A stretch of DNA of 64,000 bases from Escherichia phage ECML-183-2. The DNA is taken from the sequence record OL631481.1, one strand, 5' to 3'. Positions 1 to 64,000 of this stretch are shown here, piece after piece (the first letter of the stretch is position 1; each line of letters starts with the position of its first letter). Position numbers and translations under genes: made by a program. The notes under the pieces are model-generated. The model was not told the origin of the DNA, did no database searches, and saw only the letters and a list, made by a program, of their open reading frames with translations.

Positions 1-1
1 A

Positions 2-100
2 TTAGAAGGTTTCTACCGGACTAATGGTGTTGAGGAACATGATATTTTAAACTTAAAAGGTTTTTGTGAAATAGTGGAGGATTTAAATGGCAGCAATTAA
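2..100 (+). CDS. 3' end of an unidentified upstream gene (partial at window edge)
   Basis: Frame open from window start to TAA at 98-100, overlapping nrdB start; too short to identify. Confidence 0.25.
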   Translation, partial: LEGFYRTNGVEEHDILNLKGFCEIVEDLNGSN

Positions 101-1175
101 TTTACATAACGAAGTTTACAAAACAGGAAAATATCCAGTATTTTTAGGGGAACAATTAGGGATTTTTGATTCTGTTAACGTAACTTATCCAGAAATGCAT
201 AAACTCTACAAACTTCAAAAAGCACAAGATTGGGATGAGAATGAAGTTAATCTGGATCAGACACGTAAAGATTTCGTAGCTTGTTCTAAAAACAACTATG
301 ATGTTATGATTAAAAACTTATCGTTCCAATGGGAAAATGATTCTCTTGCAAAATCAATCATCACTTTGTTCTCTCCATTCTTGAGTAACAATGAAGCCTG
401 TGCTATGATGATGAAGCAGAGTGAAATGGAAGTTCTCCATGCGTTAACGTATTCTGAAATAATCCGTCAATGTACTCCAGATCCAATTGAAGTCATCAAT
501 CAGATTATGATTAATGATAAAATTTTCAATCGTATGGGTATCATTGCTGATATCATGGGTCAGTTGGAAGAAGCTGGTCATAAGTATGCTCTAGGATTGA
601 TTGAAGCTAACGATGAACTTCGCTTGCTGATTCTTAAAGGGATGGTAGCCCTGATTGGATTAGAAGGTATTCAGTTTATATCTTCCTTCTCTGCTACTTT
701 TGCTATGGCAGAACAACAACTGTTTGTTGGGGCTTGTAAACTGATCCAGAAAATTATGCTAGATGAAATCTTGCATGTTAAGATGGACTATGCTGTAATT
801 GATGCATTGATGCATGACCCAATTTGGCGTAAAATTTACGAAGATAATATTGAAGAGTTGACTTTGATCCTCGACACTGTTGTTGAACAAGAGGAACAGT
901 GGTGTGACTACCTGTTTAGTGAAGGTCGTTTTATTGTAGGTCTTAACGCCGAATTGTCTAAACAGTGGGTTTATTTCAATGCTGCTCCTATTTATCGTCG
1001 ATTGAAAATGAAAGCCAAGTTTAAAGCACCTAAACATAGTCCTTTAGCTTGGATGGAAAAATGGTTGAATCCTGATTTGATTCAGTCAGCAGCCCAAGAG
1101 ATTCAGTTAACTAATTACAAATTGAATTCAGCTAACAAAGATCTCTCTGATGATGAGGAGCTTGACTTCGAATGA
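87..1175 (+). CDS. nrdB: ribonucleotide reductase class Ia small (beta) subunit
   Basis: 362 aa; diiron/tyrosyl-radical motifs align with E. coli NrdB (EVLHALTYSEIIRQ, DEILH, QEEQWCDYLF); GGAGG RBS. Confidence 0.9.
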   Translation: MAAINLHNEVYKTGKYPVFLGEQLGIFDSVNVTYPEMHKLYKLQKAQDWDENEVNLDQTRKDFVACSKNNYDVMIKNLSFQWENDSLAKSIITLFSPFLSNNEACAMMMKQSEMEVLHALTYSEIIRQCTPDPIEVINQIMINDKIFNRMGIIADIMGQLEEAGHKYALGLIEANDELRLLILKGMVALIGLEGIQFISSFSATFAMAEQQLFVGACKLIQKIMLDEILHVKMDYAVIDALMHDPIWRKIYEDNIEELTLILDTVVEQEEQWCDYLFSEGRFIVGLNAELSKQWVYFNAAPIYRRLKMKAKFKAPKHSPLAWMEKWLNPDLIQSAAQEIQLTNYKLNSANKDLSDDEELDFE

Positions 1176-1381
1176 TTTTGAAATGTGTTGGTATAATCGA
1201 CACATTCAAAGACGTTTTTGATAAAGGGGCTTCTTATGAAGCCTCTGAAATGAAGAATGGTTTTTGTGATGTATTCGGTAAACGCCTGAAGAAAAATGGC
1301 GATCCTTGGCTAGGAGTTATGTCTTGTGGTCATATTATTGTAAATGGTGTTGCCAAATTTGAAATAATTAAGGAGGAATAG
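1172..1381 (+). CDS. hypothetical protein (69 aa)
   Basis: ATGA overlap with nrdB stop; same-strand compact packing. Confidence 0.45.
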   Translation: MILKCVGIIDTFKDVFDKGASYEASEMKNGFCDVFGKRLKKNGDPWLGVMSCGHIIVNGVAKFEIIKEE

Positions 1382-1533
1382 TGGCTGAAAAACTTATTTT
1401 TTGTCCTGTGTGCGGTGGGACGGGACAGATGGAAGTGGAAATTATGGTAACATTTCCTTGCCTGAATTGTCATGGTGAGGGACGAGTAGTAGTCTTTGAA
1501 AAAGAAGGGTTGGAGGTAGAAGATGGAGAGTGA
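1381..1533 (+). CDS. small zinc-ribbon protein (50 aa, GTG start)
   Basis: Not in ORF track (<60 aa); CPVC..CLNC pairs; AGGAGG just upstream; coordinates hand-derived. Confidence 0.35.
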   Translation: MAEKLIFCPVCGGTGQMEVEIMVTFPCLNCHGEGRVVVFEKEGLEVEDGE

Positions 1534-1687
1534 AAAAGAGTATGTTCGCATTCCACGAGAATTAACAGATCACATTGCAGAAGCAATAGCTTTCGAAGCT
1601 AGATGTTGTGGAGGCATTGCTTACGATATTTATGAAGCAATTATTAAAGCTGCTCAAGAAGAGGAGGAGATGAAAAATGGGTATTGA
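1523..1687 (+). CDS. hypothetical small protein (54 aa)
   Basis: Not in ORF track; GGAGG RBS 6 nt upstream of ATG; fills gap before next gene. Confidence 0.3.
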   Translation: MESEKEYVRIPRELTDHIAEAIAFEARCCGGIAYDIYEAIIKAAQEEEEMKNGY

Positions 1688-2003
1688 TATCGAATGGCGT
1701 ATGTTACAGGGTGCACCTTTTAATAAGTGGGAAGAGGCTGTAGGAGAAGATCCTAGAATTGAAGAAGAATTTGATGGAGATTTTAACTGGTTCTTACAAG
1801 AAGGTCTTGACTTAAGTCGAATCTCTCCTTTCTACGATGCTGATGAGTCTTATTGCATATATGGTATTTATTTAGAAGGCGGAGAAGGAAGCGTAGCTGT
1901 AGATCTTGAGCAAGTAAATGAGAATGCAAAAGAAGCCTATGCAGAGCTACTTGAAAAATATAACATTAAAACGGAAACTATTATTTCTCAACATGTCTGG
2001 TAA
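1677..2003 (+). CDS. hypothetical protein (108 aa)
   Basis: ORF track; RBS GAGGAGGAG upstream; acidic protein. Confidence 0.5.
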   Translation: MGIDIEWRMLQGAPFNKWEEAVGEDPRIEEEFDGDFNWFLQEGLDLSRISPFYDADESYCIYGIYLEGGEGSVAVDLEQVNENAKEAYAELLEKYNIKTETIISQHVW

Positions 2004-2012
2004 GGAGAGAAA

Positions 2013-2579
2013 ATGAAAGTAGAAAAAACAAAAATTGAAGGTGCGGTAATTATCAAACCAGACGTTTATAAAGATGACCGTGGTTTCTTTTTAGAAACAT
2101 ATAATGAACAAAAATACGAAGATATCATTGGTAGACAAACTTTCGTTCAAGATAACATGTCTAAATCAAACTTCGGTGTTTTGCGAGGAATGCACTTTCA
2201 AACAAATAATCCGCAAGGTAAGCTTGTTCGTTGTGTAAGTGGTGAAGTATTGGATTTCGCTGTAGACTTACGTAAAGATAGTCCTACTTACGGTGCTTGG
2301 GACGGTGTTGTTCTTCGTGCACGACACCATACGCAGTTTTGGCTTCCACCTGGTTTGGCACATGGTTTTATAGTTTTGAGTATGGATGCTATCTTTGAAT
2401 ACAAATGCACAACTCCATACGACCCTTCTAGTGAAGAAAGTTTACGTTGGGATGATCCTGATATAGGGATCGATTGGGGCTTCGATATGATTTTTGATGA
2501 AGGTTTTAAACCTATCCTATCAACAAAAGATGCAATGGCTAAATCTTTTCAACAGTTACGTAGCGAGGGTGTATGCTAA
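2013..2579 (+). CDS. rmlC: dTDP-4-dehydrorhamnose 3,5-epimerase
   Basis: 188 aa; RmlC cupin signatures (DDRGFF.E, VLRGMHFQ, KLVRCV.GEV.DFAVDLRKDSPTYG, PPGLAHGF). Confidence 0.9.
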   Translation: MKVEKTKIEGAVIIKPDVYKDDRGFFLETYNEQKYEDIIGRQTFVQDNMSKSNFGVLRGMHFQTNNPQGKLVRCVSGEVLDFAVDLRKDSPTYGAWDGVVLRARHHTQFWLPPGLAHGFIVLSMDAIFEYKCTTPYDPSSEESLRWDDPDIGIDWGFDMIFDEGFKPILSTKDAMAKSFQQLRSEGVC

Positions 2580-3415
2580 CATATCTGGTATTGGGTGGTA
2601 ATGGACAACTGGGACAAGCTTTACGTAAAGTTGCCCCTGCAAATGTATCTTTAATTTATCCTAAAGAACGTGTAGATATTACAAATTTTGAAGCTGTGCG
2701 AAACGCTATTGTTGAAGATTATGTAGATGGTGTTATTAATTGCGCCGCTTATACGGCTGTAGATAAAGCCGAACAAGATTTTGCTACTGCTTTGGCTGTT
2801 AATGCTTATGGCCCTGCAAATATTGCGGCAGTGTGCAGCAAACTTAAAATTGATTTTGTGCATATTTCCACAGACTATATTTTTAATTATTCTCATCCTA
2901 TTTTTGAAGACACTGCACCTAACCCAATAAACAATTATGGGTATACGAAAGAACTTGGTGAAAAAATGGTGCGAGGAGTTAACCCAAATGCATATATTAT
3001 TCGAACAGCCTCGGTATATAGCGAATTTGGAAATAACTTTCTAAAAACCATGTTGTCTCGCTATAATGATGGACAACGTGATTTTATTATTGTTGCTGAT
3101 CAGTTCTCTTGTCCAACATATGCTCCAGATTTAGCAGAAGCTATTTTTGAAGTATTAAAAACAGGTTGGTCAAGGTCTGTTAAGACTTACCATTTTGCAG
3201 GAAGCCATCTTATTTCTTGGGCGGAGTTTGCGGAAAAGATCTTGACACAGATGCCAGAACCTGTTAAGATATCGGCGGTATCAGCTTCAACCTATAATGC
3301 TCCAGCAGCACGTCCGGTGAAGTCACAACTAATAACCAGTCACTATCTTACAAAATCAGATTTAAATAAAGGTATTGAACAGTCTTTAGCAGTATTACTT
3401 AATAAGGAGAGGTAA
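2573..3415 (+). CDS. rmlD: dTDP-4-dehydrorhamnose reductase
   Basis: 280 aa; N-terminal Rossmann GGNGQLG, STDYIF, catalytic YGYTK; overlaps rmlC stop. Confidence 0.9.
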   Translation: MLTYLVLGGNGQLGQALRKVAPANVSLIYPKERVDITNFEAVRNAIVEDYVDGVINCAAYTAVDKAEQDFATALAVNAYGPANIAAVCSKLKIDFVHISTDYIFNYSHPIFEDTAPNPINNYGYTKELGEKMVRGVNPNAYIIRTASVYSEFGNNFLKTMLSRYNDGQRDFIIVADQFSCPTYAPDLAEAIFEVLKTGWSRSVKTYHFAGSHLISWAEFAEKILTQMPEPVKISAVSASTYNAPAARPVKSQLITSHYLTKSDLNKGIEQSLAVLLNKER

Positions 3416-3675
3416 TGGAATTTGTAATTTTTGGTAAACCTAACTGTCAATTTTGCGAAATGTCAAAACAACTATTAACCATGCGCAATAAACAGTTTGA
3501 ATATTTAAGTCTTGATCAAGACTATGATTTAGAATCAATGACTAAAACAGTTGTTGATCTTACCGGAGTTCCTCCACGCACATTTCCACAAATTCTGTCT
3601 GAAGTGAACGGGGAGGTAACATACGTAGGCGGTTTTACCGAACTGCGTGATCTCATGGCTCAAATTGCGGAGTAA
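3415..3675 (+). CDS. nrdC: glutaredoxin/thioredoxin (T4 NrdC-like)
   Basis: 86 aa; CQFC active site, C-terminal GGFTELRDL resembles T4 NrdC GGFDQLREY. Confidence 0.75.
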   Translation: MEFVIFGKPNCQFCEMSKQLLTMRNKQFEYLSLDQDYDLESMTKTVVDLTGVPPRTFPQILSEVNGEVTYVGGFTELRDLMAQIAE

Positions 3676-3680
3676 CAATT

Positions 3681-3830
3681 ATGAAAAGTAAACAGAAACG
3701 TAAGATCTTTTCTCGTGCTTTGGCAAATGAGCTGAAGTCCAACATAAAGAAAACGAAACCAAAACGTGAAACTTCTCCAGAACATCTGTTGTTTAATGAG
3801 TTGGATCACGGAGTAGGAGACGACGAATAG
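3681..3830 (+). CDS. small basic protein (49 aa)
   Basis: Not in ORF track; Lys/Arg-rich; coordinates hand-derived. Confidence 0.3.
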   Translation: MKSKQKRKIFSRALANELKSNIKKTKPKRETSPEHLLFNELDHGVGDDE

Positions 3831-3837
3831 GAAGTAA

Positions 3838-4338
3838 ATGGCTAAAGTAGTAGATGAGTTTGATATGCTACGAGTCGATGAAGGACTGAAGCTTACTGTT
3901 TATCAAGATCATCTTGGTTATTGGACAGTTGGCATAGGACACCTTCTGACTAAAATAAAAGATAAAGCAAAGGCTATTCAAATCTTAGATAATCTCCTTG
4001 GTCGTAAGACCAATGGAGTTATCACAGAAAAAGAAGCCCGTCAAATCTTTGCTGACGATGTTGCAAAAGTGAAGAGAGACATAAAAAACAGTGCTATCTT
4101 ATCACCAATCTATGATAAGGTGAGTGATACTCGTAAATTGGGAATAATCAACATGGTTTTCCAGTTGGGGTTAAAAGGTGCTGAAGGGTTTAAAAATAGC
4201 TTGACTTTAATCAGCAATGCATATTATACTCAAGCAGGTAAAAACATGCGTAAAAGCCGATGGTATAGCCAGACGCCAAACCGTGCTGAACGAGTAATTA
4301 AAGTTCTGACTTCTGGAACTTTAGATGCTTACAACTAA
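3838..4338 (+). CDS. e: T4-type lysozyme (endolysin, gene e homolog)
   Basis: 166 aa; colinear with T4 lysozyme (MLRVDEGLKLTVYQDHLGYWTVGIGHLLTK, KSRWYSQTPNRAERVI, GTLDAY); catalytic E/D/T conserved. Confidence 0.9.
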   Translation: MAKVVDEFDMLRVDEGLKLTVYQDHLGYWTVGIGHLLTKIKDKAKAIQILDNLLGRKTNGVITEKEARQIFADDVAKVKRDIKNSAILSPIYDKVSDTRKLGIINMVFQLGLKGAEGFKNSLTLISNAYYTQAGKNMRKSRWYSQTPNRAERVIKVLTSGTLDAYN

Positions 4339-4342
4339 TAAA

Positions 4343-4356
4343 GGGGCTTCGGCCCC
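4343..4356 (+). terminator. GC stem-loop GGGGC-TTCG-GCCCC between e and phoH (weak terminator or stabilising hairpin)
   Basis: Perfect 5-bp stem with TTCG loop; only short T tract after. Confidence 0.4.
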
Positions 4357-4375
4357 TTCTAAAAGGAGTGCTACT

Positions 4376-5134
4376 ATGGGAAATAAAACCGCAGCTAAAA
4401 CACAACGGCAGAAACTGGCTAATTCAGCAAAGATTGAAAGCCGTTATGCAGCAAAAGCGGTAGGTAATGACGATTACCGTTTAGATGAATTTATGCCTGA
4501 AGGGGACCAAAATAAGATTGTTCAAAGCATGATTTGGAATGATCTGACTGTTGTAAATGCTCCGGCAGGGACTGGTAAAACCTCTGTTGCTTTATGGAAA
4601 GCTTTGCAGATGCTTCGTTCAGGAGACTTCCGTAAACTACTTTTTATCAAGAACCCTACTGAAGTCGGAGATGACCAGATTGGTTTCTTGTCTGGGGATA
4701 AAACAGATAAACTAGCAGCACACTATGAATCTACAAAACGTATTTTCCAGCAATTCATGACAGCCAACAAATTGGAAAACGATATTGGATCAGGTAAGAT
4801 CGAATTGAATATTCCTAACTATTTGTTGGGGGCTACCCTGGATAATACAATCGTCATTATTGACGAAGCACAACTTATGTCAACAGAAACACTTAAACTT
4901 CTTATTGAACGTGCAGGTATTAATACGCATGTTATTGTATTAGGCGATGTTCGCCAGACATATGCAATTAAAAAACGTAGCAATGGTCTGCATCAAATTT
5001 TGGAACTTTTATATCCAGAAAATGAAGAAGGTGTTCGTGAGCCAATTGTAGATTTTATTGGATACGTTGAACTGACAACGGACGATAATAAACGTGGACG
5101 TTTGTCTAAACTGATTACTGAAGTGTTTATTTAA
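4376..5134 (+). CDS. phoH: PhoH-like ATPase
   Basis: Start moved to internal ATG with AAGGAG RBS; Walker A APAGTGKTS, Walker B VIIDEAQ. Confidence 0.85.
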   Translation: MGNKTAAKTQRQKLANSAKIESRYAAKAVGNDDYRLDEFMPEGDQNKIVQSMIWNDLTVVNAPAGTGKTSVALWKALQMLRSGDFRKLLFIKNPTEVGDDQIGFLSGDKTDKLAAHYESTKRIFQQFMTANKLENDIGSGKIELNIPNYLLGATLDNTIVIIDEAQLMSTETLKLLIERAGINTHVIVLGDVRQTYAIKKRSNGLHQILELLYPENEEGVREPIVDFIGYVELTTDDNKRGRLSKLITEVFI

Positions 5135-5169
5135 TAATGTGGCAGGGAAGCCATTTATAAGGAGGATTG

Positions 5170-5670
5170 ATGGGTGTAGCAACAATAGCTATCGGAAGAA
5201 GCGGTATAGATGAGTGCTATCAAACGGGACTCGTAAAACCTAACGAATTTCGTCAAATTTGTGTAAACCATATTGAAAAAGAGATTGCTCTTACTTTAGA
5301 GAATATGACCCTCCGAGATAAACTGGAAATGTTTAAATGTTGGTGTCTAGGAGAAGATTGGCTTTTAAACCATTTTCAAGAACTTTCTGATAGTAAAGAA
5401 AGCTTGTTTGATTGTATAATAGGAATAGCTGGCTCCGATCCTAGCCTTCTGCACATAACAGAAGAAGAGGCGAAGTTACTGTTCTTAAGTAATTTGTTTA
5501 ATAAGAAAGCACTGCTTGTTCGTGATTGCAGTGATCTTCTTAATAACCCGCTCGCAACGTCTGATCAAATTTTTGTTGACAAAGAGACACTACGTGCGAT
5601 AGAATACATCTGCAAATATGTGAATGGCGGGAAAGCGGTTCTTAAAACATTAACAGAGGAGGAAGAATAG
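5170..5670 (+). CDS. hypothetical protein (166 aa)
   Basis: ORF track (start at ATG after TTG); AAGGAGG RBS. Confidence 0.5.
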   Translation: MGVATIAIGRSGIDECYQTGLVKPNEFRQICVNHIEKEIALTLENMTLRDKLEMFKCWCLGEDWLLNHFQELSDSKESLFDCIIGIAGSDPSLLHITEEEAKLLFLSNLFNKKALLVRDCSDLLNNPLATSDQIFVDKETLRAIEYICKYVNGGKAVLKTLTEEEE

Positions 5671-6362
5671 TGACGACAATTATTGCAACCAAAAATAAGA
5701 TTTTGAGTGACGGTAAGGTAACTTTTGGTGGACGTGTAGATTCTATTAATTTCAAAAAGGTCCGAAAAATTGGAGATTACCTTGTAGGTGGTGCTGGTCG
5801 TCTGACCTCCGTGCTTTCTTTCTTTCAATGGTTTGAACAAAATCTACAGTGCGAAGCAGCACGTGATGCTGTCCCTGGTTTGATGATTCACTCTGATCCA
5901 GATAAAGAAGATGAAGAGTTTATTGCACTTGTTGTTCATCCAGACGGACGTATTTTCCTGCACGAAGGTAACAACCCAACACGTGCATATCCGATTGATG
6001 AAGAATATTATGCAGTAGGAAGTGGGTCAGACTTTGCTTTAGCTGCTCTTGATGCAGGGGCAACACCAGAACAGGCTATGGAAGTAGCTAAAAAGCGAGA
6101 TGCTTTTTCTGGTGGTGAAACATTTATTGAAGAACAAGACGAGATTATTGAATTAACAGATGATGATTTAGAAAACTTCTCCAAAGAAGAATTGATCAAT
6201 CTTTTGAAATTCGGTAATCCCTACGGTGAAGAAGAACCTCGTAACGTGGCAGGTAACGAGGCGGATACTGAAGAAAAATCTGTTGCAGAAAACAACTTGA
6301 CTTCTAAATCTGAAAATATTAATCTCGTAAATGTGGCGGATTTCGAAGGAACCGCTATTTAA
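5670..6362 (+). CDS. HslV/proteasome-beta-like Ntn peptidase with acidic C-terminal extension
   Basis: GTG start then TTI (N-terminal Thr after fMet), GGAGRLTS and GSGSDFALAA motifs resembling HslV. Confidence 0.55.
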   Translation: MTTIIATKNKILSDGKVTFGGRVDSINFKKVRKIGDYLVGGAGRLTSVLSFFQWFEQNLQCEAARDAVPGLMIHSDPDKEDEEFIALVVHPDGRIFLHEGNNPTRAYPIDEEYYAVGSGSDFALAALDAGATPEQAMEVAKKRDAFSGGETFIEEQDEIIELTDDDLENFSKEELINLLKFGNPYGEEEPRNVAGNEADTEEKSVAENNLTSKSENINLVNVADFEGTAI

Positions 6363-6367
6363 CAAAC

Positions 6368-6389
6368 TGCCCCTTCGGGGGCATTTCTT
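6368..6389 (+). terminator. rho-independent terminator
   Basis: TGCCCC-TTCG-GGGGCA hairpin followed by TTTCTT. Confidence 0.55.
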
Positions 6390-6407
6390 AAACATAGGAG
6401 ATTAATA

Positions 6408-6842
6408 ATGTTACAAGTTCCTGCTAAGTTTGTTGAAGGCGCTATCCACTCTTACCGTCAAACATGTAAGAGGGCAAGAAACTGTTTAGATGGTCTGGTG
6501 GCAAAAACCTATACTGTTGAAAAGAAGAAACGTTGGTTTGGCAAAGATGTTTACGAAGTTAATATTTTTGGTGAACATAAACTAAACCACGATACTCCTG
6601 AAAACATGTTAGAAATATTTCTAAGAGATGACAAAATATCTCCTATGGATTACCAACTTTTAAAATTTTATGATTCTTCTTTGGCTATTGATAAGTTTGT
6701 TGAAGATATTCTGTCTAGAAAAACAGATAAAAACACTTATCCTCTAGAGGCTGATCAAATAGGATTATTAAACGAGATTTCATCCTTTAAAGAGTTGGAT
6801 AATATTACAAAAGAGGAGATTTTAGATGGCATTAGATTATGA
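6408..6842 (+). CDS. hypothetical protein (144 aa)
   Basis: ORF track; RBS AGGAG. Confidence 0.5.
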   Translation: MLQVPAKFVEGAIHSYRQTCKRARNCLDGLVAKTYTVEKKKRWFGKDVYEVNIFGEHKLNHDTPENMLEIFLRDDKISPMDYQLLKFYDSSLAIDKFVEDILSRKTDKNTYPLEADQIGLLNEISSFKELDNITKEEILDGIRL

Positions 6843-7335
6843 TCGCCCAACGAGCGATTATTATCCGACACCGCAAAAAGCAATCAATAGTTTGTTTAGT
6901 GTTATAGATTTCAAAAATCTAAAGGAAGAAGGTTGGGTTTTTGCAGAACCTTGCAGAGGTGAAGCTGAAGCGATTTATCGCCATTTTCCTGAAGGTTCAG
7001 AATATTGCGAACTTGAAGAAGGTAAAGATTATTTTAGTCACGAATGGGAAAATCGTCCCGACATTATAATCACAAATCCTCCATTTAAGTTAGCAATGGA
7101 GTTCTTGGAAAAGAGCTTAAAAGAGGCGGATGTTTGTATTTATCTTCTTCGGTTGGGCTTCTTGGAGTCAAAGAAACGACGAGAGTTCCATCAAAAGAAT
7201 CCACCAACAAACCTTATAGTCCTTTCAGAACGGCCTTCGTTTGTTGCAGGTGGAACAGATAAGACAGCATACGCTTGGTATGTATACGACCCAAAGAATC
7301 GTTTGGGCCTCTCTCAACCATTTTATTTTGTTTAA
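6826..7335 (+). CDS. putative DNA N6-adenine methyltransferase (NPPF motif)
   Basis: 169 aa; DYYPTP and IIITNPPF catalytic-motif-like segments; family not verified. Confidence 0.45.
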   Translation: MALDYDRPTSDYYPTPQKAINSLFSVIDFKNLKEEGWVFAEPCRGEAEAIYRHFPEGSEYCELEEGKDYFSHEWENRPDIIITNPPFKLAMEFLEKSLKEADVCIYLLRLGFLESKKRREFHQKNPPTNLIVLSERPSFVAGGTDKTAYAWYVYDPKNRLGLSQPFYFV

Positions 7336-7347
7336 GGAGTGTGAACT

Positions 7348-7584
7348 ATGGGTAAACTAATTATGACAGTGGCTATTGATTTTGATGAAGTAGATGAAAG
7401 CCTCAACCTTTCACTTTCTACTGACGTAGATGGCGAAATGGATAATATTGAAGCAGCTACTGCTCTTTTCTTCAAAAAAGCCATTGAAGTTTATGCCGAA
7501 CATGCTGCAAATCAGGCAGTAGATTACGGTGGTATCGTGCGAGCTTTAGTTCACTCTACCGAGGGCAATGACTGGGAAGATTAA
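7348..7584 (+). CDS. hypothetical protein (78 aa)
   Basis: ORF track; RBS AAGGAG. Confidence 0.45.
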   Translation: MGKLIMTVAIDFDEVDESLNLSLSTDVDGEMDNIEAATALFFKKAIEVYAEHAANQAVDYGGIVRALVHSTEGNDWED

Positions 7585-7787
7585 TGGCTTACAATTATTA
7601 CTGCATTTATGCACATGAGAAGAAAAAAGGTGACACTGGGACTAACGTTTATGCGGAGTCCGAATCTCATGCAAAAGAGATTGGTGCTATCCTTTTATCA
7701 CGCTGGACTGGAAATAATTACAGTGCAGAAGATATGTTTGCAGAAGTGGATTCTAGTATCCAAGAAGGCAACATAACAACTACGTGA
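7584..7787 (+). CDS. hypothetical protein (67 aa)
   Basis: ORF track; ATG overlaps upstream stop. Confidence 0.4.
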   Translation: MAYNYYCIYAHEKKKGDTGTNVYAESESHAKEIGAILLSRWTGNNYSAEDMFAEVDSSIQEGNITTT

Positions 7788-7795
7788 TATACTTA

Positions 7796-7821
7796 TACTC
7801 CCTTTTCGGAGGGAGTATTTT
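7796..7821 (+). terminator. rho-independent terminator
   Basis: TACTCCC-loop-GGGAGTA hairpin followed by TTTT. Confidence 0.55.
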
Positions 7822-7832
7822 AAGGAGGGATT

Positions 7833-8027
7833 ATGCAGAGCGGAGAAGAACTTTTAGAGAAACAATTCTCAACGCGTCAACAAGCTTTAAGTTATATGGT
7901 TTTTCTAAGCAATCTTGATGTGAATGAGATACTTTTACGGCGCGAAGGTAATTTCTGGAGCGTTAAATATCATGCAACAAGGTCTGTAATCTACCTGGAA
8001 GAGGCGGAATTCTCTTTGGTAGAATGA
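7833..8027 (+). CDS. hypothetical protein (64 aa)
   Basis: ORF track; RBS AAGGAGGG. Confidence 0.45.
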   Translation: MQSGEELLEKQFSTRQQALSYMVFLSNLDVNEILLRREGNFWSVKYHATRSVIYLEEAEFSLVE

Positions 8028-8041
8028 TCCGAGGAGTAGTT

Positions 8042-8614
8042 ATGCGTTCAACTTTCACTGGCAAAATAAATGCTGGTTTGATTTTTACAGCAGTAAGCAT
8101 TCTTAGCAAAAAGTTTAAAGTTGTTAACTTACCTGTGTGTGTCGATTTCGATCATGTTTTTGATCCTTCGAACCCCACTCGTTGCATAGTAAGGAGCAAT
8201 GTTGAAAACCCAACAGAAAATCTTTTTTATGTAACAAAACCATCTCAAAGCATACTTAACCAGGTTGAGGCGAAATTGATACCTAACGGTAAATATTACT
8301 CCTTTTTACCTTGTAAGTCGGTTGAAGTAGAGAATAGCAATACTTTCGCTAATAACTTGTCTGTATTCGTTTTCTTTGTTTCACAGGAAGACGAAACAGA
8401 TGAAATGGTAGCAACAGTGAGATCACTTTATGACTCTTTAGGGGTTGTTTATAGTCAACAAGTGTGCGAAAATAATAAAGCCTGTGTAGATTTCATTATC
8501 AACGGTATTTGTGTTTGTAGAGTAGAATCTTTTTGGCTGCACGATACATATGTGACTGTAGCAGAGGTTATATCTGAACCAAGATTTAGTCATGCGGTTT
8601 CGTTAATAATTTGA
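8042..8614 (+). CDS. hypothetical protein (190 aa)
   Basis: ORF track; start moved to ATG with GAGGAG RBS. Confidence 0.5.
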   Translation: MRSTFTGKINAGLIFTAVSILSKKFKVVNLPVCVDFDHVFDPSNPTRCIVRSNVENPTENLFYVTKPSQSILNQVEAKLIPNGKYYSFLPCKSVEVENSNTFANNLSVFVFFVSQEDETDEMVATVRSLYDSLGVVYSQQVCENNKACVDFIINGICVCRVESFWLHDTYVTVAEVISEPRFSHAVSLII

Positions 8615-8624
8615 GGAGGAAGGA

Positions 8625-8954
8625 ATGGAAATTACTACAGAACAAGCCCTTATCGACGAGGGTCGTAAAATCTTAGAAAAGTATTTAGGGGAGATTCATA
8701 AAACCCCTGGCTATTTGGGTTGGAGAATTGTTGAAGCTGTAGATTTCCTTCCTCGTAACAGTAAAAACGTCGAAATGCGATCTCTTTTCTTATTAGTAAA
8801 GGTGGATGGGGATACGCCTTTTAAAGATGCCGCAGAACATATTGAAAAAGTTGAAGAGAAAGCTTATGCAGAATTTGCCGATCTTGTTTTAGAACAAGAG
8901 ATTGAAGGAAAGGTGAATATTTTTATTTTCTTAGATTTTGAGGAGGATAAGTGA
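8625..8954 (+). CDS. hypothetical protein (109 aa)
   Basis: ORF track; RBS GGAGGAAGG. Confidence 0.5.
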   Translation: MEITTEQALIDEGRKILEKYLGEIHKTPGYLGWRIVEAVDFLPRNSKNVEMRSLFLLVKVDGDTPFKDAAEHIEKVEEKAYAEFADLVLEQEIEGKVNIFIFLDFEEDK

Positions 8955-9694
8955 TCATACACAGAGAAATTACTGTTAAAAGCGATCAAGATCTTTTTAT
9001 AATTGGAGATCTACACGGTTGTTATAATTTGTATGAAAAAGGAAAGGCAAAGTTAGGTATCCGAGATACAGATGTGGTTGTATCTCTAGGAGATCTTACT
9101 GACCGTGGAAAGCAAAACTTTCGTTGTGTTTTAGAATTTACTCGTAAACACAATCGCTACGCTATTCGTGGCAATCATGAAGACATGATGATTAAAGGTA
9201 TGCTGGAAGGAGATCGTAGCTACTACGAGTGTTGGTATCAAAATGGAGGATATACGGTCTTTGAAGAATGTGGTGAAGAAGGAGCTACAGCCTTAGCAAT
9301 GATGACAGAAGATTTACCTGTTGTTCTCATTGTTAACTACAGAGGCATGAAACTTGCGTTTATTCATGGTGGGTATCCATCTTCTTTGGAATATCTCCCT
9401 GTAACAGATATTCCAGAATACATTTCGAAGATGACAAAAACACAGGAAAACCGTTTTGCTGAAGCACTTATGTGGGACAGAGATATGGTAGACTGTGCTA
9501 AAGAGGGAATGAAACTTCCTGTTGTGATGGGTGTGGATTATGTGTTTCATGGACACTCTTATGTAAAAACACCTATTATCAATGCGAATCGTGTTTATAT
9601 GGATACTGGATCTGTGTTCAATAATAACTTAACATTTGCTTATTTCGATATGGACGGTGGTCTTCAATTTTATTCAACTCTTGAGGAGGATTAA
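8951..9694 (+). CDS. Ser/Thr protein phosphatase (lambda-PPase-like metallophosphoesterase)
   Basis: GDLHGC, GDLTDRG, GNHE metal-binding motifs; GTG start with GAGGAGG RBS. Confidence 0.8.
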   Translation: MIIHREITVKSDQDLFIIGDLHGCYNLYEKGKAKLGIRDTDVVVSLGDLTDRGKQNFRCVLEFTRKHNRYAIRGNHEDMMIKGMLEGDRSYYECWYQNGGYTVFEECGEEGATALAMMTEDLPVVLIVNYRGMKLAFIHGGYPSSLEYLPVTDIPEYISKMTKTQENRFAEALMWDRDMVDCAKEGMKLPVVMGVDYVFHGHSYVKTPIINANRVYMDTGSVFNNNLTFAYFDMDGGLQFYSTLEED

Positions 9695-10002
9695 TGTATA
9701 AGATTACAATTATTCAAAGTGTAGGTAATATCCGTAAAGAAGTTATCTTAGAAACAGAAGATGTTAATCTTGTTCGTGAGATTGTTTTTAAGGAAGATAA
9801 CCTGCAAACTGTAGAATCGGATGCACCGAATCTTATGGTGGATCAAGAATATTCTGAACTTCGTCGTATTTTTGAAGAGATTCAGAAGAAAGAAACACAA
9901 CCTACCATAAAACCTTTTGGTCCTTATGATCCGAGCAATCCTAGCAGTCCTTGGATCATGAGAAATACGGAACCCTATACACCTTTTGAAATTACTTGTT
10001 GA
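9694..10002 (+). CDS. hypothetical protein (102 aa)
   Basis: ORF track; RBS GAGGAGG. Confidence 0.5.
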   Translation: MYKITIIQSVGNIRKEVILETEDVNLVREIVFKEDNLQTVESDAPNLMVDQEYSELRRIFEEIQKKETQPTIKPFGPYDPSNPSSPWIMRNTEPYTPFEITC

Positions 10003-10009
10003 GGTGATT

Positions 10010-10591
10010 ATGGCAGAACTGTTCTATACGGGAGTTGGAAGTAGAGACATATCTGAAGAAGAGTGGGCTTTGATGGTAGGCATAGGGAAATGGCTTTCAA
10101 ACCTTGGGTTTAAATTAAGGTCTGGGAAGGCAGAGGGTAGTGATTCTGCTTTTGAAACAGGTGTCCAAGAGTCTGAAAATCCTACTAACAAGGAGATTTA
10201 TGTTCCTTGGGAAAATTTCAAAGGTAATCAGATTCCAGGTGATGTTATTGTTCTTGCAAAACCAGATACAATGAACTATGCTATCTCTGTGCAATGGATC
10301 AAAGATGTTCACCCAGCTTATGAAAAGCTTAAGCAGGGTGCTAGAAAATTGCACCAACGTAATGTGCATCAAGTGTTAGGCAGAGATTTGGAGAATCCTG
10401 CTCCATCATGTTTCTTGTTGGCTTGTGCTAATACTGATAAACATGGAGATGCAAAAGGTGGAACAGCTACGGCTTGGAAGATAGCTAAAGCCAATAATGT
10501 TCCTTGTTTAAACATTCGTGGGAAAACAAAACAAGAGATTTACGATTTTCTACGACCTTTGGTAATGAGGGCAATAACAAGTGATTCCTAG
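10010..10591 (+). CDS. DprA/Smf-like Rossmann-fold (SLOG-type) protein
   Basis: GVGSRD ... LRSGKAEGSDSAFETG resembles DprA core; start moved to ATG after GAGG. Confidence 0.4.
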   Translation: MAELFYTGVGSRDISEEEWALMVGIGKWLSNLGFKLRSGKAEGSDSAFETGVQESENPTNKEIYVPWENFKGNQIPGDVIVLAKPDTMNYAISVQWIKDVHPAYEKLKQGARKLHQRNVHQVLGRDLENPAPSCFLLACANTDKHGDAKGGTATAWKIAKANNVPCLNIRGKTKQEIYDFLRPLVMRAITSDS

Positions 10592-11093
10592 ACGTAAACG
10601 TGGTGAACAAAGAACAAACTTGGCAGAAATCTTAGATTACAACATGGTTAATGATGTGACAAAAGAAATTCTCCCTGTTGTAGAAGATATTCTTCGTAGA
10701 GGGTTACGATTCTGCTCTGATCGGGTGCATTTCATGTGGACACATAAAAGTGACTCCGCTTTGAATTTCTATCCTTTGGACTATACTCTGAACAATACGG
10801 AGATGAAAGATATCAACAAATACTTAATGGGATATAAAGATATAACAGAAACTGTTCTTGGAGAATTGGCAGAAATCTTGGCTAACGATATCCTTAGAAA
10901 TATTAATAAGGCTCTTGACAGAAGCCCAGCAGGAGTAGTAGTATCTTTTGCTGTGCCAGATATGGTTAAATATGAGTCTACAATACCTAATAAAGCTTAT
11001 GCCTTTCTTCGGAGAGACGTTCGTGGAAATGTGTTGGAGATGGAGTCAAACTACAAGATTGAGGAGGTTTTATGGCAGAGTTCGGATCAGTAA
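10581..11093 (+). CDS. hypothetical protein (170 aa)
   Basis: ORF track; GTG start. Confidence 0.45.
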   Translation: MIPRRKRGEQRTNLAEILDYNMVNDVTKEILPVVEDILRRGLRFCSDRVHFMWTHKSDSALNFYPLDYTLNNTEMKDINKYLMGYKDITETVLGELAEILANDILRNINKALDRSPAGVVVSFAVPDMVKYESTIPNKAYAFLRRDVRGNVLEMESNYKIEEVLWQSSDQ

Positions 11094-11362
11094 CAAGTTT
11101 TGAAAGTAACTTCGTTACCGCTTGGGAAGCTTGGGATGAAATGGGTGTTGGGGAACTTTATTTTTACAATGTAACACTACGTCCAGAGTATGCTTACCTG
11201 GTACCAGAAGGAACAGTTCAAATTGGCATGTATTTGTCTTCTCAAGACGGTGTTGTTCAATTTGAGTTTTATTCTAACACAACGGACAACGAATTTACAT
11301 ACCGCGCATTTCATGTCAACATGTCTTTAGGAGAGGAGAAATTTTATGACGACCAAGTTTAA
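11072..11362 (+). CDS. hypothetical protein (96 aa)
   Basis: ORF track; RBS GAGGAGG. Confidence 0.45.
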   Translation: MAEFGSVTSFESNFVTAWEAWDEMGVGELYFYNVTLRPEYAYLVPEGTVQIGMYLSSQDGVVQFEFYSNTTDNEFTYRAFHVNMSLGEEKFYDDQV

Positions 11363-11543
11363 AACAGTAGAAGAAGCCGTAAAAGCAGCTTATGAGGCTT
11401 TAGCGGAAGCAGAGCAGTTAGCAGATGAGACTGGTAAAGGTTTCCGTTTCTCCCCTGAATATGGGATGGGTGGTTATTATGATCCAGAAGACGAAAATGA
11501 GAACACTGGAACAAATTGGCATCCATCTTCTTTAAGTTGTTAA
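11346..11543 (+). CDS. small acidic protein with C-terminal W-H-P-S-S-L-S-C tail (paralog 1 of 3)
   Basis: 65 aa; helical N-terminus; ends NWHPSSLSC. Confidence 0.5.
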   Translation: MTTKFKTVEEAVKAAYEALAEAEQLADETGKGFRFSPEYGMGGYYDPEDENENTGTNWHPSSLSC

Positions 11544-11554
11544 TAGGAGGTAAA

Positions 11555-11824
11555 GTGGGAATCGAAGATATCAAAGGTTATAAACCGCATACCGATGACA
11601 AAATTGGTAAAGTGAATGCTATTAAAGATGCTGAAGTTCGATTAGGATTAATCTTTGATGCTCTAATGTCTGAATTGTGGGCTGAACTGGACGATTGTGA
11701 AGATTTGGAAGAGTCTACCAATATATCCACCCGCCTTGACCAAATTTCAATAGCAAAGACTAAGTTGAAAGAAGCTTCTATGTGGGCCTGTCGTTCCGTT
11801 TTCCAACCAGAGGAGAAATACTAA
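11555..11824 (+). CDS. hypothetical protein (about 89 aa, GTG start)
   Basis: Track ORF trimmed to GTG preceded by TAGGAGGT RBS. Confidence 0.4.
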   Translation: MGIEDIKGYKPHTDDKIGKVNAIKDAEVRLGLIFDALMSELWAELDDCEDLEESTNISTRLDQISIAKTKLKEASMWACRSVFQPEEKY

Positions 11825-12042
11825 TGAGTTATCGTAATGTTGAAGAATTAACTGAAAAAGCCCAAGCTATTATGGCTTTAGTGGACGAACTTACAAAAGA
11901 AGCTGAAGATGCTGGTTTTGGTCTTAGTTTGGAAGATGACGCAATCTGTTTTGAAGATTGGCAATCCTCTTCTTGTTATGGTGAAGGTGATGATGGTTTC
12001 GTCGTTAATTCTCAAGGCGTTTGGCACAGTAGTAGCTGTTAA
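11824..12042 (+). CDS. small acidic protein with C-terminal W-H-S-S-S-C tail (paralog 2 of 3)
   Basis: 72 aa; ATG overlaps upstream TAA; internal WQSSSC and terminal GVWHSSSC. Confidence 0.5.
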   Translation: MSYRNVEELTEKAQAIMALVDELTKEAEDAGFGLSLEDDAICFEDWQSSSCYGEGDDGFVVNSQGVWHSSSC

Positions 12043-12051
12043 GGAGAGATT

Positions 12052-12324
12052 GTGGAGTCTGAAGGCGAACTGCTGATAAAAAAGAAAGTTAAAGAGATGG
12101 AACAAGCACAAAGAAAGTTTCGTAAGGAAATTGAAGAACTTTGTGAACAGTTTCAGGAACAAGCTTGGATAGGTGACTACGGTAACGGAGAAACTTATTA
12201 CCCTACAGGAACACCAGCCGCAGATCACTATATTGATTTCATTTGTGAAGATTATGGTGTAGAGTTGGATGAAAATGGTTTAACCACAAGAGGTGTTTGG
12301 ATCTCTTCTTCCTCAATGTGTTAG
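12052..12324 (+). CDS. small acidic protein with C-terminal W-I-S-S-S-S-M-C tail (paralog 3 of 3)
   Basis: 90 aa; GTG start after AAGGAGAG; ends GVWISSSSMC. Confidence 0.5.
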   Translation: MESEGELLIKKKVKEMEQAQRKFRKEIEELCEQFQEQAWIGDYGNGETYYPTGTPAADHYIDFICEDYGVELDENGLTTRGVWISSSSMC

Positions 12325-12333
12325 TAAATAATA

Positions 12334-12355
12334 ACCCGCTTCGGCGGGTTTTTTA
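12334..12355 (+). terminator. rho-independent terminator
   Basis: ACCCGC-TTCG-GCGGGT hairpin followed by TTTTTT. Confidence 0.75.
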
Positions 12356-12384
12356 TTGACAGGAATCTGGAAGCTTGATAAACT
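12356..12384 (+). promoter_or_regulatory. sigma70-type promoter
   Basis: TTGACA - 17 bp - TAAACT directly after the terminator, 30 bp upstream of next gene. Confidence 0.5.
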
Positions 12385-12414
12385 TAACCTATCAACCAAT
12401 AGAGGAGAAATATT

Positions 12415-13356
12415 ATGGTGTTAATTGGTAGCCGTGCATTACAAATTCATGCTATGGACATGGGAAAAGACTTGTATCGCCCTTGTGTAGATTTAGATTA
12501 CCTGTGTACAGAACAAGAGTGGGAAGAATTATCAAAAATGTTCTCTCAAGATGAGTTTGTTGAACTTGTAGAACGTAAAGGGAACAAGGGCCATGTCAAA
12601 ATGATAGCTGGTGCACATTTGGAATACGATATTGCTTCTCAAGGAGATAGCACAGAAGCTTTGATTAGTTATTGTGAAGATTCTGATGATGTTCGTCGAA
12701 CTTACGCTGGACACGTTGTTGCTCCTTTAGATGTGCTCTACCTTCTTAAAATGAGTCATCGTTTTAAAAAGGATAGTCCTCACTTCTTTAAAACTATGAA
12801 AGATATTCATTTCATGCGATCACTAGGCGCAAAGATCCCAGAAAATCTTAAGAGTGTTTACGAGTTGCGTGAGAAAGAAACATACACTTACTCTCATCCA
12901 AACTTAAACGTGAGAAGTAAAGATTTCTTTAAAGGTGATGAGGTTCCGTATGTTTATGATCATGATTCTATCCATGAAGCAATCGCGGTAATGGATGCTC
13001 CGGCATATAAATCTTATATGAAAGATGGAAGTGAAGTTATGACCAGCAAAGAAAAGTTTTTTGCTCAACCAAAACATGTGCGCCTGTTAGGTGTTTATGA
13101 AGAAGCGTGTGTTTTGGCTTTGGAACGTTCACAAATTCCTTTCGGTGGAGAGATCGGAGGTCCAACCCCTAAGCAAAGTTTTATAATGGCTTTATCTAAA
13201 GTCTGCACATCCATCACTAGTGGTTGGTTTAGGGAATATGCTTGGGAAAACTTTTATGTTGTTATTAAGCTATATGAAAACATGGGCGAAAACGACTATG
13301 TTGAACGTTTTAAAGCTAATCAACATGTAGTAAAGCCTTTTGAAGGAGGTTATTAA
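12415..13356 (+). CDS. hypothetical protein (313 aa), possible nucleotidyltransferase-like N-terminus
   Basis: N-terminal GS ... DLD segment loosely resembles pol-beta-type NTase motif but spacing atypical. Confidence 0.5.
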   Translation: MVLIGSRALQIHAMDMGKDLYRPCVDLDYLCTEQEWEELSKMFSQDEFVELVERKGNKGHVKMIAGAHLEYDIASQGDSTEALISYCEDSDDVRRTYAGHVVAPLDVLYLLKMSHRFKKDSPHFFKTMKDIHFMRSLGAKIPENLKSVYELREKETYTYSHPNLNVRSKDFFKGDEVPYVYDHDSIHEAIAVMDAPAYKSYMKDGSEVMTSKEKFFAQPKHVRLLGVYEEACVLALERSQIPFGGEIGGPTPKQSFIMALSKVCTSITSGWFREYAWENFYVVIKLYENMGENDYVERFKANQHVVKPFEGGY

Positions 13357-13357
13357 T

Positions 13358-13753
13358 ATGTGTGGATATCTTTCAGAAAGTTATTTCAAAGTGACGCATG
13401 AGGATTTAGAAAAAGCACGATTGAAACTGACAGCTATTATTGAATACTCTAATACTGTTGATCACAGATTAAAGACTACTAAAGTATCTGTTCCTTGTTG
13501 GTTAGGTTTACGGCATAAAATAATGTCTCAACATGACCATGTTGTTCGAGAGATGCATGGTTGGTGTTGGTTTCACGATGTGGCTCTGCATTTTGGTTAT
13601 ATTACAGAAGAAGAGCATAGATTCTGTGAACTAACATATCGTATTCCAACCCTTCACGATTTAGATTTGTGGAAGAAAGCAAACGAGATTTTTCTTACAG
13701 AAAGTGATTGGCGTAAAGTTATGGCTTGTCTTGAATGGAGGGGTAATGAGTAA
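13358..13753 (+). CDS. hypothetical protein (131 aa)
   Basis: Track ORF trimmed to ATG with GGAGG RBS. Confidence 0.45.
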   Translation: MCGYLSESYFKVTHEDLEKARLKLTAIIEYSNTVDHRLKTTKVSVPCWLGLRHKIMSQHDHVVREMHGWCWFHDVALHFGYITEEEHRFCELTYRIPTLHDLDLWKKANEIFLTESDWRKVMACLEWRGNE

Positions 13754-14429
13754 AACAGTTTTGTCTATGTTTGACGGATCTGGGATCATGGTGTTACGTT
13801 ATGCCGAAGCAGGTCACAAGTGTTTTTGTGTAAACGCTGATGAAGGGGATCACGGTAAATACGAGGTTAGGATGGAGCACCCAAACATAACCTATGTGAA
13901 TGCCTGGATAGATTCTACATTCAACCCTGAAGATCATGGGATACCTAAACCCGATATTATTTTTGGATTTCCACCTTGCACTATGTTAGCAGGTAGTGGT
14001 AGCAAACACGAACGCAGCACAGAGGAATTGGATGAAGCTTTAGCTAATATTCGTGTAGTGGAAGCTTTGGGTAACAAATATAATGTTCCTTGGATGATTG
14101 AGAACCCAGTAGGTAAACTTTCAACCTTATGGCGTAAACCCGATTTTTACTTTGATCCTTATGAGTATGGTGGGTATTTGTTTGAAGAGGAAGGAAGCTT
14201 TCATCCTAAAATGCCTACCCGTGATGGGTATACAAAGAAAACTTGTATTTGGCACGGCAATGGTTTTGTTCAACCAGTGAAGAAACCAGTAGATCATATA
14301 GGCTGCTTCTGGGGTTGGAAAAGCTTAGGCGGAGCTAGTGCAAAAACAAAACAACTTAGATCCCTAACCGCACGTGGTTTTGCTCGTGCCGTGTTTTTGT
14401 CTAACAATCTTCTAGATAAGGAGAAATAA
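13746..14429 (+). CDS. cytosine-C5 DNA methyltransferase-like protein (atypically short)
   Basis: Motif I-like FDGSG, motif IV-like FPPCT, motif VI-like ENPVG; only ~227 aa, no obvious target-recognition domain. Confidence 0.5.
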   Translation: MSKTVLSMFDGSGIMVLRYAEAGHKCFCVNADEGDHGKYEVRMEHPNITYVNAWIDSTFNPEDHGIPKPDIIFGFPPCTMLAGSGSKHERSTEELDEALANIRVVEALGNKYNVPWMIENPVGKLSTLWRKPDFYFDPYEYGGYLFEEEGSFHPKMPTRDGYTKKTCIWHGNGFVQPVKKPVDHIGCFWGWKSLGGASAKTKQLRSLTARGFARAVFLSNNLLDKEK

Positions 14430-15046
14430 TGTCAAATTCAAAACCAGTAGTTGCTTATCAAGTAGATCGTAATGATGGTGAAGGTAGTGTTGTAGTTTTT
14501 GATACACATGGTCTTGCAGCAAGACGCAAAGGTGCTTGTCTACTGGACATTGGTGGTGAAGATGAATACTGCACTGTACGTAGAGTAAAAGAATTTGATC
14601 AATATGCTGAAAAAGGTTTTGTACCCGTGAAAGCACTATTAGAAGCTGGATGGTGGATACCTAGTGCACATGATTATGATATTTTGGAAGATACAGATGA
14701 ATTCAACAGTGAAGATTTTGTTTTTTCTCTGGATGAAAAATGCGTTTGGAAGGACTGGGATGAAATGGAACGCCATGCTTATTTTATAAACGAAGCATTA
14801 GATCGTAAAACTTGGTTTGAGAATACAGTTAAAGCAGCGTATCCTCAATTTACTTTTACACAGTTTTGGGGTGGCCCACATCATATTACTCATACAGCAT
14901 ATTTCGAGTTCCCAGGCTCACGTTATAAAGGTACTGTTTATTGGGATTGGGACGAGGACAAAGAACCTTCTGCTCAAGACTTCCGTTGCTATGTTTGTCA
15001 AGGTGATCAAGAAGCCCTTGACAAATACCTACAAAGTCTGGTATAG
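14429..15046 (+). CDS. hypothetical protein (205 aa)
   Basis: ORF track; RBS AAGGAG. Confidence 0.5.
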   Translation: MSNSKPVVAYQVDRNDGEGSVVVFDTHGLAARRKGACLLDIGGEDEYCTVRRVKEFDQYAEKGFVPVKALLEAGWWIPSAHDYDILEDTDEFNSEDFVFSLDEKCVWKDWDEMERHAYFINEALDRKTWFENTVKAAYPQFTFTQFWGGPHHITHTAYFEFPGSRYKGTVYWDWDEDKEPSAQDFRCYVCQGDQEALDKYLQSLV

Positions 15047-15063
15047 TGCCAACATCTGAACAA

Positions 15064-15092
15064 AGCCTCCTGTTTCAGGGGGCTTTTCTTTT
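15064..15092 (+). terminator. probable rho-independent terminator
   Basis: AGCCTCC-loop-GGGGGCT imperfect hairpin followed by TTTCTTTT. Confidence 0.5.
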
Positions 15093-15104
15093 ATAGGAGG
15101 GAAT

Positions 15105-15584
15105 ATGTTTCAAGTAAATGTCAATGTGCATAATAGTTACTCTGATTGTGAAACGTGTGGCTATAATTCATCTAATGTTGTTCGTATTAGTGGCGATTTA
15201 GGAGAAGCTTCTTTTGGAGAAGAAGCAAGTTGCTTTAGTGGTATGGATGCAGAATGGAATGATATTGCACATTGGTTGGTGAGCAAACTAAAAGAAAAAG
15301 AGAAACCATTTCCTACTCTGCTTGATCGTTCTCTTGTGGAAGACGCAGGTAAAGCATATGCAGACTATGCGTATGCAGACGGTAAATATTTGGAAGATGA
15401 TAAGGCTAACCATTTGCTTTATGTTTACTATGAAGCTGAATCTGCCTACGATAATTATTACAGCATGTCTAACATCCTACGTCTGTTTGCAGAGTTTGAT
15501 ATTTATTTCGAAGTAGAATTTTCAGAAGATGATGTTTATGAATATGATTCTTATGATCCATTTGAGGAGGAAGAGGGTGAATGA
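15105..15584 (+). CDS. hypothetical acidic protein (159 aa)
   Basis: ORF track; RBS AGGAGGG; highly acidic C-terminus. Confidence 0.5.
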   Translation: MFQVNVNVHNSYSDCETCGYNSSNVVRISGDLGEASFGEEASCFSGMDAEWNDIAHWLVSKLKEKEKPFPTLLDRSLVEDAGKAYADYAYADGKYLEDDKANHLLYVYYEAESAYDNYYSMSNILRLFAEFDIYFEVEFSEDDVYEYDSYDPFEEEEGE

Positions 15585-16168
15585 TAGAACGAAAACCCTT
15601 ACCAGATAGAGACTACTTGTTATCAAGGTTTAGTGTGGAGAATGGTCGTCTTGTTTGGAAACCTAAACCTTCTACAACAAAAGAGAACAAAAGATGGAAT
15701 AGCAGATACGCAGGGAAGATTGCAGGGACTATTGATAAAGCTGGTTACTCTCATGTCAAAATAGACGGTATTGTATACTTGGAGCACAGAGTTTGTTTTA
15801 AAATGTACCATAATTACTGTCCAGATGTTATAGATCATGATGACGGCAATAAGCTTAATAATGCGGAAAGTAATTTATTGGATAGTAACTATTTATTAAA
15901 TAATAACAATAGACATGTGGATGGGTTAGAAGGTATTTATGAAAAGGATGGTGTTTTTCTTTGGGTTATAAACTACAACCAAGAAACTTTCTCTGTTTCA
16001 GGTTTCAAAACTAAAGAGGAAGCTACTGTAGCTAGAGCTTTAGCAAAACAAGAAATTTTGAAAGGATCTTATATCAAAAAAGAAAAGAAGCGTATAGATA
16101 ACACTTCAGGATTAAGTTGTGTGTTTGTGGCAACAAGAGAGAACATTCTTTTTCAAGTTTGTGTTTGA
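15581..16168 (+). CDS. HNH homing-endonuclease-like protein with AP2-type DNA-binding domain (possibly frameshifted)
   Basis: HNH_3-like YLEHRV...IDHDDGNKLNN; AP2-like VSGFKTKEEATVARALA; C-terminus appears to continue in +1 frame after T5 run at 16149-16153. Confidence 0.65.
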   Translation: MIERKPLPDRDYLLSRFSVENGRLVWKPKPSTTKENKRWNSRYAGKIAGTIDKAGYSHVKIDGIVYLEHRVCFKMYHNYCPDVIDHDDGNKLNNAESNLLDSNYLLNNNNRHVDGLEGIYEKDGVFLWVINYNQETFSVSGFKTKEEATVARALAKQEILKGSYIKKEKKRIDNTSGLSCVFVATRENILFQVCV

Positions 16169-16308
16169 CAAGACCACGTATTGCAAATATGGTTTCAACG
16201 ATCCAGAGAGATGTGCTATAGCTCTGGAGAAGCTAAGGTTGAAGGTGATGAAAGAAAAATATAAACCTGCAAATAAAAGCATTTGCGAAAAACATAAGGA
16301 GGAGATTT

Positions 16309-17124
16309 ATGCCGCGTAGAGTCATATTCATAACTGGCGCAGGACTATCTGTGGATAGCGGTATCCCAGCTTTTAGAACAGATACTTCTTCAGGGGAGGC
16401 GTTATGGTCTTCTTATAATCTTTCTGAAGTCTGTGACATTTTCAACTTCCGTGACGGTTATCAGCAAGAACAAGGTATTCTGGATGCTATGGGCGGTTTA
16501 GATGCGGAAGGATATAACCTCTACCGTAAAACTCACGACTTTTACAATAAACGTCGCGCGGAATTAGAGAAAGTTGACCCGAATCCGGCACATCTTCAGA
16601 TTGGGGAATGGTTCAAAAAACATGGTGCAGAAAAGATTATTAACATCACTACTAACGTTGATGACCTCCTTGAACGAGCAGGAGTAGATAGGGAAGAAGT
16701 GCTACATGTGCATGGTTTTCTTCCTGAAATTACTTTTCAAAGAAAAGCTGGACAACCTACAATTGTAAAAGATGTTGGTTATCAAGCCATAGATGTAGAT
16801 GACTACCATTATGTAAAACCTAATGTAATCTTCTTTGGGGAAGCTGCTCCACTTTACACAGATATGTATCATATTTTTGATACACTGACGGCTCAAGATA
16901 TGGTTATCGTTGTAGGCTGCTCTAACCAAGTAATCAACTTCAACTGGGAACTCTTCCCTGCCCTGAATATTGGGGTTAAGATGGTTGTAGTTAACCCAGG
17001 TTTGAATTTTGTAGAACAAACTCTCTACGAAGAACGTGGAGTGCTTGTCTACCGAGAGAAAGCAGGAACAGTCTTCAGTGATGAAGGCTTTATCAAAATG
17101 GTTGAAGACCATTTAAACAAATAA
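16309..17124 (+). CDS. Sir2-family (sirtuin-like) NAD+-dependent protein, no zinc-ribbon
   Basis: GAGLSVDSGIPAFR, TTNVDDLLERAG, HG, VIFFGE, VVGCS motifs; the CxxC..CxxC Zn module is absent. Confidence 0.8.
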   Translation: MPRRVIFITGAGLSVDSGIPAFRTDTSSGEALWSSYNLSEVCDIFNFRDGYQQEQGILDAMGGLDAEGYNLYRKTHDFYNKRRAELEKVDPNPAHLQIGEWFKKHGAEKIINITTNVDDLLERAGVDREEVLHVHGFLPEITFQRKAGQPTIVKDVGYQAIDVDDYHYVKPNVIFFGEAAPLYTDMYHIFDTLTAQDMVIVVGCSNQVINFNWELFPALNIGVKMVVVNPGLNFVEQTLYEERGVLVYREKAGTVFSDEGFIKMVEDHLNK

Positions 17125-17133
17125 ACCACTCAA

Positions 17134-17153
17134 GGGGCTTCGGCCCCTTTCTT
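17134..17153 (+). terminator. rho-independent terminator
   Basis: GGGGC-TTCG-GCCCC hairpin followed by TTTCTTATT. Confidence 0.7.
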
Positions 17154-17167
17154 ATTAGGAGAATAAA

Positions 17168-17440
17168 ATGACTGAAGAAATCCGTGATTACTACCTTGCA
17201 CATTACGTTTACTACTTTGCCAATGCTACACAAAAAGGGGAAGGTAATCTTTACTTGGCAACAGGACATGGAACAGGCGTTAGGAAATCCAATATTGATA
17301 ATGCCTTGGCTCAAGTGGCTGCGGGGCTAGAAGATAAACTTCAAACACCTGTAGTTGTAGTGATGCAAAATATAAGTTACCTAGCAAGTTGTACTGAAAC
17401 CGAATTTAACGCGTCTGAGACGCAATCTAACGAAGAATAA
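17168..17440 (+). CDS. hypothetical protein (90 aa)
   Basis: ORF track; RBS AGGAG. Confidence 0.5.
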   Translation: MTEEIRDYYLAHYVYYFANATQKGEGNLYLATGHGTGVRKSNIDNALAQVAAGLEDKLQTPVVVVMQNISYLASCTETEFNASETQSNEE

Positions 17441-17445
17441 AACAA

Positions 17446-17470
17446 AGGCACCCAAGTGGGTGCCTTTTCT
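17446..17470. terminator. bidirectional rho-independent terminator at the plus/minus block boundary
   Basis: AGGCACCC-loop-GGGTGCCT hairpin with T-runs on both strands. Confidence 0.7.
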
Positions 17471-17509
17471 ATTTTAGAGCGTCTCTGTTCGATTTAGGTG
17501 GGTTCTAGC

Positions 17510-17740
17510 TTACTTGTGTAGTGCTCTCTCGTATAACTCAATAATTAATTCATCTTCTACTGTAATACGCGCCATTTGATCCGTCTTAAGGATTGTTGGT
17601 TGGTAGTGGTGCATTTCACTATTGATACTACAATCCCATTCGTCATAACCTAAATACTCTCCTACATGGACCTTAACCATAAAGGGAAACGGGTTATCTA
17701 CCAAAAATGCCATACAACCTTCTTCGATTTTATTTAACAC
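17510..17740 (-). CDS. hypothetical protein (76 aa)
   Basis: ORF track; last gene of minus-strand block. Confidence 0.45.
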   Translation of the reverse strand: MLNKIEEGCMAFLVDNPFPFMVKVHVGEYLGYDEWDCSINSEMHHYQPTILKTDQMARITVEDELIIELYERALHK

Positions 17741-17764
17741 ACGACCTCCTATTGCTACAGATAT

Positions 17765-17786
17765 GAAAAAACCCGCCGAAGCGGGT
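17765..17786 (-). terminator. rho-independent terminator (minus strand)
   Basis: rc reads AACCCGC-TTCG-GCGGGTT + TTTTTT. Confidence 0.7.
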
Positions 17787-17831
17787 TCTATTGCTACGAT
17801 AGGATCACTATCCTATAGTATTGTTTCTGTG

Positions 17832-18113
17832 TCAAGCCTTAGCGTAGAAAAACTTCTCATATTCAGATTTTGTTACGATTGTGGGGCAATCTTTTGTTCC
17901 ATCCTCGATAACAGGGGCTTCTACCATTCTGGTGTTGAATAAGCAATAAGTTCCACGCATGTAAATACCCAGTTTTGTTTCTACGATGTGCTCTTTACTT
18001 ACGCTTGAAAACTTAATCTCACCATCGGAGTCTCTTATAGCAATAAGCGCATGTTCGGGCCAATCTTTTCCTTTTGCTCCTAAAGCATTATACAATTCTT
18101 GAACGAGTTCCAT
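17832..18113 (-). CDS. hypothetical protein (93 aa)
   Basis: ORF track. Confidence 0.5.
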   Translation of the reverse strand: MELVQELYNALGAKGKDWPEHALIAIRDSDGEIKFSSVSKEHIVETKLGIYMRGTYCLFNTRMVEAPVIEDGTKDCPTIVTKSEYEKFFYAKA

Positions 18114-18125
18114 ATGACCTCCTTA

Positions 18126-18326
18126 TTAAATAACAAATTTTTCTTCTTCTGGCTTATCATAATCTGGAGAATAAACATGTGCGGGATTAAAACCTTTAAA
18201 ATTTCCGCGACCTTTACGTGGACAGTTGAATGTGCGAGCTTGATGATCCCCAAAAGATTTCCCACAATGCATACATTTAAAATCAGTGCGTTTAGTCATG
18301 CCATATCTCCTTTTAAAAGGCTGCAC
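18126..18326 (-). CDS. small zinc-binding protein (66 aa)
   Basis: CMHCGK ... FNCPRKG cysteine pairs. Confidence 0.5.
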   Translation of the reverse strand: MQPFKRRYGMTKRTDFKCMHCGKSFGDHQARTFNCPRKGRGNFKGFNPAHVYSPDYDKPEEEKFVI

Positions 18327-18351
18327 CTGTTGAAGATGCAGCTTTGATAGA

Positions 18352-18453
18352 TTATTTAGATGAGTCTAAAATGTCTTTTACTTTTGCCGTGATAACGTCT
18401 TGATATTTGTTAATAAGATAGCCTACAACTACACCTACGATAAATGAAACCAT
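18352..18453 (-). CDS. small membrane protein (33 aa)
   Basis: Not in ORF track; AAGGAG RBS; single hydrophobic helix; coordinates hand-derived. Confidence 0.4.
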   Translation of the reverse strand: MVSFIVGVVVGYLINKYQDVITAKVKDILDSSK

Positions 18454-18462
18454 TATTTCTCC

Positions 18463-19071
18463 TTATTTAAGTGGTGAGAGAACAATCTCTCGGTTTTTTA
18501 AGAACCAAAGCACGTCATCTTGATCATAGTCTGATCCCTCTGTAGTAGAATTTTTGATAGAATCAAAAAACCAACGAGGTATACCAAAACAACTTCCAGA
18601 TGACTGCATGTCTTTCTGCGACATTTTAAATGTGATTGGAAAATCACAATTATCAATCTCTCGGATATCTGCTGAAGATAAGATTGTAACTTCAACCAGT
18701 TCGTCGTTAGATGTAGTATCGTTGTCTTCCTGAATAATGTCAAATGCTTTTTGCACATCTTTTGCATCTAATGTTAAACCTGTGGCTTTCTGAAAAGCCG
18801 AAACAAAAATTAGAGCTTCTTCAGAGCAAGGGGCTTCCAGCAAATGAGCCATAATAGGTGACAAGCAAATGTTAAGATCTTTGTCATACCAACGAACAAT
18901 CCACACAGGCGTTGCTCCGTTTTGTTTGTCACGAGCCAAAATTGTAACGTGCTGACCTTCTTCTGGTATATGATACAAACCAGAAAAACCAGGACCTGTA
19001 GTAGATTTTTTGACACGTGCTACGTGTCCAACTTCTAAAGGATCTTTACCATCCCAAATCTTCTCTTCCAT
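18463..19071 (-). CDS. hypothetical protein (202 aa)
   Basis: ORF track. Confidence 0.55.
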   Translation of the reverse strand: MEEKIWDGKDPLEVGHVARVKKSTTGPGFSGLYHIPEEGQHVTILARDKQNGATPVWIVRWYDKDLNICLSPIMAHLLEAPCSEEALIFVSAFQKATGLTLDAKDVQKAFDIIQEDNDTTSNDELVEVTILSSADIREIDNCDFPITFKMSQKDMQSSGSCFGIPRWFFDSIKNSTTEGSDYDQDDVLWFLKNREIVLSPLK

Positions 19072-19079
19072 ATAACCTC

Positions 19080-19343
19080 CTAAATAACATCTTTGAAATA
19101 GTGAATCACTTCAATATTATGGTACAAAGTGCTTCGCTCTTTTGTGTACTCTGTTTTAGTAACAAACACTTTTGCAATACCGTACTTATGTGCTGGTAGG
19201 TTTGGATTGGTTTGCATAATTTCTTTCACTACATTTATAGTTTCGTGCTCGGATTCCCAATAAGTGAAGTAACCCTCACTATCAACGATTAAAGACTCGT
19301 TTTCAAGATCTACAAAACAGAAAAATATTGACGGATGGCTCAT
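19080..19343 (-). CDS. hypothetical protein (87 aa)
   Basis: ORF track; ATGA overlap with upstream gene. Confidence 0.5.
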   Translation of the reverse strand: MSHPSIFFCFVDLENESLIVDSEGYFTYWESEHETINVVKEIMQTNPNLPAHKYGIAKVFVTKTEYTKERSTLYHNIEVIHYFKDVI

Positions 19344-19507
19344 TCTTTTTCTTCAACCTTCCTCAAAGCTTTTTGATCGAATATGGCGTGTTGCAATTCC
19401 CCGTTTTCATCGAACCAAGTTACTTTACAAGATTCACCATAACTTTCTATTACTGTCATTCGTTTGTTTGCACCTTTAAGGCAAACCACATCACCTACTT
19501 GCATCAT
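19340..19507 (-). CDS. DUF2158 (YodC-like) small protein (55 aa)
   Basis: Not in ORF track; GDVVCLKGANKRMTV ... CKVTWFDENGELQ resembles YodC family; ATGA overlaps both neighbours. Confidence 0.45.
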   Translation of the reverse strand: MMQVGDVVCLKGANKRMTVIESYGESCKVTWFDENGELQHAIFDQKALRKVEEKE

Positions 19508-19953
19508 GATTGAGTTCCTTTTTGTTTTTCAATAGCTGCACGAATTTCTGCTAAAGGTTCTGCTACCAAGTCTTCAACTTCTTGGATTTGTTCATTCATC
19601 ACATCACGAACCATTTGAATACGCTCTTCAAGGGAAACAGCAAGTTCATCTGCATAAGCCATATTAAGAACGTGGTAGAAATTTTCTTGTGCACTTAAAG
19701 CACCAGATAACAAATAATCCTGATCTTCCTCTGGTAAAAGCATGTGTTGCTCATATTCAGCAAAAGTGTTTTTGTTAATCTCAAGCAAAGCACCCATCAT
19801 AACATCATACTGATAATTTTTATGACCAGGATTGTTTAAAATAATATCTTCAAAGATATTAAGAAGAATCTTAGTAACAAAAGCATTGTTTTCGGCACCT
19901 TCCATCTGACGGATTACCGTGATTACTTCTTTTTCTTTAGCGTTTTGGCTCAT
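19504..19953 (-). CDS. hypothetical protein (149 aa)
   Basis: ORF track. Confidence 0.5.
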   Translation of the reverse strand: MSQNAKEKEVITVIRQMEGAENNAFVTKILLNIFEDIILNNPGHKNYQYDVMMGALLEINKNTFAEYEQHMLLPEEDQDYLLSGALSAQENFYHVLNMAYADELAVSLEERIQMVRDVMNEQIQEVEDLVAEPLAEIRAAIEKQKGTQS

Positions 19954-20143
19954 AGTGTTTCTCCTCTGATTCTATTTCGATATAGCCTGTGGTTTTGCAC
20001 GGGTTACACTCGTAAATTTGACCTACATCCGCCATAACATATCCTTCACCACCACAATAGGGGCAAGGCATAGGAGGACAAGGTATGGACGTAATGATTG
20101 TTACGACATTATCAATTTTCAACATTTTCGCCATTATTACCAT
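19937..20143 (-). CDS. small zinc-ribbon protein (68 aa)
   Basis: CPYCGGEG ... CNPCKTTG. Confidence 0.45.
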   Translation of the reverse strand: MVIMAKMLKIDNVVTIITSIPCPPMPCPYCGGEGYVMADVGQIYECNPCKTTGYIEIESEEKHYEPKR

Positions 20144-20385
20144 TCCGCTATTAACGTCAAACCAAGTGCATCGTTAAAACGCTCAACATTTGAGTATAGG
20201 TATGGAGGGGTTATTTGCTCTAAAATCTGTGCTGCTTCCACTTGGTGCTCTATGTTTTGAGAAGTTCGGGCATAAACTAAGACACCCATTTTATTCAAAA
20301 TAAAAACAGAATCAGACCCATCCAGCTTATCAACGGCTGCATACATTTTAGTCATATCTTCTCCTGGATTACCATTCAGCAACAA
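20137..20385 (-). CDS. hypothetical protein (82 aa)
   Basis: ORF track; C-terminus LIAEW. Confidence 0.45.
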   Translation of the reverse strand: MLLNGNPGEDMTKMYAAVDKLDGSDSVFILNKMGVLVYARTSQNIEHQVEAAQILEQITPPYLYSNVERFNDALGLTLIAEW

Positions 20386-20584
20386 GACTAGGATTCATAG
20401 CAAAAGCTTTGAAAGTTGTTATGTCATGACTAACATTAAAACTAACACCTTTTACTTTCTCTAATATTTGAACTTTCGTCTCTCCGTCCCACGGTAGGAT
20501 GATAACACCATCTTCTGTGATCAACCACCAATGGTTCTCTCCATCTCGTGAATCTTTTGCTTTGTATAGAAAATTGGAACTCAT
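20369..20584 (-). CDS. hypothetical protein (71 aa)
   Basis: ORF track; C-terminus LVAEW similar to neighbour. Confidence 0.45.
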   Translation of the reverse strand: MSSNFLYKAKDSRDGENHWWLITEDGVIILPWDGETKVQILEKVKGVSFNVSHDITTFKAFAMNPSLVAEW

Positions 20585-20786
20585 TCTTCCTCCTGTTCGG
20601 TATTATTCACCTGTGAGACACAATGTAACACAAGCTTTGTGAGTTTGTCAAGGATCTAATTACATTCTACACAAGAAGAGGGGTTAATAACTATAGGAAT
20701 AGTCTCACTATAGGTGCAATACTAGTTAAGAGTTAGATTGATAGGTAAGACTTATCTTAAACAGATAATTGATAGGTGAGTCACCA

Positions 20787-20815
20787 TTGACTTTTTCAAA
20801 AAAGTATGGTACCCT
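20787..20815 (+). promoter_or_regulatory. extended -10 promoter-like element (copy A of a repeated ~60-bp unit)
   Basis: TTGACT-N14-TGg-TACCCT followed by conserved GAGCGATAGCGAGTA at 20830-20844; near-identical copy at 55124-55181. Confidence 0.4.
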
Positions 20816-20945
20816 AAACATATGTTTACGAGCGATAGCGAGTAGTAGATTTCTATATAATAATGTTTCATGTTACTCACGACAGTGAGGTATGAAACGT
20901 AAGTTAAGGTAGATAAACTATGATCATCTATCTACCATCTATTAA

Positions 20946-21155
20946 TCAATATAGATCTAATGTTAGACTAACAGTTATCCAACAAACAATAGCAGTCCAT
21001 ATAACAAGTAATGATCTACAAACTACATCCCATTCAAATACATTGTATGTTAACCATTCTCCCATCACAACAGAAGAACCTAACCAACATCCAACAATAA
21101 CTATAATCCAATAAAAGAATCCTACAGTAGAGTATACAGCAAAAGCTTTTAACAT
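20946..21155 (-). CDS. small membrane protein (69 aa)
   Basis: GGAGG RBS; hydrophobic; overlaps start of next gene. Confidence 0.45.
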   Translation of the reverse strand: MLKAFAVYSTVGFFYWIIVIVGCWLGSSVVMGEWLTYNVFEWDVVCRSLLVIWTAIVCWITVSLTLDLY

Positions 21156-21568
21156 CTTTCCTCCAAAAGTTGTTCAACAGTTTGACGAGTATGATTGTCC
21201 CAGTAAACCTTAGTGAAGTCAAGAGTTCCTTGTTCGTTTCTCTTAGTTTCGAAGAAGTATCCGCCTTCTCTTTCTACTCTGTCTCTAATGTGCTCTATGA
21301 GGTGCTTTTTACAAGATGCTGATAAACAGTGGTCATATTCCCCACGAAGCAATGCTATAGCTGCAAGCCTGTTATCACCAACTTGAGATATTGTCCAAGA
21401 AAGCATACTACCTTTTATACCTAAAGGTGTTTGTCGAATGGAATATCCACCATGCCTACTGATAGAAATTATGGCAAGTGGTTCTCCTGTTAGGGATCTT
21501 CCTAATGCACCTTCTGTTGGACTTCCTTCAATAACACGTTTGAAAAAGGCTTTGATCTTACCTAACAT
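21149..21568 (-). CDS. hypothetical protein (139 aa)
   Basis: ORF track; no confident domain. Confidence 0.5.
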   Translation of the reverse strand: MLGKIKAFFKRVIEGSPTEGALGRSLTGEPLAIISISRHGGYSIRQTPLGIKGSMLSWTISQVGDNRLAAIALLRGEYDHCLSASCKKHLIEHIRDRVEREGGYFFETKRNEQGTLDFTKVYWDNHTRQTVEQLLEERC

Positions 21569-21712
21569 AAGTCCCCCTTAAAAATTTACTTGTTTAAAGT
21601 ATCTCTTACTTGTTCTGCTTGACGTTTAGTAATAAAAGTCCCAACCGAAACGTTAAACTCATTGACTACAGAGAACGATCCATCACGGTTCTCACGAATA
21701 TTAAACAATTTC

Positions 21713-22240
21713 TTACTCATTTCTACCTCCTTCAATGCTTTGTGCCGTACCATCCCAAGCCATTAGAATGTTTTCCAATAGTTCACGAGGCTCTTTAAAC
21801 CAAACTTCCATTTCATCAAGGATCTCGTCCGTGTCGTAAGTATAACCTGGAACACCAAGTTCACATTTCTTAAGATAGCTTTCTAACCAGCGGTGATAAT
21901 TCTTAACCCATTCATACTGTGCTACCTTTTCTTTTACCCAATCTACACGATCTTTATCATAATGTTGAGTGCCAAGGAAAAAACCATTGTGGAAACTTTC
22001 CTCACCGAAAGGATAAATTGGATCTAAACCATCTTCTTCAAATAACATTTTTAATCTGTTTGATGTAGATTTCTTAGTTTCTGAATTGTAGTTTGTGGTT
22101 ATAAGCCAATCTTCCAAACAACGACACAAACCTTGACGAGAATCCCAAGGAAAAACACAATCTCCGACAGGAGCTTGTTTCGCCCATTTCAACCAGCCTT
22201 TAAAAAAGTTATACAGTATGTAGTCTTCAGTGTAATACAT
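21713..22240 (-). CDS. member of a six-copy paralogous family (FY..WL..GAP ... CHLN ... WVK)
   Basis: Start moved to ATG with AAGGAGG RBS; shares N- and C-terminal family motifs. Confidence 0.5.
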   Translation of the reverse strand: MYYTEDYILYNFFKGWLKWAKQAPVGDCVFPWDSRQGLCRCLEDWLITTNYNSETKKSTSNRLKMLFEEDGLDPIYPFGEESFHNGFFLGTQHYDKDRVDWVKEKVAQYEWVKNYHRWLESYLKKCELGVPGYTYDTDEILDEMEVWFKEPRELLENILMAWDGTAQSIEGGRNE

Positions 22241-22291
22241 TATCTCCTCCTTTACGTATACAATAACACCCCGAAGAACGGGGTGCAACTG

Positions 22292-22903
22292 TTATTTAAT
22301 CTGTTTGAAAATTTCGTTTGGAACGGTACCGTTTAAAATACCTTCTACGATCTCTTGTGCAGATGTGTAAGAGAGTCCAAAAGAAGCTACGCCTAAAATT
22401 GCCTCCTTCAAAGGATCTGGCAGGGGTTCAAAATTACCTGCAACAAAGCCACCTGCACAAGCAGCGCCTTCATCATCCCAGAAAACAACTGCTACATCGT
22501 TACCATGCGAAGTTGTGCGATGTGCAATAACTTCAACTTCGGTGCCTTCTTTAGGAACAGAATAAGAACTGTCCCAAGAATATCTTTCCAAGTCAGGAAC
22601 AAAGATAACCTTTTCACCTACTGGCGGCAGTTCACAACGATAATACCAAGAATTTTTTTCGTTCATTGCTTTATTTTCCTCCACGTCTTCAAAAGTAACG
22701 ATCCAATCGTAGCCGTAAGAAAACGGATATTTTAGATCTAAAGAATAAGTTTGACCTAGATCGTCCTCAACAAGAACCATCCTGTCAAAGTTTGCGATGT
22801 TAGGATTATGTTTAATGACAGGGTATGTTTCCCCTACAGTAAATTGTCCTAAATGGTAAAGTTCATCTCTCCAAGTAATTTGGACATAAGTGCATTGAAT
22901 CAT
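22292..22903 (-). CDS. hypothetical protein (203 aa)
   Basis: ORF track. Confidence 0.5.
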   Translation of the reverse strand: MIQCTYVQITWRDELYHLGQFTVGETYPVIKHNPNIANFDRMVLVEDDLGQTYSLDLKYPFSYGYDWIVTFEDVEENKAMNEKNSWYYRCELPPVGEKVIFVPDLERYSWDSSYSVPKEGTEVEVIAHRTTSHGNDVAVVFWDDEGAACAGGFVAGNFEPLPDPLKEAILGVASFGLSYTSAQEIVEGILNGTVPNEIFKQIK

Positions 22904-22907
22904 AAAA

Positions 22908-23180
22908 TCACCCCCAAGAAATATTTATATATCTTACAATGTTTGCACTGTCTAAAGCCATGTTTGCACCACACCCACGCTCGCGCCAGTAACTAACAAT
23001 ACCTTCACAGATACTCTCTTGTATCTTCTTATCACTTGGCATTTCTAGTATAAGACTTGGGTTGTGGATGTTTATGTTATAATATCCTTCCTCTGCGGCT
23101 TGAGCTACCAATTTACTTACTTTTTCAAAGTACGGGGAATTAGTGGCATCTGCTATTGTTTTTAAGGTTTGTCTATCCAT
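22908..23180 (-). CDS. hypothetical protein (90 aa)
   Basis: ORF track. Confidence 0.5.
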   Translation of the reverse strand: MDRQTLKTIADATNSPYFEKVSKLVAQAAEEGYYNINIHNPSLILEMPSDKKIQESICEGIVSYWRERGCGANMALDSANIVRYINISWG

Positions 23181-23545
23181 TATTCTGCCTCATCATAGAA
23201 GAAATCCAACTCTTGTTCCAGTTGTTTAACTTGATCCTTAACCCACTGTACACGTTTTTCATTAAACATGCAACGTTTTTCCTTACACTCTTGCTCAAAA
23301 GATTTTGCTGTGTTAAACGGGAAAGTTGTATCTAAACCAGCATTTTCAAAACTGGCTAATTGCATACCATAAACAGAATATGCTAAAGAATGATCGGCTC
23401 GAAATTCATCACTTATATACATACGTAGACCTCGGCATAAGCCAACATCAGCGTAACCACTTTCTCTTGGAAAGAGACGGAGGTGTTCTAACCAATTATT
23501 ATAGAAATCTAAAAGAATCCTCTTACACTTCAAATCGATTGTCAT
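23180..23545 (-). CDS. member of six-copy paralogous family
   Basis: LLDFYNNWLEHL ... TFPFN ... RVQWVKDQV; start moved to ATG with AAGGAG RBS. Confidence 0.5.
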   Translation of the reverse strand: MTIDLKCKRILLDFYNNWLEHLRLFPRESGYADVGLCRGLRMYISDEFRADHSLAYSVYGMQLASFENAGLDTTFPFNTAKSFEQECKEKRCMFNEKRVQWVKDQVKQLEQELDFFYDEAE

Positions 23546-23945
23546 AAAAAGTTTCTCCTTCATCGAACAAGTTGGCAAGATTGTTCACGGCAATCTGGGT
23601 GGAAAGAAGACAACTGTTTGCAGACACATAAGCACGAGCTATTTTGTAAACATAGGCTTTCGTATTACAATTGTCTAGGATCGGAAGACTTTCGTCGATA
23701 GCATCTATAACACTAAACATCACATCTAAAACTTTAATTGTAAGTATTGTATCTATATCTTCGTAACCTTTTTCAATCCGACCTGAATAGAAAGCATAGT
23801 CCTCAACAGTTCGTCGTTTAAACTGGCGCATAAAATCGGAACCATCTGTAGTAGAATTGAACAAATTTTCAAAAAATACCTCCCATCCGGCAAAAAGGGC
23901 TGACAGCATGATTAAGTGATCTACAGATTCATTTTCTTGTTTCAT
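23523..23945 (-). CDS. hypothetical protein (140 aa)
   Basis: ORF track. Confidence 0.5.
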   Translation of the reverse strand: MKQENESVDHLIMLSALFAGWEVFFENLFNSTTDGSDFMRQFKRRTVEDYAFYSGRIEKGYEDIDTILTIKVLDVMFSVIDAIDESLPILDNCNTKAYVYKIARAYVSANSCLLSTQIAVNNLANLFDEGETFYDNRFEV

Positions 23946-23953
23946 ATCCTCTC

Positions 23954-24631
23954 CTATTTAATGTTCAATCTAGCACACAAGCGAGAAACAGTTTTAGCAT
24001 CCCACTTACCACCACGTGCTGTTGCGATTTTCTTACTATTGAATTTTTCAGCAATAGTTTTGTAAGGTGTATTTAAATCTCTAAGGATCTCCAAGCGTTC
24101 ACGAAATGTCTCTGCAAAAGCGTCTGCTTTAACAGAATTGTATTCCATTTTTCCTTTTCTACGTGCAGCGGCAGTTTTAGGATTAGCACTGCCTAACAAA
24201 ACACCTTTGCTTTTTGCTACAGCAAGACCCTTTTTAATACGATCAGCAATACCTCTAACTTCTTGTTCAGCCAGAACAGACAGAAGCTGTATAACCATTT
24301 TATCTGCGTCTGGCATGATGGCTATCTTAACATCGATCATTTCTAGAAGAGTTGCTACGGAGGCGTTGTTACGACCCAAGCGGTCAACTTTAGCTACCAA
24401 TAAAGTTGCTCCGGTAGCTTTACACATTTCAACCGCTTTAACCAGTTCCTTACGTTGCTTCCAATCGCCCTTACCAGAATAGTATTCAGAAAATTGACCA
24501 ATAACTTCAGCATCAGGCACAGAGTCTAAGAAGTAACGGATATCGTTCTCTTGGCTCTCCATACCATATTGTGCCTCACCTTTTTTCTGTTTAGAAAGAC
24601 GACTGTAAACAACAAACTTTTTCATAACCAC
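23954..24631 (-). CDS. serine recombinase (resolvase/invertase family)
   Basis: VVYSRLSK with nucleophile Ser, LLVAKVDRLGRN, LAEQEVRGIADRIKKGL, C-terminal RGGKW..TVSRL. Confidence 0.8.
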   Translation of the reverse strand: MVMKKFVVYSRLSKQKKGEAQYGMESQENDIRYFLDSVPDAEVIGQFSEYYSGKGDWKQRKELVKAVEMCKATGATLLVAKVDRLGRNNASVATLLEMIDVKIAIMPDADKMVIQLLSVLAEQEVRGIADRIKKGLAVAKSKGVLLGSANPKTAAARRKGKMEYNSVKADAFAETFRERLEILRDLNTPYKTIAEKFNSKKIATARGGKWDAKTVSRLCARLNIK

Positions 24632-24654
24632 TCCTAAACCATTGCTGTATTCTC

Positions 24655-24683
24655 ACTTTACAAAACGAATAAACACTTGTCAA
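24655..24683 (-). promoter_or_regulatory. sigma70-type promoter for the recombinase gene
   Basis: rc reads TTGACA - 17 bp - TAAAGT. Confidence 0.5.
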
Positions 24684-24695
24684 GGTATTTATTAT

Positions 24696-24908
24696 TTACA
24701 GCCATTCTACTTTTAAGCAGTATTCTTCGACATGTTGTTTACGCTTGTTTTTGTCTATGTAAGTGTATTCAACAAATGTCCCAAGATAATCCTTGTCCAC
24801 ATTGTGTTGGCTATTAATTGGACATTTAGTACGACAAACCCGTTGCCACTGACGAAGAATTACGGCTTTGTTTTTAGGATCAAAGGGATGAGGGTAATGT
24901 GCCTTCAT
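24696..24908 (-). CDS. hypothetical protein (70 aa)
   Basis: ORF track. Confidence 0.45.
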   Translation of the reverse strand: MKAHYPHPFDPKNKAVILRQWQRVCRTKCPINSQHNVDKDYLGTFVEYTYIDKNKRKQHVEEYCLKVEWL

Positions 24909-25232
24909 TCACGCCTCCTGTTTTAGTCGAAAAATATTTTGAATAACGAGAGATGTATAGTTATCACTTAGTCCCATAAGTTCTACTTCCAAGTTTCGAA
25001 TATCTTCCACCGTAGGAGGATATGTTGGTAAAAATGCTTGAGCATTGCCAGATCCAACCTCATTGCTGTAAGCAGTTGTAAAATTGTAAGATACAAAACA
25101 TGAAACACCTTTTTGTCGGTACCCGATTAATCGACGAATACACCAGATAAGAGCCAAACCTATGAGAACACCTCCTAAACCAGCTAACAAGAAGGATAAG
25201 TTCATAATAGCTTCGTTAACAACTGCTTGCAT
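24909..25232 (-). CDS. membrane-anchored protein (107 aa)
   Basis: N-terminal hydrophobic segment LSFLLAGLGGVLIGLALIW. Confidence 0.5.
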   Translation of the reverse strand: MQAVVNEAIMNLSFLLAGLGGVLIGLALIWCIRRLIGYRQKGVSCFVSYNFTTAYSNEVGSGNAQAFLPTYPPTVEDIRNLEVELMGLSDNYTSLVIQNIFRLKQEA

Positions 25233-25242
25233 TCTTTTCTCC

Positions 25243-25542
25243 TTAGTTATGTAAACCCAAATGTGCTACAACTTCTCTACGATAAGATAACTGCATAGCG
25301 ATTTTATAGCCAGGATGAAAACCATTTACATCAATGTCATCAAACCAAACCTCAAACGAACCGTGCTTAAGAGTCATTAAGTTGATATACCATTCGATAA
25401 TATAATGATCGTCAGCAATACCTTCGATGTAAAATTCTCGGCAACAGTGAGATAGGTCTTCACTTGTTTCACGTTTCCAGTCTTTGATAGCACCCTTCTC
25501 TTTGGCTTTATTCAGAATCTTGATCAGGTCTTCAACTTGCAT
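25243..25542 (-). CDS. hypothetical protein (99 aa)
   Basis: ORF track; sigma70 promoter upstream. Confidence 0.5.
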   Translation of the reverse strand: MQVEDLIKILNKAKEKGAIKDWKRETSEDLSHCCREFYIEGIADDHYIIEWYINLMTLKHGSFEVWFDDIDVNGFHPGYKIAMQLSYRREVVAHLGLHN

Positions 25543-25596
25543 GTTTCTCTCCTTTTGTGGTTAATCTTTATATTTTAAATATTGTACCGTCTTCTG

Positions 25597-26010
25597 TCAA
25601 ATAGCCTCTTTCTCTAAAACAACTCTTTGGATCACAACATCTTCAATGTTTGCCAAACAATGACCCAAAGTCAATCCTGCCTTGAAAGGTGCTTGTAGTT
25701 TGGATTCGGCTTCTACGCGAACAGAATGTTCCGCTCCGCACATGGTGTAATCTACACGGTAAACATTTAAACCTAAGAACATAGATTCTTCTTCTTCACA
25801 ACAAGGATTGAGTTCAGCCCATTCCCAAGCATCTCCTTCTAAAGCAAATGGAGTGTTGTAATTGAAGAAAGTGCAGCGCGGATATTCCCCGTTGAAAGAA
25901 TCTTTCAACAGGATATATTTCTTACCATTTGCATGGAAGAGTTCTCCTTTGATAACCTTACCTACAAGGATATCACTGTTAGTGGAACGGGTGCAAATAA
26001 ATTTTTTCAT
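25597..26010 (-). CDS. hypothetical protein (137 aa)
   Basis: ORF track; sigma70 promoter upstream. Confidence 0.5.
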   Translation of the reverse strand: MKKFICTRSTNSDILVGKVIKGELFHANGKKYILLKDSFNGEYPRCTFFNYNTPFALEGDAWEWAELNPCCEEEESMFLGLNVYRVDYTMCGAEHSVRVEAESKLQAPFKAGLTLGHCLANIEDVVIQRVVLEKEAI

Positions 26011-26064
26011 GATTTTCTCCTCTCTGTTTCGATGAGATGATTATGACAAAGACAGATCCTTCTG

Positions 26065-26391
26065 TCAACCAATTATTTCTTCTGCTACACGTTCTTTTAC
26101 CCAGTTCACACGATCCACATTCAAATGACAACGGCTTTTTTCCGCTTCTAAGGTGTACTTTCCAAAATTACTGTTGAAAGGCAACACCATAACCAAACCT
26201 TTGAGGTAGAACTGCTCATGCATTTCATCCAGTACAGGTTCGTATCGTTCGCTTTCTCCTATGTCGTAAAAATCATAGAGGTTCGTGCACAAACCTGTGC
26301 AACGGGTGAACGGTTCACCTTCAGGAGCACCAGCTTCCAACCATGCCAAATACGTGCGGTAAAATGTTAATAGTTCTTCGCTCATTTCCAC
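26065..26391 (-). CDS. member of six-copy paralogous family
   Basis: LLTFYRTYLAWLEAGAPEGEPF ... LPFN ... CHLNVDRVNWVKERVA. Confidence 0.5.
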   Translation of the reverse strand: MEMSEELLTFYRTYLAWLEAGAPEGEPFTRCTGLCTNLYDFYDIGESERYEPVLDEMHEQFYLKGLVMVLPFNSNFGKYTLEAEKSRCHLNVDRVNWVKERVAEEIIG

Positions 26392-26594
26392 TCTCCTTCG
26401 TGATAGTAAACCTCAAAAGAATAGTAAGTGAACATGCTCATTGTAACACCTGCCATTTCTGGATCAAAGGGGGTGTTGTTATACATGTCAACTACTGCCT
26501 GACCCGCTGCTTTGGCATGTGCTGCTGAATCACAGGCACAAACATCTTTCTCCCACGGAAACTTGCCATCATACTTAAGACGGACAATCCACAT
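26382..26594 (-). CDS. hypothetical protein (70 aa)
   Basis: ORF track. Confidence 0.45.
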   Translation of the reverse strand: MWIVRLKYDGKFPWEKDVCACDSAAHAKAAGQAVVDMYNNTPFDPEMAGVTMSMFTYYSFEVYYHEGEWK

Positions 26595-26596
26595 GC

Positions 26597-26824
26597 TTAT
26601 TCCTCCATCTCAAACCATTCAGGGAACACTTTATGGAAGACACGGGTTGTTTCCAAAAGGAATTCCAATTCTTTTTCCAGATCTGCGTTCCAATCGTGCA
26701 CTTTAACATTGATTGCCAATGCACTTGCACGGCGACTTAATTCTTGACAGATTGGATCACGCAGAACTATTGAGTCGTAAAACTGACAAACAGCTTCAAG
26801 TTCATACCAGTTATAATCCGACAT
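26597..26824 (-). CDS. hypothetical protein (75 aa)
   Basis: ORF track. Confidence 0.45.
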   Translation of the reverse strand: MSDYNWYELEAVCQFYDSIVLRDPICQELSRRASALAINVKVHDWNADLEKELEFLLETTRVFHKVFPEWFEMEE

Positions 26825-27150
26825 TATTCATCCTCCTCTGCAATACGATCTCTTACCCAATTAATTCTGTCCACGTTCAGGTGACAGGCATCTGCATCTG
26901 ACTCTAAGACATATGCATCGTAGTTCTCATTGAAAGGGAGTTCTTGATTCAACACTTTATGGTAAAACTGTGCGTGCATTTCATCTGACAAGGTTGTTAT
27001 AATGGGGTTGTAATTACCTCTGTGCACATAATCGAACAAGTTGGCACACAAACCACAATCCCGCCGAAAAGGTTTACCATCAGGAGCACCAACATCAATC
27101 CATGCTAGATAAATTTTATAAAACTCCATCAACCTTGCGCTTGTTTTCAT
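26824..27150 (-). CDS. member of six-copy paralogous family
   Basis: LMEFYKIYLAWIDVGAPDGKPF ... LPFN ... CHLNVDRINWVRDRIA; GAGGTGG RBS. Confidence 0.5.
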   Translation of the reverse strand: MKTSARLMEFYKIYLAWIDVGAPDGKPFRRDCGLCANLFDYVHRGNYNPIITTLSDEMHAQFYHKVLNQELPFNENYDAYVLESDADACHLNVDRINWVRDRIAEEDE

Positions 27151-27388
27151 TTAGCCACCTCGTTAGTTTTTCTTGCTCTTTGTTTGCGCGTTCTAAGCTT
27201 CTGAACTTTAAACAGAGGGAACGAGAATCCCTACCCATGCACAAGCTTTCATCTAAGCTGTGCTCCCCAACCAACCAAAGAGAGTATGTTTGAACATCTA
27301 ACCCATAGTTTCTGTCTTTCCATAATCTCACCCCAAGAACATCAAAAGGAGCTTCCGCGACTAAAGAAAGGAACCGATCTTTATTCAT
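27116..27388 (-). CDS. hypothetical protein (90 aa)
   Basis: ATG with AAGGTGG RBS and sigma70 promoter upstream; 35-nt overlap with next gene. Confidence 0.4.
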   Translation of the reverse strand: MNKDRFLSLVAEAPFDVLGVRLWKDRNYGLDVQTYSLWLVGEHSLDESLCMGRDSRSLCLKFRSLERANKEQEKLTRWLNENKRKVDGVL

Positions 27389-27450
27389 ATTACACCACCT
27401 TACTCACGTTGATAATGTATGTATACCATACATAAAATAAATGTCAAGGC

Positions 27451-27651
27451 TTATCGACACAGATAGTTGTAACGATCTGCTTTATCCTCTGCTTCAGCAA
27501 AGTCAGCAATCAAGGAAGTTTTAAGTTCTTCCAACTCTTTCACCCAAGAGTCGTAATCGTTCTGTGTTTCTCCAATAGTTTGGAGAAAACAATCGTCGTA
27601 GCCAATAGACATGGCTAACTCGATAATACGTTCCAGTTTTTCTTCCATCAC
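27451..27651 (-). CDS. hypothetical protein (66 aa)
   Basis: ORF track. Confidence 0.45.
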   Translation of the reverse strand: MMEEKLERIIELAMSIGYDDCFLQTIGETQNDYDSWVKELEELKTSLIADFAEAEDKADRYNYLCR

Positions 27652-28010
27652 TTCTCTCCTTCTACAGACTTCTGTTTAACATAGAAGTAAGCACCACGAG
27701 CAAGATACAAATCATGTTCAATATCGCTCACAGGAAAACCATTTGGATTTTTAAAACCATCTTCTACAGCCAAAATGAGAGATCGTAAACTGATAGCTAA
27801 CAACTCCATTTGATCTTGTAGTTTTCTATTTTCTGCGTAAAGGTTTTTGCATTTTTGTTCTGCATTTTTCCATTGTTCTAATGCATGATCATAGCGGTGC
27901 ATAAGAATAGCTTTTTCTTGTTCACGCTTAAAAGTTTCTTCACAAATGAAACCTGTGCCTAAACCAGTTTCTTCGTCTTTGACAAACACTTCAACAAAAT
28001 CTTTAGACAT
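27648..28010 (-). CDS. hypothetical protein (120 aa)
   Basis: Track ORF trimmed to ATG with AGGAG RBS just after upstream stop. Confidence 0.5.
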   Translation of the reverse strand: MSKDFVEVFVKDEETGLGTGFICEETFKREQEKAILMHRYDHALEQWKNAEQKCKNLYAENRKLQDQMELLAISLRSLILAVEDGFKNPNGFPVSDIEHDLYLARGAYFYVKQKSVEGEK

Positions 28011-28011
28011 A

Positions 28012-28275
28012 TTATCTCCTATTTGCTTTCGGATACTCCCAACCCTCTGGGAGATCTTCTTTACACATCCACTCAAAAGGCCAGCGACAATAACTGTGCC
28101 ACTTTCCATCGAGATACAAACAATCTTCATCTACTGGTCCACAAGGGTTGATAACTACAACACACCCTTTCGCTCGCCAATATTGAACTATTTCAGGGTA
28201 AAAACAAGAAACGTCGGTCCACTCCCAAATACGTTCATCATTCAGACGGTAGGCTGCTGGTAATGTTTCTTTCAT
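28012..28275 (-). CDS. hypothetical protein (87 aa)
   Basis: Track ORF (GTG) trimmed to first ATG. Confidence 0.45.
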   Translation of the reverse strand: MKETLPAAYRLNDERIWEWTDVSCFYPEIVQYWRAKGCVVVINPCGPVDEDCLYLDGKWHSYCRWPFEWMCKEDLPEGWEYPKANRR

Positions 28276-28279
28276 AGTA

Positions 28280-28516
28280 TTAAACCTGAGCCAAGGAGTC
28301 ACGCCAATTACGGCTATCTCCTTCTCCTAAATACCAGTAATCCGCAGCATTAAAAACTTGATAAGGAATACGCCACGCATAAGCGAAATCTGGAATCTCC
28401 GGTTTATGACTGTAACCATAACGCTCGCCACTCGAATCTGTTGCAATATAATTAACAAATTCAGGAACCTCTAAAATTTCACCTTGATACTCTACACGCT
28501 TGAAGCCATCTTCCAC
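28280..28516 (-). CDS. hypothetical protein, 3' part of a gene split by a homopolymer frameshift
   Basis: GTG-start ORF whose frame joins the upstream ORF if the G5 (plus C5) run at 28524-28528 were one base shorter. Confidence 0.4.
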   Translation of the reverse strand: MEDGFKRVEYQGEILEVPEFVNYIATDSSGERYGYSHKPEIPDFAYAWRIPYQVFNAADYWYLGEGDSRNWRDSLAQV

Positions 28517-28736
28517 TTGTTCCTCCCCCTTCTACCAGAAGGGCAAGAAGTTTGATGTGAGGGCAAGTGAAATCTTGTCCTGGATAACGTGAACGGATAT
28601 CAGTTAACAATGCGATCACAGCATCCGATAACTCTTTATAATCCTCATATCTTACAAATGTGCCTTCTGTCGGATCATCAGGACACAAACGCCAAACATC
28701 GTTGCAGTTTACAGCATAATGTCGCACTTTAGTCAT
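28479..28736 (-). CDS. hypothetical protein, 5' part of a gene split by a homopolymer frameshift
   Basis: Overlaps downstream ORF by 38 nt; improbable C-terminal tail after the G5 run. Confidence 0.4.
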   Translation of the reverse strand: MTKVRHYAVNCNDVWRLCPDDPTEGTFVRYEDYKELSDAVIALLTDIRSRYPGQDFTCPHIKLLALLVEGGGTSGRWLQACRVSR

Positions 28737-28745
28737 AAATACCCC

Positions 28746-29144
28746 TTATCGTTGCGTACAATCAGCTTCTAGAGTAAGAACATTCGTTATTGTTTTATCA
28801 TTTTTTAGAAATGCAAACCAAGCCAAAGTGTCTCGATACTCTGTGCGCATCATTACTACTTCAGTAGTGCCAATAAATTGTTGTGAACCGTACATAGCAC
28901 TACCATCTTTACTTTTTTCTCCTGTGTATTGCAGAATGCCACTCATCAAAGCACCGCCTGAATTTTTAAGGATAAAGGAGTTATCTTTATTAATGACAAC
29001 AGAAGCCATTTTCTTAGGACCAGAAATCACTTCACCTTTCAGATTTTTAACAACCACATCTGACACACACTCATAAACTTGAGACGCACTTGCTGTTCCA
29101 AGTGATGCAATGAGTAACAACAAACCTACGATGATCTTTTTCAT
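28746..29144 (-). CDS. secreted protein with signal peptide (132 aa)
   Basis: MKKIIVGLLLLIASLGTASA signal-peptide-like N-terminus. Confidence 0.55.
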   Translation of the reverse strand: MKKIIVGLLLLIASLGTASASQVYECVSDVVVKNLKGEVISGPKKMASVVINKDNSFILKNSGGALMSGILQYTGEKSKDGSAMYGSQQFIGTTEVVMMRTEYRDTLAWFAFLKNDKTITNVLTLEADCTQR

Positions 29145-29240
29145 ATAAACTCTCCTCTTTGTTTACCCGATGCGCCCCCTGTTGGGCGGAAAGGGTTGTA
29201 CGCAAAATTTTTAGCTCCAATCGTCGGGTGTCCCGACTCC

Positions 29241-29447
29241 TTACGCTTTTAATGTTTTAACAGAATGACAAGCTTTGCAAACAATAACCGGAACAAGTTC
29301 ATCTCCATTATCCGCATAAATCACTGTTTTCTTCATTCTGCCACCACATGAACAATACTCTGTATGATCCGCTGGAATATTAAATATTCCGTAATCACTT
29401 TCATACTGTTTCTTACATATGGACACTGCTTTCGTAAAACAAGACAT
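29241..29447 (-). CDS. small zinc-ribbon protein (68 aa)
   Basis: CSCGG ... CKACH. Confidence 0.45.
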   Translation of the reverse strand: MSCFTKAVSICKKQYESDYGIFNIPADHTEYCSCGGRMKKTVIYADNGDELVPVIVCKACHSVKTLKA

Positions 29448-29449
29448 GC

Positions 29450-29671
29450 CTACTCCGCAAGAACCTTCACTTCGTCAGAGAAGAATACGTAATCACAACC
29501 TTCCCAAACATCTTCTTCAAACCACTCCCATCCCTCGACTTTGGACATTTCTTCTATCGTAACAAAGAATGTTGTCATATCCTCACTAACAAGATGTGCT
29601 TCAACAACAAAAGGAATCTGAACATTCTCAAAACCAACATAACCCAATACATCACAAACTCTAATTTTCAT
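29450..29671 (-). CDS. hypothetical protein (73 aa), paralog of 33785..34015
   Basis: Shared WEW.E..W.G.DYVFF segment. Confidence 0.45.
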   Translation of the reverse strand: MKIRVCDVLGYVGFENVQIPFVVEAHLVSEDMTTFFVTIEEMSKVEGWEWFEEDVWEGCDYVFFSDEVKVLAE

Positions 29672-29672
29672 A

Positions 29673-29861
29673 TTATGCTCCTCTGTAGATTATGTTGGTG
29701 CGTTCACACTCTGCTACCAGCAAGCGATTAGCAATGTTATCCATAGGAACATCAATCTCTACACTCCAGGCATTGATACACACTTCTTCAATCTTTGCTC
29801 CCAACGTTTGTGCGATCAGAGCAACAGCCCCAGCATATTCAAGTTTAATCTCAATTACCAT
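29673..29861 (-). CDS. hypothetical protein (62 aa)
   Basis: Track ORF trimmed to internal ATG. Confidence 0.4.
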   Translation of the reverse strand: MVIEIKLEYAGAVALIAQTLGAKIEEVCINAWSVEIDVPMDNIANRLLVAECERTNIIYRGA

Positions 29862-29875
29862 TTTGCACCTCAAGG

Positions 29876-30106
29876 TTATTTGTCTTGCTTGTATCTTACA
29901 AGGCGATCACACTCCAGGTCAAGAAATTTCTCCGCATTTCGTTCATGTTTGAGCACAATACATTGTTCTTTCCAGTCTGTAGCTCTTTGCTGCGCTGCTC
30001 CTGGGTCAAAATCCCAAAGCCATGCCGCGAAAAGAACAACTACCCAAAGCCATACCGCGAAAAGAACAACTATAACAATTACTAAGAAACTAAACACTAT
30101 TGGCAT
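29876..30106 (-). CDS. small membrane protein with internal 10-aa duplication
   Basis: Hydrophobic core VVLFAVWLW VVVLFAAWLW encoded by a 2x30-bp tandem repeat. Confidence 0.45.
   Translation of the reverse strand: MPIVFSFLVIVIVVLFAVWLWVVVLFAAWLWDFDPGAAQQRATDWKEQCIVLKHERNAEKFLDLECDRLVRYKQDK
30003..30062. repeat. 2 x 30-bp in-frame tandem duplication
   Basis: cccaaagccat[g/a]ccgcgaaaagaacaacta repeated head-to-tail, 1 mismatch. Confidence 0.8.
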
Positions 30107-30411
30107 TGCACATCCTCCTGTGTAGCATGATCTTTTACCCATTTTATACGGGCAGCATTCAAATGCAATAGCCCGTTTCTTTGTGCAAAATCATATTTAA
30201 ACCAGTCTCCGTCATCAAACGGGTATTCTTCAGACAACCCTGCTTCTCGAAATTGCATTTGCATTTCATAATTTAGATCATCGTAACCACCAGTCCAAAG
30301 GTAGAGGCAACTGCACAAACCTTTATCGTGCCAGAAAGGATTATTATCTGGAGCACCAGCTAACAGCCAATTATGATAGGCTTGATAAAATTCTTTAAGT
30401 TCTTCTGACAT
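30097..30411 (-). CDS. member of six-copy paralogous family
   Basis: LKEFYQAYHNWLLAGAPDNNPF ... YPFD ... LHLNAARIKWVKDHA. Confidence 0.5.
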   Translation of the reverse strand: MSEELKEFYQAYHNWLLAGAPDNNPFWHDKGLCSCLYLWTGGYDDLNYEMQMQFREAGLSEEYPFDDGDWFKYDFAQRNGLLHLNAARIKWVKDHATQEDVQCQ

Positions 30412-30609
30412 TTAACCCCCTGTGTACAGTGTTGAAAGATACACAGCAAAAGCATTCTCGGCTGTTTTAACCTCCTCTTCAAGATCTTCACGCTCTGTTG
30501 GCGTTAGCGCATTTCGCACAGCAGCGTCTGCTTCTCGGATTTTTCTTACTAAACGTGAAACATCTTTCAGTTGTTGAAAAGTAGCCATAATCTTCCTCCT
30601 TTTAGTCAA
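30412..30609 (-). CDS. hypothetical protein (65 aa)
   Basis: ORF track. Confidence 0.45.
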   Translation of the reverse strand: MTKRRKIMATFQQLKDVSRLVRKIREADAAVRNALTPTEREDLEEEVKTAENAFAVYLSTLYTGG

Positions 30610-30835
30610 ACCAGTTGTATTCGGAAGGGTAACGAGCGTAGTTTGGCTTGTACCCCAGTCTTTTCATCTTAACAGACATACGAGTGAAGCCAAAGGTTGT
30701 TTTGCCCTTAGACATAAACTTCTTCCCACTCTTCATTGGCTTCTTAGGGTTTTTGATCGTCTGGTGTAACGCTCGCGCAAGCCACAGAGTGTATGCGCTC
30801 GGCACTTGATTAACTTTCATCTTGTTACCTTTCAT
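30602..30835 (-). CDS. small basic protein (77 aa)
   Basis: Track ORF trimmed to ATG with AAGGAGG RBS; Lys-rich. Confidence 0.45.
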   Translation of the reverse strand: MKGNKMKVNQVPSAYTLWLARALHQTIKNPKKPMKSGKKFMSKGKTTFGFTRMSVKMKRLGYKPNYARYPSEYNWFD

Positions 30836-30845
30836 CGAAACCTCC

Positions 30846-31055
30846 TTAGTGAACTTCGTGCCAAGTGCCAAACTCTTCTGCTGATACTTTAGGAACGGCA
30901 TGAGTTTCTCGATATTTGTTTAAAGCTTTCTCAATGGCTGTAGCAAAAACATCTTGTGATTTATAAGGCATATAATAAGAGCGTCCCATGTATGCCACTG
31001 CATCACGTAATTCTTCTGCTTGCTCTTGTGTAACTGTCAATGTGATAGTAACCAT
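30846..31055 (-). CDS. hypothetical protein (69 aa)
   Basis: Track ORF trimmed to internal ATG. Confidence 0.45.
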   Translation of the reverse strand: MVTITLTVTQEQAEELRDAVAYMGRSYYMPYKSQDVFATAIEKALNKYRETHAVPKVSAEEFGTWHEVH

Positions 31056-31354
31056 TATTTCACCTCCGACCAATCAATAGTGATCCACTCGTATGCCCCG
31101 TTCAGATCCATTTCTTTATAAACAATAAGCCCACGCTCACGAAGAATTGCTACTGCTTCATCCATCCACTTCACCTGATTGTAGATCGCCCCTGGGTGGG
31201 TAGGGGAATTATCTAGACCAAAATCAGATGGCGTGAAATTTCTTGAAGAGTTTCCCGCTCGTGCTTCAGCAAAACATGTCTCGATCACTTCTTCAACAGG
31301 GAAGTTGAAGGAAGCTTCTTTTGCAATACGGCGTAACTGTTCAGTCAGATTCAT
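31055..31354 (-). CDS. hypothetical protein (99 aa)
   Basis: ORF track. Confidence 0.5.
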   Translation of the reverse strand: MNLTEQLRRIAKEASFNFPVEEVIETCFAEARAGNSSRNFTPSDFGLDNSPTHPGAIYNQVKWMDEAVAILRERGLIVYKEMDLNGAYEWITIDWSEVK

Positions 31355-31381
31355 CTTATTCTCCTTTCGTTGTGTGAAACA

Positions 31382-31819
31382 TTACAGCAGATCTAATGCT
31401 TTCAACTCTTCTTTCAATGATTCAGGCAGGTCACATTCAATGTCAATCAGAGATAACAAGTGACCAACAATGCCTTCCAGATGTTGATACTCACTATAAC
31501 TTATAAATTCAGAATTGTAAACAGAAACATCCTTAGTTTCTTTCACAACTTCCCCCGCAGACACACACATAAAAAAGTTACGCTCTCCGCGAGCTAACAA
31601 TATCTCCCAACTCCTGAACGGATACTGTCCAGCTTCAATAATATCTCCGCTGTCCAATAAAGTCAATGAGCAAACAGACCCTGATTCACTAACATCTTCG
31701 ACGCGGAAACAAGACCCTTCAATCAAAGCTGCCATTTTGAAATTTTCATCAGAAATCATAGAGAAAGCTTCACATGCAGCTTTGCTTTTGAAACAGTAAA
31801 CAGCATTAACTTTGAACAT
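31382..31819 (-). CDS. hypothetical protein, MFK-family paralog 1 of 3
   Basis: N-terminus MFKVNAVYCFKS shared with two tandem neighbours. Confidence 0.5.
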   Translation of the reverse strand: MFKVNAVYCFKSKAACEAFSMISDENFKMAALIEGSCFRVEDVSESGSVCSLTLLDSGDIIEAGQYPFRSWEILLARGERNFFMCVSAGEVVKETKDVSVYNSEFISYSEYQHLEGIVGHLLSLIDIECDLPESLKEELKALDLL

Positions 31820-31828
31820 AATAGCTCC

Positions 31829-32614
31829 TTATTTTATTACCGCAGTAGGCTCAATACTAACAACACCAATACGCTCATAGATCTCAACAGTAGAAATTGG
31901 ATATTCTTCCTTCATCTTTTTTGCTTCCGTGGCGATCTCTTCATAAGAATGTGACACCAATTGGACATTCATGCCTTTAACAATAGCATAGTGTTTAAAA
32001 TTCGCTGCGGATTCCTCTTGTTTAGGCTCAACAACATCTTTAATATTTTTAAAATAAGGGTTATCGCTTTTGATTAGCAGTGCACAAGCTTCCTTGAACC
32101 AGCCTTCACCTGCTACATGATTTGTATTACATACAAGCCTACGGATTGCTGTTACATCTTGTCCAACCATCTTTGTGATCACGAAAGGATCATCGCCAAT
32201 AAGATCGGAAATTTTTCGGTTTACATTGTTTGTCGTTTGTCCTCCGTCAATATAATTGGCGAAAAGCTTACGATCTTGTTCACTTGCAAACTTATAGACA
32301 CCACCTTCTACAAAGACACAGCCTCCTGTAGGAGAATCTTCATAATCTTCAGGAGTATGTTCTTCAAAACGAGCATAATCCATACAACTTACAAGCTTAT
32401 AACCTTCAGGGAAAAGCCCAGAACCAGCTTCGATGATTTTATTTGTGTCTAATACCTTCACCTTAGATACAGAACCAAGAAAATCAACATCCAAAACTTT
32501 AAACTTGCTATCTTGAATGCAACCTACAAAGAAAGCGTTACCAATACTAGCTTTACCAAAATTCTTTTTGGTATCTTCCGATTTGAAATTATAAATAAAA
32601 CCTACTTTAAACAT
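31829..32614 (-). CDS. hypothetical protein, MFK-family paralog 2 of 3 (261 aa)
   Basis: N-terminus MFKVGFIYNFKSED. Confidence 0.5.
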   Translation of the reverse strand: MFKVGFIYNFKSEDTKKNFGKASIGNAFFVGCIQDSKFKVLDVDFLGSVSKVKVLDTNKIIEAGSGLFPEGYKLVSCMDYARFEEHTPEDYEDSPTGGCVFVEGGVYKFASEQDRKLFANYIDGGQTTNNVNRKISDLIGDDPFVITKMVGQDVTAIRRLVCNTNHVAGEGWFKEACALLIKSDNPYFKNIKDVVEPKQEESAANFKHYAIVKGMNVQLVSHSYEEIATEAKKMKEEYPISTVEIYERIGVVSIEPTAVIK

Positions 32615-32626
32615 AACATTCCCCTT

Positions 32627-33082
32627 TTAAACAAAAGATACGCCGATGGTAGCAACAACCATACGTTTATAAACTTCAACCTCTTCTGTAGGATTAGCCA
32701 TTTTATGCTCTGCTGCTTCTTTCAAAGCTTCTTCATAACTTTCAAATCCAGAAATACAGGTGTCATCAGTCATTACAACATACCACTCTTCTTTTGTTGT
32801 ATCAACAGGTTCTTCTTGGGGTTTTCCACGACCACCACGAACACCACCGTCAACAAAATAATCTATATGAGCAGAATTGATTATGTAACGATCCCCATCA
32901 CTAGCAGTGATAATACCGTCTCTCCCTATCACAACAATTGACAAGATATTACCATTTGCATCAGTGCTCAACACCTCGAAAAAATTCTCTCCAATGATAG
33001 CAGCAATACTGTTATCAAAGGTAGAATATAATCGCATATAGTCTTCATCCTGGAAACGGTAGACATGACCTTCTTTAAACAT
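32627..33082 (-). CDS. hypothetical protein, MFK-family paralog 3 of 3
   Basis: N-terminus MFKEGHVYRFQDED. Confidence 0.5.
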   Translation of the reverse strand: MFKEGHVYRFQDEDYMRLYSTFDNSIAAIIGENFFEVLSTDANGNILSIVVIGRDGIITASDGDRYIINSAHIDYFVDGGVRGGRGKPQEEPVDTTKEEWYVVMTDDTCISGFESYEEALKEAAEHKMANPTEEVEVYKRMVVATIGVSFV

Positions 33083-33536
33083 TGCTCTCTCCTCCTAGTT
33101 CATCATACCATTTCAAAGCGTCTTTTGGAAGCATACCAAAATCTTCTTTTAGTTCTTTTTCAATCTCTTCTTGCATTTCCATCAGCATTTTCAATTGACG
33201 AACTTTTTTGTGCATAGCCACATTTCTTTCATTAAGATTTGTCACTACATTATTTGCACGACTTGGTGGAAATGACAAAGGTTTCACGGGAAGATAATCT
33301 TCAATATTATCTAGTGCGTTACGAAAATTATGATCCAAGAAACGCACATCTACACGATTGTAATCGGCAGCTACAACAGTGAACACTTTAAACGGCACAT
33401 TGGATAAAGTATGTTGCACACAGACAGTACCCATATTACCTTCAATTTTACTGGTAACTTCCAGCAAACCTGTATGAGCACTAACATAATCGTGAACACA
33501 TTGCACATAAGCTGCCAGTATAGTGAATTGTCTCAT
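33075..33536 (-). CDS. hypothetical protein (153 aa)
   Basis: ORF track. Confidence 0.5.
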   Translation of the reverse strand: MRQFTILAAYVQCVHDYVSAHTGLLEVTSKIEGNMGTVCVQHTLSNVPFKVFTVVAADYNRVDVRFLDHNFRNALDNIEDYLPVKPLSFPPSRANNVVTNLNERNVAMHKKVRQLKMLMEMQEEIEKELKEDFGMLPKDALKWYDELGGESNV

Positions 33537-33781
33537 TTTCTACCTCCCCATAATGCTAACATTTTATTGAAAATGGAAACGCGTCGTGCGCGAGATGCCA
33601 TATCATAATTCATTCTTTCCGTCTCTGCAAGAAATTGATCTACGGTAATCAACGCTTCTGTCTTCTCTTTCAGAGTTTGCATATTCATCCATTCACATTC
33701 AGAGTACCAATTATCGAAATACAAACTATCAAGAAGATCCATTGCTGCTTCATTCTGTTGTGGTGTGATCATTGCACACAA
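33533..33781 (-). CDS. hypothetical protein (82 aa)
   Basis: ORF track. Confidence 0.45.
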   Translation of the reverse strand: MCAMITPQQNEAAMDLLDSLYFDNWYSECEWMNMQTLKEKTEALITVDQFLAETERMNYDMASRARRVSIFNKMLALWGGRK

Positions 33782-33784
33782 CCC

Positions 33785-34015
33785 TTAATAGACAATTTCA
33801 TATTCGTGAGGAAAGAAAACATAATCTTCCCCTTCTCGTGCATCTATCTCGTCCCAAAACCATTCCTGCACTTCCATCATCTTCGAGAATCGCACATGAG
33901 CAAGCCCACTGTATTCCACAGTAGCTTCCAACACAAGTGGAAATTTTGCATGGACAAGTCCTTTATAACCACCATCATTCTCAATACGAATTTTCATGCG
34001 TTTCATGTTATGCAT
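33785..34015 (-). CDS. hypothetical protein (76 aa), paralog of 29450..29671
   Basis: Shared EDYVFF segment. Confidence 0.45.
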   Translation of the reverse strand: MHNMKRMKIRIENDGGYKGLVHAKFPLVLEATVEYSGLAHVRFSKMMEVQEWFWDEIDAREGEDYVFFPHEYEIVY

Positions 34016-34217
34016 CCTTCAGACCCTTAATAAAGTAACGACCAACCGGATTCCCTCGGAAGTATTCGTTAATGAAATCGATAACACACGTTTCACTGCC
34101 TGTCACAACGGACGGCTTAAAGTTTTGGAATTCTACAGCTACACGGCTGGCTTTAGCCAGTGCTTGCACACGTGTAGGATCAGTCAAGAACATTGTGACA
34201 GTTTTCAAATTCTTCAT
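34008..34217 (-). CDS. hypothetical protein (69 aa)
   Basis: ORF track. Confidence 0.45.
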   Translation of the reverse strand: MKNLKTVTMFLTDPTRVQALAKASRVAVEFQNFKPSVVTGSETCVIDFINEYFRGNPVGRYFIKGLKDA

Positions 34218-34266
34218 TTCATCTCCTCATTGGCTATCTGTTATGTCGTCCATTATACAAACATCT

Positions 34267-34605
34267 TTATTCAATGCAAGCATTATTTGCATCTTCAATG
34301 CGATCTTTCACCCACTGAAGACGTAACTCGTTGGTATGACACGCTAAACCTATGCACTCTGAAAGGTAATCCATGCAATCTGCATTAAACGGGAAATTGT
34401 AATCTAGTCCTGCACCAATAAACTGGGATTTCATCTCTTGTTGTAGACGAGGTAACAGTTCATCAGGGTATGTTCCCTCTACATACTTAATCAAACATAT
34501 GCACAAACCACTCGTTGTGTGACCTTCTACCTCACCAGCAAGCCAAGCTTTGTAAAACTTCATTAGACGTAAACTACTTAACGGAACATTTTTACTCTCT
34601 TGCAT
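34267..34605 (-). CDS. member of six-copy paralogous family
   Basis: LMKFYKAWLAGEVEG ... NFPFN ... CHTNELRLQWVKDRIE; GAGGAG RBS. Confidence 0.5.
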   Translation of the reverse strand: MQESKNVPLSSLRLMKFYKAWLAGEVEGHTTSGLCICLIKYVEGTYPDELLPRLQQEMKSQFIGAGLDYNFPFNADCMDYLSECIGLACHTNELRLQWVKDRIEDANNACIE

Positions 34606-34944
34606 GACAATCTCCTCTCATCGTTAGCCATCTTTCATGGCAATCATCAATCACCAACATCATACGATCAATCTTAAGGAATTACAATCGAATTATCATA
34701 GGGGATTCCTATCAATTATCCCATATATACCGATTATTTTTGACACCCCATTCTTGTATAAAAAGTAACCCAAAATATCCACGGGGAGAGATTATTTCGA
34801 CACACCCTGTTTCATGGCAATCATGGCAAGAATATCTAATAGAATCAATATCATATGGCAAAAATCATGGCGCATACGTAAGAAGTGCTTAACGCGAATT
34901 TTCGGGCCGTCAGGTCCACGCAGCGACAATTCCCAAATATCATG

Positions 34945-34967
34945 CGAATGAGAATAATTATCATTCG
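34945..34967. promoter_or_regulatory. Fur-box-like palindrome
   Basis: cgaatgagaataattatcattcg; near-perfect dyad, ~13/15 match to TGATAATCATTATCA. Confidence 0.3.
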
Positions 34968-35126
34968 TATTCAATGACTTATGCAAGGCTCATGCCAACA
35001 TAGCGACAAGGTGGGCCACCTGATTATAAATCACACAAACACTTATTTATCAATGGTTTGGCAACTTCATCATATGACGGAACAATGTCAACTAATCCCG
35101 CTCATGACAGACGGACTATTATTTAT

Positions 35127-35145
35127 ATGAGAATGATTATTATTT
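35127..35145. promoter_or_regulatory. Fur-box-like site
   Basis: atgagaatgattattattt. Confidence 0.25.
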
Positions 35146-35379
35146 AAACGTTTATTAACATATAAACTAAAATAAATCAAGAATTTTCTGATTTTATTTA
35201 CGTTTAAGAGAAGGTGCTCAACATCCTACCGGATCGCCGTTGGCAATCCTCGGATATTTACGCCCCCATGATTAAGGTTTATCTCTTTTATAGCTCAACA
35301 TTCCCGCCTGTGGCGGTAACATTTCGCCCCCAAAATTATTGACTTTTATTCTATTATGTGCATAGTGTGCAATGTATCG

Positions 35380-35397
35380 GAATGATGATAATCATCC
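35380..35397. promoter_or_regulatory. Fur-box-like site
   Basis: gaatgatgataatcatcc; ~13/14 match to ATAATGATAATCAT. Confidence 0.3.
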
Positions 35398-36181
35398 TCC
35401 CATTGCCCCCATAATTATTGCCATGCTAATTGTTTCATTACGTAATTATTACAATGACTATTGTTATTGCGCTAATGTTATGATCTTGGTAATTACATAT
35501 AATGCTAATAATAAGCCAGCGCAATAAGTGTAAGCGTCATTACGCTTGCAATTATTGCAAGCTACGCAGTAACAAGAAATAACCATCACCGATGGTTATG
35601 ATTGTTGGGGTGTAGTTGGCTTATTATTAGCTCGCTATGTGTCCGGCATAGCGTGCTAATGATGACTCTGTGAATGATTCGTTTTGTAATGATTTCATTC
35701 AGGCACTATTTTGCTAATAGTTATTATTTTAATGGTTTCGTTTGTTATTGTTCGTTAGTTGGTTGTTTTGTCGTGTTATCGTTATTTTGCTTAGTATTTA
35801 TCATGGTTTGATTGTTTGTCGTTATCAATCATCTTGCTATTATTCCTTTGATTATGATTAGTTTGCTTATTGTTTTATGTTGTTTGTTGGTTAGTTGTTG
35901 CGAACTATTATCAACATTATAATTATGCGCTTATATTGCATAGATAATCATGGGTAGATGATAATGGTTATCATTGCACTAGAAAGGAGGTAAAAGGGTG
36001 TTTTTGATGGTTTGTTGTTGGTTGTTGATCGATTTTAACCGCTCTAAATAGCTCTCTAACAGCCTGTTGCCCTGGGATGTATGGTTATTCGTTTAATGGT
36101 CGATTAGCTCGATACCGTGATTTATTCAGTTTTGTTCTGTGTCGGTTTTTCATAGGCGAAAGCTATCAACATTGTTCGGGC

Positions 36182-36208
36182 AAAAAGAAAGGGCGCTTTG
36201 TGCGCCCT
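36182..36208 (-). terminator. rho-independent terminator closing the cassette array
   Basis: rc reads AGGGCGC-loop-GCGCCCT + TTTCTTTTT. Confidence 0.6.
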
Positions 36209-36223
36209 GGTATGAAATGTTAT

Positions 36224-36607
36224 TTACTGATAAGCTGGATCGTTTGTTATATCAATCCAATGAGATAAATTAATTTTATTTTTTGCTTTCATTTTCTCGA
36301 TCAAACGTTCGGCTAATGTCTCGGAACGAATATAAACGTTTTCGCTAAAATCTTGCCCCGTTTCTTCGTCGATCATCTCACGATATTCGATTTTTCCGAT
36401 AAACGCGTGATTCAGCGCATAAGTTTTACCCGTGTACCAGTTATGCAAATGGATCTCACATTTATAATCATCGCTATACCCTTCGGTTGTTCTAACTTCA
36501 ACCAGGTCGCCTTTAAACACTGATAAGCACCACATAGGATCACGGTCTACAGCGCCGTTAAAGTCTTTACCGTTTACAGTCGCTGCCAGGTTGATGATAT
36601 TGCTCAT
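36224..36607 (-). CDS. hypothetical protein (127 aa)
   Basis: Track ORF trimmed to ATG after promoter; N-terminal track extension runs through leader. Confidence 0.5.
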   Translation of the reverse strand: MSNIINLAATVNGKDFNGAVDRDPMWCLSVFKGDLVEVRTTEGYSDDYKCEIHLHNWYTGKTYALNHAFIGKIEYREMIDEETGQDFSENVYIRSETLAERLIEKMKAKNKINLSHWIDITNDPAYQ

Positions 36608-36653
36608 GGTGATTCCTCGTTTACCGTTTAAAATGATTTGCCCTACGTGATAA

Positions 36654-36682
36654 ATAATAATGCAAGCGTGATCCGGTGTCAA
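36654..36682 (-). promoter_or_regulatory. sigma70-type early promoter (first cassette of array)
   Basis: rc reads TTGACA - 17 bp - TATTAT. Confidence 0.5.
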
Positions 36683-36856
36683 TAGGTAAAATTGTAAAGA
36701 TTTGATAGTTTGTTCCTTTGATGTTTTGTTGTTTGATAGGCGTTAGTTATCAATATATAGCGGGGTCTTCCGGTGATTATCTTCCCCTGCTCCCAGGTGC
36801 CGCCCGTTCAATAAGTATAACAAAAAATAGGACTATTGCAAGCCCTATTTATTATC

Positions 36857-36991
36857 TTAAAACCAGGTGCCAACCGTTTCCAATAGGTCACTGACTACAA
36901 GGACAACACTGATCAGCACATGTTCAACCATGAAAGGGATAAGCGCCAGCGTTGCTACTACGATCCCCATTGTGATGATTACCTTTCTCAT
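36857..36991 (-). CDS. small membrane protein (44 aa)
   Basis: Not in ORF track; hydrophobic; no clear RBS; coordinates hand-derived. Confidence 0.3.
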   Translation of the reverse strand: MRKVIITMGIVVATLALIPFMVEHVLISVVLVVSDLLETVGTWF

Positions 36992-37278
36992 TGTTGGCGG
37001 TTTACGTAAGCTTTACCGTTTACGGTCATCGGTATGGCCTCAAGGTCTGGATCTTCCTTAAGGTCGCGTGCAAGCTCACCGCAGCGGATACCCTCGAATC
37101 CGTAGTACTCTGTTGTGCCGTCCTGGAAAGTTTTAGCGGCAAGGCATAGGCGATAATTAACGCCGATCCGGTTTATTGCGTTGATATCGGTTAGCGTGAT
37201 GGATTCTGGCAACTCATTAGCCAGTACAGGCGCGTTAATACCAACAACCAGGGCAACTACTGCGATCATCTTTTTCAT
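36988..37278 (-). CDS. secreted protein with signal peptide (96 aa)
   Basis: MKKMIAVVALVVGINAPVLA signal-peptide-like. Confidence 0.5.
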   Translation of the reverse strand: MKKMIAVVALVVGINAPVLANELPESITLTDINAINRIGVNYRLCLAAKTFQDGTTEYYGFEGIRCGELARDLKEDPDLEAIPMTVNGKAYVNRQQ

Positions 37279-37332
37279 GCGTCTATCCTCTTCCTATTGC
37301 GTTTAATGGGGCGTTACCGCCCCGCTTATGGT

Positions 37333-37569
37333 TTATTGATTGATGTTATGATGAAAGTTATTTTCTTCAATAGCTTTTAAAATAAAAGCCGTGATCGCTT
37401 TCGTGTCTACTTGTTCGAACGTATCAGAATAAGCCCAATAATAATCATCCCCTACTTTCGGCGGGTAAACCTGGACAAGGAGATCGCCACCTGGTTGATC
37501 TATAAGCTCAACATGTAAGCCGGATGATTCAGCGGTTTTAACGGCGTTTAATACTGTTGCAATACTCAT
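37333..37569 (-). CDS. hypothetical protein (78 aa)
   Basis: ORF track; GC hairpin 37307-37322 downstream. Confidence 0.5.
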   Translation of the reverse strand: MSIATVLNAVKTAESSGLHVELIDQPGGDLLVQVYPPKVGDDYYWAYSDTFEQVDTKAITAFILKAIEENNFHHNINQ

Positions 37570-37613
37570 AATCTTTTCCTTTCTGATGTGGGGCGTTGCC
37601 GCCCCTTTGTTGA

Positions 37614-37913
37614 TTAGATCGCTGTTTCCAGTAGTTCGGCTAACGTCTTACCGCCTGATAGTTGGTCTAACGTTTGCTCTTCTGGCAAGAAATTAGCTGA
37701 TATTAATCCGACTTGATTTCCTTTGTGCCAATTAGCTTGACGGATGATTCCATCCTTTAAAGATTTTACCGCCATTGTGCAACCGTCGCCAAATGATTCA
37801 TTTTTATGATCCATTACTTCATAAGCGCCCAGCTTGCTGCTGTTAGGCACCATTAACGCGAATACATCACCAACAACCAGCTTTTCTACGGTAACAATAG
37901 CGATAGTTTCCAT
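37614..37913 (-). CDS. hypothetical protein (99 aa)
   Basis: ORF track; GC hairpin 37590-37605 downstream. Confidence 0.5.
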   Translation of the reverse strand: METIAIVTVEKLVVGDVFALMVPNSSKLGAYEVMDHKNESFGDGCTMAVKSLKDGIIRQANWHKGNQVGLISANFLPEEQTLDQLSGGKTLAELLETAI

Positions 37914-37930
37914 TTTACTTTCCTCATTAT

Positions 37931-37986
37931 CGGCGGCACCATTGCCGCCCTACGCATTAAATATAAGTTATCTAAGAGATTAGATC
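37931..37986 (-). promoter_or_regulatory. PeSL-like cassette (early promoter + 5' stem-loop)
   Basis: rc: TTGATC-17-TATATT then GGCGGCA-ATGG-TGCCGCC hairpin. Confidence 0.5.
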
Positions 37987-37991
37987 AAGGA

Positions 37992-38183
37992 TTATTTTGT
38001 AAAGATTACAGCTTCATCAAAATTTTCAACATAGTAAGCAAGCTCTTCATTTGCTGCAACCATTCCTAAAAGTTGGCTATAAGATAAACCTTTGATCCCT
38101 TCCTCGTTGTTTAATGCTTCGATGATTTCATCAACGGGCGCAAAAAACATGTTATTCGATTCCAGGTAGGAGATGGTTTTCAT
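37992..38183 (-). CDS. hypothetical protein (63 aa)
   Basis: ORF track; own cassette upstream. Confidence 0.5.
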   Translation of the reverse strand: MKTISYLESNNMFFAPVDEIIEALNNEEGIKGLSYSQLLGMVAANEELAYYVENFDEAVIFTK

Positions 38184-38204
38184 AATGTTTACCTTTTTCG
38201 GGGA

Positions 38205-38260
38205 GCGGCACCATTGCCGCCCTACGTGGTAAATATTAGCACACTGGCGATCTGTGTCAA
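38205..38260 (-). promoter_or_regulatory. PeSL-like cassette
   Basis: rc: TTGACA-16-TAATAT then GCGGCA-ATGG-TGCCGC hairpin. Confidence 0.55.
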
Positions 38261-38266
38261 TACTTT

Positions 38267-38653
38267 TTATTCAATATAAATCAAATTATCTTCACCAATG
38301 TAAGCCGACACGTTCGGCATAAACTTAGCTGCATTGGTTAGGCGGTTCGCCGTGTTAGTGGTGTATATTTCAGGGCGATCCCAAAAGCCTACGCCGTGAC
38401 CGTTACGGGTAAAATGTAAATCATTCCCGATCTGGTTGGCTGTTGCGCCGTCGCTCATTGCCTCAGAGATAGCGGCAAGATTAGCATTAATAAAGGCTGT
38501 TACATCCTGGGCGATCCGTTGATGGGCTTGATCTGAAAAATCATAATCAGTCATGTCATCTATAAAATTACCTTCATGATCCCTTGCGGATTCAGCAAAA
38601 ATAAAGGCTTCTTTATAACCGTTGATGATTTCAATAATGATTTCTGTTTTCAT
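38267..38653 (-). CDS. hypothetical protein (128 aa)
   Basis: ORF track; conserved-looking GHGVGFWDR segment, family unknown. Confidence 0.5.
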   Translation of the reverse strand: MKTEIIIEIINGYKEAFIFAESARDHEGNFIDDMTDYDFSDQAHQRIAQDVTAFINANLAAISEAMSDGATANQIGNDLHFTRNGHGVGFWDRPEIYTTNTANRLTNAAKFMPNVSAYIGEDNLIYIE

Positions 38654-38874
38654 GCTGTACGCTCGACAATAATAATAGTTTGCGGGATCTCGTTTTCTAC
38701 TACTAACAAGGCTTTTTTCTGTGTGATAGATATTTTAACACGTTGTAAAGTAGCGGTGAAATCTTTCATTTCATTATGCGCGGACTTCGTGCAATGCCAG
38801 ATCTCAGGCTTACCAACTTGTAAGCCGCGTAAAAATTCCGTTTTGCCTGTTTTGTTCGTGATCATTTGTTTCAC
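38650..38874 (-). CDS. hypothetical protein (74 aa)
   Basis: ORF track. Confidence 0.45.
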   Translation of the reverse strand: MKQMITNKTGKTEFLRGLQVGKPEIWHCTKSAHNEMKDFTATLQRVKISITQKKALLVVENEIPQTIIIVERTA

Positions 38875-38875
38875 C

Positions 38876-38980
38876 TTAACCGATACCGTGGGAAGATAGG
38901 ATCATGTTAGCCATAGTTGCAACCACTCCAACCGATAACGCCAGGCCCACTATTACAACCGTGAAAATTTTCTCTAACAT
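38876..38980 (-). CDS. small membrane protein (34 aa)
   Basis: Track ORF trimmed to ATG with GAGGG RBS; upstream part is hairpin read-through. Confidence 0.45.
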   Translation of the reverse strand: MLEKIFTVVIVGLALSVGVVATMANMILSSHGIG

Positions 38981-38996
38981 GATTCTACCCTCATTA

Positions 38997-39059
38997 ATGG
39001 GCGTTGCACCATTGCCCCGCCCTACGTAATACACTTTACCAGATAACAAATTATTGTCA
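38997..39059 (-). promoter_or_regulatory. PeSL-like cassette
   Basis: rc: TTGACA-16-TAAAGT then GC hairpin. Confidence 0.5.
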
Positions 39060-39124
39060 AGGTTTATTTTACTTCCCAAACGGAAAATTCACTGCGTGGC
39101 GGGAAGTATTCCCCGCCTTATTAA

Positions 39125-39295
39125 TTACTCTTCATCGTCGCCGTTATAGTATTCAATGCCGTTTTCATCGGTTACGGTGATGTTAACGCCACCGATAGCA
39201 ACACGATCACGGGCAAACGTCATAGCTTCATTTAAATCTTCAGACCAAAAAATATTGTGACCTTTGCGCGATACATAAAACATAGTCGGGATCAT
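39125..39295 (-). CDS. hypothetical protein (56 aa)
   Basis: Track ORF trimmed to internal ATG; GC hairpin 39097-39116 downstream. Confidence 0.45.
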   Translation of the reverse strand: MIPTMFYVSRKGHNIFWSEDLNEAMTFARDRVAIGGVNITVTDENGIEYYNGDDEE

Positions 39296-39318
39296 GATTT
39301 GTTTCTCTTCTGTTGTGA

Positions 39319-39379
39319 GCGGTGGACCATTCCGCCGCCCTATGTGGTAAACTTTACTACGTTGTTTGCCTGTTGTCAA
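39319..39379 (-). promoter_or_regulatory. PeSL-like cassette
   Basis: rc: TTGACA-17-TAAAGT then GGCGG-loop-CCGCC hairpin. Confidence 0.5.
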
Positions 39380-39380
39380 A

Positions 39381-39665
39381 TTATTTTTTAATGTTTTGCC
39401 CTACAAAATTGATCACTTCCTTAAGCTGTCTCTCTGTCATGATCGTACCTGGTAACTCTTCTTTAATTTCTTCCGGTAAATAGATATTACCGCGCCAGGT
39501 TAACAAACAACCGTTTTGATCTTCGCAGATAGAATAAGAAAACATCCACTCGCAATCATTTTCAAGCTCCCAAAAACACAAAAAGTCTTCTTTCCCTAAG
39601 TTTTCAACGGTTAAACATAATCCGCGACGTGCTGCATAATTAGTCAGGCTTTTTGTGATTTTCAT
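39381..39665 (-). CDS. hypothetical protein (94 aa)
   Basis: Track ORF trimmed to internal ATG. Confidence 0.5.
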   Translation of the reverse strand: MKITKSLTNYAARRGLCLTVENLGKEDFLCFWELENDCEWMFSYSICEDQNGCLLTWRGNIYLPEEIKEELPGTIMTERQLKEVINFVGQNIKK

Positions 39666-39686
39666 GATTTTTCTCTCTTCTTGTGA

Positions 39687-39742
39687 GCGGCACCATTGCC
39701 GCCCTACAAGATACATATTATCAGACTAGGCGGACTTGTCAA
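39687..39742 (-). promoter_or_regulatory. PeSL-like cassette
   Basis: rc: TTGACA-16-TAATAT then GCGGCA-ATGG-TGCCGC hairpin. Confidence 0.55.
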
Positions 39743-39743
39743 A

Positions 39744-39854
39744 CTATTTTTTCTTTTTCTTTGCTTCCAACCGTCTAAGGTTACGGCTTGACTTATTTCG
39801 CAAGGCGCTTAGATCGTCGTACCCTTTCCATGCTTGCATATCTTTCGGATTCAT
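39744..39854 (-). CDS. small basic protein (36 aa)
   Basis: Not in ORF track; AAGGGG RBS; hand-derived coordinates. Confidence 0.3.
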   Translation of the reverse strand: MNPKDMQAWKGYDDLSALRNKSSRNLRRLEAKKKKK

Positions 39855-39863
39855 GTTATCCCC

Positions 39864-40025
39864 TTACTTGTTAGCCGGATCATATACCAGGACCGCGCCG
39901 CTTGCTTTCACGCTTTCCGCTTCATAGTTGCGCAGATCGTTTTCTGTAAGGTTGAGCGCGATCACTTCCTCGATCTCAACGTCAGCGGCAAGGGCGATCT
40001 CTTTGATAATGTCTGTTGTTTTCAT
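39864..40025 (-). CDS. small acidic protein (53 aa)
   Basis: Not in ORF track; AAGGTG RBS; hand-derived coordinates. Confidence 0.35.
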   Translation of the reverse strand: MKTTDIIKEIALAADVEIEEVIALNLTENDLRNYEAESVKASGAVLVYDPANK

Positions 40026-40035
40026 AGTACGCACC

Positions 40036-40155
40036 TTATAAGATGATTGATAAGATAGTGATAACGAAAGCGATTATACTGATGGCAAATGTCATCTTTT
40101 TACCTTCGGATACTGCCGGATTTTCTACCGTGTATTCTACTGTGTACTTGCTCAT
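40036..40155 (-). CDS. small membrane protein (39 aa)
   Basis: Not in ORF track; C-terminal hydrophobic helix; directly after cassette. Confidence 0.35.
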   Translation of the reverse strand: MSKYTVEYTVENPAVSEGKKMTFAISIIAFVITILSIIL

Positions 40156-40178
40156 CGTGTAATCCTCTCGTTTGCTTT

Positions 40179-40235
40179 GGGAACTATTCCCGCCGCCTTA
40201 TGAATTAAATATACACTATCTCAAAATGATTGCAA
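40179..40235 (-). promoter_or_regulatory. PeSL-like cassette
   Basis: rc: TTGCAA-16-TATATT then GGGAA-TAG-TTCCC hairpin. Confidence 0.5.
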
Positions 40236-40252
40236 GCCTTTTTCTAAATTAT

Positions 40253-40537
40253 TTATGCAGTAAACAAACCATCATTTACAACGGCGGCGATGATCTCCCG
40301 TGCCATTGATTCAGGGAAAGGGGCGCTATAGTCCTGGCTTGTCTCATCGGTATCAGTGATCCAATGATAAGCTAACGAGTAAAAGCCTTTACTAACTGTT
40401 TTCAGTGAGATGATGATCACTCGGTCAAGCTTATTGGTGAATGTTGCCGTTAATGTGTTACCCTCCTGCGTCATGTTGGACAAGTAAGCGGGATCATTAA
40501 TCAGGGAAAACATTAGCACGGTGTTAGCTTTACTCAT
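40253..40537 (-). CDS. hypothetical protein (94 aa)
   Basis: Track ORF trimmed to internal ATG; the track ATG lies inside the hairpin loop. Confidence 0.5.
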   Translation of the reverse strand: MSKANTVLMFSLINDPAYLSNMTQEGNTLTATFTNKLDRVIIISLKTVSKGFYSLAYHWITDTDETSQDYSAPFPESMAREIIAAVVNDGLFTA

Positions 40538-40557
40538 GATTGCATCCTCAAAGGGGC

Positions 40558-40612
40558 GCGGCACCATTGCCGCCCTACACGATAACTATAACACAATGTA
40601 AAACAGGATCAA
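40558..40612 (-). promoter_or_regulatory. PeSL-like cassette
   Basis: rc: TTGATC-16-TATAGT then GCGGCA-ATGG-TGCCGC hairpin. Confidence 0.5.
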
Positions 40613-40815
40613 CCTTTATTTTTCCACGGTGTCAGCTTGTTAATCATTGGTGATAAATAGCGTTTACCAACGTAAAACAGTACGCCAACTGATGCAACGG
40701 CGGCGATCTCATGTAAGGAGGAAGGTCGCGCGGTGTCATAATAGGTACCAATAATAGCAATAGCGGCTACTGCGGCAATGTCTGTAATAATTTTTTCTTG
40801 TTTTGCGGTGATCAT
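40609..40815 (-). CDS. small membrane protein (68 aa)
   Basis: Track ORF trimmed to internal ATG; two hydrophobic segments. Confidence 0.5.
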   Translation of the reverse strand: MITAKQEKIITDIAAVAAIAIIGTYYDTARPSSLHEIAAVASVGVLFYVGKRYLSPMINKLTPWKNKG

Positions 40816-40838
40816 AATATTTACCTTTTTGTATGGTG

Positions 40839-40895
40839 GGGGAACTATTCCCCGCCTGATGTAATACAGTTTAACAGGTCCGGTTATGGTGTCAA
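40839..40895 (-). promoter_or_regulatory. PeSL-like cassette
   Basis: rc: TTGACA-15-TAAACT then GGGGAA-TAG-TTCCCC hairpin. Confidence 0.5.
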
Positions 40896-40901
40896 CCACT
40901 T

Positions 40902-41087
40902 TTAAAGATATTTTATATTGATAACGTTTTCAGGTTTAACCTTGTTGTGATGTGCATCAACATAGATCAAACCATCGTCAGAAAAGCCCAGGATCACGCC
41001 CTGCGCAATAAAACCGTATTCGTCACGGTAACGCACGGCTATTTTTAACGTTGCGTTGTAGGCTGTTTTAAGCTCGTTTAAAGTCAT
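40902..41087 (-). CDS. hypothetical protein (61 aa)
   Basis: ORF track. Confidence 0.45.
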   Translation of the reverse strand: MTLNELKTAYNATLKIAVRYRDEYGFIAQGVILGFSDDGLIYVDAHHNKVKPENVINIKYL

Positions 41088-41108
41088 TTTTGTTTATCCT
41101 CTACATGT

Positions 41109-41136
41109 AAAAAGAAAGGGCGCTTGGTGCGCCCTT
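41109..41136 (-). terminator. rho-independent terminator inside the array
   Basis: rc reads AAGGGCGC-ACCAA-GCGCCCTT + TCTTTTT. Confidence 0.6.
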
Positions 41137-41142
41137 GTTATG

Positions 41143-41289
41143 TTAATCCTCTAAATCCATCCAATTATATTTGTCACTCTTCCCGCGCTTTGTTTTATTA
41201 CGCTTGTCGCCTTTTCGGATCACTTCCTCGTTCCAGGCCTTGCGGATCTTGGAAGATTGAATTTTTTCTGCGCGATTAGATGTATTCAT
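41143..41289 (-). CDS. small basic protein (48 aa)
   Basis: Not in ORF track; AAGAGGA RBS; Lys/Arg-rich. Confidence 0.4.
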   Translation of the reverse strand: MNTSNRAEKIQSSKIRKAWNEEVIRKGDKRNKTKRGKSDKYNWMDLED

Positions 41290-41309
41290 TTTGTTTCCTC
41301 TTTATATGA

Positions 41310-41362
41310 GCGGCACCATTGCCGCTATATTATTAATTTAAACTGTTTTGTAAAATTGTCAA
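41310..41362 (-). promoter_or_regulatory. PeSL-like cassette
   Basis: rc: TTGACA-16-TAAATT then GCGGCA-ATGG-TGCCGC hairpin. Confidence 0.5.
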
Positions 41363-41368
41363 GGTTTA

Positions 41369-41722
41369 TCATTGATAAGAGCAAGCAAGGATCACGCCTG
41401 CAATATAAAGCCAATAATTTTCCCTTTCTCGTTGGATTTTATCATCGCTGCTATTCTCTTTAATGTATCCCCAGGATGTTAACAGGCGATCAATTTCCCA
41501 ATATTCGAAAGCGATATTGATATCTGATGGCAAGCCTTGTAACCATGATGCAAGTGCTTTAACAATACTATAATTAAAACGTGATTGGTTATCAGGGTAC
41601 CAGTACTCGGAATTAAAACGGTGCATCAATTCCGCGATCTTCTCTTTTTCGGTTGTAATACCGTAATCATTAAAATCGATAGCGGCAAGGATGTACTCTT
41701 TAATTGCATTTTGTGCTTTCAT
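41369..41722 (-). CDS. hypothetical protein (117 aa)
   Basis: ORF track. Confidence 0.5.
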   Translation of the reverse strand: MKAQNAIKEYILAAIDFNDYGITTEKEKIAELMHRFNSEYWYPDNQSRFNYSIVKALASWLQGLPSDINIAFEYWEIDRLLTSWGYIKENSSDDKIQRERENYWLYIAGVILACSYQ

Positions 41723-41741
41723 GGTCTTTCTCTCTTTTTGA

Positions 41742-41798
41742 GCGGGAACTATTCCCGCCCTACGTGTAACAGTTTACTAAAAATTAAATCCGTGTCAA
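41742..41798 (-). promoter_or_regulatory. PeSL-like cassette
   Basis: rc: TTGACA-16-TAAACT then GCGGGAA-TAG-TTCCCGC hairpin. Confidence 0.55.
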
Positions 41799-41801
41799 GC
41801 T

Positions 41802-42023
41802 TTATTTTGTTACTACCATTTGGTACCCTGTTTCAATGTTAGTAAATACTGTTATCCCGTCCTGGCGTTCACTCATTAGCATACAAGGCGCTAACATCCT
41901 TTCTACTGCCTTGCACTCATTGTAAACGGCGGTTATGTCTCCTGCGGCCTTGTCTTCTGTGGTGAATGTATCGTTTACGTAAACCTGACCAGCGACAACG
42001 GCGACAATAGCGAAAGTGATCAT
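41802..42023 (-). CDS. hypothetical protein (73 aa), shares MITFA 5' end with next-upstream gene
   Basis: ORF track; first ~20 nt of CDS plus RBS duplicated at 42245-42270. Confidence 0.5.
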   Translation of the reverse strand: MITFAIVAVVAGQVYVNDTFTTEDKAAGDITAVYNECKAVERMLAPCMLMSERQDGITVFTNIETGYQMVVTK

Positions 42024-42054
42024 GATGTTTCCTTGTTAGTAGTGGTTTCTCTTC

Positions 42055-42095
42055 TCTATAGCGCCCATTGTAAGGCGCTATAACGAAAAGTCAAC
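42055..42095 (-). promoter_or_regulatory. variant cassette (promoter overlapping TATAGCGCC hairpin)
   Basis: rc: TTGACT-16-TACAAT with 9-bp-stem hairpin overlapping. Confidence 0.4.
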
Positions 42096-42097
42096 GA

Positions 42098-42265
42098 TTA
42101 TTTTTTAAGGCTTAAAGTACCTAACTTGTCAGCATGACGCAGACCAGGGAAGATCCATTTGCCTGATTCATCTTTCACCGGGGCTTTAAGCGTAGCGCCC
42201 AGGTTGGCGGCGTTAACTTTACGTGCAACGTTGCGAGCGGCTTCACGGGTAGCGAAAGTGATCAT
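42098..42265 (-). CDS. small protein (55 aa) starting MITFA
   Basis: Not in ORF track; hand-derived; same 5' end as 41802..42023. Confidence 0.4.
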   Translation of the reverse strand: MITFATREAARNVARKVNAANLGATLKAPVKDESGKWIFPGLRHADKLGTLSLKK

Positions 42266-42289
42266 GATATTTTCCTCTTCTCTTTGTTA

Positions 42290-42351
42290 GGCGGTGGACC
42301 ATTCCGCCGCCTTGATGTAATACAGTTTACTTTATTTTTGCAGTATTGCAA
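42290..42351 (-). promoter_or_regulatory. PeSL-like cassette
   Basis: rc: TTGCAA-16-TAAACT then GGCGG-loop-CCGCC hairpin. Confidence 0.5.
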
Positions 42352-42357
42352 GCGGTT

Positions 42358-42570
42358 TTATGAAATAATCGTCAAAGTAAAATTGTAATCACCTGATTGA
42401 TACAATACTTTATCACCGAACGTTCCAACACGTTTAACATTGCAATATATACCCATAACACTTTTTACATCTTTGATATTCTTCACGCCTGTAATATCTT
42501 TATTAAAATGATCGTGATCAGAAAATAAAACTTGTTTTGCATTTTTCAACAAGGTGCGGATATTAGCCAT
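42358..42570 (-). CDS. hypothetical protein (70 aa)
   Basis: ORF track. Confidence 0.5.
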   Translation of the reverse strand: MANIRTLLKNAKQVLFSDHDHFNKDITGVKNIKDVKSVMGIYCNVKRVGTFGDKVLYQSGDYNFTLTIIS

Positions 42571-42595
42571 CGTGATAATCTCTCTTCTGTTGTGA

Positions 42596-42651
42596 GCGGC
42601 ACTATTGCCGCCCTACGTAATACAGTTTACTCTTTTTCTTTCCCGTGTCAA
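42596..42651 (-). promoter_or_regulatory. PeSL-like cassette
   Basis: rc: TTGACA-16-TAAACT then GCGGCA-ATAG-TGCCGC hairpin. Confidence 0.55.
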
Positions 42652-42660
42652 CAATCTTTT

Positions 42661-42888
42661 TCAGATTAATTCATCCAGGCATAACAGGCGATCAACGTTG
42701 AGATCGGTTAGGCTGATGGTTGGCACCTGGTAGGATTCGATGTACTCGACGCTCGCATATTCTCCAAAATTAGCAATAGCCCACTTATTCAAGATCTCAC
42801 ATACATCATTAATCTTTTTGTTTGTTACAACTGCTACAACCTGGGAACTGCCAACGGTGCCGGATACACGAACAATATTGATAGCCAT
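42661..42888 (-). CDS. hypothetical protein (75 aa)
   Basis: ORF track. Confidence 0.5.
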   Translation of the reverse strand: MAINIVRVSGTVGSSQVVAVVTNKKINDVCEILNKWAIANFGEYASVEYIESYQVPTISLTDLNVDRLLCLDELI

Positions 42889-42911
42889 AATCTTTAATCT
42901 CTCTGTTGTTG

Positions 42912-42970
42912 GCGGGAAACCATTTCCCGCCCTATGTGATACATCTTACACTAATTTTAAACGTTGTCAA
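42912..42970 (-). promoter_or_regulatory. PeSL-like cassette
   Basis: rc: TTGACA-16-TAAGAT then GCGGGAAA-TGG-TTTCCCGC hairpin. Confidence 0.55.
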
Positions 42971-42980
42971 CTGTTTTTTA

Positions 42981-43220
42981 TTACATTCCAACCATCGCGG
43001 CACGGATCGCAGTAGTGCTATATTTGAAACCGTCTGGAGTTTTATCTTGTCCAGTTTGTTCCAGAAAAAGCATCATATCCCGCGCCGCATCATTACGATT
43101 AGCATTAGCGTTAATAAAATCCAAGGCCAACCGATACAATGATTCATCGTTATTAATCCAAAGGCTTACATTCCAATGAGTTTTGTTTTTGTGACCGTTG
43201 TACATTTTAGATTTAGCCAT
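42981..43220 (-). CDS. hypothetical protein (79 aa)
   Basis: ORF track. Confidence 0.5.
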   Translation of the reverse strand: MAKSKMYNGHKNKTHWNVSLWINNDESLYRLALDFINANANRNDAARDMMLFLEQTGQDKTPDGFKYSTTAIRAAMVGM

Positions 43221-43244
43221 GATTTTTCTCTCTTTTTCAGTGAG

Positions 43245-43303
43245 GCGGGAAGTGTTCCCGCTCTCTATGTAATACAGTTTACTCTTTTTATTCGTGCTGT
43301 CAA
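43245..43303 (-). promoter_or_regulatory. PeSL-like cassette
   Basis: rc: TTGACA-16-TAAACT then GCGGGAA-CACT-TCCCGC hairpin. Confidence 0.55.
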
Positions 43304-43309
43304 TGCTTT

Positions 43310-43675
43310 TTATAAATCTTTTTTACGTTTTACATCGCTTGCATGACTGTATACAGTGATCCCATTGTCACGGCAAAAACGGGAAAGATACGCGCCGCGT
43401 GAAAATTCCTTGCCCTCAAGGTTGATAACCTTGCTAAATTCTTCCAGGGCGACGGTATCAAAATGATCACCATAGCCATATTGAAACGGAACGTTAACCA
43501 CCTCGATCAGTTTACCGCCGATCTCAACGTCAACCAGTAAAGAAAAATATGTGTTACCGTAGGACTGTTGAAACCAGCGACGGGCACTAATATGCACCGC
43601 CTCAATGCTGGATAATTCAATTTTAGCCGTGTTAGCCAGGGTAGCATAAGCGGAAACATTGATATTAATAGCCAT
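43310..43675 (-). CDS. hypothetical protein (121 aa)
   Basis: ORF track. Confidence 0.5.
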   Translation of the reverse strand: MAININVSAYATLANTAKIELSSIEAVHISARRWFQQSYGNTYFSLLVDVEIGGKLIEVVNVPFQYGYGDHFDTVALEEFSKVINLEGKEFSRGAYLSRFCRDNGITVYSHASDVKRKKDL

Positions 43676-43701
43676 GGTGTCACTCTCTCTTTTTGGTTAG
43701 T

Positions 43702-43753
43702 GGGAAGTATTCCCGATAAAAGTTATTATGCTTATACTATCACTCATTGTCAA
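43702..43753 (-). promoter_or_regulatory. PeSL-like cassette
   Basis: rc: TTGACA-17-CATAAT then GGGAA-TAC-TTCCC hairpin. Confidence 0.5.
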
Positions 43754-43772
43754 TAGTATAAGACTAAAACTT

Positions 43773-43952
43773 TTAACGATAATCATTATAGGCTTTATTG
43801 ACCTGGCGAATGTAACATTCGAAAGCAAGATCAATGTATTCGTATTCACGCACATAATCACCATAGGTCACTACATACATTTTTAAAGTTTCCTCATAAG
43901 CCAGGAGGATCGAATCTAAACCTATAATCTCAGTTTTTGCAATGATAGCCAT
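43773..43952 (-). CDS. hypothetical small protein (59 aa)
   Basis: Not in ORF track; AAAAGG RBS; hand-derived coordinates. Confidence 0.4.
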   Translation of the reverse strand: MAIIAKTEIIGLDSILLAYEETLKMYVVTYGDYVREYEYIDLAFECYIRQVNKAYNDYR

Positions 43953-43974
43953 GATGTTAACCTTTTATTGTTGG

Positions 43975-44029
43975 CGGCACCATTGCCGCCCTACGTGATA
44001 AACTATACCAGAAGTTTAAACAGTGTCAA
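43975..44029 (-). promoter_or_regulatory. PeSL-like cassette
   Basis: rc: TTGACA-15-TATAGT then GCGGCA-ATGG-TGCCGC hairpin. Confidence 0.5.
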
Positions 44030-44035
44030 CCGTTT

Positions 44036-44398
44036 TTATTCGTAAATTTTACCGCTTTCGGCCCATACCATAACGCGGCGCATACTATCCCAAGTGTTTT
44101 GATCCAGGTTTAAGCCGTGCAACTCTTCGGTACTTCCCAGACCAGGTACCGCTTTGTTGTAAGTCGCATATAAGCGCCCTTGATACTCATACGCCAGAGT
44201 AAGATCCGTTTGAATCATCTTTTTAAGCATAGCATTAAGCATCATATTAGCGGCATGTTGATCACGTTTTAGCGGTAACATGTCAATAAGGGCGCGATAA
44301 GCTGAAACATGAATATCAACCGTTTCACGTGGTAAATTTTTCATATCATCGCGGAAGGACACCAGGTTTAACATGATAGTATTGATTTGCTTGCTCAT
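44036..44398 (-). CDS. hypothetical protein (120 aa)
   Basis: ORF track; AAGGG RBS. Confidence 0.5.
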   Translation of the reverse strand: MSKQINTIMLNLVSFRDDMKNLPRETVDIHVSAYRALIDMLPLKRDQHAANMMLNAMLKKMIQTDLTLAYEYQGRLYATYNKAVPGLGSTEELHGLNLDQNTWDSMRRVMVWAESGKIYE

Positions 44399-44419
44399 TG
44401 TGTTACCCTTTTTTGTTTT

Positions 44420-44480
44420 GGCGGGGAAGTATTCCGCCGCCCTATGTGATACATCTTATCAGATTAAAAAACGTTGTCAA
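44420..44480 (-). promoter_or_regulatory. PeSL-like cassette
   Basis: rc: TTGACA-16-TAAGAT then GGCGG-loop-CCGCC hairpin. Confidence 0.55.
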
Positions 44481-44488
44481 GAATATTT

Positions 44489-44584
44489 TTAGAAAATAAT
44501 AGCCGCTACTACAATCCAAAATGGAACGGCTAGAATGATAGCGTTAATCGTTCCAACCGTCAAGCTATTTTCTTTATTAATCAT
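44489..44584 (-). CDS. small membrane protein (31 aa)
   Basis: Not in ORF track; AAGAGG RBS; hydrophobic C-terminus. Confidence 0.35.
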   Translation of the reverse strand: MINKENSLTVGTINAIILAVPFWIVVAAIIF

Positions 44585-44613
44585 TGTAAGCCTCTTGCAT
44601 AATTTCACTATGA

Positions 44614-44670
44614 GCGGCACCATTGCCGCCCTACGTGGTAAATATTATGCCAGTGGCGGCGATATGTCAA
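44614..44670 (-). promoter_or_regulatory. PeSL-like cassette
   Basis: rc: TTGACA-17-TAATAT then GCGGCA-ATGG-TGCCGC hairpin. Confidence 0.55.
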
Positions 44671-45224
44671 AGACTATTTTCAAAGTTTTCTAGTGCGATC
44701 CTTTTTTCTTCCTCTGTCGGCTGATAATCAGGAAAAGCATCAACACACAACAACGGCGGGATCTCTTCGTACTCTTCCTCTTCCGTTGTCTCCTCGTCTT
44801 CCTCCTGGGCTATGGCTGCAATTTTGGCTAATTTTCTTTCAGCTTGAATCAATTTACCATCAAGTACGTTTTTTGCCATGTTGTAAGCGGTCCAGGTGAT
44901 GCGCTTACTTTCCAGTGCTTGATCAAGCGCCGCTATCTTGCTGGGGTATTCATCCAGGACACGAAAAGCCGGATCAACTTTGTACAAAGGATTATCTTTC
45001 GCGCCGTCGCTCGCATCTTCCGCACTGGATAAATCAGCGTTACCATTTGCCAGCCAGCCAGGGCGCACATAACGCGCTTTTACGTTGCCGTTACTACGTG
45101 CTAATCTGTTACCTATTTGCTCACCACTATATCCCGTGGATTCATCGATAAGATGATCGGGAATGATGCGCGGATCATCTGCTTCATGTTTTACCCAAGA
45201 CTGGATCACATATTCGCGGCCCAT
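44667..45224 (-). CDS. hypothetical protein (185 aa), acidic C-terminus
   Basis: Track ORF trimmed to ATG; no cassette of its own, coupled to upstream gene. Confidence 0.5.
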   Translation of the reverse strand: MGREYVIQSWVKHEADDPRIIPDHLIDESTGYSGEQIGNRLARSNGNVKARYVRPGWLANGNADLSSAEDASDGAKDNPLYKVDPAFRVLDEYPSKIAALDQALESKRITWTAYNMAKNVLDGKLIQAERKLAKIAAIAQEEDEETTEEEEYEEIPPLLCVDAFPDYQPTEEEKRIALENFENSL

Positions 45225-45225
45225 A

Positions 45226-45483
45226 TTAACCACCTTTTTTCAACAATTGGCATACTTTAAAAAGACTTGCTGAATCCTTGCAAGGGTAGAAAGATGTACG
45301 ATAATCACGTACGCCAACCTTGCGGATCTCGATGTTCTCGCATGTTGTTTGATCAAAGATATTTATTTCATCACGCCCCCTTATATAAACATAGTGGGGA
45401 TGTATTAACGCATATTTTGCTAATCTGTAAAAAGCGTTATCTTTGAACGCGATCACGTGACCTTTTAATTTGATGTAAAACAT
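45226..45483 (-). CDS. hypothetical protein (85 aa)
   Basis: ORF track. Confidence 0.5.
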   Translation of the reverse strand: MFYIKLKGHVIAFKDNAFYRLAKYALIHPHYVYIRGRDEINIFDQTTCENIEIRKVGVRDYRTSFYPCKDSASLFKVCQLLKKGG

Positions 45484-45501
45484 TCTACCACCTTACAAAT
45501 A

Positions 45502-45556
45502 GCGGGAACTATTCCCGCTTTATGTAACATATTAACAAATTATTCGTTAATGTCAA
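45502..45556 (-). promoter_or_regulatory. PeSL-like cassette
   Basis: rc: TTGACA-16-TAATAT then GCGGGAA-TAG-TTCCCGC hairpin. Confidence 0.55.
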
Positions 45557-45559
45557 ACC

Positions 45560-45832
45560 TTAAAGCAAAAACGCTACATCTTGCGCTTTTAGTGTAGTAT
45601 CAACCATTTTCGGGCTTTTATAATCAACAAAGCGCGCGGTTTTTTCAATAGCGAAACCGAGATAATCTTGTTTATTGAATTTACATTCTTTCTTAAATGT
45701 TTCCCGCGCCACGGTGATCGCTGCGTCCAGGGATAAACGCCCGTCAATGTTGATATTTGCGAAAGATCCGCCACCGCTCATAGGTTTACCAGTGGTGCCA
45801 GCTACGATCATTGTTGCGCTATATGATGCCAT
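45560..45832 (-). CDS. hypothetical protein (90 aa)
   Basis: Track ORF trimmed to internal ATG. Confidence 0.5.
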   Translation of the reverse strand: MASYSATMIVAGTTGKPMSGGGSFANINIDGRLSLDAAITVARETFKKECKFNKQDYLGFAIEKTARFVDYKSPKMVDTTLKAQDVAFLL

Positions 45833-45857
45833 GATTATAATCTCTCTTCTGTTGTGA

Positions 45858-45918
45858 GCGGCTGGACCATTCCGCCGCCCTATGTGATACATCTTATCAG
45901 GTTGTTGTTTGTTGTCAA
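45858..45918 (-). promoter_or_regulatory. PeSL-like cassette
   Basis: rc: TTGACA-16-TAAGAT then GGCGG-loop-CCGCC hairpin. Confidence 0.55.
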
Positions 45919-45924
45919 TACTTT

Positions 45925-46122
45925 TTATTCTATTCCTGCAATTTGATTAACGCGCTTGCATTTTGTAGCGTGCTGGTCTTCTGTAATGACTCCCATTTCT
46001 AACAGGGAATCAATGAAAGATAAAACCGTTTCATGATCATCCTGGGGATGACTGAACTCAGTAAAACCGTTTACCACGACGCTGATTTGTCCTGCTTTCG
46101 CTACTATGTGCAATGTTGCCAT
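45925..46122 (-). CDS. hypothetical protein (65 aa)
   Basis: Track ORF trimmed to internal ATG with GGAG RBS. Confidence 0.5.
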   Translation of the reverse strand: MATLHIVAKAGQISVVVNGFTEFSHPQDDHETVLSFIDSLLEMGVITEDQHATKCKRVNQIAGIE

Positions 46123-46143
46123 GATTTTAACTCCAAATAATGA

Positions 46144-46200
46144 GCGGCACCATTGCCGCCCTACGTGGTAAATATTATGCCGCCACCTGGCGAACGTCAA
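46144..46200 (-). promoter_or_regulatory. PeSL-like cassette (last/upstream-most of array)
   Basis: rc: TTGACG-17-TAATAT then GCGGCA-ATGG-TGCCGC hairpin 46144-46159. Confidence 0.55.
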
Positions 46201-46309
46201 TCACTTTTTCAATCTTTTTTATTTTCTTTTTGCTTGCTATATATAAAAGAAAGGGCTATCATCTTTCTACCGCGCCAACCAGGGCGCACATCAAAGAAAG
46301 GGCGATACC

Positions 46310-46576
46310 ATGACAAATACTACATTACACCTTATGCACTCATTGGGCTGGCAAGGCGGCACGGTGCACCAGGTAGCAAGCGCAACGGGCTTAAAGGTTG
46401 AAACAGTTCTCAACCTGGGCGATCATAAGGTGGAAGAAATAGATCATTTTGATACGTTCGCAAATGGTTATCTATGGGCTTGCAGTGGCGGCGGGGAAAG
46501 CAAGATACCACCAGGGGCGCGGGGCGATATGTATTTTTGGTTAGGTGTCCTATCCTGGCAAGAAAACAAAAAATAA
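46310..46576 (+). CDS. hypothetical protein (88 aa) in GC-rich island
   Basis: Only plus-strand ORF in the minus block; weak RBS; local composition unlike surrounding DNA. Confidence 0.3.
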   Translation: MTNTTLHLMHSLGWQGGTVHQVASATGLKVETVLNLGDHKVEEIDHFDTFANGYLWACSGGGESKIPPGARGDMYFWLGVLSWQENKK

Positions 46577-46578
46577 TC

Positions 46579-46607
46579 TTGACAAGCCCAGGGATCGGGC
46601 TTATACT
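46579..46607 (+). promoter_or_regulatory. sigma70-type promoter of unknown target
   Basis: TTGACA-17-TATACT; downstream ~100 nt GC-rich with long-range complementarity, no ORF. Confidence 0.4.
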
Positions 46608-46838
46608 GTTTTACATACAGAAGAGGAAGCGCCACCCCACGGCGTAAAGGCGGGGCTAACATACCAGGGGGGGCACTGGTTGGAAGGTTGATCGCCGGTA
46701 GGCTGGGCGCTATATATTTGTAAAGAAATGTAAAGATAAAATAATCGCTTGCTTTCCTGGCTGGATCTGTTATTCTTATTACATGGCGAGGGGACACGGG
46801 AGCGCGAGACAAACACCGCCCCTGCGCGTCATTCTCTA

Positions 46839-46858
46839 AATGAGAATGATTATCATTT
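46839..46858. promoter_or_regulatory. Fur-box-like site
   Basis: aatgagaatgattatcattt; ~15/17 match to TGATAATGATAATCATT. Confidence 0.3.
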
Positions 46859-46898
46859 ACCTTATCAAATAAGAATCAATCTCATTTATAAACCTAAA

Positions 46899-46919
46899 TG
46901 CGAATCATTATCATTTGCA
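46899..46919. promoter_or_regulatory. Fur-box-like palindrome
   Basis: tgcgaatcattatcatttgca; contains AATCATTATCA. Confidence 0.3.
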
Positions 46920-46967
46920 TTTCCATATGAGAACTCTTCTCATTCCCATCTGCATAAATTTTTGTAA

Positions 46968-47146
46968 ACTTTAAATTTTGCTTTTGTACTTTCATTTTTG
47001 TAAAAGCAAAAAAACTTTAAATACTGTGGGCGCGCAAAATTTTTAAAATTTTCCTTGACTTTTGAGTTTTGTTTTGTATCTAACATTTTAAGATAATTTT
47101 CCTAAACTTTAAATTTTGGTTTTCAACTTTCACTTTTGTAAATTCT
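46968..47146. repeat. AT-rich direct repeats (two ~40-bp units) with inverted AAACTTTAAA/TTTAAAGTTT elements
   Basis: aaactttaaattttgcttttgtactttcatttttgtaaa vs aaactttaaattttggttttcaactttcacttttgtaaa. Confidence 0.6.
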
Positions 47147-47303
47147 TAAAAAGTTTAAATAATTTGAGGGATTTTTGAGATAATAGGTAGTGGGAATTTG
47201 AGATAACCTTTAATCTTATTAGTAGACCTTCAGGAACCCACTCAGATCGAATCCTAGTGATGCAAACTGAAAAAGACAAGGGTTTGTATAGGACAAAATA
47301 ACA

Positions 47304-47328
47304 GGCTCTCTACGGTGCTGTAGGAGCC
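47304..47328. terminator. hairpin terminator downstream of NADAR gene
   Basis: GGCTC ... GAGCC stem with T-rich tracts on both strands. Confidence 0.45.
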
Positions 47329-47384
47329 TTATTTCTGTGCTACAAAGTGACACCTTTGTTCTAAAAATGAAAAAAGTTAAAATA

Positions 47385-47927
47385 TCACAAATATCGTCTT
47401 TGCGGTATTTTGTCTGGGAAAAGTATTTCGATCAGTTTGTTATGATATTTACCTAAAAGATTTTGCCCTTTCCAGTTGACCGGATTTAGCACCCCTGGTT
47501 CATACATTCCCATTCCAATACCGTAAACCTTATCGTAAGGACTTGCTTCAACAAACGTTTTGTATTGGTAAAGGTGTAAGTCTGCATACAAATCTGGATT
47601 CTGTACATATTTCAAGCATAAACCTCGCATAACAATACGCTCACGGTTCTCTTCCCATACGTTGTTATCAAAATCCGACACTGCCCTACCCATACGTTTG
47701 TAATAAGCTTGAATCTTCTCATCTTTCCGTATCAAACTATGAGTCAGAATAGCCTGTGCAGTGTTGTGATCATTAAAAAGCAAAGCTTTACGCCACATTA
47801 TGTATTGTTCGACACAATTAAATGTCTGATTGTAACCTGGTTCGGTTTCTGTAAAGGGTGCAATATACCAATTACTAAAAACATCTTTATGTGAAAAGAA
47901 GAATACATAATCATCAGTTATTCGCAT
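47385..47927 (-). CDS. NADAR-domain (YbiA-like) protein
   Basis: 180 aa; FSNWY, EQYIMWRKA, WEENRERIVMRGL..KY.QNP.L, VEASPYD, GQNLLGK colinear with E. coli YbiA. Confidence 0.75.
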   Translation of the reverse strand: MRITDDYVFFFSHKDVFSNWYIAPFTETEPGYNQTFNCVEQYIMWRKALLFNDHNTAQAILTHSLIRKDEKIQAYYKRMGRAVSDFDNNVWEENRERIVMRGLCLKYVQNPDLYADLHLYQYKTFVEASPYDKVYGIGMGMYEPGVLNPVNWKGQNLLGKYHNKLIEILFPDKIPQRRYL

Positions 47928-48138
47928 TTTTCATACTCTCCAAAATTTCACGTTGCCCTTGCTGATAGGCTTTCATCAGAACTACTTTAAGGTTTGTCTC
48001 CAAGAGGTCTTCATTGTAATTATACCGCTCCACAACATATGTCAATTCATCATAAAGATGAAGAACGGGGTAGAATACAGGGTTATCTGCTAAACGTGCC
48101 ATAGTTTCTCCTTTGTTAATCCATCCACCAGTAGCCAT
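47914..48138 (-). CDS. hypothetical protein (74 aa)
   Basis: ORF track. Confidence 0.45.
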   Translation of the reverse strand: MATGGWINKGETMARLADNPVFYPVLHLYDELTYVVERYNYNEDLLETNLKVVLMKAYQQGQREILESMKNANN

Positions 48139-48481
48139 AAACTGCGTCTGCGTCGATGAGTTTGTGTTTGTTGTTCCGCATGTAGTCTAAGATAAGTAGA
48201 CGTTTATTGTATCTGGAGAGATTATGACCCTCTTTTCCGCCATAGTCAAAATATTTTGCAAGATCTTTACACTCAAACAAAATCAGTTCGGGAGTTTCTT
48301 CACACTGGTCTGTCTGGTACACTTGACGAATGATCATGTATACATCGTCGTCTTCCGCTAAATGCTCTACTGGTCCACATCCAGCAGGAACAAATTCATA
48401 GTCCCATCTGATCAGATGTTTCTCTACTGCTTCAAAGAAGTCCATTCTTTCGTTGCGCATAATTTGAACGTCAACTAACAT
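48116..48481 (-). CDS. hypothetical protein (121 aa)
   Basis: ORF track. Confidence 0.45.
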   Translation of the reverse strand: MLVDVQIMRNERMDFFEAVEKHLIRWDYEFVPAGCGPVEHLAEDDDVYMIIRQVYQTDQCEETPELILFECKDLAKYFDYGGKEGHNLSRYNKRLLILDYMRNNKHKLIDADAVYGYWWMD

Positions 48482-49659
48482 GTTTCCTCCTGTAATGTTC
48501 CACCATAAAGTTTATAAATGTTTTGTATTGATGCCATGCAAGATAACTCCGCTGTCTCTGTGTAGCCATCTGGCATAGCATATTTGCTCACTGCTTCCGT
48601 GTGAAGGACACGCTTACAACGCTTTTCTGCATCTTTGCATTGCTTCACAGTAGGGAAGTGCCACACTTGGCCCTGTTTCATAGTAAACACATTACGACTA
48701 TTTTGTTCTTTGATACGGCGATTACTATTATTAGCAATACCAAACTTCAGTGCACAGATAATATCTTGCTCATCGTAAATATAATTAATGTAGGCTTGTT
48801 GTTGATTTTTGTTAGCACACTGCGGACAACCTTGTCCTATGTTTAAAAGGTTGTTTGCAGTTCCTTTTTGTTCCCCATGACTCTTACATACGTATTTAAA
48901 CTTACCTATAGAAGATGGTTTGGTAATCCATCCTATCCAAACATACCCTTTCTTTTCTATTTTCTTTCTTACTTTATACGTAATCTGTTCCGCTGTATAC
49001 CTATAAGATGCAGAGCAACGGCAGGGTAAGTGTCCATATTTAAGATTGCTACGCGTCATATAAAACTTACCATCACATAGTCCAGCTTTAACATATTCAT
49101 CATGAGAACAAACAGGACACTGAACCATCCATACTGGATCACACCCTTTACGTTCCCCCGTGTTGGTGAAAATAGTGCCTTCCTTAAACTTCCCTGTAGA
49201 AAAGAAATCTGCAATATGTTGATCGTCGGGTATTGTTTGTGACCTCCTTGTGTTCTCATACCTACATATAAGACAACCACTGCCATGTTTAAAACTATCA
49301 AAACTACATGTATTCCATTCATGACCATACCTACAACGTAGCATCATTTTCGTACGCGCACCTTTAAACGGTTCTACGATACCTATGATGGTAATCCCCT
49401 TAGCTTCCGCTATTGGTTTACATTCAGTAAGGTATGTTTTTAAATCTTTAATTTGACCTGCACACATAGGACAACCACTACCACGTTTAAAACTGTTAAT
49501 ACTTGTAGTATCCCATTTATAACCACAATGACACAACAAATCAAGTTTTGTATTAACCCCTTTCCATTCTCCCGTCCATCCTAAGATTTGGATTTGCTTA
49601 CTCTCTGCTATTGGTTGACACTCTTCTTTATATTGTTCCCATGATTTTGGTGCTGCCAT
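48475..49659 (-). CDS. T5orf172 (GIY-YIG-like) domain protein with four N-terminal CxxC zinc-ribbon repeats
   Basis: Repeated W..F..GSGCP.C units; C-terminal YINYIYDEQD..KFGIANN..RR ... GYTETAEL. Confidence 0.5.
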   Translation of the reverse strand: MAAPKSWEQYKEECQPIAESKQIQILGWTGEWKGVNTKLDLLCHCGYKWDTTSINSFKRGSGCPMCAGQIKDLKTYLTECKPIAEAKGITIIGIVEPFKGARTKMMLRCRYGHEWNTCSFDSFKHGSGCLICRYENTRRSQTIPDDQHIADFFSTGKFKEGTIFTNTGERKGCDPVWMVQCPVCSHDEYVKAGLCDGKFYMTRSNLKYGHLPCRCSASYRYTAEQITYKVRKKIEKKGYVWIGWITKPSSIGKFKYVCKSHGEQKGTANNLLNIGQGCPQCANKNQQQAYINYIYDEQDIICALKFGIANNSNRRIKEQNSRNVFTMKQGQVWHFPTVKQCKDAEKRCKRVLHTEAVSKYAMPDGYTETAELSCMASIQNIYKLYGGTLQEETC

Positions 49660-49693
49660 CTGTTGCTCCTCTTATTAATCTGATATCCATACA

Positions 49694-49716
49694 AGAGAAA
49701 ACCCGCCGAAGCGGGT
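49694..49716 (-). terminator. rho-independent terminator
   Basis: rc reads AACCCGC-TTCG-GCGGGTT + TTCTCTT. Confidence 0.6.
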
Positions 49717-49734
49717 TTAATAAATCTCAACTTA

Positions 49735-50874
49735 TTAGAACACGCTACCTAATGTGGTGGAACGTTGTGTTACAGGCTCCAGCACCACTCGCAGAGTGTT
49801 TCCTGGTGTAGTGCTCATCACCAGGATCTTACCACCTTCAATCAGATCACAAGTTAGACCATCAGCAGTTGCACATAGATCAATATGTGGATCACCATCT
49901 TCATCCAGGATAACATAACTGTTGGTTTCCATTGCTTCAACTTCATCATCTTTCAAGCTTTGCAGATAGATGTTCAGGGAACAAGCACCCGACAAAAACT
50001 TAGTAGGGGTGAAGTCGTGCCAGTTATTGATCCAATTCACCTTCAGAGTTTTGCCATTAGCTACGATAGAAGCCACATTCCATTTAGCATCATTGCCTAA
50101 AGAAATACCCATCATTTCAAGGCATTCTTTAAAAGTCATTTTTGGATAGAAATTCAATTCTTCTACAATGCCTTGAATAACATCGAAAGACAACTCTGTG
50201 CTAACATCCCATAAACGTTGGAAGTTATCTACGTGTTTTTTATTTACCAAGTTCTTATCCAAGTAATCTAACATAGTTTCACTAGACAGTTTATCGTAAT
50301 TGAAACTGTAATAGATACGACTAGGACGGTTTACAAAATATTCCGAGATATAGCCGCTATTTTTAGTGAGGATGTAAAGTTTATTTCCACTTCCTGTTCC
50401 ATCCAACAAGGTCAACAGTGCTTCCTGATCTTCTTTCTTAGCGTACACTTTATCAAATTCGTCAAATAAAACAACAGCACGATCTGTAATTTTACTCATA
50501 AATTCTAAGAATCCAGCATCTGTGTAAGGCTGTGTCACCAAAATGGTTGGAATACCTAAACCTTCTGTGGACATTAGGGACATGCTAATTAGTTTAGCCA
50601 ACATCGTCTTACCACTGCCTTTTGTCCCTGTCAGTAACACCCCAGTATTTTTACCTTCTTTACTACGACGAGCAAATGTTTTAATAACATGTGCGGCGCG
50701 ATCTTTAGTTTCCCCATAAAGAGTGTTCGGAAGAGAGAAACTTTCACCACGCACTAAAGAGTAGTTACCGTGCGGATCGCAGTTGACAACCCAAACTCCA
50801 GCAGGAAGTTTATTAGCTTCAACGCCATATTCCTTATTTACAACAGCTACATCTCCAAAAATAGTGTATTTCAT
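49735..50874 (-). CDS. AAA+ ATPase
   Basis: Walker A GTKGSGKT, Walker B VVLFDEFD; ~170-aa C-terminal domain of unknown function. Confidence 0.7.
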   Translation of the reverse strand: MKYTIFGDVAVVNKEYGVEANKLPAGVWVVNCDPHGNYSLVRGESFSLPNTLYGETKDRAAHVIKTFARRSKEGKNTGVLLTGTKGSGKTMLAKLISMSLMSTEGLGIPTILVTQPYTDAGFLEFMSKITDRAVVLFDEFDKVYAKKEDQEALLTLLDGTGSGNKLYILTKNSGYISEYFVNRPSRIYYSFNYDKLSSETMLDYLDKNLVNKKHVDNFQRLWDVSTELSFDVIQGIVEELNFYPKMTFKECLEMMGISLGNDAKWNVASIVANGKTLKVNWINNWHDFTPTKFLSGACSLNIYLQSLKDDEVEAMETNSYVILDEDGDPHIDLCATADGLTCDLIEGGKILVMSTTPGNTLRVVLEPVTQRSTTLGSVF

Positions 50875-51230
50875 TAGAACGTTTCTCCTTTTAAAATAAT
50901 TACTGTAAACTTTGCAGTTTTTTCACTCTTAATATTCTTGACTAATAAGTATTCTCCTCCAAGGGCATCTTTGTATTGTTTAATAGCTACTATTTCATTT
51001 TTGCAAGTAGCTATAATCGAATAAAAAGGACGTTCCGTGTTATCTTCTTTTCCTGTATATGCCTCAACATCTTTGCACTCTTCTAGAACACCATTCCCAG
51101 GTGTATAGTAAAACTTGTTGCCTGTGATCACAACATCTTTACCAATATCCGTTTTAACTGCTACAAATTTTTGAGCGTAAGTGGTGAAGCTTACGGTAGC
51201 CAGCAATGTGGCTAAGATTAATTTTTTCAT
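50874..51230 (-). CDS. secreted/lipoprotein-like protein
   Basis: Trimmed to ATG with AGGAGGG RBS; MKKLILATLLATVSFTTYA signal-peptide-like. Confidence 0.5.
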   Translation of the reverse strand: MKKLILATLLATVSFTTYAQKFVAVKTDIGKDVVITGNKFYYTPGNGVLEECKDVEAYTGKEDNTERPFYSIIATCKNEIVAIKQYKDALGGEYLLVKNIKSEKTAKFTVIILKGETF

Positions 51231-51241
51231 AAACTTCCCTC

Positions 51242-51406
51242 CTATTCCCACAACATACAAATCGCAGCGACAAACATATTAGCAATAGCCGCACCAAGAA
51301 CTATAAACATCGCCAGTTCAGAACAATATTCACCAACCAGAGGGGATACTATTGCACAAAGTAGTCCCAATGTCAAACACAAATTGATGATGAAGTTTAA
51401 AATCAT
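51242..51406 (-). CDS. small membrane protein (54 aa)
   Basis: Not in ORF track; AAGGAGAG RBS; two hydrophobic segments. Confidence 0.4.
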   Translation of the reverse strand: MILNFIINLCLTLGLLCAIVSPLVGEYCSELAMFIVLGAAIANMFVAAICMLWE

Positions 51407-51415
51407 ATTCTCTCC

Positions 51416-51580
51416 TTACAACCAACCCTTTGCCTGGTAGCCTTTAGAAAATCCATCTTCCCATTCTTCGAATTCCTTTTTGTGTGTCATTGGACAATAT
51501 GGATTTACTTTATTAAACATACCAAACTTGAACCCTGCGGTATACCCCTTCTTAAAAGCTATTGATTCTAAAGAGATCAT
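51416..51580 (-). CDS. hypothetical protein (54 aa)
   Basis: Track ORF trimmed to internal ATG with AGGAGA RBS. Confidence 0.4.
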   Translation of the reverse strand: MISLESIAFKKGYTAGFKFGMFNKVNPYCPMTHKKEFEEWEDGFSKGYQAKGWL

Positions 51581-51593
51581 ATTCTTTCTCCTC

Positions 51594-51845
51594 TTAGAAC
51601 TCGACAATTATTTTGTCTAAGTGTTCTGCTTCAACTTGGGATAATGTTAACACCTGCACCAAACCTCTGTCAATGCCTAATTTGATCACTTGCAAATAAT
51701 CGCCAAAAAGATCAGAGATTTCAATCTGGTGTTCAGTAACCACCACGACCTCGTTACCCTTGGTATACTCTCTCCAGATTCGTCCACACTTGTAAATGAA
51801 ATCTTTCTGGTCTTCACTGATCATCTTAGGCTTAACGCTTAACAT
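51594..51845 (-). CDS. hypothetical protein (83 aa)
   Basis: ORF track. Confidence 0.45.
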   Translation of the reverse strand: MLSVKPKMISEDQKDFIYKCGRIWREYTKGNEVVVVTEHQIEISDLFGDYLQVIKLGIDRGLVQVLTLSQVEAEHLDKIIVEF

Positions 51846-52183
51846 TACATACTCCCGTATTCTGGTTCAATATTATGTTTACGACAAATGGTATCCCAAC
51901 GTTCATTACCAAAACTTCTTCCATGTAGAGCGTTAAATGCGAAATGCTCTGCCAACCACAATACTACATCATCAGGATCTGTGTCAAGAGGAATTCTAAA
52001 CTCTCGATCATAACGCATACGCAGAATAAAATCCTTATCATCTTCAAGGAGATACATGTGACTTTTAGCCCGTGATGCCAAATCAAAGAAAGGAGGCTCG
52101 TCTTTCCAAACGTGACGCTCAACTTCAACACCATGATCAACTACCAGAGTAGCGATCACCTCTCTCATTTCTTTACTAAACAT
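51845..52183 (-). CDS. hypothetical protein (112 aa)
   Basis: Track ORF (TTG) trimmed to ATG with GGAGG RBS. Confidence 0.5.
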   Translation of the reverse strand: MFSKEMREVIATLVVDHGVEVERHVWKDEPPFFDLASRAKSHMYLLEDDKDFILRMRYDREFRIPLDTDPDDVVLWLAEHFAFNALHGRSFGNERWDTICRKHNIEPEYGSM

Positions 52184-52193
52184 ATTACCTCCA

Positions 52194-52370
52194 TTAACCA
52201 ATTAGTTCAACCGATTTGCAAATGTAGATCCAAACTGGAGTGAGCATAAGAGTTATACCGAATGCACAATTCCACTTAATTCCCATTTCCTCTATTAGAG
52301 ACATGATTAAGCCAACAGCACTAATAATCAGATAAATCCCTAAGAAAGCCATTGTGAAGAATTCAGACAT
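52194..52370 (-). CDS. small membrane protein (58 aa)
   Basis: Track ORF trimmed to ATG; hydrophobic. Confidence 0.45.
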   Translation of the reverse strand: MSEFFTMAFLGIYLIISAVGLIMSLIEEMGIKWNCAFGITLMLTPVWIYICKSVELIG

Positions 52371-52372
52371 AT

Positions 52373-52729
52373 TTAGCTCCAAAGATTATCAAAATAACTA
52401 GCGAATAAAAGACGGCCCTCTAACCGTGCCTTCCTTTGATCTTCAGCATACACGATTTCTGGATTACCACTATCAATAAAAGCATTCTCCATCTTTTCTA
52501 AAATATTTAACCACTCTCTTCTACCTGTCTCCTCTTCTTCATCTGTATACGGCGCACTTCTATTTGGATACAAAACACGCATCAGTTTAGTGGGGATCAT
52601 GACAAACGTGCTATTGTTTGTCTTCTCACGGAAGGCTTTAATTCCTGCATAGATTACCTTCCCCAAAGCTGCATCCAAATCCATCAGGTCACTTTCTTCT
52701 ATTTGAATTTCATCGTGTACAATTTTCAT
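52373..52729 (-). CDS. hypothetical protein (118 aa)
   Basis: ORF track. Confidence 0.5.
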   Translation of the reverse strand: MKIVHDEIQIEESDLMDLDAALGKVIYAGIKAFREKTNNSTFVMIPTKLMRVLYPNRSAPYTDEEEETGRREWLNILEKMENAFIDSGNPEIVYAEDQRKARLEGRLLFASYFDNLWS

Positions 52730-53013
52730 CGTGCCTTCTCCCGATCTGCATCTAATTTCAACAAGAAAGCTGTATACTCTTCCGAACCTTGGTGTAAAAA
52801 CATGTGATAAGAGCTTACCAGTTTCTTCGTTGTCGTATAACGTTCCATTTCCCCAACAACACCTCCACCTAGTGTGTAGAGCACAATACCTTCAACTCCA
52901 ACATGGGTTACTACTTCAACCAAATCTCTGTTATCCCAATAGTAGTTAGGTGACACAATAAGATCTCCCACTGCCAGTTTAATGTTTGCTACTTCGTCTT
53001 GTGAATAGTACAT
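52726..53013 (-). CDS. hypothetical protein (95 aa)
   Basis: ORF track. Confidence 0.5.
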   Translation of the reverse strand: MYYSQDEVANIKLAVGDLIVSPNYYWDNRDLVEVVTHVGVEGIVLYTLGGGVVGEMERYTTTKKLVSSYHMFLHQGSEEYTAFLLKLDADREKAR

Positions 53014-53025
53014 TTTGTTCTCCTC

Positions 53026-53319
53026 TCACATTAAGACACGTTTTGTATCGATGGGTGCATTATCAAACATGTTAAGAACATTGTCAAGCAGTTTTACTAA
53101 TTCATTTGTAATTTGTTCTTTTGAACGGGAGGAAGTGAGCACTTTGCTTTCACCAATGATATGCATAACTTTTATAGGGGCATCTAAAATAATGTTGTGT
53201 TGACGATCCTCTTCAAAAGAAGCCAACCATTTCTCATTGTTACCGTGCAAGGCTACAATCACACCAAAACCGTTAATTGTTTCAGAAATATTCTTAGTTG
53301 CTAAAGTAATGTTCATCAT
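53026..53319 (-). CDS. hypothetical protein (97 aa), first gene of minus block
   Basis: ORF track; divergent promoter region upstream. Confidence 0.5.
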   Translation of the reverse strand: MMNITLATKNISETINGFGVIVALHGNNEKWLASFEEDRQHNIILDAPIKVMHIIGESKVLTSSRSKEQITNELVKLLDNVLNMFDNAPIDTKRVLM

Positions 53320-53342
53320 CTACCTCTCTTGTTAATGTTCAT

Positions 53343-53370
53343 ACATGATACCTGAAAATAATTTCAGATC
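53343..53370 (-). promoter_or_regulatory. sigma70-type promoter (leftward)
   Basis: rc reads TTGATC-16-TATCAT. Confidence 0.4.
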
Positions 53371-53373
53371 AAG

Positions 53374-53401
53374 TATTGACATACTTTTTAATCTTGTTAA
53401 G
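53374..53401 (+). promoter_or_regulatory. sigma70-type promoter (rightward)
   Basis: TTGACA-16-TAAGAT about 30 bp upstream of 53434. Confidence 0.45.
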
Positions 53402-53433
53402 ATCAACTCCTACCAAACAAAAGGAGAAAACAA

Positions 53434-53877
53434 ATGCAAAACATCCAAAACATCAAACTGACTTGGCCCGAAGCTAAAGAAGCAATGAAGGAAGGTAGAC
53501 GTGTTGAGCACCGCCATTTTTGTGGTGGCGAATGGTTTGAGATGCGAGATGGTGTTATTCTCGACGAACAAGGTTATAACATGGAAACTTGGTTCAGAGG
53601 GGAAGCTTGGCAGGAAGAGGGTTGGTCTGTAATTGAAAAAGAAGACAGTAAGGAAGAAGGCGTGTTGTCTAATGTAGAACGCGAGATGAGGGAAACAAAG
53701 ATACCTGCTTTGGATTTTGTATACCTGGAAGAACTTGTGGCAGCATCTTTTGTAGCAGGAAACCTTTGGAATACACCTGTTAGCCGACTGGAGAACCAAA
53801 ATAACCCGTCTACTCGTAATCACAAGCTTTATAAGGGTAAAGGTCACAACAAATTAAAGAAAGGAAAGAAGAAATGA
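53434..53877 (+). CDS. DUF2829-like protein (Tad2-like candidate) with Lys-rich C-terminal tail
   Basis: N-terminal ~65 aa W.EAKEAMKEGRRV ... GEAWQEEGWSVIE resembles DUF2829 pattern; remainder unassigned. Confidence 0.4.
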   Translation: MQNIQNIKLTWPEAKEAMKEGRRVEHRHFCGGEWFEMRDGVILDEQGYNMETWFRGEAWQEEGWSVIEKEDSKEEGVLSNVEREMRETKIPALDFVYLEELVAASFVAGNLWNTPVSRLENQNNPSTRNHKLYKGKGHNKLKKGKKK

Positions 53878-54020
53878 TCTACAAAAACAAGTTCACTGGT
53901 TGTCTTCGTAAATTTATCGATAAGAAAGGGTATGTTTCTCTTGACAACGGGGCTACATGGATAGAGAATGGCGCTTCAGAACAATTGATTAAAGCTTTGC
54001 CTTACTACGAGGAGGTTTAA
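53874..54020 (+). CDS. hypothetical small protein (48 aa)
   Basis: Not in ORF track; ATGA overlap with upstream stop; hand-derived. Confidence 0.35.
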   Translation: MIYKNKFTGCLRKFIDKKGYVSLDNGATWIENGASEQLIKALPYYEEV

Positions 54021-54344
54021 ATGTCAAACAGTCTGTTTAGCGTGTCAATTGCACCACGTGTCAATATCCGTTGTCAGTTTGTTACTTTACCTGGTGTAAC
54101 GCATATCACATTAGAATACGATCCTCGCTCACGAGACAACCCAATCACAGGGAAAATTGATTGTGCTTATGGAGACTTTGTTATGGATCACCAAACCCTC
54201 TTATGCTGTGTGCAACGCTTACAGGCAGGATCTTTATACATCTTTAAGAAAACAGTGTTCCAAGAGATTGCTCAAGCAGTTGAAAGCGGTATGGAGACTC
54301 TTAACGTTATGATTGAAGCAGCCAACAAGAAGGAGGTTTTATGA
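54021..54344 (+). CDS. hypothetical protein (107 aa)
   Basis: ORF track; GAGGAGG RBS. Confidence 0.5.
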   Translation: MSNSLFSVSIAPRVNIRCQFVTLPGVTHITLEYDPRSRDNPITGKIDCAYGDFVMDHQTLLCCVQRLQAGSLYIFKKTVFQEIAQAVESGMETLNVMIEAANKKEVL

Positions 54345-54601
54345 CACTTTATCACGTAACTACAGAAGGCGACTGTGAAGGCCGCACTACAAAAGATTTG
54401 GGGTATGTTGAAGCAGATTCACCTGAACATGCTATCAAATACCTGCATTCCATCGGGAAGTATGCGGGTTATGAGTATACTATCTACGAGGTTGAAATTA
54501 TTAACCTTATACAAGTGGCAACTCCTATGGCAGAGTTGAAACATCTTAAGGCAAAAGTAAGACCTGGTATAGTGTCCGATTACAAAGGGGAAGTAAAGTG
54601 A
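54341..54601 (+). CDS. hypothetical protein (86 aa)
   Basis: ORF track; AAGGAGG RBS. Confidence 0.5.
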   Translation: MTLYHVTTEGDCEGRTTKDLGYVEADSPEHAIKYLHSIGKYAGYEYTIYEVEIINLIQVATPMAELKHLKAKVRPGIVSDYKGEVK

Positions 54602-54810
54602 GTGGATGGATTAAAGTATCTGGTACCGAGGATGTTCCTATCGGAGAGTGGCTTGTAATCATGGCAAACGGCAAGAAGGGATTCTGTGAAGTTAACAAAA
54701 CACGCAATGGCACGATAGCTGTTATCAATGGTCATTTTTATTTTGACTTGGCACCTGTGATCGCATACCATGCACTACCAACATATGAAGAGGAGATTAA
54801 CAATGGCTAA
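54598..54810 (+). CDS. hypothetical protein (70 aa)
   Basis: ORF track. Confidence 0.5.
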   Translation: MSGWIKVSGTEDVPIGEWLVIMANGKKGFCEVNKTRNGTIAVINGHFYFDLAPVIAYHALPTYEEEINNG

Positions 54811-55120
54811 CAAAGAACCACATGTATATACTGCACTGGTAAAGCACTTGAACAAAGAACGTAACAGGATCATTGCAGATTATCGTAAATTTAAACGTAG
54901 TAGTCTAAATCGTAAATACATGCCACATGCAGCTTTTGACGCTACACGTGCAGTATTTCGTGCAAAGATTGCGGAAATGGATAATCTGCTTAAGCTTGCA
55001 CGATTATCTATTCATGCATCCAAAGTAACAGGAGTCACTCACTTCTTTGACTTCGATACTAAAGCACTATATGCACCAGAAGCAGGTGAACAATTGATTT
55101 ATCTACTTACCAAAAAATAA
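54803..55120 (+). CDS. hypothetical protein (105 aa)
   Basis: Track ORF trimmed to ATG overlapping upstream stop. Confidence 0.5.
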   Translation: MANKEPHVYTALVKHLNKERNRIIADYRKFKRSSLNRKYMPHAAFDATRAVFRAKIAEMDNLLKLARLSIHASKVTGVTHFFDFDTKALYAPEAGEQLIYLLTKK

Positions 55121-55123
55121 GTG

Positions 55124-55152
55124 TTGACTTTTTTCAAAAAATATGCTACCCT
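55124..55152 (+). promoter_or_regulatory. extended -10 promoter-like element (copy B of repeated unit)
   Basis: TTGACT-N14-TGc-TACCCT then GAGCGATAGCGAGTA at 55167-55181; long structured leader before 55297. Confidence 0.45.
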
Positions 55153-55296
55153 AACCCCGAAGGGTCGAGCGATAGCGAGTATAGATTATGTAATAGATTA
55201 ATCTCTATCGTTAGATGTTCGAAGAACAGAGATTTAAGTACTTGTTCTTATCGGTAGATGATCGTAAGATCAAGAACAATAATAGGAGAGTGTGTT

Positions 55297-55494
55297 ATGT
55301 TAGTCAGTGAAATACTACCTGACTCTAATGGTAATCAGATCACTGTTGATTGGTTTCCTGGTACTGGTACACTAGATCTAACTGCTGAATGGTCTGGTGA
55401 TATTTATGGAGAAGGTGTATTATCATTGTCTACAGAACAAATGATCATCCTTCGTGACTTCTTAATTAGTTTAGATCTAGGAGAAAACAAATGA
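55297..55494 (+). CDS. hypothetical protein (65 aa)
   Basis: Track ORF trimmed to ATG with AGGAGAG RBS. Confidence 0.45.
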   Translation: MLVSEILPDSNGNQITVDWFPGTGTLDLTAEWSGDIYGEGVLSLSTEQMIILRDFLISLDLGENK

Positions 55495-55760
55495 GTAAAA
55501 CTTCTGTTGAGTTTATCGAGAAATCCCCTGTTCCAAAGTTATACCGTTTATCTGAAATTGAACCTATGTCTGTTTTCTACTATTACATTGCAGAAGTAGA
55601 TGAACAAGAACGGGAATACTATTTGGCTACAGATACAGGTGCAGTGTGCTTAACAGGTTCTCGTGCAGGAGAATACATTGTGAATAGTCGTTTTAATGAA
55701 GCAGACTCCTGTTGGGCTAAGGTTGAAACTAAGATTGTCATCAACATCACCAATCATTAA
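55491..55760 (+). CDS. hypothetical protein (89 aa)
   Basis: ORF track. Confidence 0.5.
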   Translation: MSKTSVEFIEKSPVPKLYRLSEIEPMSVFYYYIAEVDEQEREYYLATDTGAVCLTGSRAGEYIVNSRFNEADSCWAKVETKIVINITNH

Positions 55761-55842
55761 GACTAATCTGACAAAGAGTTACTTGACATGTGCAAAGCTC
55801 TTTGTGTAGAATAAAGATTCACTTACTAAGGAGATTTTATAA

Positions 55843-56040
55843 ATGGCTACAAAGAAACAGAAAATGAAATGTCTTACTCTCACTGAACTGGGTCAAGCTT
55901 CCAACTGCGTTACTGTTGGTAAGATTTATTCTACAGTTCTTGATAAAGACAACAACAGTTTTACTTTCAAAGATGATAACGGAAACCCTCAAGTTGGAAT
56001 CTACCCTTCCTGTGCTTTTGGTACTTGGGAAAAAGTTTAA
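55843..56040 (+). CDS. hypothetical protein (65 aa)
   Basis: ORF track; AAGGAG RBS. Confidence 0.45.
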   Translation: MATKKQKMKCLTLTELGQASNCVTVGKIYSTVLDKDNNSFTFKDDNGNPQVGIYPSCAFGTWEKV

Positions 56041-56058
56041 TTAACTGATCGGAGGGAG

Positions 56059-56233
56059 TATGCAAGACAAGAAAAACAATGTTCGTTATGCTTTGTACGG
56101 ACGTATGGGCGTAGACTGTGAATGGAGACTTCTGTTACAGCGTATTCCCTCTTATCAAGAAGCTATGACGAAGCGAGAACATTATAAGAAGACGTGGAGA
56201 CACGTTGTTTGCAAACATTACGAGGAGGCATGA
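56059..56233 (+). CDS. hypothetical small protein (57 aa)
   Basis: Not in ORF track; GGAGGGAG RBS; stop overlaps next start. Confidence 0.35.
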
Positions 56234-56541
56234 TGAGCACATTATCAACAGCAGTCAAGTTCCACCAGGATTATGAAGAAGCTGTCAAAGATGCTGACAA
56301 TCCTTCCTCATTAGTGTTTGAGGATCGTACAGGTTTGAAGTGGGTTAAATCTTTCGATGAGATCTATTTCTGGTATCCGCAGGGAGCCACAAGCGATAGT
56401 TCTCTGTATAGCTACGAACTGGAATACCGTGGCCCTGTAGACGAAGATGAAAACTTTATCATGTATTTCGTAAATAATGGTTGCGGTGAAACGTTTAATG
56501 TTGTATTCTCTAAAGCAGATGAGTCTGACGAGGAGGTGTAA
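56230..56541 (+). CDS. hypothetical protein (103 aa), tandem paralog 1
   Basis: Trimmed to ATG with GAGGAGG RBS; shares FIMYFVNNGCGETFNVVF with next gene. Confidence 0.5.
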   Translation: MMSTLSTAVKFHQDYEEAVKDADNPSSLVFEDRTGLKWVKSFDEIYFWYPQGATSDSSLYSYELEYRGPVDEDENFIMYFVNNGCGETFNVVFSKADESDEEV

Positions 56542-56846
56542 TGTTGTATAATCCGACTTTAAGCTTGGCAGTTGCAGCCCACATGCTGTACAATGATTCT
56601 GTGAAGGATGAGTTGTCGCCTGTGAGTTTAGCTTTCTATCTGATAGACAGGGATTGGATGTTCTCTGGTGAGGATGAAATCTACTACGTAAATTCACGAG
56701 GTTTTATTGAAAGTTTTGAACTTGAACATCGCGCACCAACAGCAGAAGATGATCGTTTTATTATGTTCTGTGTAAATGATGGTTACGGAGAGGTATATGA
56801 CGTAGTATTCTTCAAAAACCGACAGAAGACTGAAGAGGAATTCTAA
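56541..56846 (+). CDS. hypothetical protein (101 aa), tandem paralog 2
   Basis: FIMFCVNDGYGEVYDVVF matches upstream gene. Confidence 0.5.
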   Translation: MLYNPTLSLAVAAHMLYNDSVKDELSPVSLAFYLIDRDWMFSGEDEIYYVNSRGFIESFELEHRAPTAEDDRFIMFCVNDGYGEVYDVVFFKNRQKTEEEF

Positions 56847-57209
56847 ATGAAAAGGCTACTTTGTGTCCTGATGTTGATGATTGCCACCAATGCTACAGCC
56901 GCCCGTGATGGTTTCAAGATTGGGGTGGAAGGTAGCCAATTCTTCACTTGGTATGGTGGTGAAGCTGTCTACCAGGTGGATGATAAAAAGTATAACTGCA
57001 AGTTTGATCGTATAGATCGTGGAGTGGATAATTGGGGTGACGCTTACAAAGCCACAGGTTTCTATTGCACAAAAGATTTATATATTACAGTCAAAGAACC
57101 ACAAGACAATAGAAAGGTGTTGTTCATTGTGGTAAACCCTGCTAAATTTGAAGAACGTAAAGCTTACTATGCAGATATGTTCATTGAATACAAAAAGGAG
57201 GAAAAATGA
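56847..57209 (+). CDS. secreted protein with signal peptide (120 aa)
   Basis: MKRLLCVLMLMIATNATAA signal-peptide-like. Confidence 0.5.
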   Translation: MKRLLCVLMLMIATNATAARDGFKIGVEGSQFFTWYGGEAVYQVDDKKYNCKFDRIDRGVDNWGDAYKATGFYCTKDLYITVKEPQDNRKVLFIVVNPAKFEERKAYYADMFIEYKKEEK

Positions 57210-57568
57210 GAGAAACAATCGTAGATGTTGTTATTAATGGTCAACGTTATGTGCCTGTTGTAGAGAAAGCTGAACCAGACGCTTTAGATGTTGTTTTTGA
57301 AGACGATGATCTTGGAACTGTTACTGTGCGTGAATATTTCAGACGACTGCTCTCTACACTTTGGGAAGAAGAAGATAGTTTCAGTGGTAAACGTCCATTC
57401 GGTAACTCTTGCTGGCAGTTTGATTTGATTATCGGTTTGATCGATGCTGGTTATCTGGAGGGTAAAGTTTATCGTGATGAAGATGGTGGTATAGAAGATA
57501 CCGACTATGATCGTGAAGAAGCAGATAAACTCATCCAAGGTCTGATCGCACGTATGTGTTTAGGTTAA
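57206..57568 (+). CDS. hypothetical protein (120 aa)
   Basis: ORF track; AAGGAGG RBS. Confidence 0.5.
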   Translation: MRETIVDVVINGQRYVPVVEKAEPDALDVVFEDDDLGTVTVREYFRRLLSTLWEEEDSFSGKRPFGNSCWQFDLIIGLIDAGYLEGKVYRDEDGGIEDTDYDREEADKLIQGLIARMCLG

Positions 57569-57569
57569 T

Positions 57570-57938
57570 ATGAAGGTATTAAACTTTTACCATTTAGGCA
57601 AAACAATCCCAGAAGGTGCTGTTTATATTGGTAGAGCTATGCCTCACATGGGGCTAAAAGCCTCCAAGTTCGCAAATCCTTTTAAGTTAAAAGAGGATGA
57701 ACCACGAGGATCAACTATACAAAGGTATAAAGAGTGGTTGTGGGAGCAAATTCGTTGTGGTAAGATCACTCTTGAAGATTTATTAGAGTTAGAAGGGAAA
57801 GATTTAGTTTGCTTCTGCTCACCTCAACCTTGTCATGGAGATGTATTGGTAGCAGCCGTAGCTTGGGCTAGAAAAGAGTGGGACAAAAGGCATCCTACTT
57901 ATGTAGACAATTATTGGATTTGGGAGGAGAATTTTTGA
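57570..57938 (+). CDS. DUF4326-like protein
   Basis: VYIGR ... SKFANPF ... LVCFCSPQPCHGDVL pattern typical of DUF4326. Confidence 0.5.
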   Translation: MKVLNFYHLGKTIPEGAVYIGRAMPHMGLKASKFANPFKLKEDEPRGSTIQRYKEWLWEQIRCGKITLEDLLELEGKDLVCFCSPQPCHGDVLVAAVAWARKEWDKRHPTYVDNYWIWEENF

Positions 57939-58288
57939 AAAATATTATTGATGTAGATGTGTTTGGTATCACAACACTACAAGACAAACAAGCAACATTG
58001 TATTATCATAAAAAAGAGGACCAAGCTTACATCTACATCGGGGCAGAAAAGTTTGGTGTCGGAGATATGGTTTTAAATGTTGAAGGAGATCTTCCTTTAG
58101 AACAAAAGTTGAAAGTTTTTCGTTTCACAGGAGATGTTAAACTAGACGGCGTTATCGCAATCCTACAAGAAGACCATTATTATATGGTAACTTTCGTTAC
58201 TCCTGCTTTCTCTGGCCTTAATGGAGAAGACGCTCTTAATGATGTTATTATCTTAAAGATTGGTAATGCTCTAAACGATGTAAACTAA
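57935..58288 (+). CDS. hypothetical protein (about 117 aa, TTG start)
   Basis: Track ORF trimmed to TTG with GGAGGA RBS; TTGA overlap with upstream stop. Confidence 0.4.
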   Translation: MKNIIDVDVFGITTLQDKQATLYYHKKEDQAYIYIGAEKFGVGDMVLNVEGDLPLEQKLKVFRFTGDVKLDGVIAILQEDHYYMVTFVTPAFSGLNGEDALNDVIILKIGNALNDVN

Positions 58289-58301
58289 AGGGGGAGTGAG
58301 T

Positions 58302-58811
58302 ATGTTCTTTGATGCAAATTCTCTTTTTGTATCTACAGCAGGGCAGTCTGCTGTTAATGCAGAATTTGAGGAAAGAGAAGAATGGATTGATAATCACAAC
58401 TACGATCCAGGTAATTTAAACTGGTGCAGTTTGGATGTTGGTAATCTTAGTCGAGATAATGCACTTAGAGCATACTACTCTGTATATACTGTTGACAATC
58501 TTTATCAATACTACGTGTTTCGTAGTCTTATTGTTAATCTTAATTTAGCTGGACGTTTAAAGAACAATAAGGCATTCACATTGGGACATTATATTCCCTT
58601 CCGTAAAGGGGGTGTGCATTTTCCATGTAATTGGATCATTCAAACACGAAAAGAAAACAGTTTAGCAGGAGACACCATGCCAAGATTTAAAGATAAGTGG
58701 ACATGGGAAAAACAAATGGGATACATTAATGCACATTTGCCACCTAATCTAAAAGAACCTTACGCCAGCAGAGCTAAGGAAATGATGAGGATTGTCAAGA
58801 GTTTTTATTAA
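58302..58811 (+). CDS. hypothetical protein with HNH-nuclease-like motif
   Basis: GHYIPFRKGG ... N ... ENS segment resembles an HNH core; low certainty. Confidence 0.4.
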   Translation: MFFDANSLFVSTAGQSAVNAEFEEREEWIDNHNYDPGNLNWCSLDVGNLSRDNALRAYYSVYTVDNLYQYYVFRSLIVNLNLAGRLKNNKAFTLGHYIPFRKGGVHFPCNWIIQTRKENSLAGDTMPRFKDKWTWEKQMGYINAHLPPNLKEPYASRAKEMMRIVKSFY

Positions 58812-58825
58812 GAGAGGAGAAATAC

Positions 58826-60418
58826 GTGTCTACACAATTGAGTTTTACACCTACCGATGAACAATACGCTATTGAAAGTGGGTATCAAGAAAATCGTTTC
58901 GTTACAATTCAAGCTAAATCTGGATCAGGTAAAACGTCAACACTGTATATGTTGGCTAATGGCACAAATGATAGTATTCTATACTTGGCGTTTAACAAAA
59001 GTATGGCAGAGGAAGCTCGACGTAAAATGCCGCCTAATGTTATGTGCCGAACGCTACATTCAATCTGTTACCAGCGTCTTCCACAAAACCTTCGACACAA
59101 ATTGTCTCGTCCAGAAGGTCAATATGTTAACGTAGCTGGAACTGGTAGTGAGATTGCCAAAAAATTCAAGATTCAGAATTTGATTGATAAGAATGGTAAA
59201 GTGCTACTGACTCGTGCAATGATCGGGTTAATGGTAAAACAAACTTTAGCTAAATATGAGTTTTCTGACGATGAACATATTGGACATAAACATTTTCCTA
59301 AAGTGCATATGTCAGATCTTAAACGTAAGAACATCAACGAACAAAAACTTATTAATGAAGTTGTTAAATATGCGAAGCAACTTTGGCGTGAGCGTATTGA
59401 TCCTAAATCAGAAACCATTATGACTCATGACACCTATGTGAAACTCTTTGAATTGAGTAAAGAAGATTTAGGATACGATATTATTTTTGGAGATGAATTC
59501 CAGGATGTTAACCCTGCATTCCTGTCTATCCTTCGCAATGCTAAATCGGCTAAACGTATTGTTGTTGTGGGTGATGAATTTCAGAGTATTTATCAGTTCC
59601 GTGGAAGCCAGAACATGATGAAGCAAACGGCTACATATGGGGTTGAGTTGCCTCTGACAGCTTGTTTTCGCTTTGGTCCTAAAGTTGCGGACATTGCCAA
59701 TGCGATCCTTTCTGATCGCTCACCTCTGAAGCATCCGCTGGTAGGCAAAGGTTATGATACTGTCACTGGAAGTTTTCATTCTGATGTGGTAGATTATAGT
59801 AAACCTTACACCATTATTTTCCGTAAGAATTTGACCCTGTTGCTCGAAGCTATGGATCGAATCGCTAACGGAGAAGAGATTATTATTAACGTAGATACCA
59901 AAGATTTCATTTCTATGGTTGATAGTGTTAATGCTTTACGTAGAGGTGATTTGGACAAAGTTAAGCATGAGACAGTTCTACCTTACACTTCTTGGGAAGA
60001 ATTTGTAGAGTGTGCAGAATCAGATCCTGATGCAAAACGACTTTTAAACATTGTTGTTTCTGGTAAAGCTAATAATATTGCATACACTTTACGTATGCAC
60101 CGTAACTCTCCAACGGCTAAAGTTACTTTAACTACGGCCCATAAATCAAAAGGTTTGGAGTGGGATCAGGTTATTGTTGCAAATGACTTTCCTTCTAATT
60201 ATGATAAGAAGGGTGAGTGGGTAGGTCTTGAAGAATCAGAACGAAATCTTCTGTATGTTGCACATACACGTTGTATTAAATGTCTACAATGGAACCGGAC
60301 TGTTCAAGAGATTCTAGACATGCATCGTTTAGGTAAGAGCACGGCTCCTGTATCCGAAGAAGATAAACTTATAGCTGCCCTTGCTCGTAAGATTAATCAA
60401 ATCAGAGAGGATCGTTAA
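58826..60418 (+). CDS. UvrD/Rep-like superfamily 1 DNA helicase
   Basis: 530 aa; Walker A AKSGSGKTS, motif II FGDEFQDV, motif III VVGDEFQSIYQFRGS, motif V TAHKSKGLEWD, motif VI YVAHTR. Confidence 0.8.
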   Translation: MSTQLSFTPTDEQYAIESGYQENRFVTIQAKSGSGKTSTLYMLANGTNDSILYLAFNKSMAEEARRKMPPNVMCRTLHSICYQRLPQNLRHKLSRPEGQYVNVAGTGSEIAKKFKIQNLIDKNGKVLLTRAMIGLMVKQTLAKYEFSDDEHIGHKHFPKVHMSDLKRKNINEQKLINEVVKYAKQLWRERIDPKSETIMTHDTYVKLFELSKEDLGYDIIFGDEFQDVNPAFLSILRNAKSAKRIVVVGDEFQSIYQFRGSQNMMKQTATYGVELPLTACFRFGPKVADIANAILSDRSPLKHPLVGKGYDTVTGSFHSDVVDYSKPYTIIFRKNLTLLLEAMDRIANGEEIIINVDTKDFISMVDSVNALRRGDLDKVKHETVLPYTSWEEFVECAESDPDAKRLLNIVVSGKANNIAYTLRMHRNSPTAKVTLTTAHKSKGLEWDQVIVANDFPSNYDKKGEWVGLEESERNLLYVAHTRCIKCLQWNRTVQEILDMHRLGKSTAPVSEEDKLIAALARKINQIREDR

Positions 60419-60670
60419 ATGGCAGGGTATCACATAACAGACATTAAGAAACAACCTTATGGCAGCATAGAAAAGATTAAAGAGGAAGTAGAAGAACTTT
60501 TTGATGCTGTTGAACAGGATTGCAAAATAATGCAACTTGTTGAATTATCAGATATTATAGGGGCTGTTGAAGGAGTTTTAGAACAACAGTTCCCAGATAT
60601 GACTTTACAAGATTTAATCATTATGTCCGGCATTACTAAACGCGCTTTCCGCACAGGAGGAAGATCATGA
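60419..60670 (+). CDS. hypothetical protein (83 aa), possibly MazG-like all-alpha NTP pyrophosphohydrolase
   Basis: EEVEELFDAV ... ELSDIIGAVEGVL pattern; weak. Confidence 0.4.
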   Translation: MAGYHITDIKKQPYGSIEKIKEEVEELFDAVEQDCKIMQLVELSDIIGAVEGVLEQQFPDMTLQDLIIMSGITKRAFRTGGRS

Positions 60671-61221
60671 ACGTAGCTGTTATTGCTCAAGCTATTGATT
60701 ACTACGGGCGATTTGCGGAGATGTTGGAAGTCCCTTATCTTGTAGATGCGGATATCCTTGCATATACATTACCAGAAGGTAAAGAGGATCGCCCCTTGGG
60801 GCATCCTAATGGTAAGTTCTACGTAGCCAGTGCAGAGCAGTCTTTCCTCCAGATGGAGAAAGATGGGTTTGAATTTTCAACAGATCATCCTTATATGGCT
60901 CTAACACCTTGCTACCGAACAGAAGAAGAGTTGGATGATGCTCATTTTAACATTTTCTTAAAGTTGGAAATTATTGAGTTTTATCCAGGAGCGTCCGTCA
61001 AAGAATATGCCGAAACTATGCGCTATTTCTTTTGGACGTATTACAAAGTTCAAACTCAAATCATAGAGACAGATATTGGTCTTGACGTGGAAGATATGTA
61101 TGGGTTAGAATTAGGTTCGTTTGGGATGAGAACTTCTCCACAAGGTCATCCATATTTATACGCCACTGGTATCGCAGAGCCTAGGGCATCTATTGCAATA
61201 AAACGAGGAGGGTTATTATGA
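60667..61221 (+). CDS. hypothetical protein (184 aa)
   Basis: ORF track; CYRTEEELDDAHFNIFLKLE and GLELGSFGMR loosely resemble class II aaRS motifs 2/3, unverified. Confidence 0.5.
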   Translation: MNVAVIAQAIDYYGRFAEMLEVPYLVDADILAYTLPEGKEDRPLGHPNGKFYVASAEQSFLQMEKDGFEFSTDHPYMALTPCYRTEEELDDAHFNIFLKLEIIEFYPGASVKEYAETMRYFFWTYYKVQTQIIETDIGLDVEDMYGLELGSFGMRTSPQGHPYLYATGIAEPRASIAIKRGGLL

Positions 61222-62579
61222 ATGTATATGCACATAAGCAAGATTTGGTAACAGCGGCAAACAATCGGGGCTTGTTCGATAGGCTTTGCAAAGCTATTGA
61301 GATTGCATATGGTTGGACTAAAGAGACAGATCCTAAACTTACAGGACAATATGCTCTTTTACACGGTTGCACAAATTTTCCATACATCTGTCACACAGTC
61401 GGGACCGATGAATTTTCTGGAGAGCCGACAATAGGAGATAATGAACTACGTTTTACAGGAGATGCAATGCTAGATTTAATTTTTAAGAAAACTAAAATGC
61501 TAAAAATTGAAGATGTTTACACAGACACTAGTAACCTTTCTGAAGAAGAAATTGGAGAAATGATTACTACTTTCAATAATACAACAGGGAAGAGTTTTTG
61601 GACTAAAAGCGATGCTTCCCGTCTTAAACGAGTAGACCCTGCTATTCCAGAAGACGGTAAGAAGTATCGAAAAGTTATCTTTTACGATAAAATGGCAGGT
61701 CTGGATGCTCTACATCTTGAGTGTGGAAGCCTTGTGCCTCCGGCTGTTAGAGAACATGAATTTGCAGTTGAGGTTGAAGCACAGGAGTTTAAAGATATGT
61801 TTTATACTAAGCATGTAAGAAAAGTGGAAGATGTGGAACAACAAAAAGAGACTTTTGAACCAGAAGACACAGAGCCTACCTATATTCCTAATACAGGTGT
61901 TATGCCTTCAGAAGATTTCGTGCAGGTTCGCTTCAACAACGGTAAAACAGAGGTTGCTAAGGGGACAGTATTCAACTGGAGTGTTGACAATAATCACGAT
62001 CTGGAAGAATGGGCGATTAAAGAATACTTCATTCTCCCGCGCACGGCAAAATACAACTATCATAATGGTGGACACCGCCCTTGTGGTGGTCACGTAGAAG
62101 TTCTCTTCCGTGACGGAACTACGGATAGTGGATCGGCTACGCATTTCACTTGGGGTCATCATGAACAGGATCGGGATATTGTTGGTTGGCTTCCAACTAA
62201 CAACCCTAAACCACGTTACCGCAAGCGTCGTCAGAAGCCGCCAGTAGGTAAGAAGAGTGTCGTTCGTGTCCTCTACACTACACAACAGACCTACACATTT
62301 AAAAATGTGGTAGACGTGCAAGTGACTGAGGAGCGAGTTTATATCCAATATGATCGTGAAGTTACAGAGGGTATCAAAGAATCGGTTACTACCGAAATTG
62401 AAAATAAGCTTGTTATGGCGATCATTGTGGAAGAAAGTAAAGTAGAGAACGGTAAAGCCTACACTGTTCGTGATAGCTTCTTGCGTAATATCGATGGAAC
62501 TTGGGATTATAATGGACATGATGGGACCGCTGTAAAGAACGGTAAGATTATGGGAAGACAATTCCTCTCCAAACGATAA
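61218..62579 (+). CDS. hypothetical protein (453 aa)
   Basis: ORF track; no confident motif. Confidence 0.5.
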   Translation: MNVYAHKQDLVTAANNRGLFDRLCKAIEIAYGWTKETDPKLTGQYALLHGCTNFPYICHTVGTDEFSGEPTIGDNELRFTGDAMLDLIFKKTKMLKIEDVYTDTSNLSEEEIGEMITTFNNTTGKSFWTKSDASRLKRVDPAIPEDGKKYRKVIFYDKMAGLDALHLECGSLVPPAVREHEFAVEVEAQEFKDMFYTKHVRKVEDVEQQKETFEPEDTEPTYIPNTGVMPSEDFVQVRFNNGKTEVAKGTVFNWSVDNNHDLEEWAIKEYFILPRTAKYNYHNGGHRPCGGHVEVLFRDGTTDSGSATHFTWGHHEQDRDIVGWLPTNNPKPRYRKRRQKPPVGKKSVVRVLYTTQQTYTFKNVVDVQVTEERVYIQYDREVTEGIKESVTTEIENKLVMAIIVEESKVENGKAYTVRDSFLRNIDGTWDYNGHDGTAVKNGKIMGRQFLSKR

Positions 62580-62680
62580 AACTTAAAGGCGCACTTTGCG
62601 CCTTTTTTTGATTTTACTCAAAGCTTTTTTCGGTTGGAAGAGGTAGAATAATAGTTCTACTCACAAAATAAGGATTAATA

Positions 62681-64000
62681 ATGAAAGATTTGTACCAAGA
62701 TGTTTTTTCTTTTTTAGATCGTACTTCAGAAACATACACTAGAGAGAATGCAAACAAACCTTCCCACCTCGTTAACACGCATAGGGATCTCTTGGCGGGG
62801 ATTTTAAGCAAACATATGGCAATGACACAGATACTGCCAAAAAACTTGTCAGAGTGGCATACAGAAGGTTTTGGACATATTCACGACTTGGATTATCTAC
62901 TCTCTCCTCTTACAAACTGTTGTCTTGTTAATTATCAAGATATGTTAGAGAATGGTTTTAAGATCGGAGCCGCACAGATAGAAAAACCAAAATCTATTGG
63001 GGTAGCTACCACAGTACTAACTCAAATTATCCAAGCTGTTGCCTCCAGTCAGTATGGAGGTCAGACGTGTGCGCACATTGATAAAGGTCTTAGTCCTTAT
63101 GTTGAAGCTAGTTTCCTTAAAAACATGGAGATAACCAAACGTCGCTACGGTTGTTATGCAAGGAAAGAAGCCCTAGAAATGACCGAACAAGATGTATATG
63201 ATGCTATGCAAACTCTCTTGTATCAGGTTAATACTTTAATGAGTGTTAATGGACAATCTCCTTTTATTACAATCAGTATGGGTCTGGATACCTCTGTTTT
63301 TGGCAGAATGATCACAGCTAACTATCTTAAAGTGCATAGTAACGGTCTAGGCAAAGATCATGTAACACCTGTATTCCCTAAAGTTATTTTCTTTTTACAA
63401 GAAGGTGTTAACATGAAACCTAGTGATCCTAATTATGACCTTAAGCAACAAGCTTTGGCATGTTGTGCTGATCGTATTTATCCAGATTTTATTTCTGTTC
63501 CTTTGAACAAAGAAGTTACGGGATCAGCAGATGGTACTGTTACGAGTATGGGTTGTCGTTCCTTTTTGTCGTACTATGCCACCGAACAAGGAGAAAAATA
63601 TGATGGACGATTCAACCTTGGAGTAGTTTCTATCAATTTACCTCTGATGGCTGCGGAAGCGAGAAGTAAAGGAGAATCTTTCACCGACCTCCTTAATAAA
63701 CATATGGAGATAGCCTACGATGCTCACATGTTACGTGTAAACCGTATTAGGCATACCAAAGCATCTGAAAACCCTATTCTTTTCATGGAAGGGGCTTTAG
63801 CGCGTTTAAATGCCAATGATGAAATTGGTGTTTTGTTTGAAGGTGGTTATGCTTCTATTAGTATTGGTTATGTAGGTCTTGCCGAAGCTTTGGAAATCCT
63901 TTATCCAGAAGAAAAAGATAAAAAGGAACTTGGTAAAAGCATTCTGCAACATATGAAAGATGTGTGTGCTGTGTTTAAAGAACGATCTAATTTGGCGTTT
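62681..64000 (+). CDS. nrdD: anaerobic ribonucleotide reductase class III large subunit (5' partial, runs off window)
   Basis: Open frame from ATG 62681 to window end (440 codons, no stop); colinear with T4 NrdD (RDLLAGI, HIHDLDY, NCCLV, PKSIGVAT, MGCRSFLS). Confidence 0.85.
   Translation, partial: MKDLYQDVFSFLDRTSETYTRENANKPSHLVNTHRDLLAGILSKHMAMTQILPKNLSEWHTEGFGHIHDLDYLLSPLTNCCLVNYQDMLENGFKIGAAQIEKPKSIGVATTVLTQIIQAVASSQYGGQTCAHIDKGLSPYVEASFLKNMEITKRRYGCYARKEALEMTEQDVYDAMQTLLYQVNTLMSVNGQSPFITISMGLDTSVFGRMITANYLKVHSNGLGKDHVTPVFPKVIFFLQEGVNMKPSDPNYDLKQQALACCADRIYPDFISVPLNKEVTGSADGTVTSMGCRSFLSYYATEQGEKYDGRFNLGVVSINLPLMAAEARSKGESFTDLLNKHMEIAYDAHMLRVNRIRHTKASENPILFMEGALARLNANDEIGVLFEGGYASISIGYVGLAEALEILYPEEKDKKELGKSILQHMKDVCAVFKERSNLAF

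Follow-up and report, generated by a model that had tools for sequence, protein, structure and literature searches.

At the sequence level, the genome of Escherichia phage ECML-183-2 carries palindromes that are indistinguishable from the Fur operators of enterobacteria. Seven such boxes lie in the window, the 64,000-nucleotide stretch of sequence record OL631481.1 analyzed here, and they are gathered at two places, one in and near the direct terminal repeat of the virion DNA and the other at the outer border of a large block of small genes. The explanation preferred here, held with about even confidence, is that the palindromes are operators for the Fe2+-Fur protein of the host, kept at fixed structural positions and not over early promoters. 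Fur boxes on phages have so far been known singly, each as the operator of a cargo gene in a prophage; the new element is the occurrence of operator arrays at the terminal repeat and at the early-block border of virulent genomes in three phage groups. The window derives from a Phapecoctavirus, a phAPEC8-like myovirus of the Stephanstirmvirinae with a genome of about 150 kb, and by megablast its positions 34000-48000 are approximately 96% identical to Escherichia phage tuntematon and to many other Phapecoctavirus genomes. Genes for both an aerobic and an anaerobic ribonucleotide reductase are present in the phage.

Likeness of the palindromes to Fur operators

The phage palindromes share the pattern aATGAGAATnATTaTCATt, the Fur box in its 7-1-7 form (TGATAATnATTATCA). 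Five of the box cores contain at most two mismatches to TGATAATnATTATCA, and just two further matches of this quality occur in the 64 kb. An E. coli-only Fur matrix, built from 14 sites in seven Fur-regulated promoter regions of K-12 that were picked by the textbook consensus, finds its top seven matches in the window at 46838, 34946, 46896, 35125, 35956, 46867, and, in an overlapping register, 46902. Scores of 15.1-22.6 bits were obtained for six boxes, as against leave-one-out scores of 3.9-19.0 bits for the E. coli training operators, and four of these boxes (22.6, 21.9, 19.1, and 18.1 bits) match or surpass the best chromosomal operators (maximum 19.0). The reciprocal scan gave a matching result. 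A matrix made from the seven phage boxes alone was run against 118 kb of E. coli K-12, comprising the ent/fep cluster, fhuA, the fec operon, and the segment from feoA to ryhB, and its top eight matches fall at ryhB, fecI, fepB-entC (three matches), fhuA, fecA, and fepA-fes. All eight known Fur-regulated regions are among the top 11 matches of this phage-only matrix, and Fur-regulated control regions make up 1.5% of the 118 kb sample.

Chance occurrence of AT-rich palindromes is ruled out by these reciprocal matrix tests together with dinucleotide-preserving shuffles, in which boxes of at least 15 bits were counted in 1000 shuffles of each flank of the small-gene block and in 100 of the window. 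The left flank holds three such boxes where 0.011 are expected, the right flank three where 0.003 are expected, and the whole window six where 0.07 are expected; the observed counts were reached by none of the 1000 shuffles of either flank and by none of the 100 shuffles of the window. The Fur-like palindromes reported in an earlier note on this DNA are accordingly present at their positions and non-random, and the comparison it had proposed, of Fur weight-matrix scores with those of shuffled DNA, places the window far above its shuffles. Four of the five sites which that note had listed are strong Fur boxes (18.1-22.6 bits). The fifth, at 35380-35397, is weak (2.7 bits in register), and the list lacked three good boxes: 35956-35976 (16.6 bits), 46867-46887 (15.1 bits), and 46925-46945 (12.4 bits).

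The frequency matrices of the phage and E. coli sites correlate with r = 0.94, a value that is partly circular since the phage boxes in the comparison were selected with the E. coli matrix, and both have the same tolerant, degenerate position 4. At this position the phage boxes favor TGAGAAT over TGATAAT, with G at 54% compared with 14% in the E. coli set, a preference that could point to a slightly different binding protein. When the box array was compared by BLAST with 5,426 E. coli genomes, three weak matches at E=4 and no others were returned; the likeness to Fur operators is one of motif and not of homology. Chromosomal Fur operators (ryhB, fecI, fhuA, fepB-entC, fepA-fes) have the same dyad geometry as the phage sites and the same conserved and tolerant positions. 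Unlike them, the phage sites lie in a terminal repeat and in a four-unit array with a 29-bp period, away from early promoters.

Placement of the boxes on the phage genome

The small-gene "cassette array" (36224-46200, minus strand), which comprises about 40 genes in the tuntematon annotation, forms the leftmost 12 kb of the linear molecule, and every one of its genes is read toward the left DNA end. The array contains 52 sigma-70 promoter-like sites, compared with 27.3 +/- 4.8 in shuffles. Of these, the 21 that match at 10/12 or better are all on the minus strand, mostly with a perfect TTGACA. Judged by this minus-strand excess of sigma-70-like promoters, the array is an early-gene block transcribed by host RNA polymerase. 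The left flank (34606-36223) is gene-free, and the right flank (46201-47384) is gene-free apart from one plus-strand gene for a protein of 88 amino acids (46310-46576), so the description of both flanks in the earlier note as free of genes holds nearly but not fully. Its observation that no sites lie inside the dense coding region is borne out, the E. coli-only matrix having no match of at least 12.5 bits within the small-gene array. Its proposal of iron-responsive control of the early region did not fare as well: a box is absent from all of the approximately 21 consensus sigma-70 promoters in the array, which argues that the early genes themselves would not be under Fur control. In a whole related genome of about 150 kb, a single match of at least 15 bits occurs outside the two clusters, and it is within a coding sequence. 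No known RNA family was detected in 34000-48000 at E<=1, and no tRNA gene was found in the 64-kb window.

The physical ends of the virion DNA correspond to a direct terminal repeat (DTR) of 328 bp at 34891-35218. The record of phage Schickermooser has at its two ends an exact repeat of 329 bp that maps to 34891-35218 at 98.8% identity, and in several related records the first or last nucleotide corresponds to 34891 or 35218. A terminal repeat of 328 bp has been reported for the Phapecoctavirus Schickermooser (Korf 2019). A long, T5-like repeat, hinted at by the 161-kb record of WPEC1, was rejected because that assembly is scrambled. The DTR contains two of the boxes. Box 1 (34946-34966, 21.9 bits; core TGAGAATAATTATCA at 34949-34963) has one mismatch to the 7-1-7 consensus and is situated 55 bp from the left physical end. 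phiWec179 and Justusliebigvirus retain the terminus, AACGCGA(A)TTTT, box 1, and the spacing of 50-55 nt between the two, and the DNA between terminus and box is not conserved there. Box 2 (35125-35145, 18.1 bits; core TGAGAATGATTATTA) lies 73 bp inside the right boundary of the DTR, and phiWec179, Paula, and PD211 have a box at the equivalent place. A minus-strand promoter over box 1 (TTGCAT-18-GATAAT) is present in the window and absent from phiWec179 and Paula, and it was discarded as a conserved element; no conserved promoter overlies either box of the DTR. The conserved distance of these boxes from the terminus points to an end-related role rather than to promoter control.

Box 3 (35956-35976, 16.6 bits; core TGATAATGGTTATCA) is located 1.07 kb from the left physical end and overlies the -10 element of a plus-strand promoter-like site, the two together spanning 35936-35976, with TTGCAT at 35936-35941, an 18-nt spacer, and GATAAT at 35960-35965. 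The geometry is the same as that of classical Fur-repressed promoters. Justusliebigvirus keeps the -35 hexamer, the 18-nt spacing, and the Fur box, and the letters of its box differ (AAATAAGAATGATTATCATTT, 19.8 bits compared with 16.6). Such turnover of sequence with retention of the box suggests that selection in this region acts on function rather than on sequence. Between the DTR and box 3 is the weak Fur-like site of the left flank (35380-35400), which agrees with the 19-mer consensus at 15/19 and has 2.7 bits in register as a 7-1-7 dyad; nothing of 9.5 bits or more is found nearby, and phiWec179 has no equivalent of this site at 11 bits or above. From box 3 a conserved non-coding block of about 240 nt (35972-36210, plus strand) extends to the bidirectional terminator at the end of the cassette array. 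Its mean column identity is 94% in four Phapecoctavirus genomes, including phiWec179, and about 70% in Justusliebigvirus. The block is possibly a Fur-controlled transcript, itself hypothetical. Two other candidates for this block were rejected, namely a structured RNA (unfavorable covariation term of 1.73; folding z-score of -1.9) and a 17-codon ORF behind a good Shine-Dalgarno sequence at 35985, the start codons of which are lost in phiWec179.

The interior array (46838-46945) consists of four Fur boxes, at 46838-46858 (22.6 bits), 46867-46887 (15.1 bits), 46896-46916 (19.1 bits), and 46925-46945 (12.4 bits), that follow each other at intervals of exactly 29 bp. The annotation of tuntematon marks it as no more than a "repeat_region". 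Measured from the left physical end, the array stands at 11.95-12.05 kb, where the early block of approximately 40 genes has its outer border, and it lies 58-160 nt downstream of a conserved plus-strand promoter-like module (46749-46830). This module has TTGCTT at 46749-46754, a 16-nt spacer, and TGtTATTCT with the -10 hexamer at 46771-46776, and the extended -10-like hexamer is followed by an invariant GAGACAAnCACCG..CCTGC. In an alignment of seven genera from two subfamilies the hexamers of the module are kept and the sequence of the spacer is variable. A structured RNA downstream of the module (46781-46862) was considered and dropped, the RNAalifold covariation term being unfavorable (0.1). 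On its other side the box array adjoins an AT-rich region (46957-47166) with a 72-nt direct repeat, the copies of which are at 46957-47028 and 47095-47166.

The same layout in other phages and in the T5 injection stop signal

The two-place layout of boxes, found in phiWec179, tuntematon, and Schickermooser, was also seen in Justusliebigvirus, the Vequintavirinae, and T5-like phages when part of each distant relative was scanned with the E. coli-only matrix. Among the Justusliebigvirus genomes, alia has the interior array, and in Paula and PD211 boxes were found close to the terminus and at the box-3 promoter. In the Vequintavirus HdK5 one group of boxes is at 9, 125, and 143, and a second, at 11436-11621, follows the small-gene array; the record starts with a terminal redundancy of 458 bp, and the first box is 8 bp from the record start. 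All related phages checked (alia, FBKp34, HdK5, GE_vB_MG, and pEa_SNUABM_55) have a box or array after the conserved module, and the interior site in this position extends to the Klebsiella phage FBKp34 and to members of Seunavirus and Henunavirus. When viral contigs were scanned for pairs of neighboring boxes, six more tandem arrays were recovered, with almost no other nucleotide similarity to the reference loci. One of these is carried by a contig of 56% G+C, within a gene-free gap of 650 bp.

BLAST of the interior array also matched T5-like phages. In T5 (110.8 kb), boxes that reach 13 bits are confined to position 230, close to the left end, and to 9551-9716, and the latter cluster is inside the annotated injection stop signal (9140-10149) and spans the first-step-transfer shear point, calculated as 9618 (Davison bioRxiv 10.1101/866236). 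The palindromes of the stop signal were sequenced in 1987 (Heusterspreute 1987), and the T5 elements have been listed as palindromes and DRC/DRE repeats with a function that is not known (Davison bioRxiv 10.1101/866236); as late as 2026 the mechanism of the stop was described in print as poorly understood. As in the window phage, the T5 injection stop signal (Repeat Region 3) contains a tandem array of the same palindromes. The arrays of T5-like and phAPEC8-like phages are built from the same unit, a 21-bp box and an 8-bp spacer, with a G+C-rich hairpin before the first box. T5 further resembles the window phage in that the array, some 8% into the genome, closes a host-takeover block read toward the DNA end, and in that one more box is found near the DNA end. 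As a share of genome length, the distance of the interior array from the end amounts to approximately 7.8-8.0% for T5, about 8% for the window phage, 8.2-8.3% for HdK5, and 9-9.5% for tuntematon, Schickermooser, and phiWec179. The two systems also differ. The terminal repeat of T5 is about 10 kb compared with 328 bp here, which leaves the interior array of the window phage outside the DTR. Unlike T5, the window phage is without TGTCGGATTTGCACA repeats and, in the window, without A1/A2 genes; neither of its flanks has DnaA boxes (TTWTNCACA), and its neighboring repeats are the 72-nt units, which are other than DRD.

No description of Fur boxes in T5, rV5-like, or phAPEC8-like phages was found in the literature searched, to which Davison 2015 did not belong, and none of Fur-box arrays at the termini or early-region borders of any virulent phage. 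The T5 preprint does not mention Fur (Davison bioRxiv 10.1101/866236), and the "fur" words examined in the rV5 genome paper do not denote the regulator. If the palindromes of the T5 injection stop are a Fur-box array, as their sequence suggests, an old puzzle gains a candidate host factor that is open to experiment. The broad-host-range rV5-like and phAPEC8-like phages used in therapy might then possibly sense the iron status of the host or have a staged entry like that of T5.

Host DNA-binding proteins and their operators have been met on phage genomes before. The stx1 promoter is an example of a Fur box on a temperate phage. Sites for IHF at cosB of phage lambda show a host DNA-binding protein in use at a place of genome-end processing, likewise at a fixed short distance from the cut sites; the protein and the motif differ from those considered here. 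Lambdoid phages likewise carry a Fur box ahead of sitABCD (Mathieu 2020 PMC6969025). In the temperate phages, as probably in the window phage, the operator on the phage is that of host Fur, and it is there a single operator at the promoter of a prophage cargo gene (moron). The window phage differs in having arrays at structural landmarks of a virulent genome and no iron-related cargo gene.

Candidate ligands and roles of the boxes

Occupancy of the phage boxes by Fur is probable. The identification with Fur is favored because of the reciprocal matrix tests, the shuffles, the operator-level scores, and the correlation of the two matrices with its common tolerant position, and also because the boxes recur in three phage groups and stand in tandem in otherwise unrelated viral contigs. 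The wider explanation as Fur operators is preferred because box 3 is retained despite turnover of its sequence, because the promoter-like module of seven genera keeps its hexamers around a variable spacer, and because the roughly 150 kb of a relative are without boxes elsewhere, the one match in coding sequence excepted. According to this proposal, entry of the DNA into an iron-replete cell would allow abundant Fur dimers to fill the near-consensus sites, and the filled boxes would form stable nucleoprotein blocks at the DNA ends and at both borders of the first 12 kb. At box 3 Fur may act as a classical repressor that occludes the -10 element. At the four-box array it may serve as a roadblock or insulator against the conserved plus-strand promoter-like module and against read-through at the border, and iron-poor cells would release the border transcripts. 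The transcripts from the two promoter-like sites (at box 3 and in the module at 46749) are hypothetical, and a transcriptional consequence of Fur at box 3 and at the four-box array is put forward tentatively. Even if Fur were to bind with little effect, the phage would offer a clean case in which binding sites of an abundant host protein are kept in fixed places.

A phage-encoded dimeric protein with Fur-like specificity, an alternative to Fur raised in the earlier note, would account for the preference for G at position 4, and most genes of the array are without known function. A candidate is the conserved 88-aa gene (46310-46576), which has its own promoter-like site and terminator and is 260 bp from the interior array. 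Its product resembles a helix-turn-helix regulator by eye. A confident structural model (pLDDT 94) has no DNA-binding neighbor, and indeed no significant structural neighbor of any kind, and the protein was rejected as such a regulator; a single-sequence model reached pLDDT 34, and there is no sequence match in the PDB. The gene was not found in box-bearing Vequintavirinae (HdK5 and two others) or in the T5-like stretches. Among the 20 ORFs of the array and its flanks no DNA-binding Pfam domain was detected. The window contains no homologue of T5 A1, A2, or dmp, and a tblastn search with all T5 first-step-transfer proteins matched an HNH endonuclease only. Across these 20 ORFs and the loci compared, no phage DNA-binding protein was found to travel with the boxes, and each of the three groups would need a mimic precise enough to select the E. 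coli Fur regulon. A phage binder of this kind is improbable. With three phage groups, no shared DNA-binding protein detected, and a motif that selects the Fur regulon, the ligand is most economically read as host Fur.

The main rival to transcriptional control by Fur is a structural role at the DNA ends or during DNA entry, in which the arrays would be the core of an injection stop or boundary signal of the T5 type. Bound to the interior array and to the box close to whichever end enters first, a host protein, Fur or one of the same specificity, would serve to mark, anchor, or pause the leading 8-9% of the genome with its early genes, and control of transcription would be secondary. The confinement of the T5 boxes to 230 and to the cluster within the stop signal, across the shear point, speaks for such a role, as do the similar fractional distance of the interior array from the end, the common 21+8 bp unit with its preceding G+C-rich hairpin, and the conserved distance of boxes from the terminus. 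High sensitivity to daunorubicin is common to vequintaviruses and T5-like phages, and the drug blocks the latter after first-step transfer. Against it, no report of two-step entry was found for rV5-like or phAPEC8-like phages, the 328-bp DTR places the interior array outside the terminal repeat, the flanks are without DnaA boxes and the window without A1/A2 homologues, and the fractional position varies from 7.7 to 9.5%. Moreover, a cytoplasmic protein on DNA that has already entered has no obvious means to halt further entry. On balance a structural role is unlikely, and its most specific form, in which a Fur-box array is the core of a DNA-entry checkpoint common to T5-like, rV5-like, and phAPEC8-like phages, is quite improbable. 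Under such a checkpoint the first 8-9%, with the host-takeover genes, would enter, and Fur on the array and on the box at the leading end would hold or organize this segment, either by pausing entry or by looping or anchoring the linear DNA. If it were true, a host factor of the T5 stop signal would be named and two-step injection extended to large myoviruses.

Fur titration and a part in packaging are, like the phage-encoded mimic, less likely than the structural role. Multicopy Fur boxes reportedly derepress the Fur regulon, which is said to be the basis of the Fur titration assay from Stojiljkovic's work of 1994. Replicated phage operators (seven per genome in hundreds of copies) might similarly act as a sink that titrates Fur and derepresses host iron uptake, the iron gained feeding iron-dependent phage enzymes. 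The match of the boxes in strength to the best chromosomal operators and the two ribonucleotide reductases encoded by the phage would suit a sink. A sink needs no fixed place, yet different genera keep the boxes at the same positions with respect to the termini and the border of the array. T5, moreover, destroys host DNA within minutes (from the annotation of A1), so that derepression would bring little gain, and still keeps the array. A Fur sink is accordingly given a low probability. Lowest of all is that of a packaging accessory, in which boxes just inside both DTR boundaries would help terminase to locate the cut sites or to bend the DNA there; Fur would then play the part of IHF at lambda cosB, or a terminase subunit would itself bind the boxes. 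The boxes 55 and 73 bp inside the DTR boundaries would be well placed for this, as would the first box of HdK5, so close to its record start, and the T5 boxes 230 and about 500 bp inside the boundaries; conservation of the terminus sequence and of the spacing between terminus and box is likewise in its favor. A packaging role leaves unexplained box 3 and also the strongest cluster, since no cut site is nearer to it than 12 kb. Direct reading of the sequence shows that both cut sites have the common motif GAAG(G)TGCT, distinct from the Fur boxes, and this motif is the better candidate for recognition by terminase.

Genome ends and the conserved block beside box 3

The physical ends of the genome fall within the window, at the direct terminal repeat (DTR, 34891-35218). 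The sequence immediately to the left of the start of the repeat, AAGAAGTGCTT/AACGCG (34880-34900), is similar to that at its right end, AAGAGAAGGTGCT/CAAC (35200-35222), a similarity that suggests GAAG(G)TGCT as a common terminase or nicking motif. The AACGCGA(A)TTTT terminus is retained in the related Phapecoctavirus phiWec179 and in Justusliebigvirus.

To the right of the DTR lies a non-coding block of 240 nt (35972-36210), which is 94% conserved, phiWec179 included, whereas the neighboring DTR region of that phage is only ~71% identical; in Justusliebigvirus conservation of the block is ~70%. On one side of the block is a promoter-like site over which a Fur box lies (box 3, 35956-35976), and on the other a bidirectional terminator; the block may encode a non-coding RNA under Fur control or act as a cis element.

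Small-gene array and the right flank

The array of small minus-strand genes ends with a member of the T4 gp30.8 family (36224-36682, minus strand; PF06019). Across 36200-46300, sequence analysis predicts approximately 21 promoters on the minus strand, about one for each small gene, in which a perfect TTGACA is combined with a spacing of 16-17 nt; many are followed by a terminator-like hairpin of their own. At the other border, the first gene past the right flank encodes a NADAR-domain protein (47385-47927, minus strand; PF08719).

Within the right flank, a module of ~80-110 bp (46749-46830 in the window) precedes the interior array of four Fur boxes and is retained in seven genera of the Stephanstirmvirinae and Vequintavirinae, two subfamilies with little other similarity at the nucleotide level. 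The module comprises -35/-10-like hexamers separated by a spacer of variable sequence and then an invariant GAGACAAnCACCG..CCTGC; no RNA covariation was found in it. Relative to the related phage tuntematon (L001, 16416-16465), the window carries a 50-bp segment of the interior array (46838-46887) in inverted orientation; the segment consists of the two leftmost boxes of this array and the spacer between them, and the inversion ends at the palindromic outer half-sites. Directly adjoining the box array is an AT-rich region (46957-47166) with a 72-nt direct repeat, the copies of which are 82% identical and 138 bp apart, as well as a partial third copy. These repeats hold the place of the DRD repeats of T5, although they are unrelated in sequence.

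Fur-like boxes in T5 and viral contigs

In T5 (L019), the dmp coding sequence contains a single strong Fur-like box (230-250; 15.6 bits) at a distance of 230 bp from the left end of the DNA molecule; apart from the boxes in the injection stop signal, no other match in the 110.8 kb scanned reaches 13 bits. Tandem arrays of three to six Fur-like boxes in units of 26-30 bp also occur in viral metagenome contigs (L026, 7030-7145; L025, L027, L028, L029, and L030), which have almost no nucleotide similarity to the reference loci used here; one such array, on a contig of 56% G+C, is within a 650-bp gene-free gap.

Questionable database records

When mapped to the window, the record of phage WPEC1 (PV659873.1, 161 kb; L004/L005) breaks up into a mosaic of segments, rearranged and in part inverted, and contains tandem duplications of 155 bp; it is probably an assembly artefact. 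The "Campylobacter phage" records A150, C3, and C7 (MG065639, MG065656, and MG065658), and likewise the Acinetobacter and Pseudomonas phage records ABPW7 and PsgM04F, are 70-97% identical in nucleotide sequence to coliphages of the phage genera considered here, and their host labels may be wrong.

Follow-up and report, generated by a model that had tools for sequence, protein, structure and literature searches.

Promoter-hairpin cassettes form the probable hyperplastic early-gene region of the coliphage ECML-183-2

Promoter-early-stem-loop (PeSL) cassettes of T4-type phages are described systems that the locus reported here resembles. In all described T4-type PeSL classes, the stem-loop lies in the −35/−10 spacer, over the −10 element, or upstream of the promoter, and the upstream stem-loop has been assayed as a terminator (PMC2839356, PMC4122927). 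Arbiol et al. found that the GC-rich stem-loop of RB49 PeSL211/210 reduced expression of downstream lacZ to the same degree as rrnB T1 did (PMC2839356). RNase E attacks an RNA more slowly when its 5' end is base-paired (review PMC3997798, citing Emory 1992, Bouvet & Belasco 1992). Cassettes of this kind are already known from T4-type phages; the array described here is a variant from another phage lineage, Phapecoctavirus (Stephanstirmvirinae, rV5/phi92-like), which has no T4-type affiliation. Like PeSL regions, it is a hyperplastic block with small ORFs of unknown function and with indel or replacement breakpoints at its units. The T4-type stem-loop sits within or ahead of the promoter; the array hairpin, by contrast, lies downstream of the −10 element. 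The layout of cassette 12, with the −10 in the hairpin loop, resembles an RB49 PeSL. Model R1 of the units gave no match in the RB49 hyperplastic region, and the units are thus not homologous to RB49 PeSLs. The PeSL likeness proposed in the initial annotation thus stands for the hyperplastic block and its breakpoints, but not for homology, hairpin position (which is reversed), or T4-type affiliation. In function, the array is most likely a PeSL-like system, but one with an evolutionary origin separate from that of the T4-type PeSLs and with another layout.

The window analyzed is a 64,000-nt stretch of Escherichia phage ECML-183-2 (OL631481.1). On its minus strand, 23 units serve 32 small genes between 36.2 and 46.2 kb (Table 1), in agreement with the 23 promoter and stem-loop cassettes annotated initially. 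The order of a unit is TTGACA, 16-17 nt, TAnnnT, about 10 nt, a GC-rich hairpin, an A/C-rich linker, a Shine-Dalgarno (SD) sequence, and ATG. Such a unit had been claimed for every small gene; it precedes 23 of the 32, while the remaining nine either share a transcript with another gene or have just a hairpin ahead of them. A covariance model (CM) of the unit, searched over the 64 kb with filters off, gave 21 minus-strand matches scoring 38-79 bits (37913-46203), a single weak match of 23 bits at 36617-36685, and nothing above 19.4 bits outside the array. No second such array exists in the genome; in tuntematon, 22 of 23 model matches fell inside the array. Promoter-like sites numbered 69, against 37.1 ± 6.9 in shuffles. 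The GC excess of the block over its flanks exists but is small (0.413 vs 0.384; 0.403 once hairpins were masked). The block is most likely a hyperplastic early-gene region of a Phapecoctavirus-type coliphage, made of stereotyped expression cassettes.

Table 1. Features of the array, all on the minus strand. −35 positions are those of the first base of the box; CM scores are in bits and hairpin energies in kcal/mol; TM, transmembrane.
Feature	Position	−35 at	Serves	CM	Details
Whole array	36190..46203				23 promoter units, 32 small genes, 3 hairpin-only elements, 2 intrinsic terminators
Cassette 1	46124..46203	46200	g01	60.6	TTGACG-17-TAATAT; hairpin GGGCGGCA-ATGG-TGCCGCTC, −14.4
Cassette 2	45838..45921	45918	g02	69.0	TTGACA-16-TAAGAT; hairpin GGGCGGCGGA-ATGG-TCCAGCCGCTC, −16.6
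Cassette 3	45483..45559	45556	g03, g04	58.5	TTGACA-16-TAATAT; hairpin AGCGGGAA-TAG-TTCCCGCT, −12.4
Cassette 4	44594..44673	44670	g05	60.4	
Cassette 5	44401..44483	44480	g06	65.2	
Cassette 6	43954..44032	44029	g07	73.9	
Cassette 7	43681..43756	43753	g08	48.9	short hairpin GGGAA-TAC-TTCCC, −5.5
Cassette 8	43226..43306	43303	g09	56.5	
Cassette 9	42892..42973	42970	g10	69.7	
Cassette 10	42576..42654	42651	g11	78.7	closest to consensus
Cassette 11	42271..42354	42351	g12	55.3	−35 TTGCAA
Cassette 12, variant	42024..42097	42094	g13		TTGACT-16-TACAAT; hairpin TATAGCGCC...GGCGCTATA
Cassette 13	41722..41801	41798	g14	69.1	
Cassette 14	41290..41365	41362	g15	54.0	
Cassette 15	40817..40898	40895	g17	57.9	
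Cassette 16	40538..40615	40612	g18	51.7	−35 TTGATC
Cassette 17	40161..40238	40235	g19, g20, g21	37.8	−35 TTGCAA; weak hairpin, −7.8
Cassette 18	39667..39745	39742	g22	73.2	
Cassette 19	39299..39382	39379	g23	65.6	
Cassette 20	38981..39063	39060	g24, g25, g26	62.4	
Cassette 21	38185..38263	38260	g27	72.2	
Cassette 22	37913..37991	37988	g28	57.3	−35 TTGATC
Cassette 23, chimeric	36617..36685	36682	g32	23.2	
Canonical intrinsic terminator within array	41116..41136				AAGGGCGCACCAAGCGCCCTT + TCTTTTT; before g16
Intrinsic terminator at array end	36190..36208				AGGGCGCACAAAGCGCCCT + TTCTTTTT
Hairpin-only element	39098..39117				GGCGGGGAATACTTCCCGCC; after g23
Hairpin-only intercistronic element	37590..37605				GGGGCGGCAACGCCCC; before g29; no promoter, no U-tract
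Hairpin-only intercistronic element	37307..37324				CGGGGCGGTAACGCCCCA; before g30
g01	45925..46122				65 aa; pN/pS 0.12
g02	45560..45832				90 aa
g03	45226..45483				85 aa
g04	44667..45224				185 aa; acidic, poly-Glu tail; no own cassette
g05	44489..44584				31 aa; membrane peptide, one predicted TM helix
g06	44036..44398				120 aa; kept in phi92 (77%), FV3 (68%)
g07	43773..43952				59 aa
g08	43310..43675				121 aa
g09	42981..43220				79 aa; Pfam DUF7249
g10	42661..42888				75 aa
g11	42358..42570				70 aa; missing in nieznany
g12	42098..42265				55 aa; basic
g13	41802..42023				73 aa
g14	41369..41722				117 aa
g15	41143..41289				48 aa; basic; Pfam Phage_1_1 (T7 Gp1.1 family)
g16	40902..41087				61 aa; no own promoter; terminator precedes
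g17	40609..40815				68 aa
g18	40253..40537				94 aa
g19	40036..40155				39 aa; C-terminal TM helix
g20	39864..40025				53 aa; no own cassette
g21	39744..39854				36 aa; basic; no own cassette
g22	39381..39665				94 aa
g23	39125..39295				56 aa
g24	38876..38980				34 aa; TM peptide; identity 94-97% in phi92, FV3
g25	38650..38865				71 aa; no own cassette
g26	38267..38653				128 aa; motif FTRNGHGVGFWDR invariant
g27	37992..38183				63 aa; variable module, in 2/5 close relatives
g28	37614..37913				99 aa
g29	37333..37569				78 aa; hairpin-only leader
g30	36988..37278				96 aa; signal-peptide-like N-terminus; hairpin-only leader
g31	36857..36991				44 aa; TM
g32	36224..36607				127 aa; Pfam Phage_30_8 (T4 Gp30.8 family)

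A cassette starts with an A/T-rich stretch (71% A+T in the 30 nt upstream of the promoters vs 61% for the window), followed by a near-consensus host sigma70 promoter. TTGACA is perfect in 17 of 23 units, 17 copies have a −35/−10 spacer of 16 nt and the other 6 one of 17 nt, and a TGn extended −10 is present in 9 of 23. The initial transcribed sequence is conserved across cassettes as GTATyACrTA. After the hairpin, an unstructured, A/C-rich linker of 17-25 nt carries the SD sequence and leads to the start codon of the small gene. Among 21 paralogs, conservation is limited to the functional boxes (−35, 0.87; −10, 0.72; 5' arm, 0.83; loop, 0.79), against 0.31 for the spacer; the initial transcribed sequence scores 0.66. 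For 32 orthologous cassette pairs, the values are 0.94 (−35), 0.91 (−10), 0.90 (initial transcribed sequence), 0.92/0.91 (stems), 0.84 (loop), and 0.89 (linker). In orthologs, conservation of the boxes, initial transcribed sequence, stems, and linker is on a par with that of codon positions 1+2 (0.94); the spacer (0.76) and the region upstream (0.78) have drifted about as much as third codon positions (0.78). Sequence and conservation footprint together show the promoters, and promoter type alone suggests that they are early; transcription start sites (TSS) and mRNA half-lives we infer. Gene conversion among copies (concerted evolution) could mimic the signal of purifying selection on the shared segments.

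The hairpin follows the promoter in 21 of 23 units, and 19 of these fold at −11 to −17 kcal/mol (z about −3 to −5 vs shuffles). The GC-rich stem is typically 7-11 bp. Its core begins 10-12 nt past the −10, at about +3 to +6 of the predicted transcript, with 0-5 unpaired nt at the mRNA 5' end depending on TSS position. The exceptions are cassette 12, with the −10 in its hairpin loop, and cassette 23, where a recombination junction has cut the hairpin short. The initial annotation had noted that stem sequences vary while pairing is kept, and covariance analysis bore this out. Paired cells made up 84.5%, against 45-60% when partners were slid, and double-change cells numbered 45, against 27.1 ± 3.0 in shuffles (0/500 shuffles as high). 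The 121 cassettes from six phages contain 46 distinct hairpins: the basal pair is A-U, G.U, or G-C, pair 7 changes from C:G to G:C, and some copies have an outright stem replacement (e.g., GGGGCG-ACAAG-CGCCCC). The layout in phi92 and FV3 is identical, with other stems. In a strand-asymmetry comparison bearing on RNA-level selection, the sense fold was more stable in 61 vs 23 of 86 cases, but G.U counts were equal on both strands and the copies are related. In the 8 nt past the stem, T occurs 0.67 times on average and in no copy five times or more. Because a U-tract is lacking, the sequence argues that the hairpin is a 5' leader structure and not a terminator.

We somewhat favor the view that the units are early expression cassettes, in which the 5' hairpin leader protects the mRNA and the shared segments allow gene exchange. 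The 5'-terminal hairpin most likely stabilizes or insulates short mRNAs. Unmodified host RNA polymerase would fire about 23 promoters right after DNA entry, yielding short mono- to tricistronic mRNAs and, because most units lack a terminator, read-through transcripts. The base-paired 5' end would shield the mRNA from RppH/RNase E decay, which depends on the 5' end. Within read-through RNA, the hairpin would serve as an intercistronic insulator and stabilizer that leaves the SD sequence free. The 15-30 bp common to all copies (−10, initial transcribed sequence, and hairpin) provide homologous recombination sites; hence a module made up of a leader, its gene, and the promoter that follows can be deleted, inserted, or exchanged. 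Comparative genomics shows such exchange within and between genera, always into a working expression context.

In the classical PeSL reading, the hairpins would be terminators or attenuators that limit upstream read-through, each gene being expressed mainly from its own promoter. The hairpins are indeed GC-rich, stable, and intergenic, hairpin-only elements lie between promoterless genes, and the RB49 stem-loop matched rrnB T1; given that lacZ reduction, the array hairpins may attenuate to some extent. An efficient terminator downstream of its own promoter, however, would abort every transcript from that promoter, and T4-type PeSL stem-loops are all upstream of or inside the promoter (PMC4122927). 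The lack of a U-tract also counts against termination, as do the block's two canonical terminators, which differ from the cassette hairpins in having a T-run and other stems. Internal terminators had been annotated in the plural; one canonical terminator (41136-41116) is internal and the other (36208-36190) ends the block. Overall, we judge this reading unlikely.

There is a slimmer chance that the hairpins are RNA-processing sites or identity tags. A ribonuclease or phage RNA-binding protein recognizing them would cut read-through RNA into monocistronic units or mark phage early mRNAs so that they are selectively translated or protected while the host is shut off. The loop consensus AAUGGU / AAUAGU and its flanks are conserved in three genera, the hairpin position is uniform in every predicted early mRNA, and the A/U-rich promoter sequence upstream, if read through, would probably be a good RNase E substrate. 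Against this, stems of 7-11 bp are too short for RNase III, the loops differ (ATGG, TAG, TAC, GTGGT, ACAAG), no Rfam family matched even at E <= 1, and no RNA-binding protein was found in the window.

An improbable reading places the function in DNA: the inverted repeat (+4 to +28) and GTATyACrTA would bind a dimeric phage or host repressor for joint shut-off of all early promoters. Roadblock operators typically sit at such a position, both the loop and the initial transcribed sequence are conserved in paralogs and orthologs alike, and the strand-asymmetry counts do not favor RNA over DNA. But 46 stems of 5-11 bp with loops of 3-5 nt are too varied for one sequence-specific protein, which would not accept C:G pairs swapped for G:C or whole stems exchanged for other symmetrical ones. 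No candidate regulator was found, and none of the 32 proteins has a DNA-binding Pfam domain. Finally, plain repeats that arose when one gene cassette was recently duplicated in tandem, the promoter being the only selected function, would explain similar copies in tandem, but are effectively refuted by the ortholog and paralog footprints, with spacers at background and boxes and stems conserved. Flanking genes that are mutually unrelated (mean identity 10%) and a layout kept across three genera with different stems also count against them.

The exchange proposed for the expression cassettes was examined by synteny comparison with relatives, as the initial annotation had suggested. Breakpoints fell in cassettes in 17 of 27 cases, against 7.4 ± 2.3 expected (P about 4e-4), an enrichment partly due to cassettes occupying most intergenic space. 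Four chimeric junctions were resolved, one of them an inter-genus gene swap with phi92; in three, the crossover lay in the hairpin or in the −10 and initial transcribed sequence. The crossover partners were cassette 21 at junction Ex1 (tuntematon lacks g27), cassette 18 in the 1.7-kb deletion of nieznany (Ex2), cassette 10 in the deletion of a relative (Ex3), and cassette 22 in two events. g32 shares 98% identity with phi92 gp248 but is missing in five close relatives. In a three-way alignment, cassette 23 is a Phapecoctavirus promoter up to TTATCACGTAGGGC, where the hairpin is cut off, and then a phi92 gp248-type leader. A 125-nt indel breakpoint vs DE16 and tuntematon lies at the hairpin-only element after g23. 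The promoter-hairpin units are thus gene-shuffling junctions, as with PeSLs.

The cargo is real coding sequence under purifying selection (pooled pN/pS 0.13), and all 32 proteins were assigned to PHROGs of unknown function. The earlier statement that they have no recognizable domains is nearly right, since three match Pfam families, also of unknown function. The host-takeover or anti-defense role suggested for them is a guess that gained no supporting result, and no known anti-defense domain was found in the array proteins. A confident structure model was obtained for g26, with no solved-structure match found. Only 20 of the 32 genes are common to all five relatives. Hydropathy confirms the annotated membrane or secreted candidates, with g05, g19, g24, and g31 as membrane candidates and a signal-peptide-like N-terminus in g30. 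Conserved Fur-box-like palindromes flank the array on both sides.

The window was 95-97% identical to the ~150-kb coliphages DE16, KKP 3954, tuntematon, ESCO13, and ZCKP1 (Phapecoctavirus, Stephanstirmvirinae). Between 36.2 and 46.2 kb, the minus strand carries 32 small genes (31-185 aa; g01-g32, numbered from high to low coordinate) and 23 promoter units. The order within a unit is an A/T-rich upstream segment, TTGACA, a 16-17 nt spacer, TAnnnT, GTATyACrTA, a GC-rich hairpin, an A/C-rich linker with a Shine-Dalgarno (SD) sequence, and ATG. The -35 hexamer was perfect (TTGACA) in 17 of the 23 units, a TGn extended -10 was present in nine, and the 30 nt upstream of the promoters had an A+T content of 71%. 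Across 35-48 kb, 69 promoter-like sites were observed, against 37.1 ± 6.9 in shuffled sequences. A covariance model of the cassette (R1) was built from 21 copies and run without filters over the whole 64-kb window. It returned 21 copies at 38-79 bits and a weak 22nd copy; outside these copies, the maximum score in the window was 19.4 bits. With the variant 23rd unit, the promoter and hairpin array described in the initial annotation was confirmed. The remaining nine genes lack their own unit and are either co-transcribed with the upstream gene, located behind a hairpin only, or, in the case of g16, located behind a true terminator. The coordinates are listed in the table.

Features of the array and its flanks (window positions unless another sequence is named).
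Feature	Position	Strand	Remark
Cassette copies found by R1 (21)	37913-46203	minus
22nd copy (R1)	36617-36685		weak
23rd unit, variant	42024-42097	minus	-10 sits in the hairpin loop
Hairpin-only elements	39098-39117, 37590-37605, 37307-37324
Hairpin plus U-rich tract	41116-41136, 36190-36208		intrinsic terminators
Five genes absent from nieznany	39687-37953	minus
g11	42358-42570	minus	70 aa; ortholog, L001 10921-11133
g15	41143-41289	minus	48 aa; ortholog, L003 8574-8720
Shared start of g12 and g13	42251-42265, 42009-42023	minus	first 15 nt, ATGATCACTTTCGCT (MITFA)
Palindrome, four copies	46839-46944		upstream of array, 29-nt spacing
Palindrome, two copies	34947-34965, 35126-35144		downstream of array, gene-free stretch
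Untranslated stretch, ~0.8 kb	around 46579-47166
72-nt direct repeats	46957-47028, 47095-47166		A/T-rich
Gene-free stretch, ~1.6 kb	~34600-36200		downstream of array
Counterpart of phi92 right end	36223-35540		by synteny
Counterpart of phi92 left end	34749-33071		by synteny
88-aa gene	46310-46576	plus	PHROG 19316
180-aa NADAR-domain protein gene	47385-47927	minus	Pfam PF08719, E = 1.6e-34
tuntematon cassette outside its array	L008 18265-18344 (record ~39264-39343)		5' of TerC-like gene

A hairpin followed 21 of the 23 promoters, and 19 of these folded at -11 to -17 kcal/mol, with z scores of about -3 to -5 against shuffles. The core stem begins 10-12 nt 3' of the -10 in the 21 units. Assuming the predicted transcription start 6-8 nt after the -10, the stem would start at about +3 to +6 and end at about +28, leaving an unpaired 5' tail of 0-5 nt; where position 8 is G, the stem would reach the first nucleotide. 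The linker between hairpin and start codon is 17-25 nt long and unstructured, and the SD is left uncovered. No match to Rfam 15 was obtained at gathering thresholds in the window or at E <= 1 in the array block, and a tRNA scan of the window found none.

A consensus structure from a MAFFT alignment was dropped in favor of the covariance model because the 3' arm was out of register between hairpin subtypes. A joint search of the window and five close relatives yielded 121 cassettes, in which standard pairs filled 84.5% of pair cells, compared with 45-60% when the partner column was slid. Both sides of a pair were changed in 45 cells (27.1 ± 3.0 in shuffles) and none of 500 shuffles reached the observed covariation score, figures that are inflated by related sequences and by the model-fitted alignment, as the tool itself warns. 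Because of this inflation, and because R1 misregistered the apical pair (pair 53-78), each distinct leader was folded separately. The resulting 46 distinct hairpins nearly all had stems of 7-11 bp at a constant offset. Their basal pair is A-U, G.U, or G-C, pair 7 switches between C:G and G:C, and apical insertions remain complementary; one stem is wholly different (GGGGCG-ACAAG-CGCCCC). The earlier statement that the stem sequence varies while pairing is kept is correct. Sense and antisense folds and G.U counts were also compared, to tell RNA-level from DNA-level selection, and the comparison did not favor the RNA level over the DNA level.

Among the 21 paralogs, identity was 0.87 in the -35, 0.83 in the 5' arm, 0.79 in the loop, and 0.72 in the -10, and the spacer, at 0.31, was at background. 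Orthologous cassette pairs (n = 32) were then compared from phiWec179, SKA64, phi92, and FV3. Identity was 0.94 in the -35, 0.91 in the -10, 0.90 in the initial transcribed region, 0.92 and 0.91 in the two stem arms, 0.89 in the linker/SD, and 0.94 at codon positions 1+2. The corresponding values were 0.76 for the promoter spacer and 0.78 for both the upstream 30 nt and codon position 3. As read from sequence, this pattern is the footprint expected from a working promoter and a leader under selection, although gene conversion between copies may have added to the pattern. A simple tandem repeat was rejected, since spacers and genes are unrelated among copies.

Gene content of the block differs among relatives, with 20 of the 32 genes common to all five. 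Relative to these genomes, 17 of 27 distinct synteny breakpoints in the block fell in cassettes, which occupy 27.5% of its length; the expectation was 7.4 ± 2.3 (P ~4e-4), an enrichment to be read with the caveat that most intergenic space consists of cassettes. Three events were resolved to the nucleotide: g27 is absent from tuntematon, and g11 and, separately, a run of five genes are absent from nieznany. In each event, the relative keeps one chimeric cassette composed of the promoter of the upstream copy and the leader of the downstream copy. Two of the crossovers lay within the shared hairpin, and the remaining one in the -10 plus initial transcribed sequence. The fourth event took place between genera: none of the five close relatives has g32, which is 98% identical to phi92 gp248, and the g32 cassette matches the Phapecoctavirus promoter up to TTATCACGTAGGGC and the phi92 leader from there on. 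Taken together, these comparisons show, at the level of predicted elements, that the units are promoters, that selection keeps the hairpin paired and at a constant position in the leader, and that the units are recombination junctions. In addition, g12 and g13 share their first 15 nt and then diverge, so that a recombination junction may lie here within 5' coding sequence and not in a cassette.

The cassette was found in 151 phage records, all of them rV5-like genomes of ~137-155 kb. R1 matched 15 sites in phi92 (Justusliebigvirus) and five in FV3 (Vequintavirus), where the stems differ and the layout is the same. In the nearly complete tuntematon genome, 22 of 23 R1 matches lay within a single array. 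Its sole cassette outside the array is placed directly 5' of a gene for a TerC-like integral membrane protein, inside a long plus-strand operon. A search of 5,426 E. coli genomes gave no match, and a host origin of the cassette was rejected. The cassette also occurs, at up to 97.5% identity, in GenBank MG065650 (B15), MG065656 (C3), and MG065674 (A140), unannotated records of 141-151 kb labeled 'Campylobacter phage' with host C. jejuni. These genomes resemble rV5/phi92-like coliphages, so the host label or the sample may be wrong.

For rV5, which belongs to the same phage supergroup as the present phage, 33 TTGACA-type promoters have been tabulated, each as a 46-nt window that stops 7 nt past the -10 (Kropinski et al., 2013, PMC3606486, Table S4). 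The accessible part of the text and supplement of PMC3606486 makes no mention of the hairpin, the cassette nature of the sites, or recombination at them. A Phapecoctavirus genome paper lists only nine promoters, and current genome records miss those of the array. In the Phapecoctavirus and rV5-like literature searched, with the PVP-SE1 and phi92 genome papers outside the search, prior description of the cassettes was confined to promoter lists, and no rV5-like phage transcriptome came to light.

In RB49 and phi1 (Krischvirus), promoter-early stem-loop cassettes (PeSLs) were defined as pairings of a sigma70 promoter and a stem-loop that are concentrated in hyperplastic regions (Arbiol et al., 2010, PMC2839356). 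Their stem-loop, which was assayed as a terminator, lies mostly between the -35 and -10 or overlaps the -10, and recombination between PeSLs gives indels and mini-circles (PMC2839356). In PST/T4 and nt-1/KVP40, the stem-loop is just 5' of the promoter; this extension of PeSLs covered T4-like phages only (Comeau et al., 2014, PMC4122927). The resemblance to PeSLs proposed for the array holds on several points. As in RB49/phi1, an A/T-rich upstream segment, a near-consensus sigma70 promoter, an adjacent GC-rich stem-loop, an SD, and ATG lie within an intergenic unit of ~70-90 bp; the elements cluster where small ORFs of unknown function form a hyperplastic region; and close relatives have their indel or replacement junctions in the units, the crossovers being in or beside the stem-loop. 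As in PST/T4 and nt-1/KVP40, the promoter and stem-loop form composite motifs; their sequence varies from one phage group to another, they are associated with variable genes, and they include degraded 'half' elements, here three hairpin-only sites.

The T4-type context, and with it the implied family membership, did not stand. The phage belongs to Stephanstirmvirinae, unlike RB49 (Straboviridae), and R1 found nothing over 50 kb of RB49 including its hyperplastic region (best score, 17.4 bits). RB49 intergenic regions, read directly, contain TTGACA-GGGGATC...GATCCCC-TATAAT and similar sequences, with the stem-loop in the -35/-10 spacer or the -10 within its loop; the PeSL's own transcripts would thus be without it. 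In the array, the stem-loop is neither upstream of nor within the promoter. The order is reversed, promoter and then hairpin, and the hairpin would be transcribed from its own promoter; the RB49 layout occurs in a single copy, the variant 23rd unit. On the basis of the RB49 layout and the R1 scores, homology to RB49 PeSLs was rejected, and the elements are analogous to PeSLs. PeSL-like behavior of a non-homologous array in rV5/phi92-like phages suggests convergent evolution. The proposal for PeSLs was that T4-family phages use them to shuffle accessory genes; among large lytic phages in general, repeated promoter-leader units may serve to keep a pool of fast-turnover early genes that can be expressed at whatever site they reach.

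A terminator or attenuator role for the hairpin would accord with the assay of RB49 PeSLs. However, the 8 nt 3' of the stem contained a mean of 0.67 T, and no copy had five or more, so that there is no U-tract; a hairpin with a U-rich tract was present at two sites only. An efficient terminator at the site of the hairpin would also abort the transcripts of its own promoter, which argues for a 5' leader structure, as the initial annotation had held. With the promoter ahead of the hairpin, the roles in recombination and expression are set apart from termination, the role assumed for PeSLs. The best-supported reading is that the hairpin provides a base-paired 5' end that would shield short mRNAs from attack by RppH and RNase E. 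On read-through RNA, it would insulate the cistrons, and the unstructured linker would allow this without occlusion of the SD. Because the promoters are of host type, immediate-early timing would be expected. The T7 gene 10 leader likewise has a 5' hairpin. The principle of 5'-end protection has been reviewed (PMC3997798), and the leaders of E. coli ompA and papA carry 5'-terminal stabilizing stem-loops (Emory, 1992; Bouvet and Belasco, 1992, via PMC3997798). Like these, the array leaders have a stable hairpin at most a few nt from the predicted 5' end, and the unstructured leader and SD behind it leave the ribosome-binding site free. Unlike these single-gene leaders, the hairpin, with its putative function, is part of a repeated, recombining cassette of ~20 consecutive genes, which makes a testable case for 5'-hairpin stabilization over ~20 natural mRNAs. 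The terminator or attenuator role, a protein operator role, and a role as processing site or tag were all scored lower than 5'-end protection. An RNase III site was rejected because the stems are too short, and an N4-type hairpin promoter because a complete sigma70 promoter is present.

The small ORFs evolve as coding sequences, with a pooled pN/pS of 0.13 that includes ORFs of 34-44 aa, and all 32 belong to PHROG families of unknown function. Pfam matches were obtained for three genes (g32, T4 Gp30.8 family; g15, T7 Gp1.1 family; g09, DUF7249), none of known function, and four to six of the 32 products are membrane or secreted candidates. PDB sequence searches with four cargo proteins and one profile were empty. 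g26 has 80 unnamed homologues with an invariant FTRNGHGVGFWDR motif and a confidently predicted structure (pLDDT 96.6, pTM 0.90). The model matched no solved fold, and the predicted fold also occurs in uncharacterized proteins of Xanthomonas, Burkholderia, and Synechococcus phages. An anti-defense role of the cargo is neither supported nor excluded by the Pfam, PHROG, PDB, or g26 model results. In the Phapecoctaviruses, which are in wide use as candidates for therapy, the array is the most variable gene pool, with 32 uncharacterized putative early proteins, and the place to seek host-takeover or anti-defense candidates; its cassettes offer ready insertion sites and compact, presumably strong expression units for phage engineering. 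Two names given to orthologs are implausible: 'phosphoribosylpyrophosphate synthetase' for that of g11 in tuntematon and 'TDP-4-keto-6-deoxy-D-glucose transaminase' for that of g15, a T7 Gp1.1-like protein, in SKA64.

The array is flanked by a 19-bp palindrome, AATGAGAATnATTCTCATT, of which the window contains six copies against 0.14 expected. Four copies fit the E. coli Fur 7-1-7 box at 13-14 of 15 positions. The palindrome positions are kept in phi92, with one copy inside its terminal repeat, as well as in five Phapecoctavirus relatives; the remaining ~130 kb of tuntematon contained no copy. The equivalent array of phi92 (gp225-gp248) abuts an annotated 343-bp terminal repeat. By synteny with the phi92 ends, a physical genome terminus is predicted at ~34.8-35.5 kb; the phi92 terminal-repeat sequence itself is not conserved here. 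The palindromes and repeats could be a replication origin, an operator set, or a region that provides insulation or halts DNA entry, comparable to the T5 injection stop signal.

The last of these options invites comparison with the first-step-transfer (pre-early) region and injection stop signal of T5 (bioRxiv 10.1101/866236). As in T5, a terminal block of ~8% of the genome, if the synteny-based terminus is accepted, contains poorly conserved small genes with host-type promoters, and its bounding conserved untranslated region is rich in direct repeats and in palindromes resembling sites of a host DNA-binding protein. These sites are DnaA boxes in T5 and Fur-like boxes here, and the terminal repeat is ~10 kb in T5 versus 343 bp in phi92. 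By this analogy, the array would be a terminal 'pre-early' domain of ~12 kb (~8% of the genome) between the predicted genome end and the untranslated repeats, forming an entry-coupled or insulated first expression stage delimited by Fur instead of DnaA, with the 5' hairpin marking pre-early mRNAs. We consider this very unlikely. If true, rV5/phi92-like myoviruses would have a T5-like first stage, entry-coupled or insulated, and delimited by the host protein Fur.

The untranslated stretch upstream of the array has a strong rightward (plus-strand) promoter, TTGACA-17-TATACT, whose spacer holds the hairpin AAGCCCAGGGATCGGGCTT, as in the RB49 PeSL layout. The palindrome cluster and the two direct repeats follow this promoter, and the tuntematon record has a repeat_region annotated at the counterpart. 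In its layout, the stretch resembles a replication origin or control region. A divergent gene of 88 aa, assigned to a PHROG of unknown function and with no Pfam match, lies between the array and the palindromes. Its product contains, by eye, a helix-turn-helix-like stretch, GGTVHQVASATGLKVETVLNL, and could therefore be a regulator acting on the adjacent palindromes. Just past the divergent region is the gene for a NADAR-domain protein. NADAR enzymes reverse ADP-ribosylation, which makes this gene a candidate counter-defense gene.
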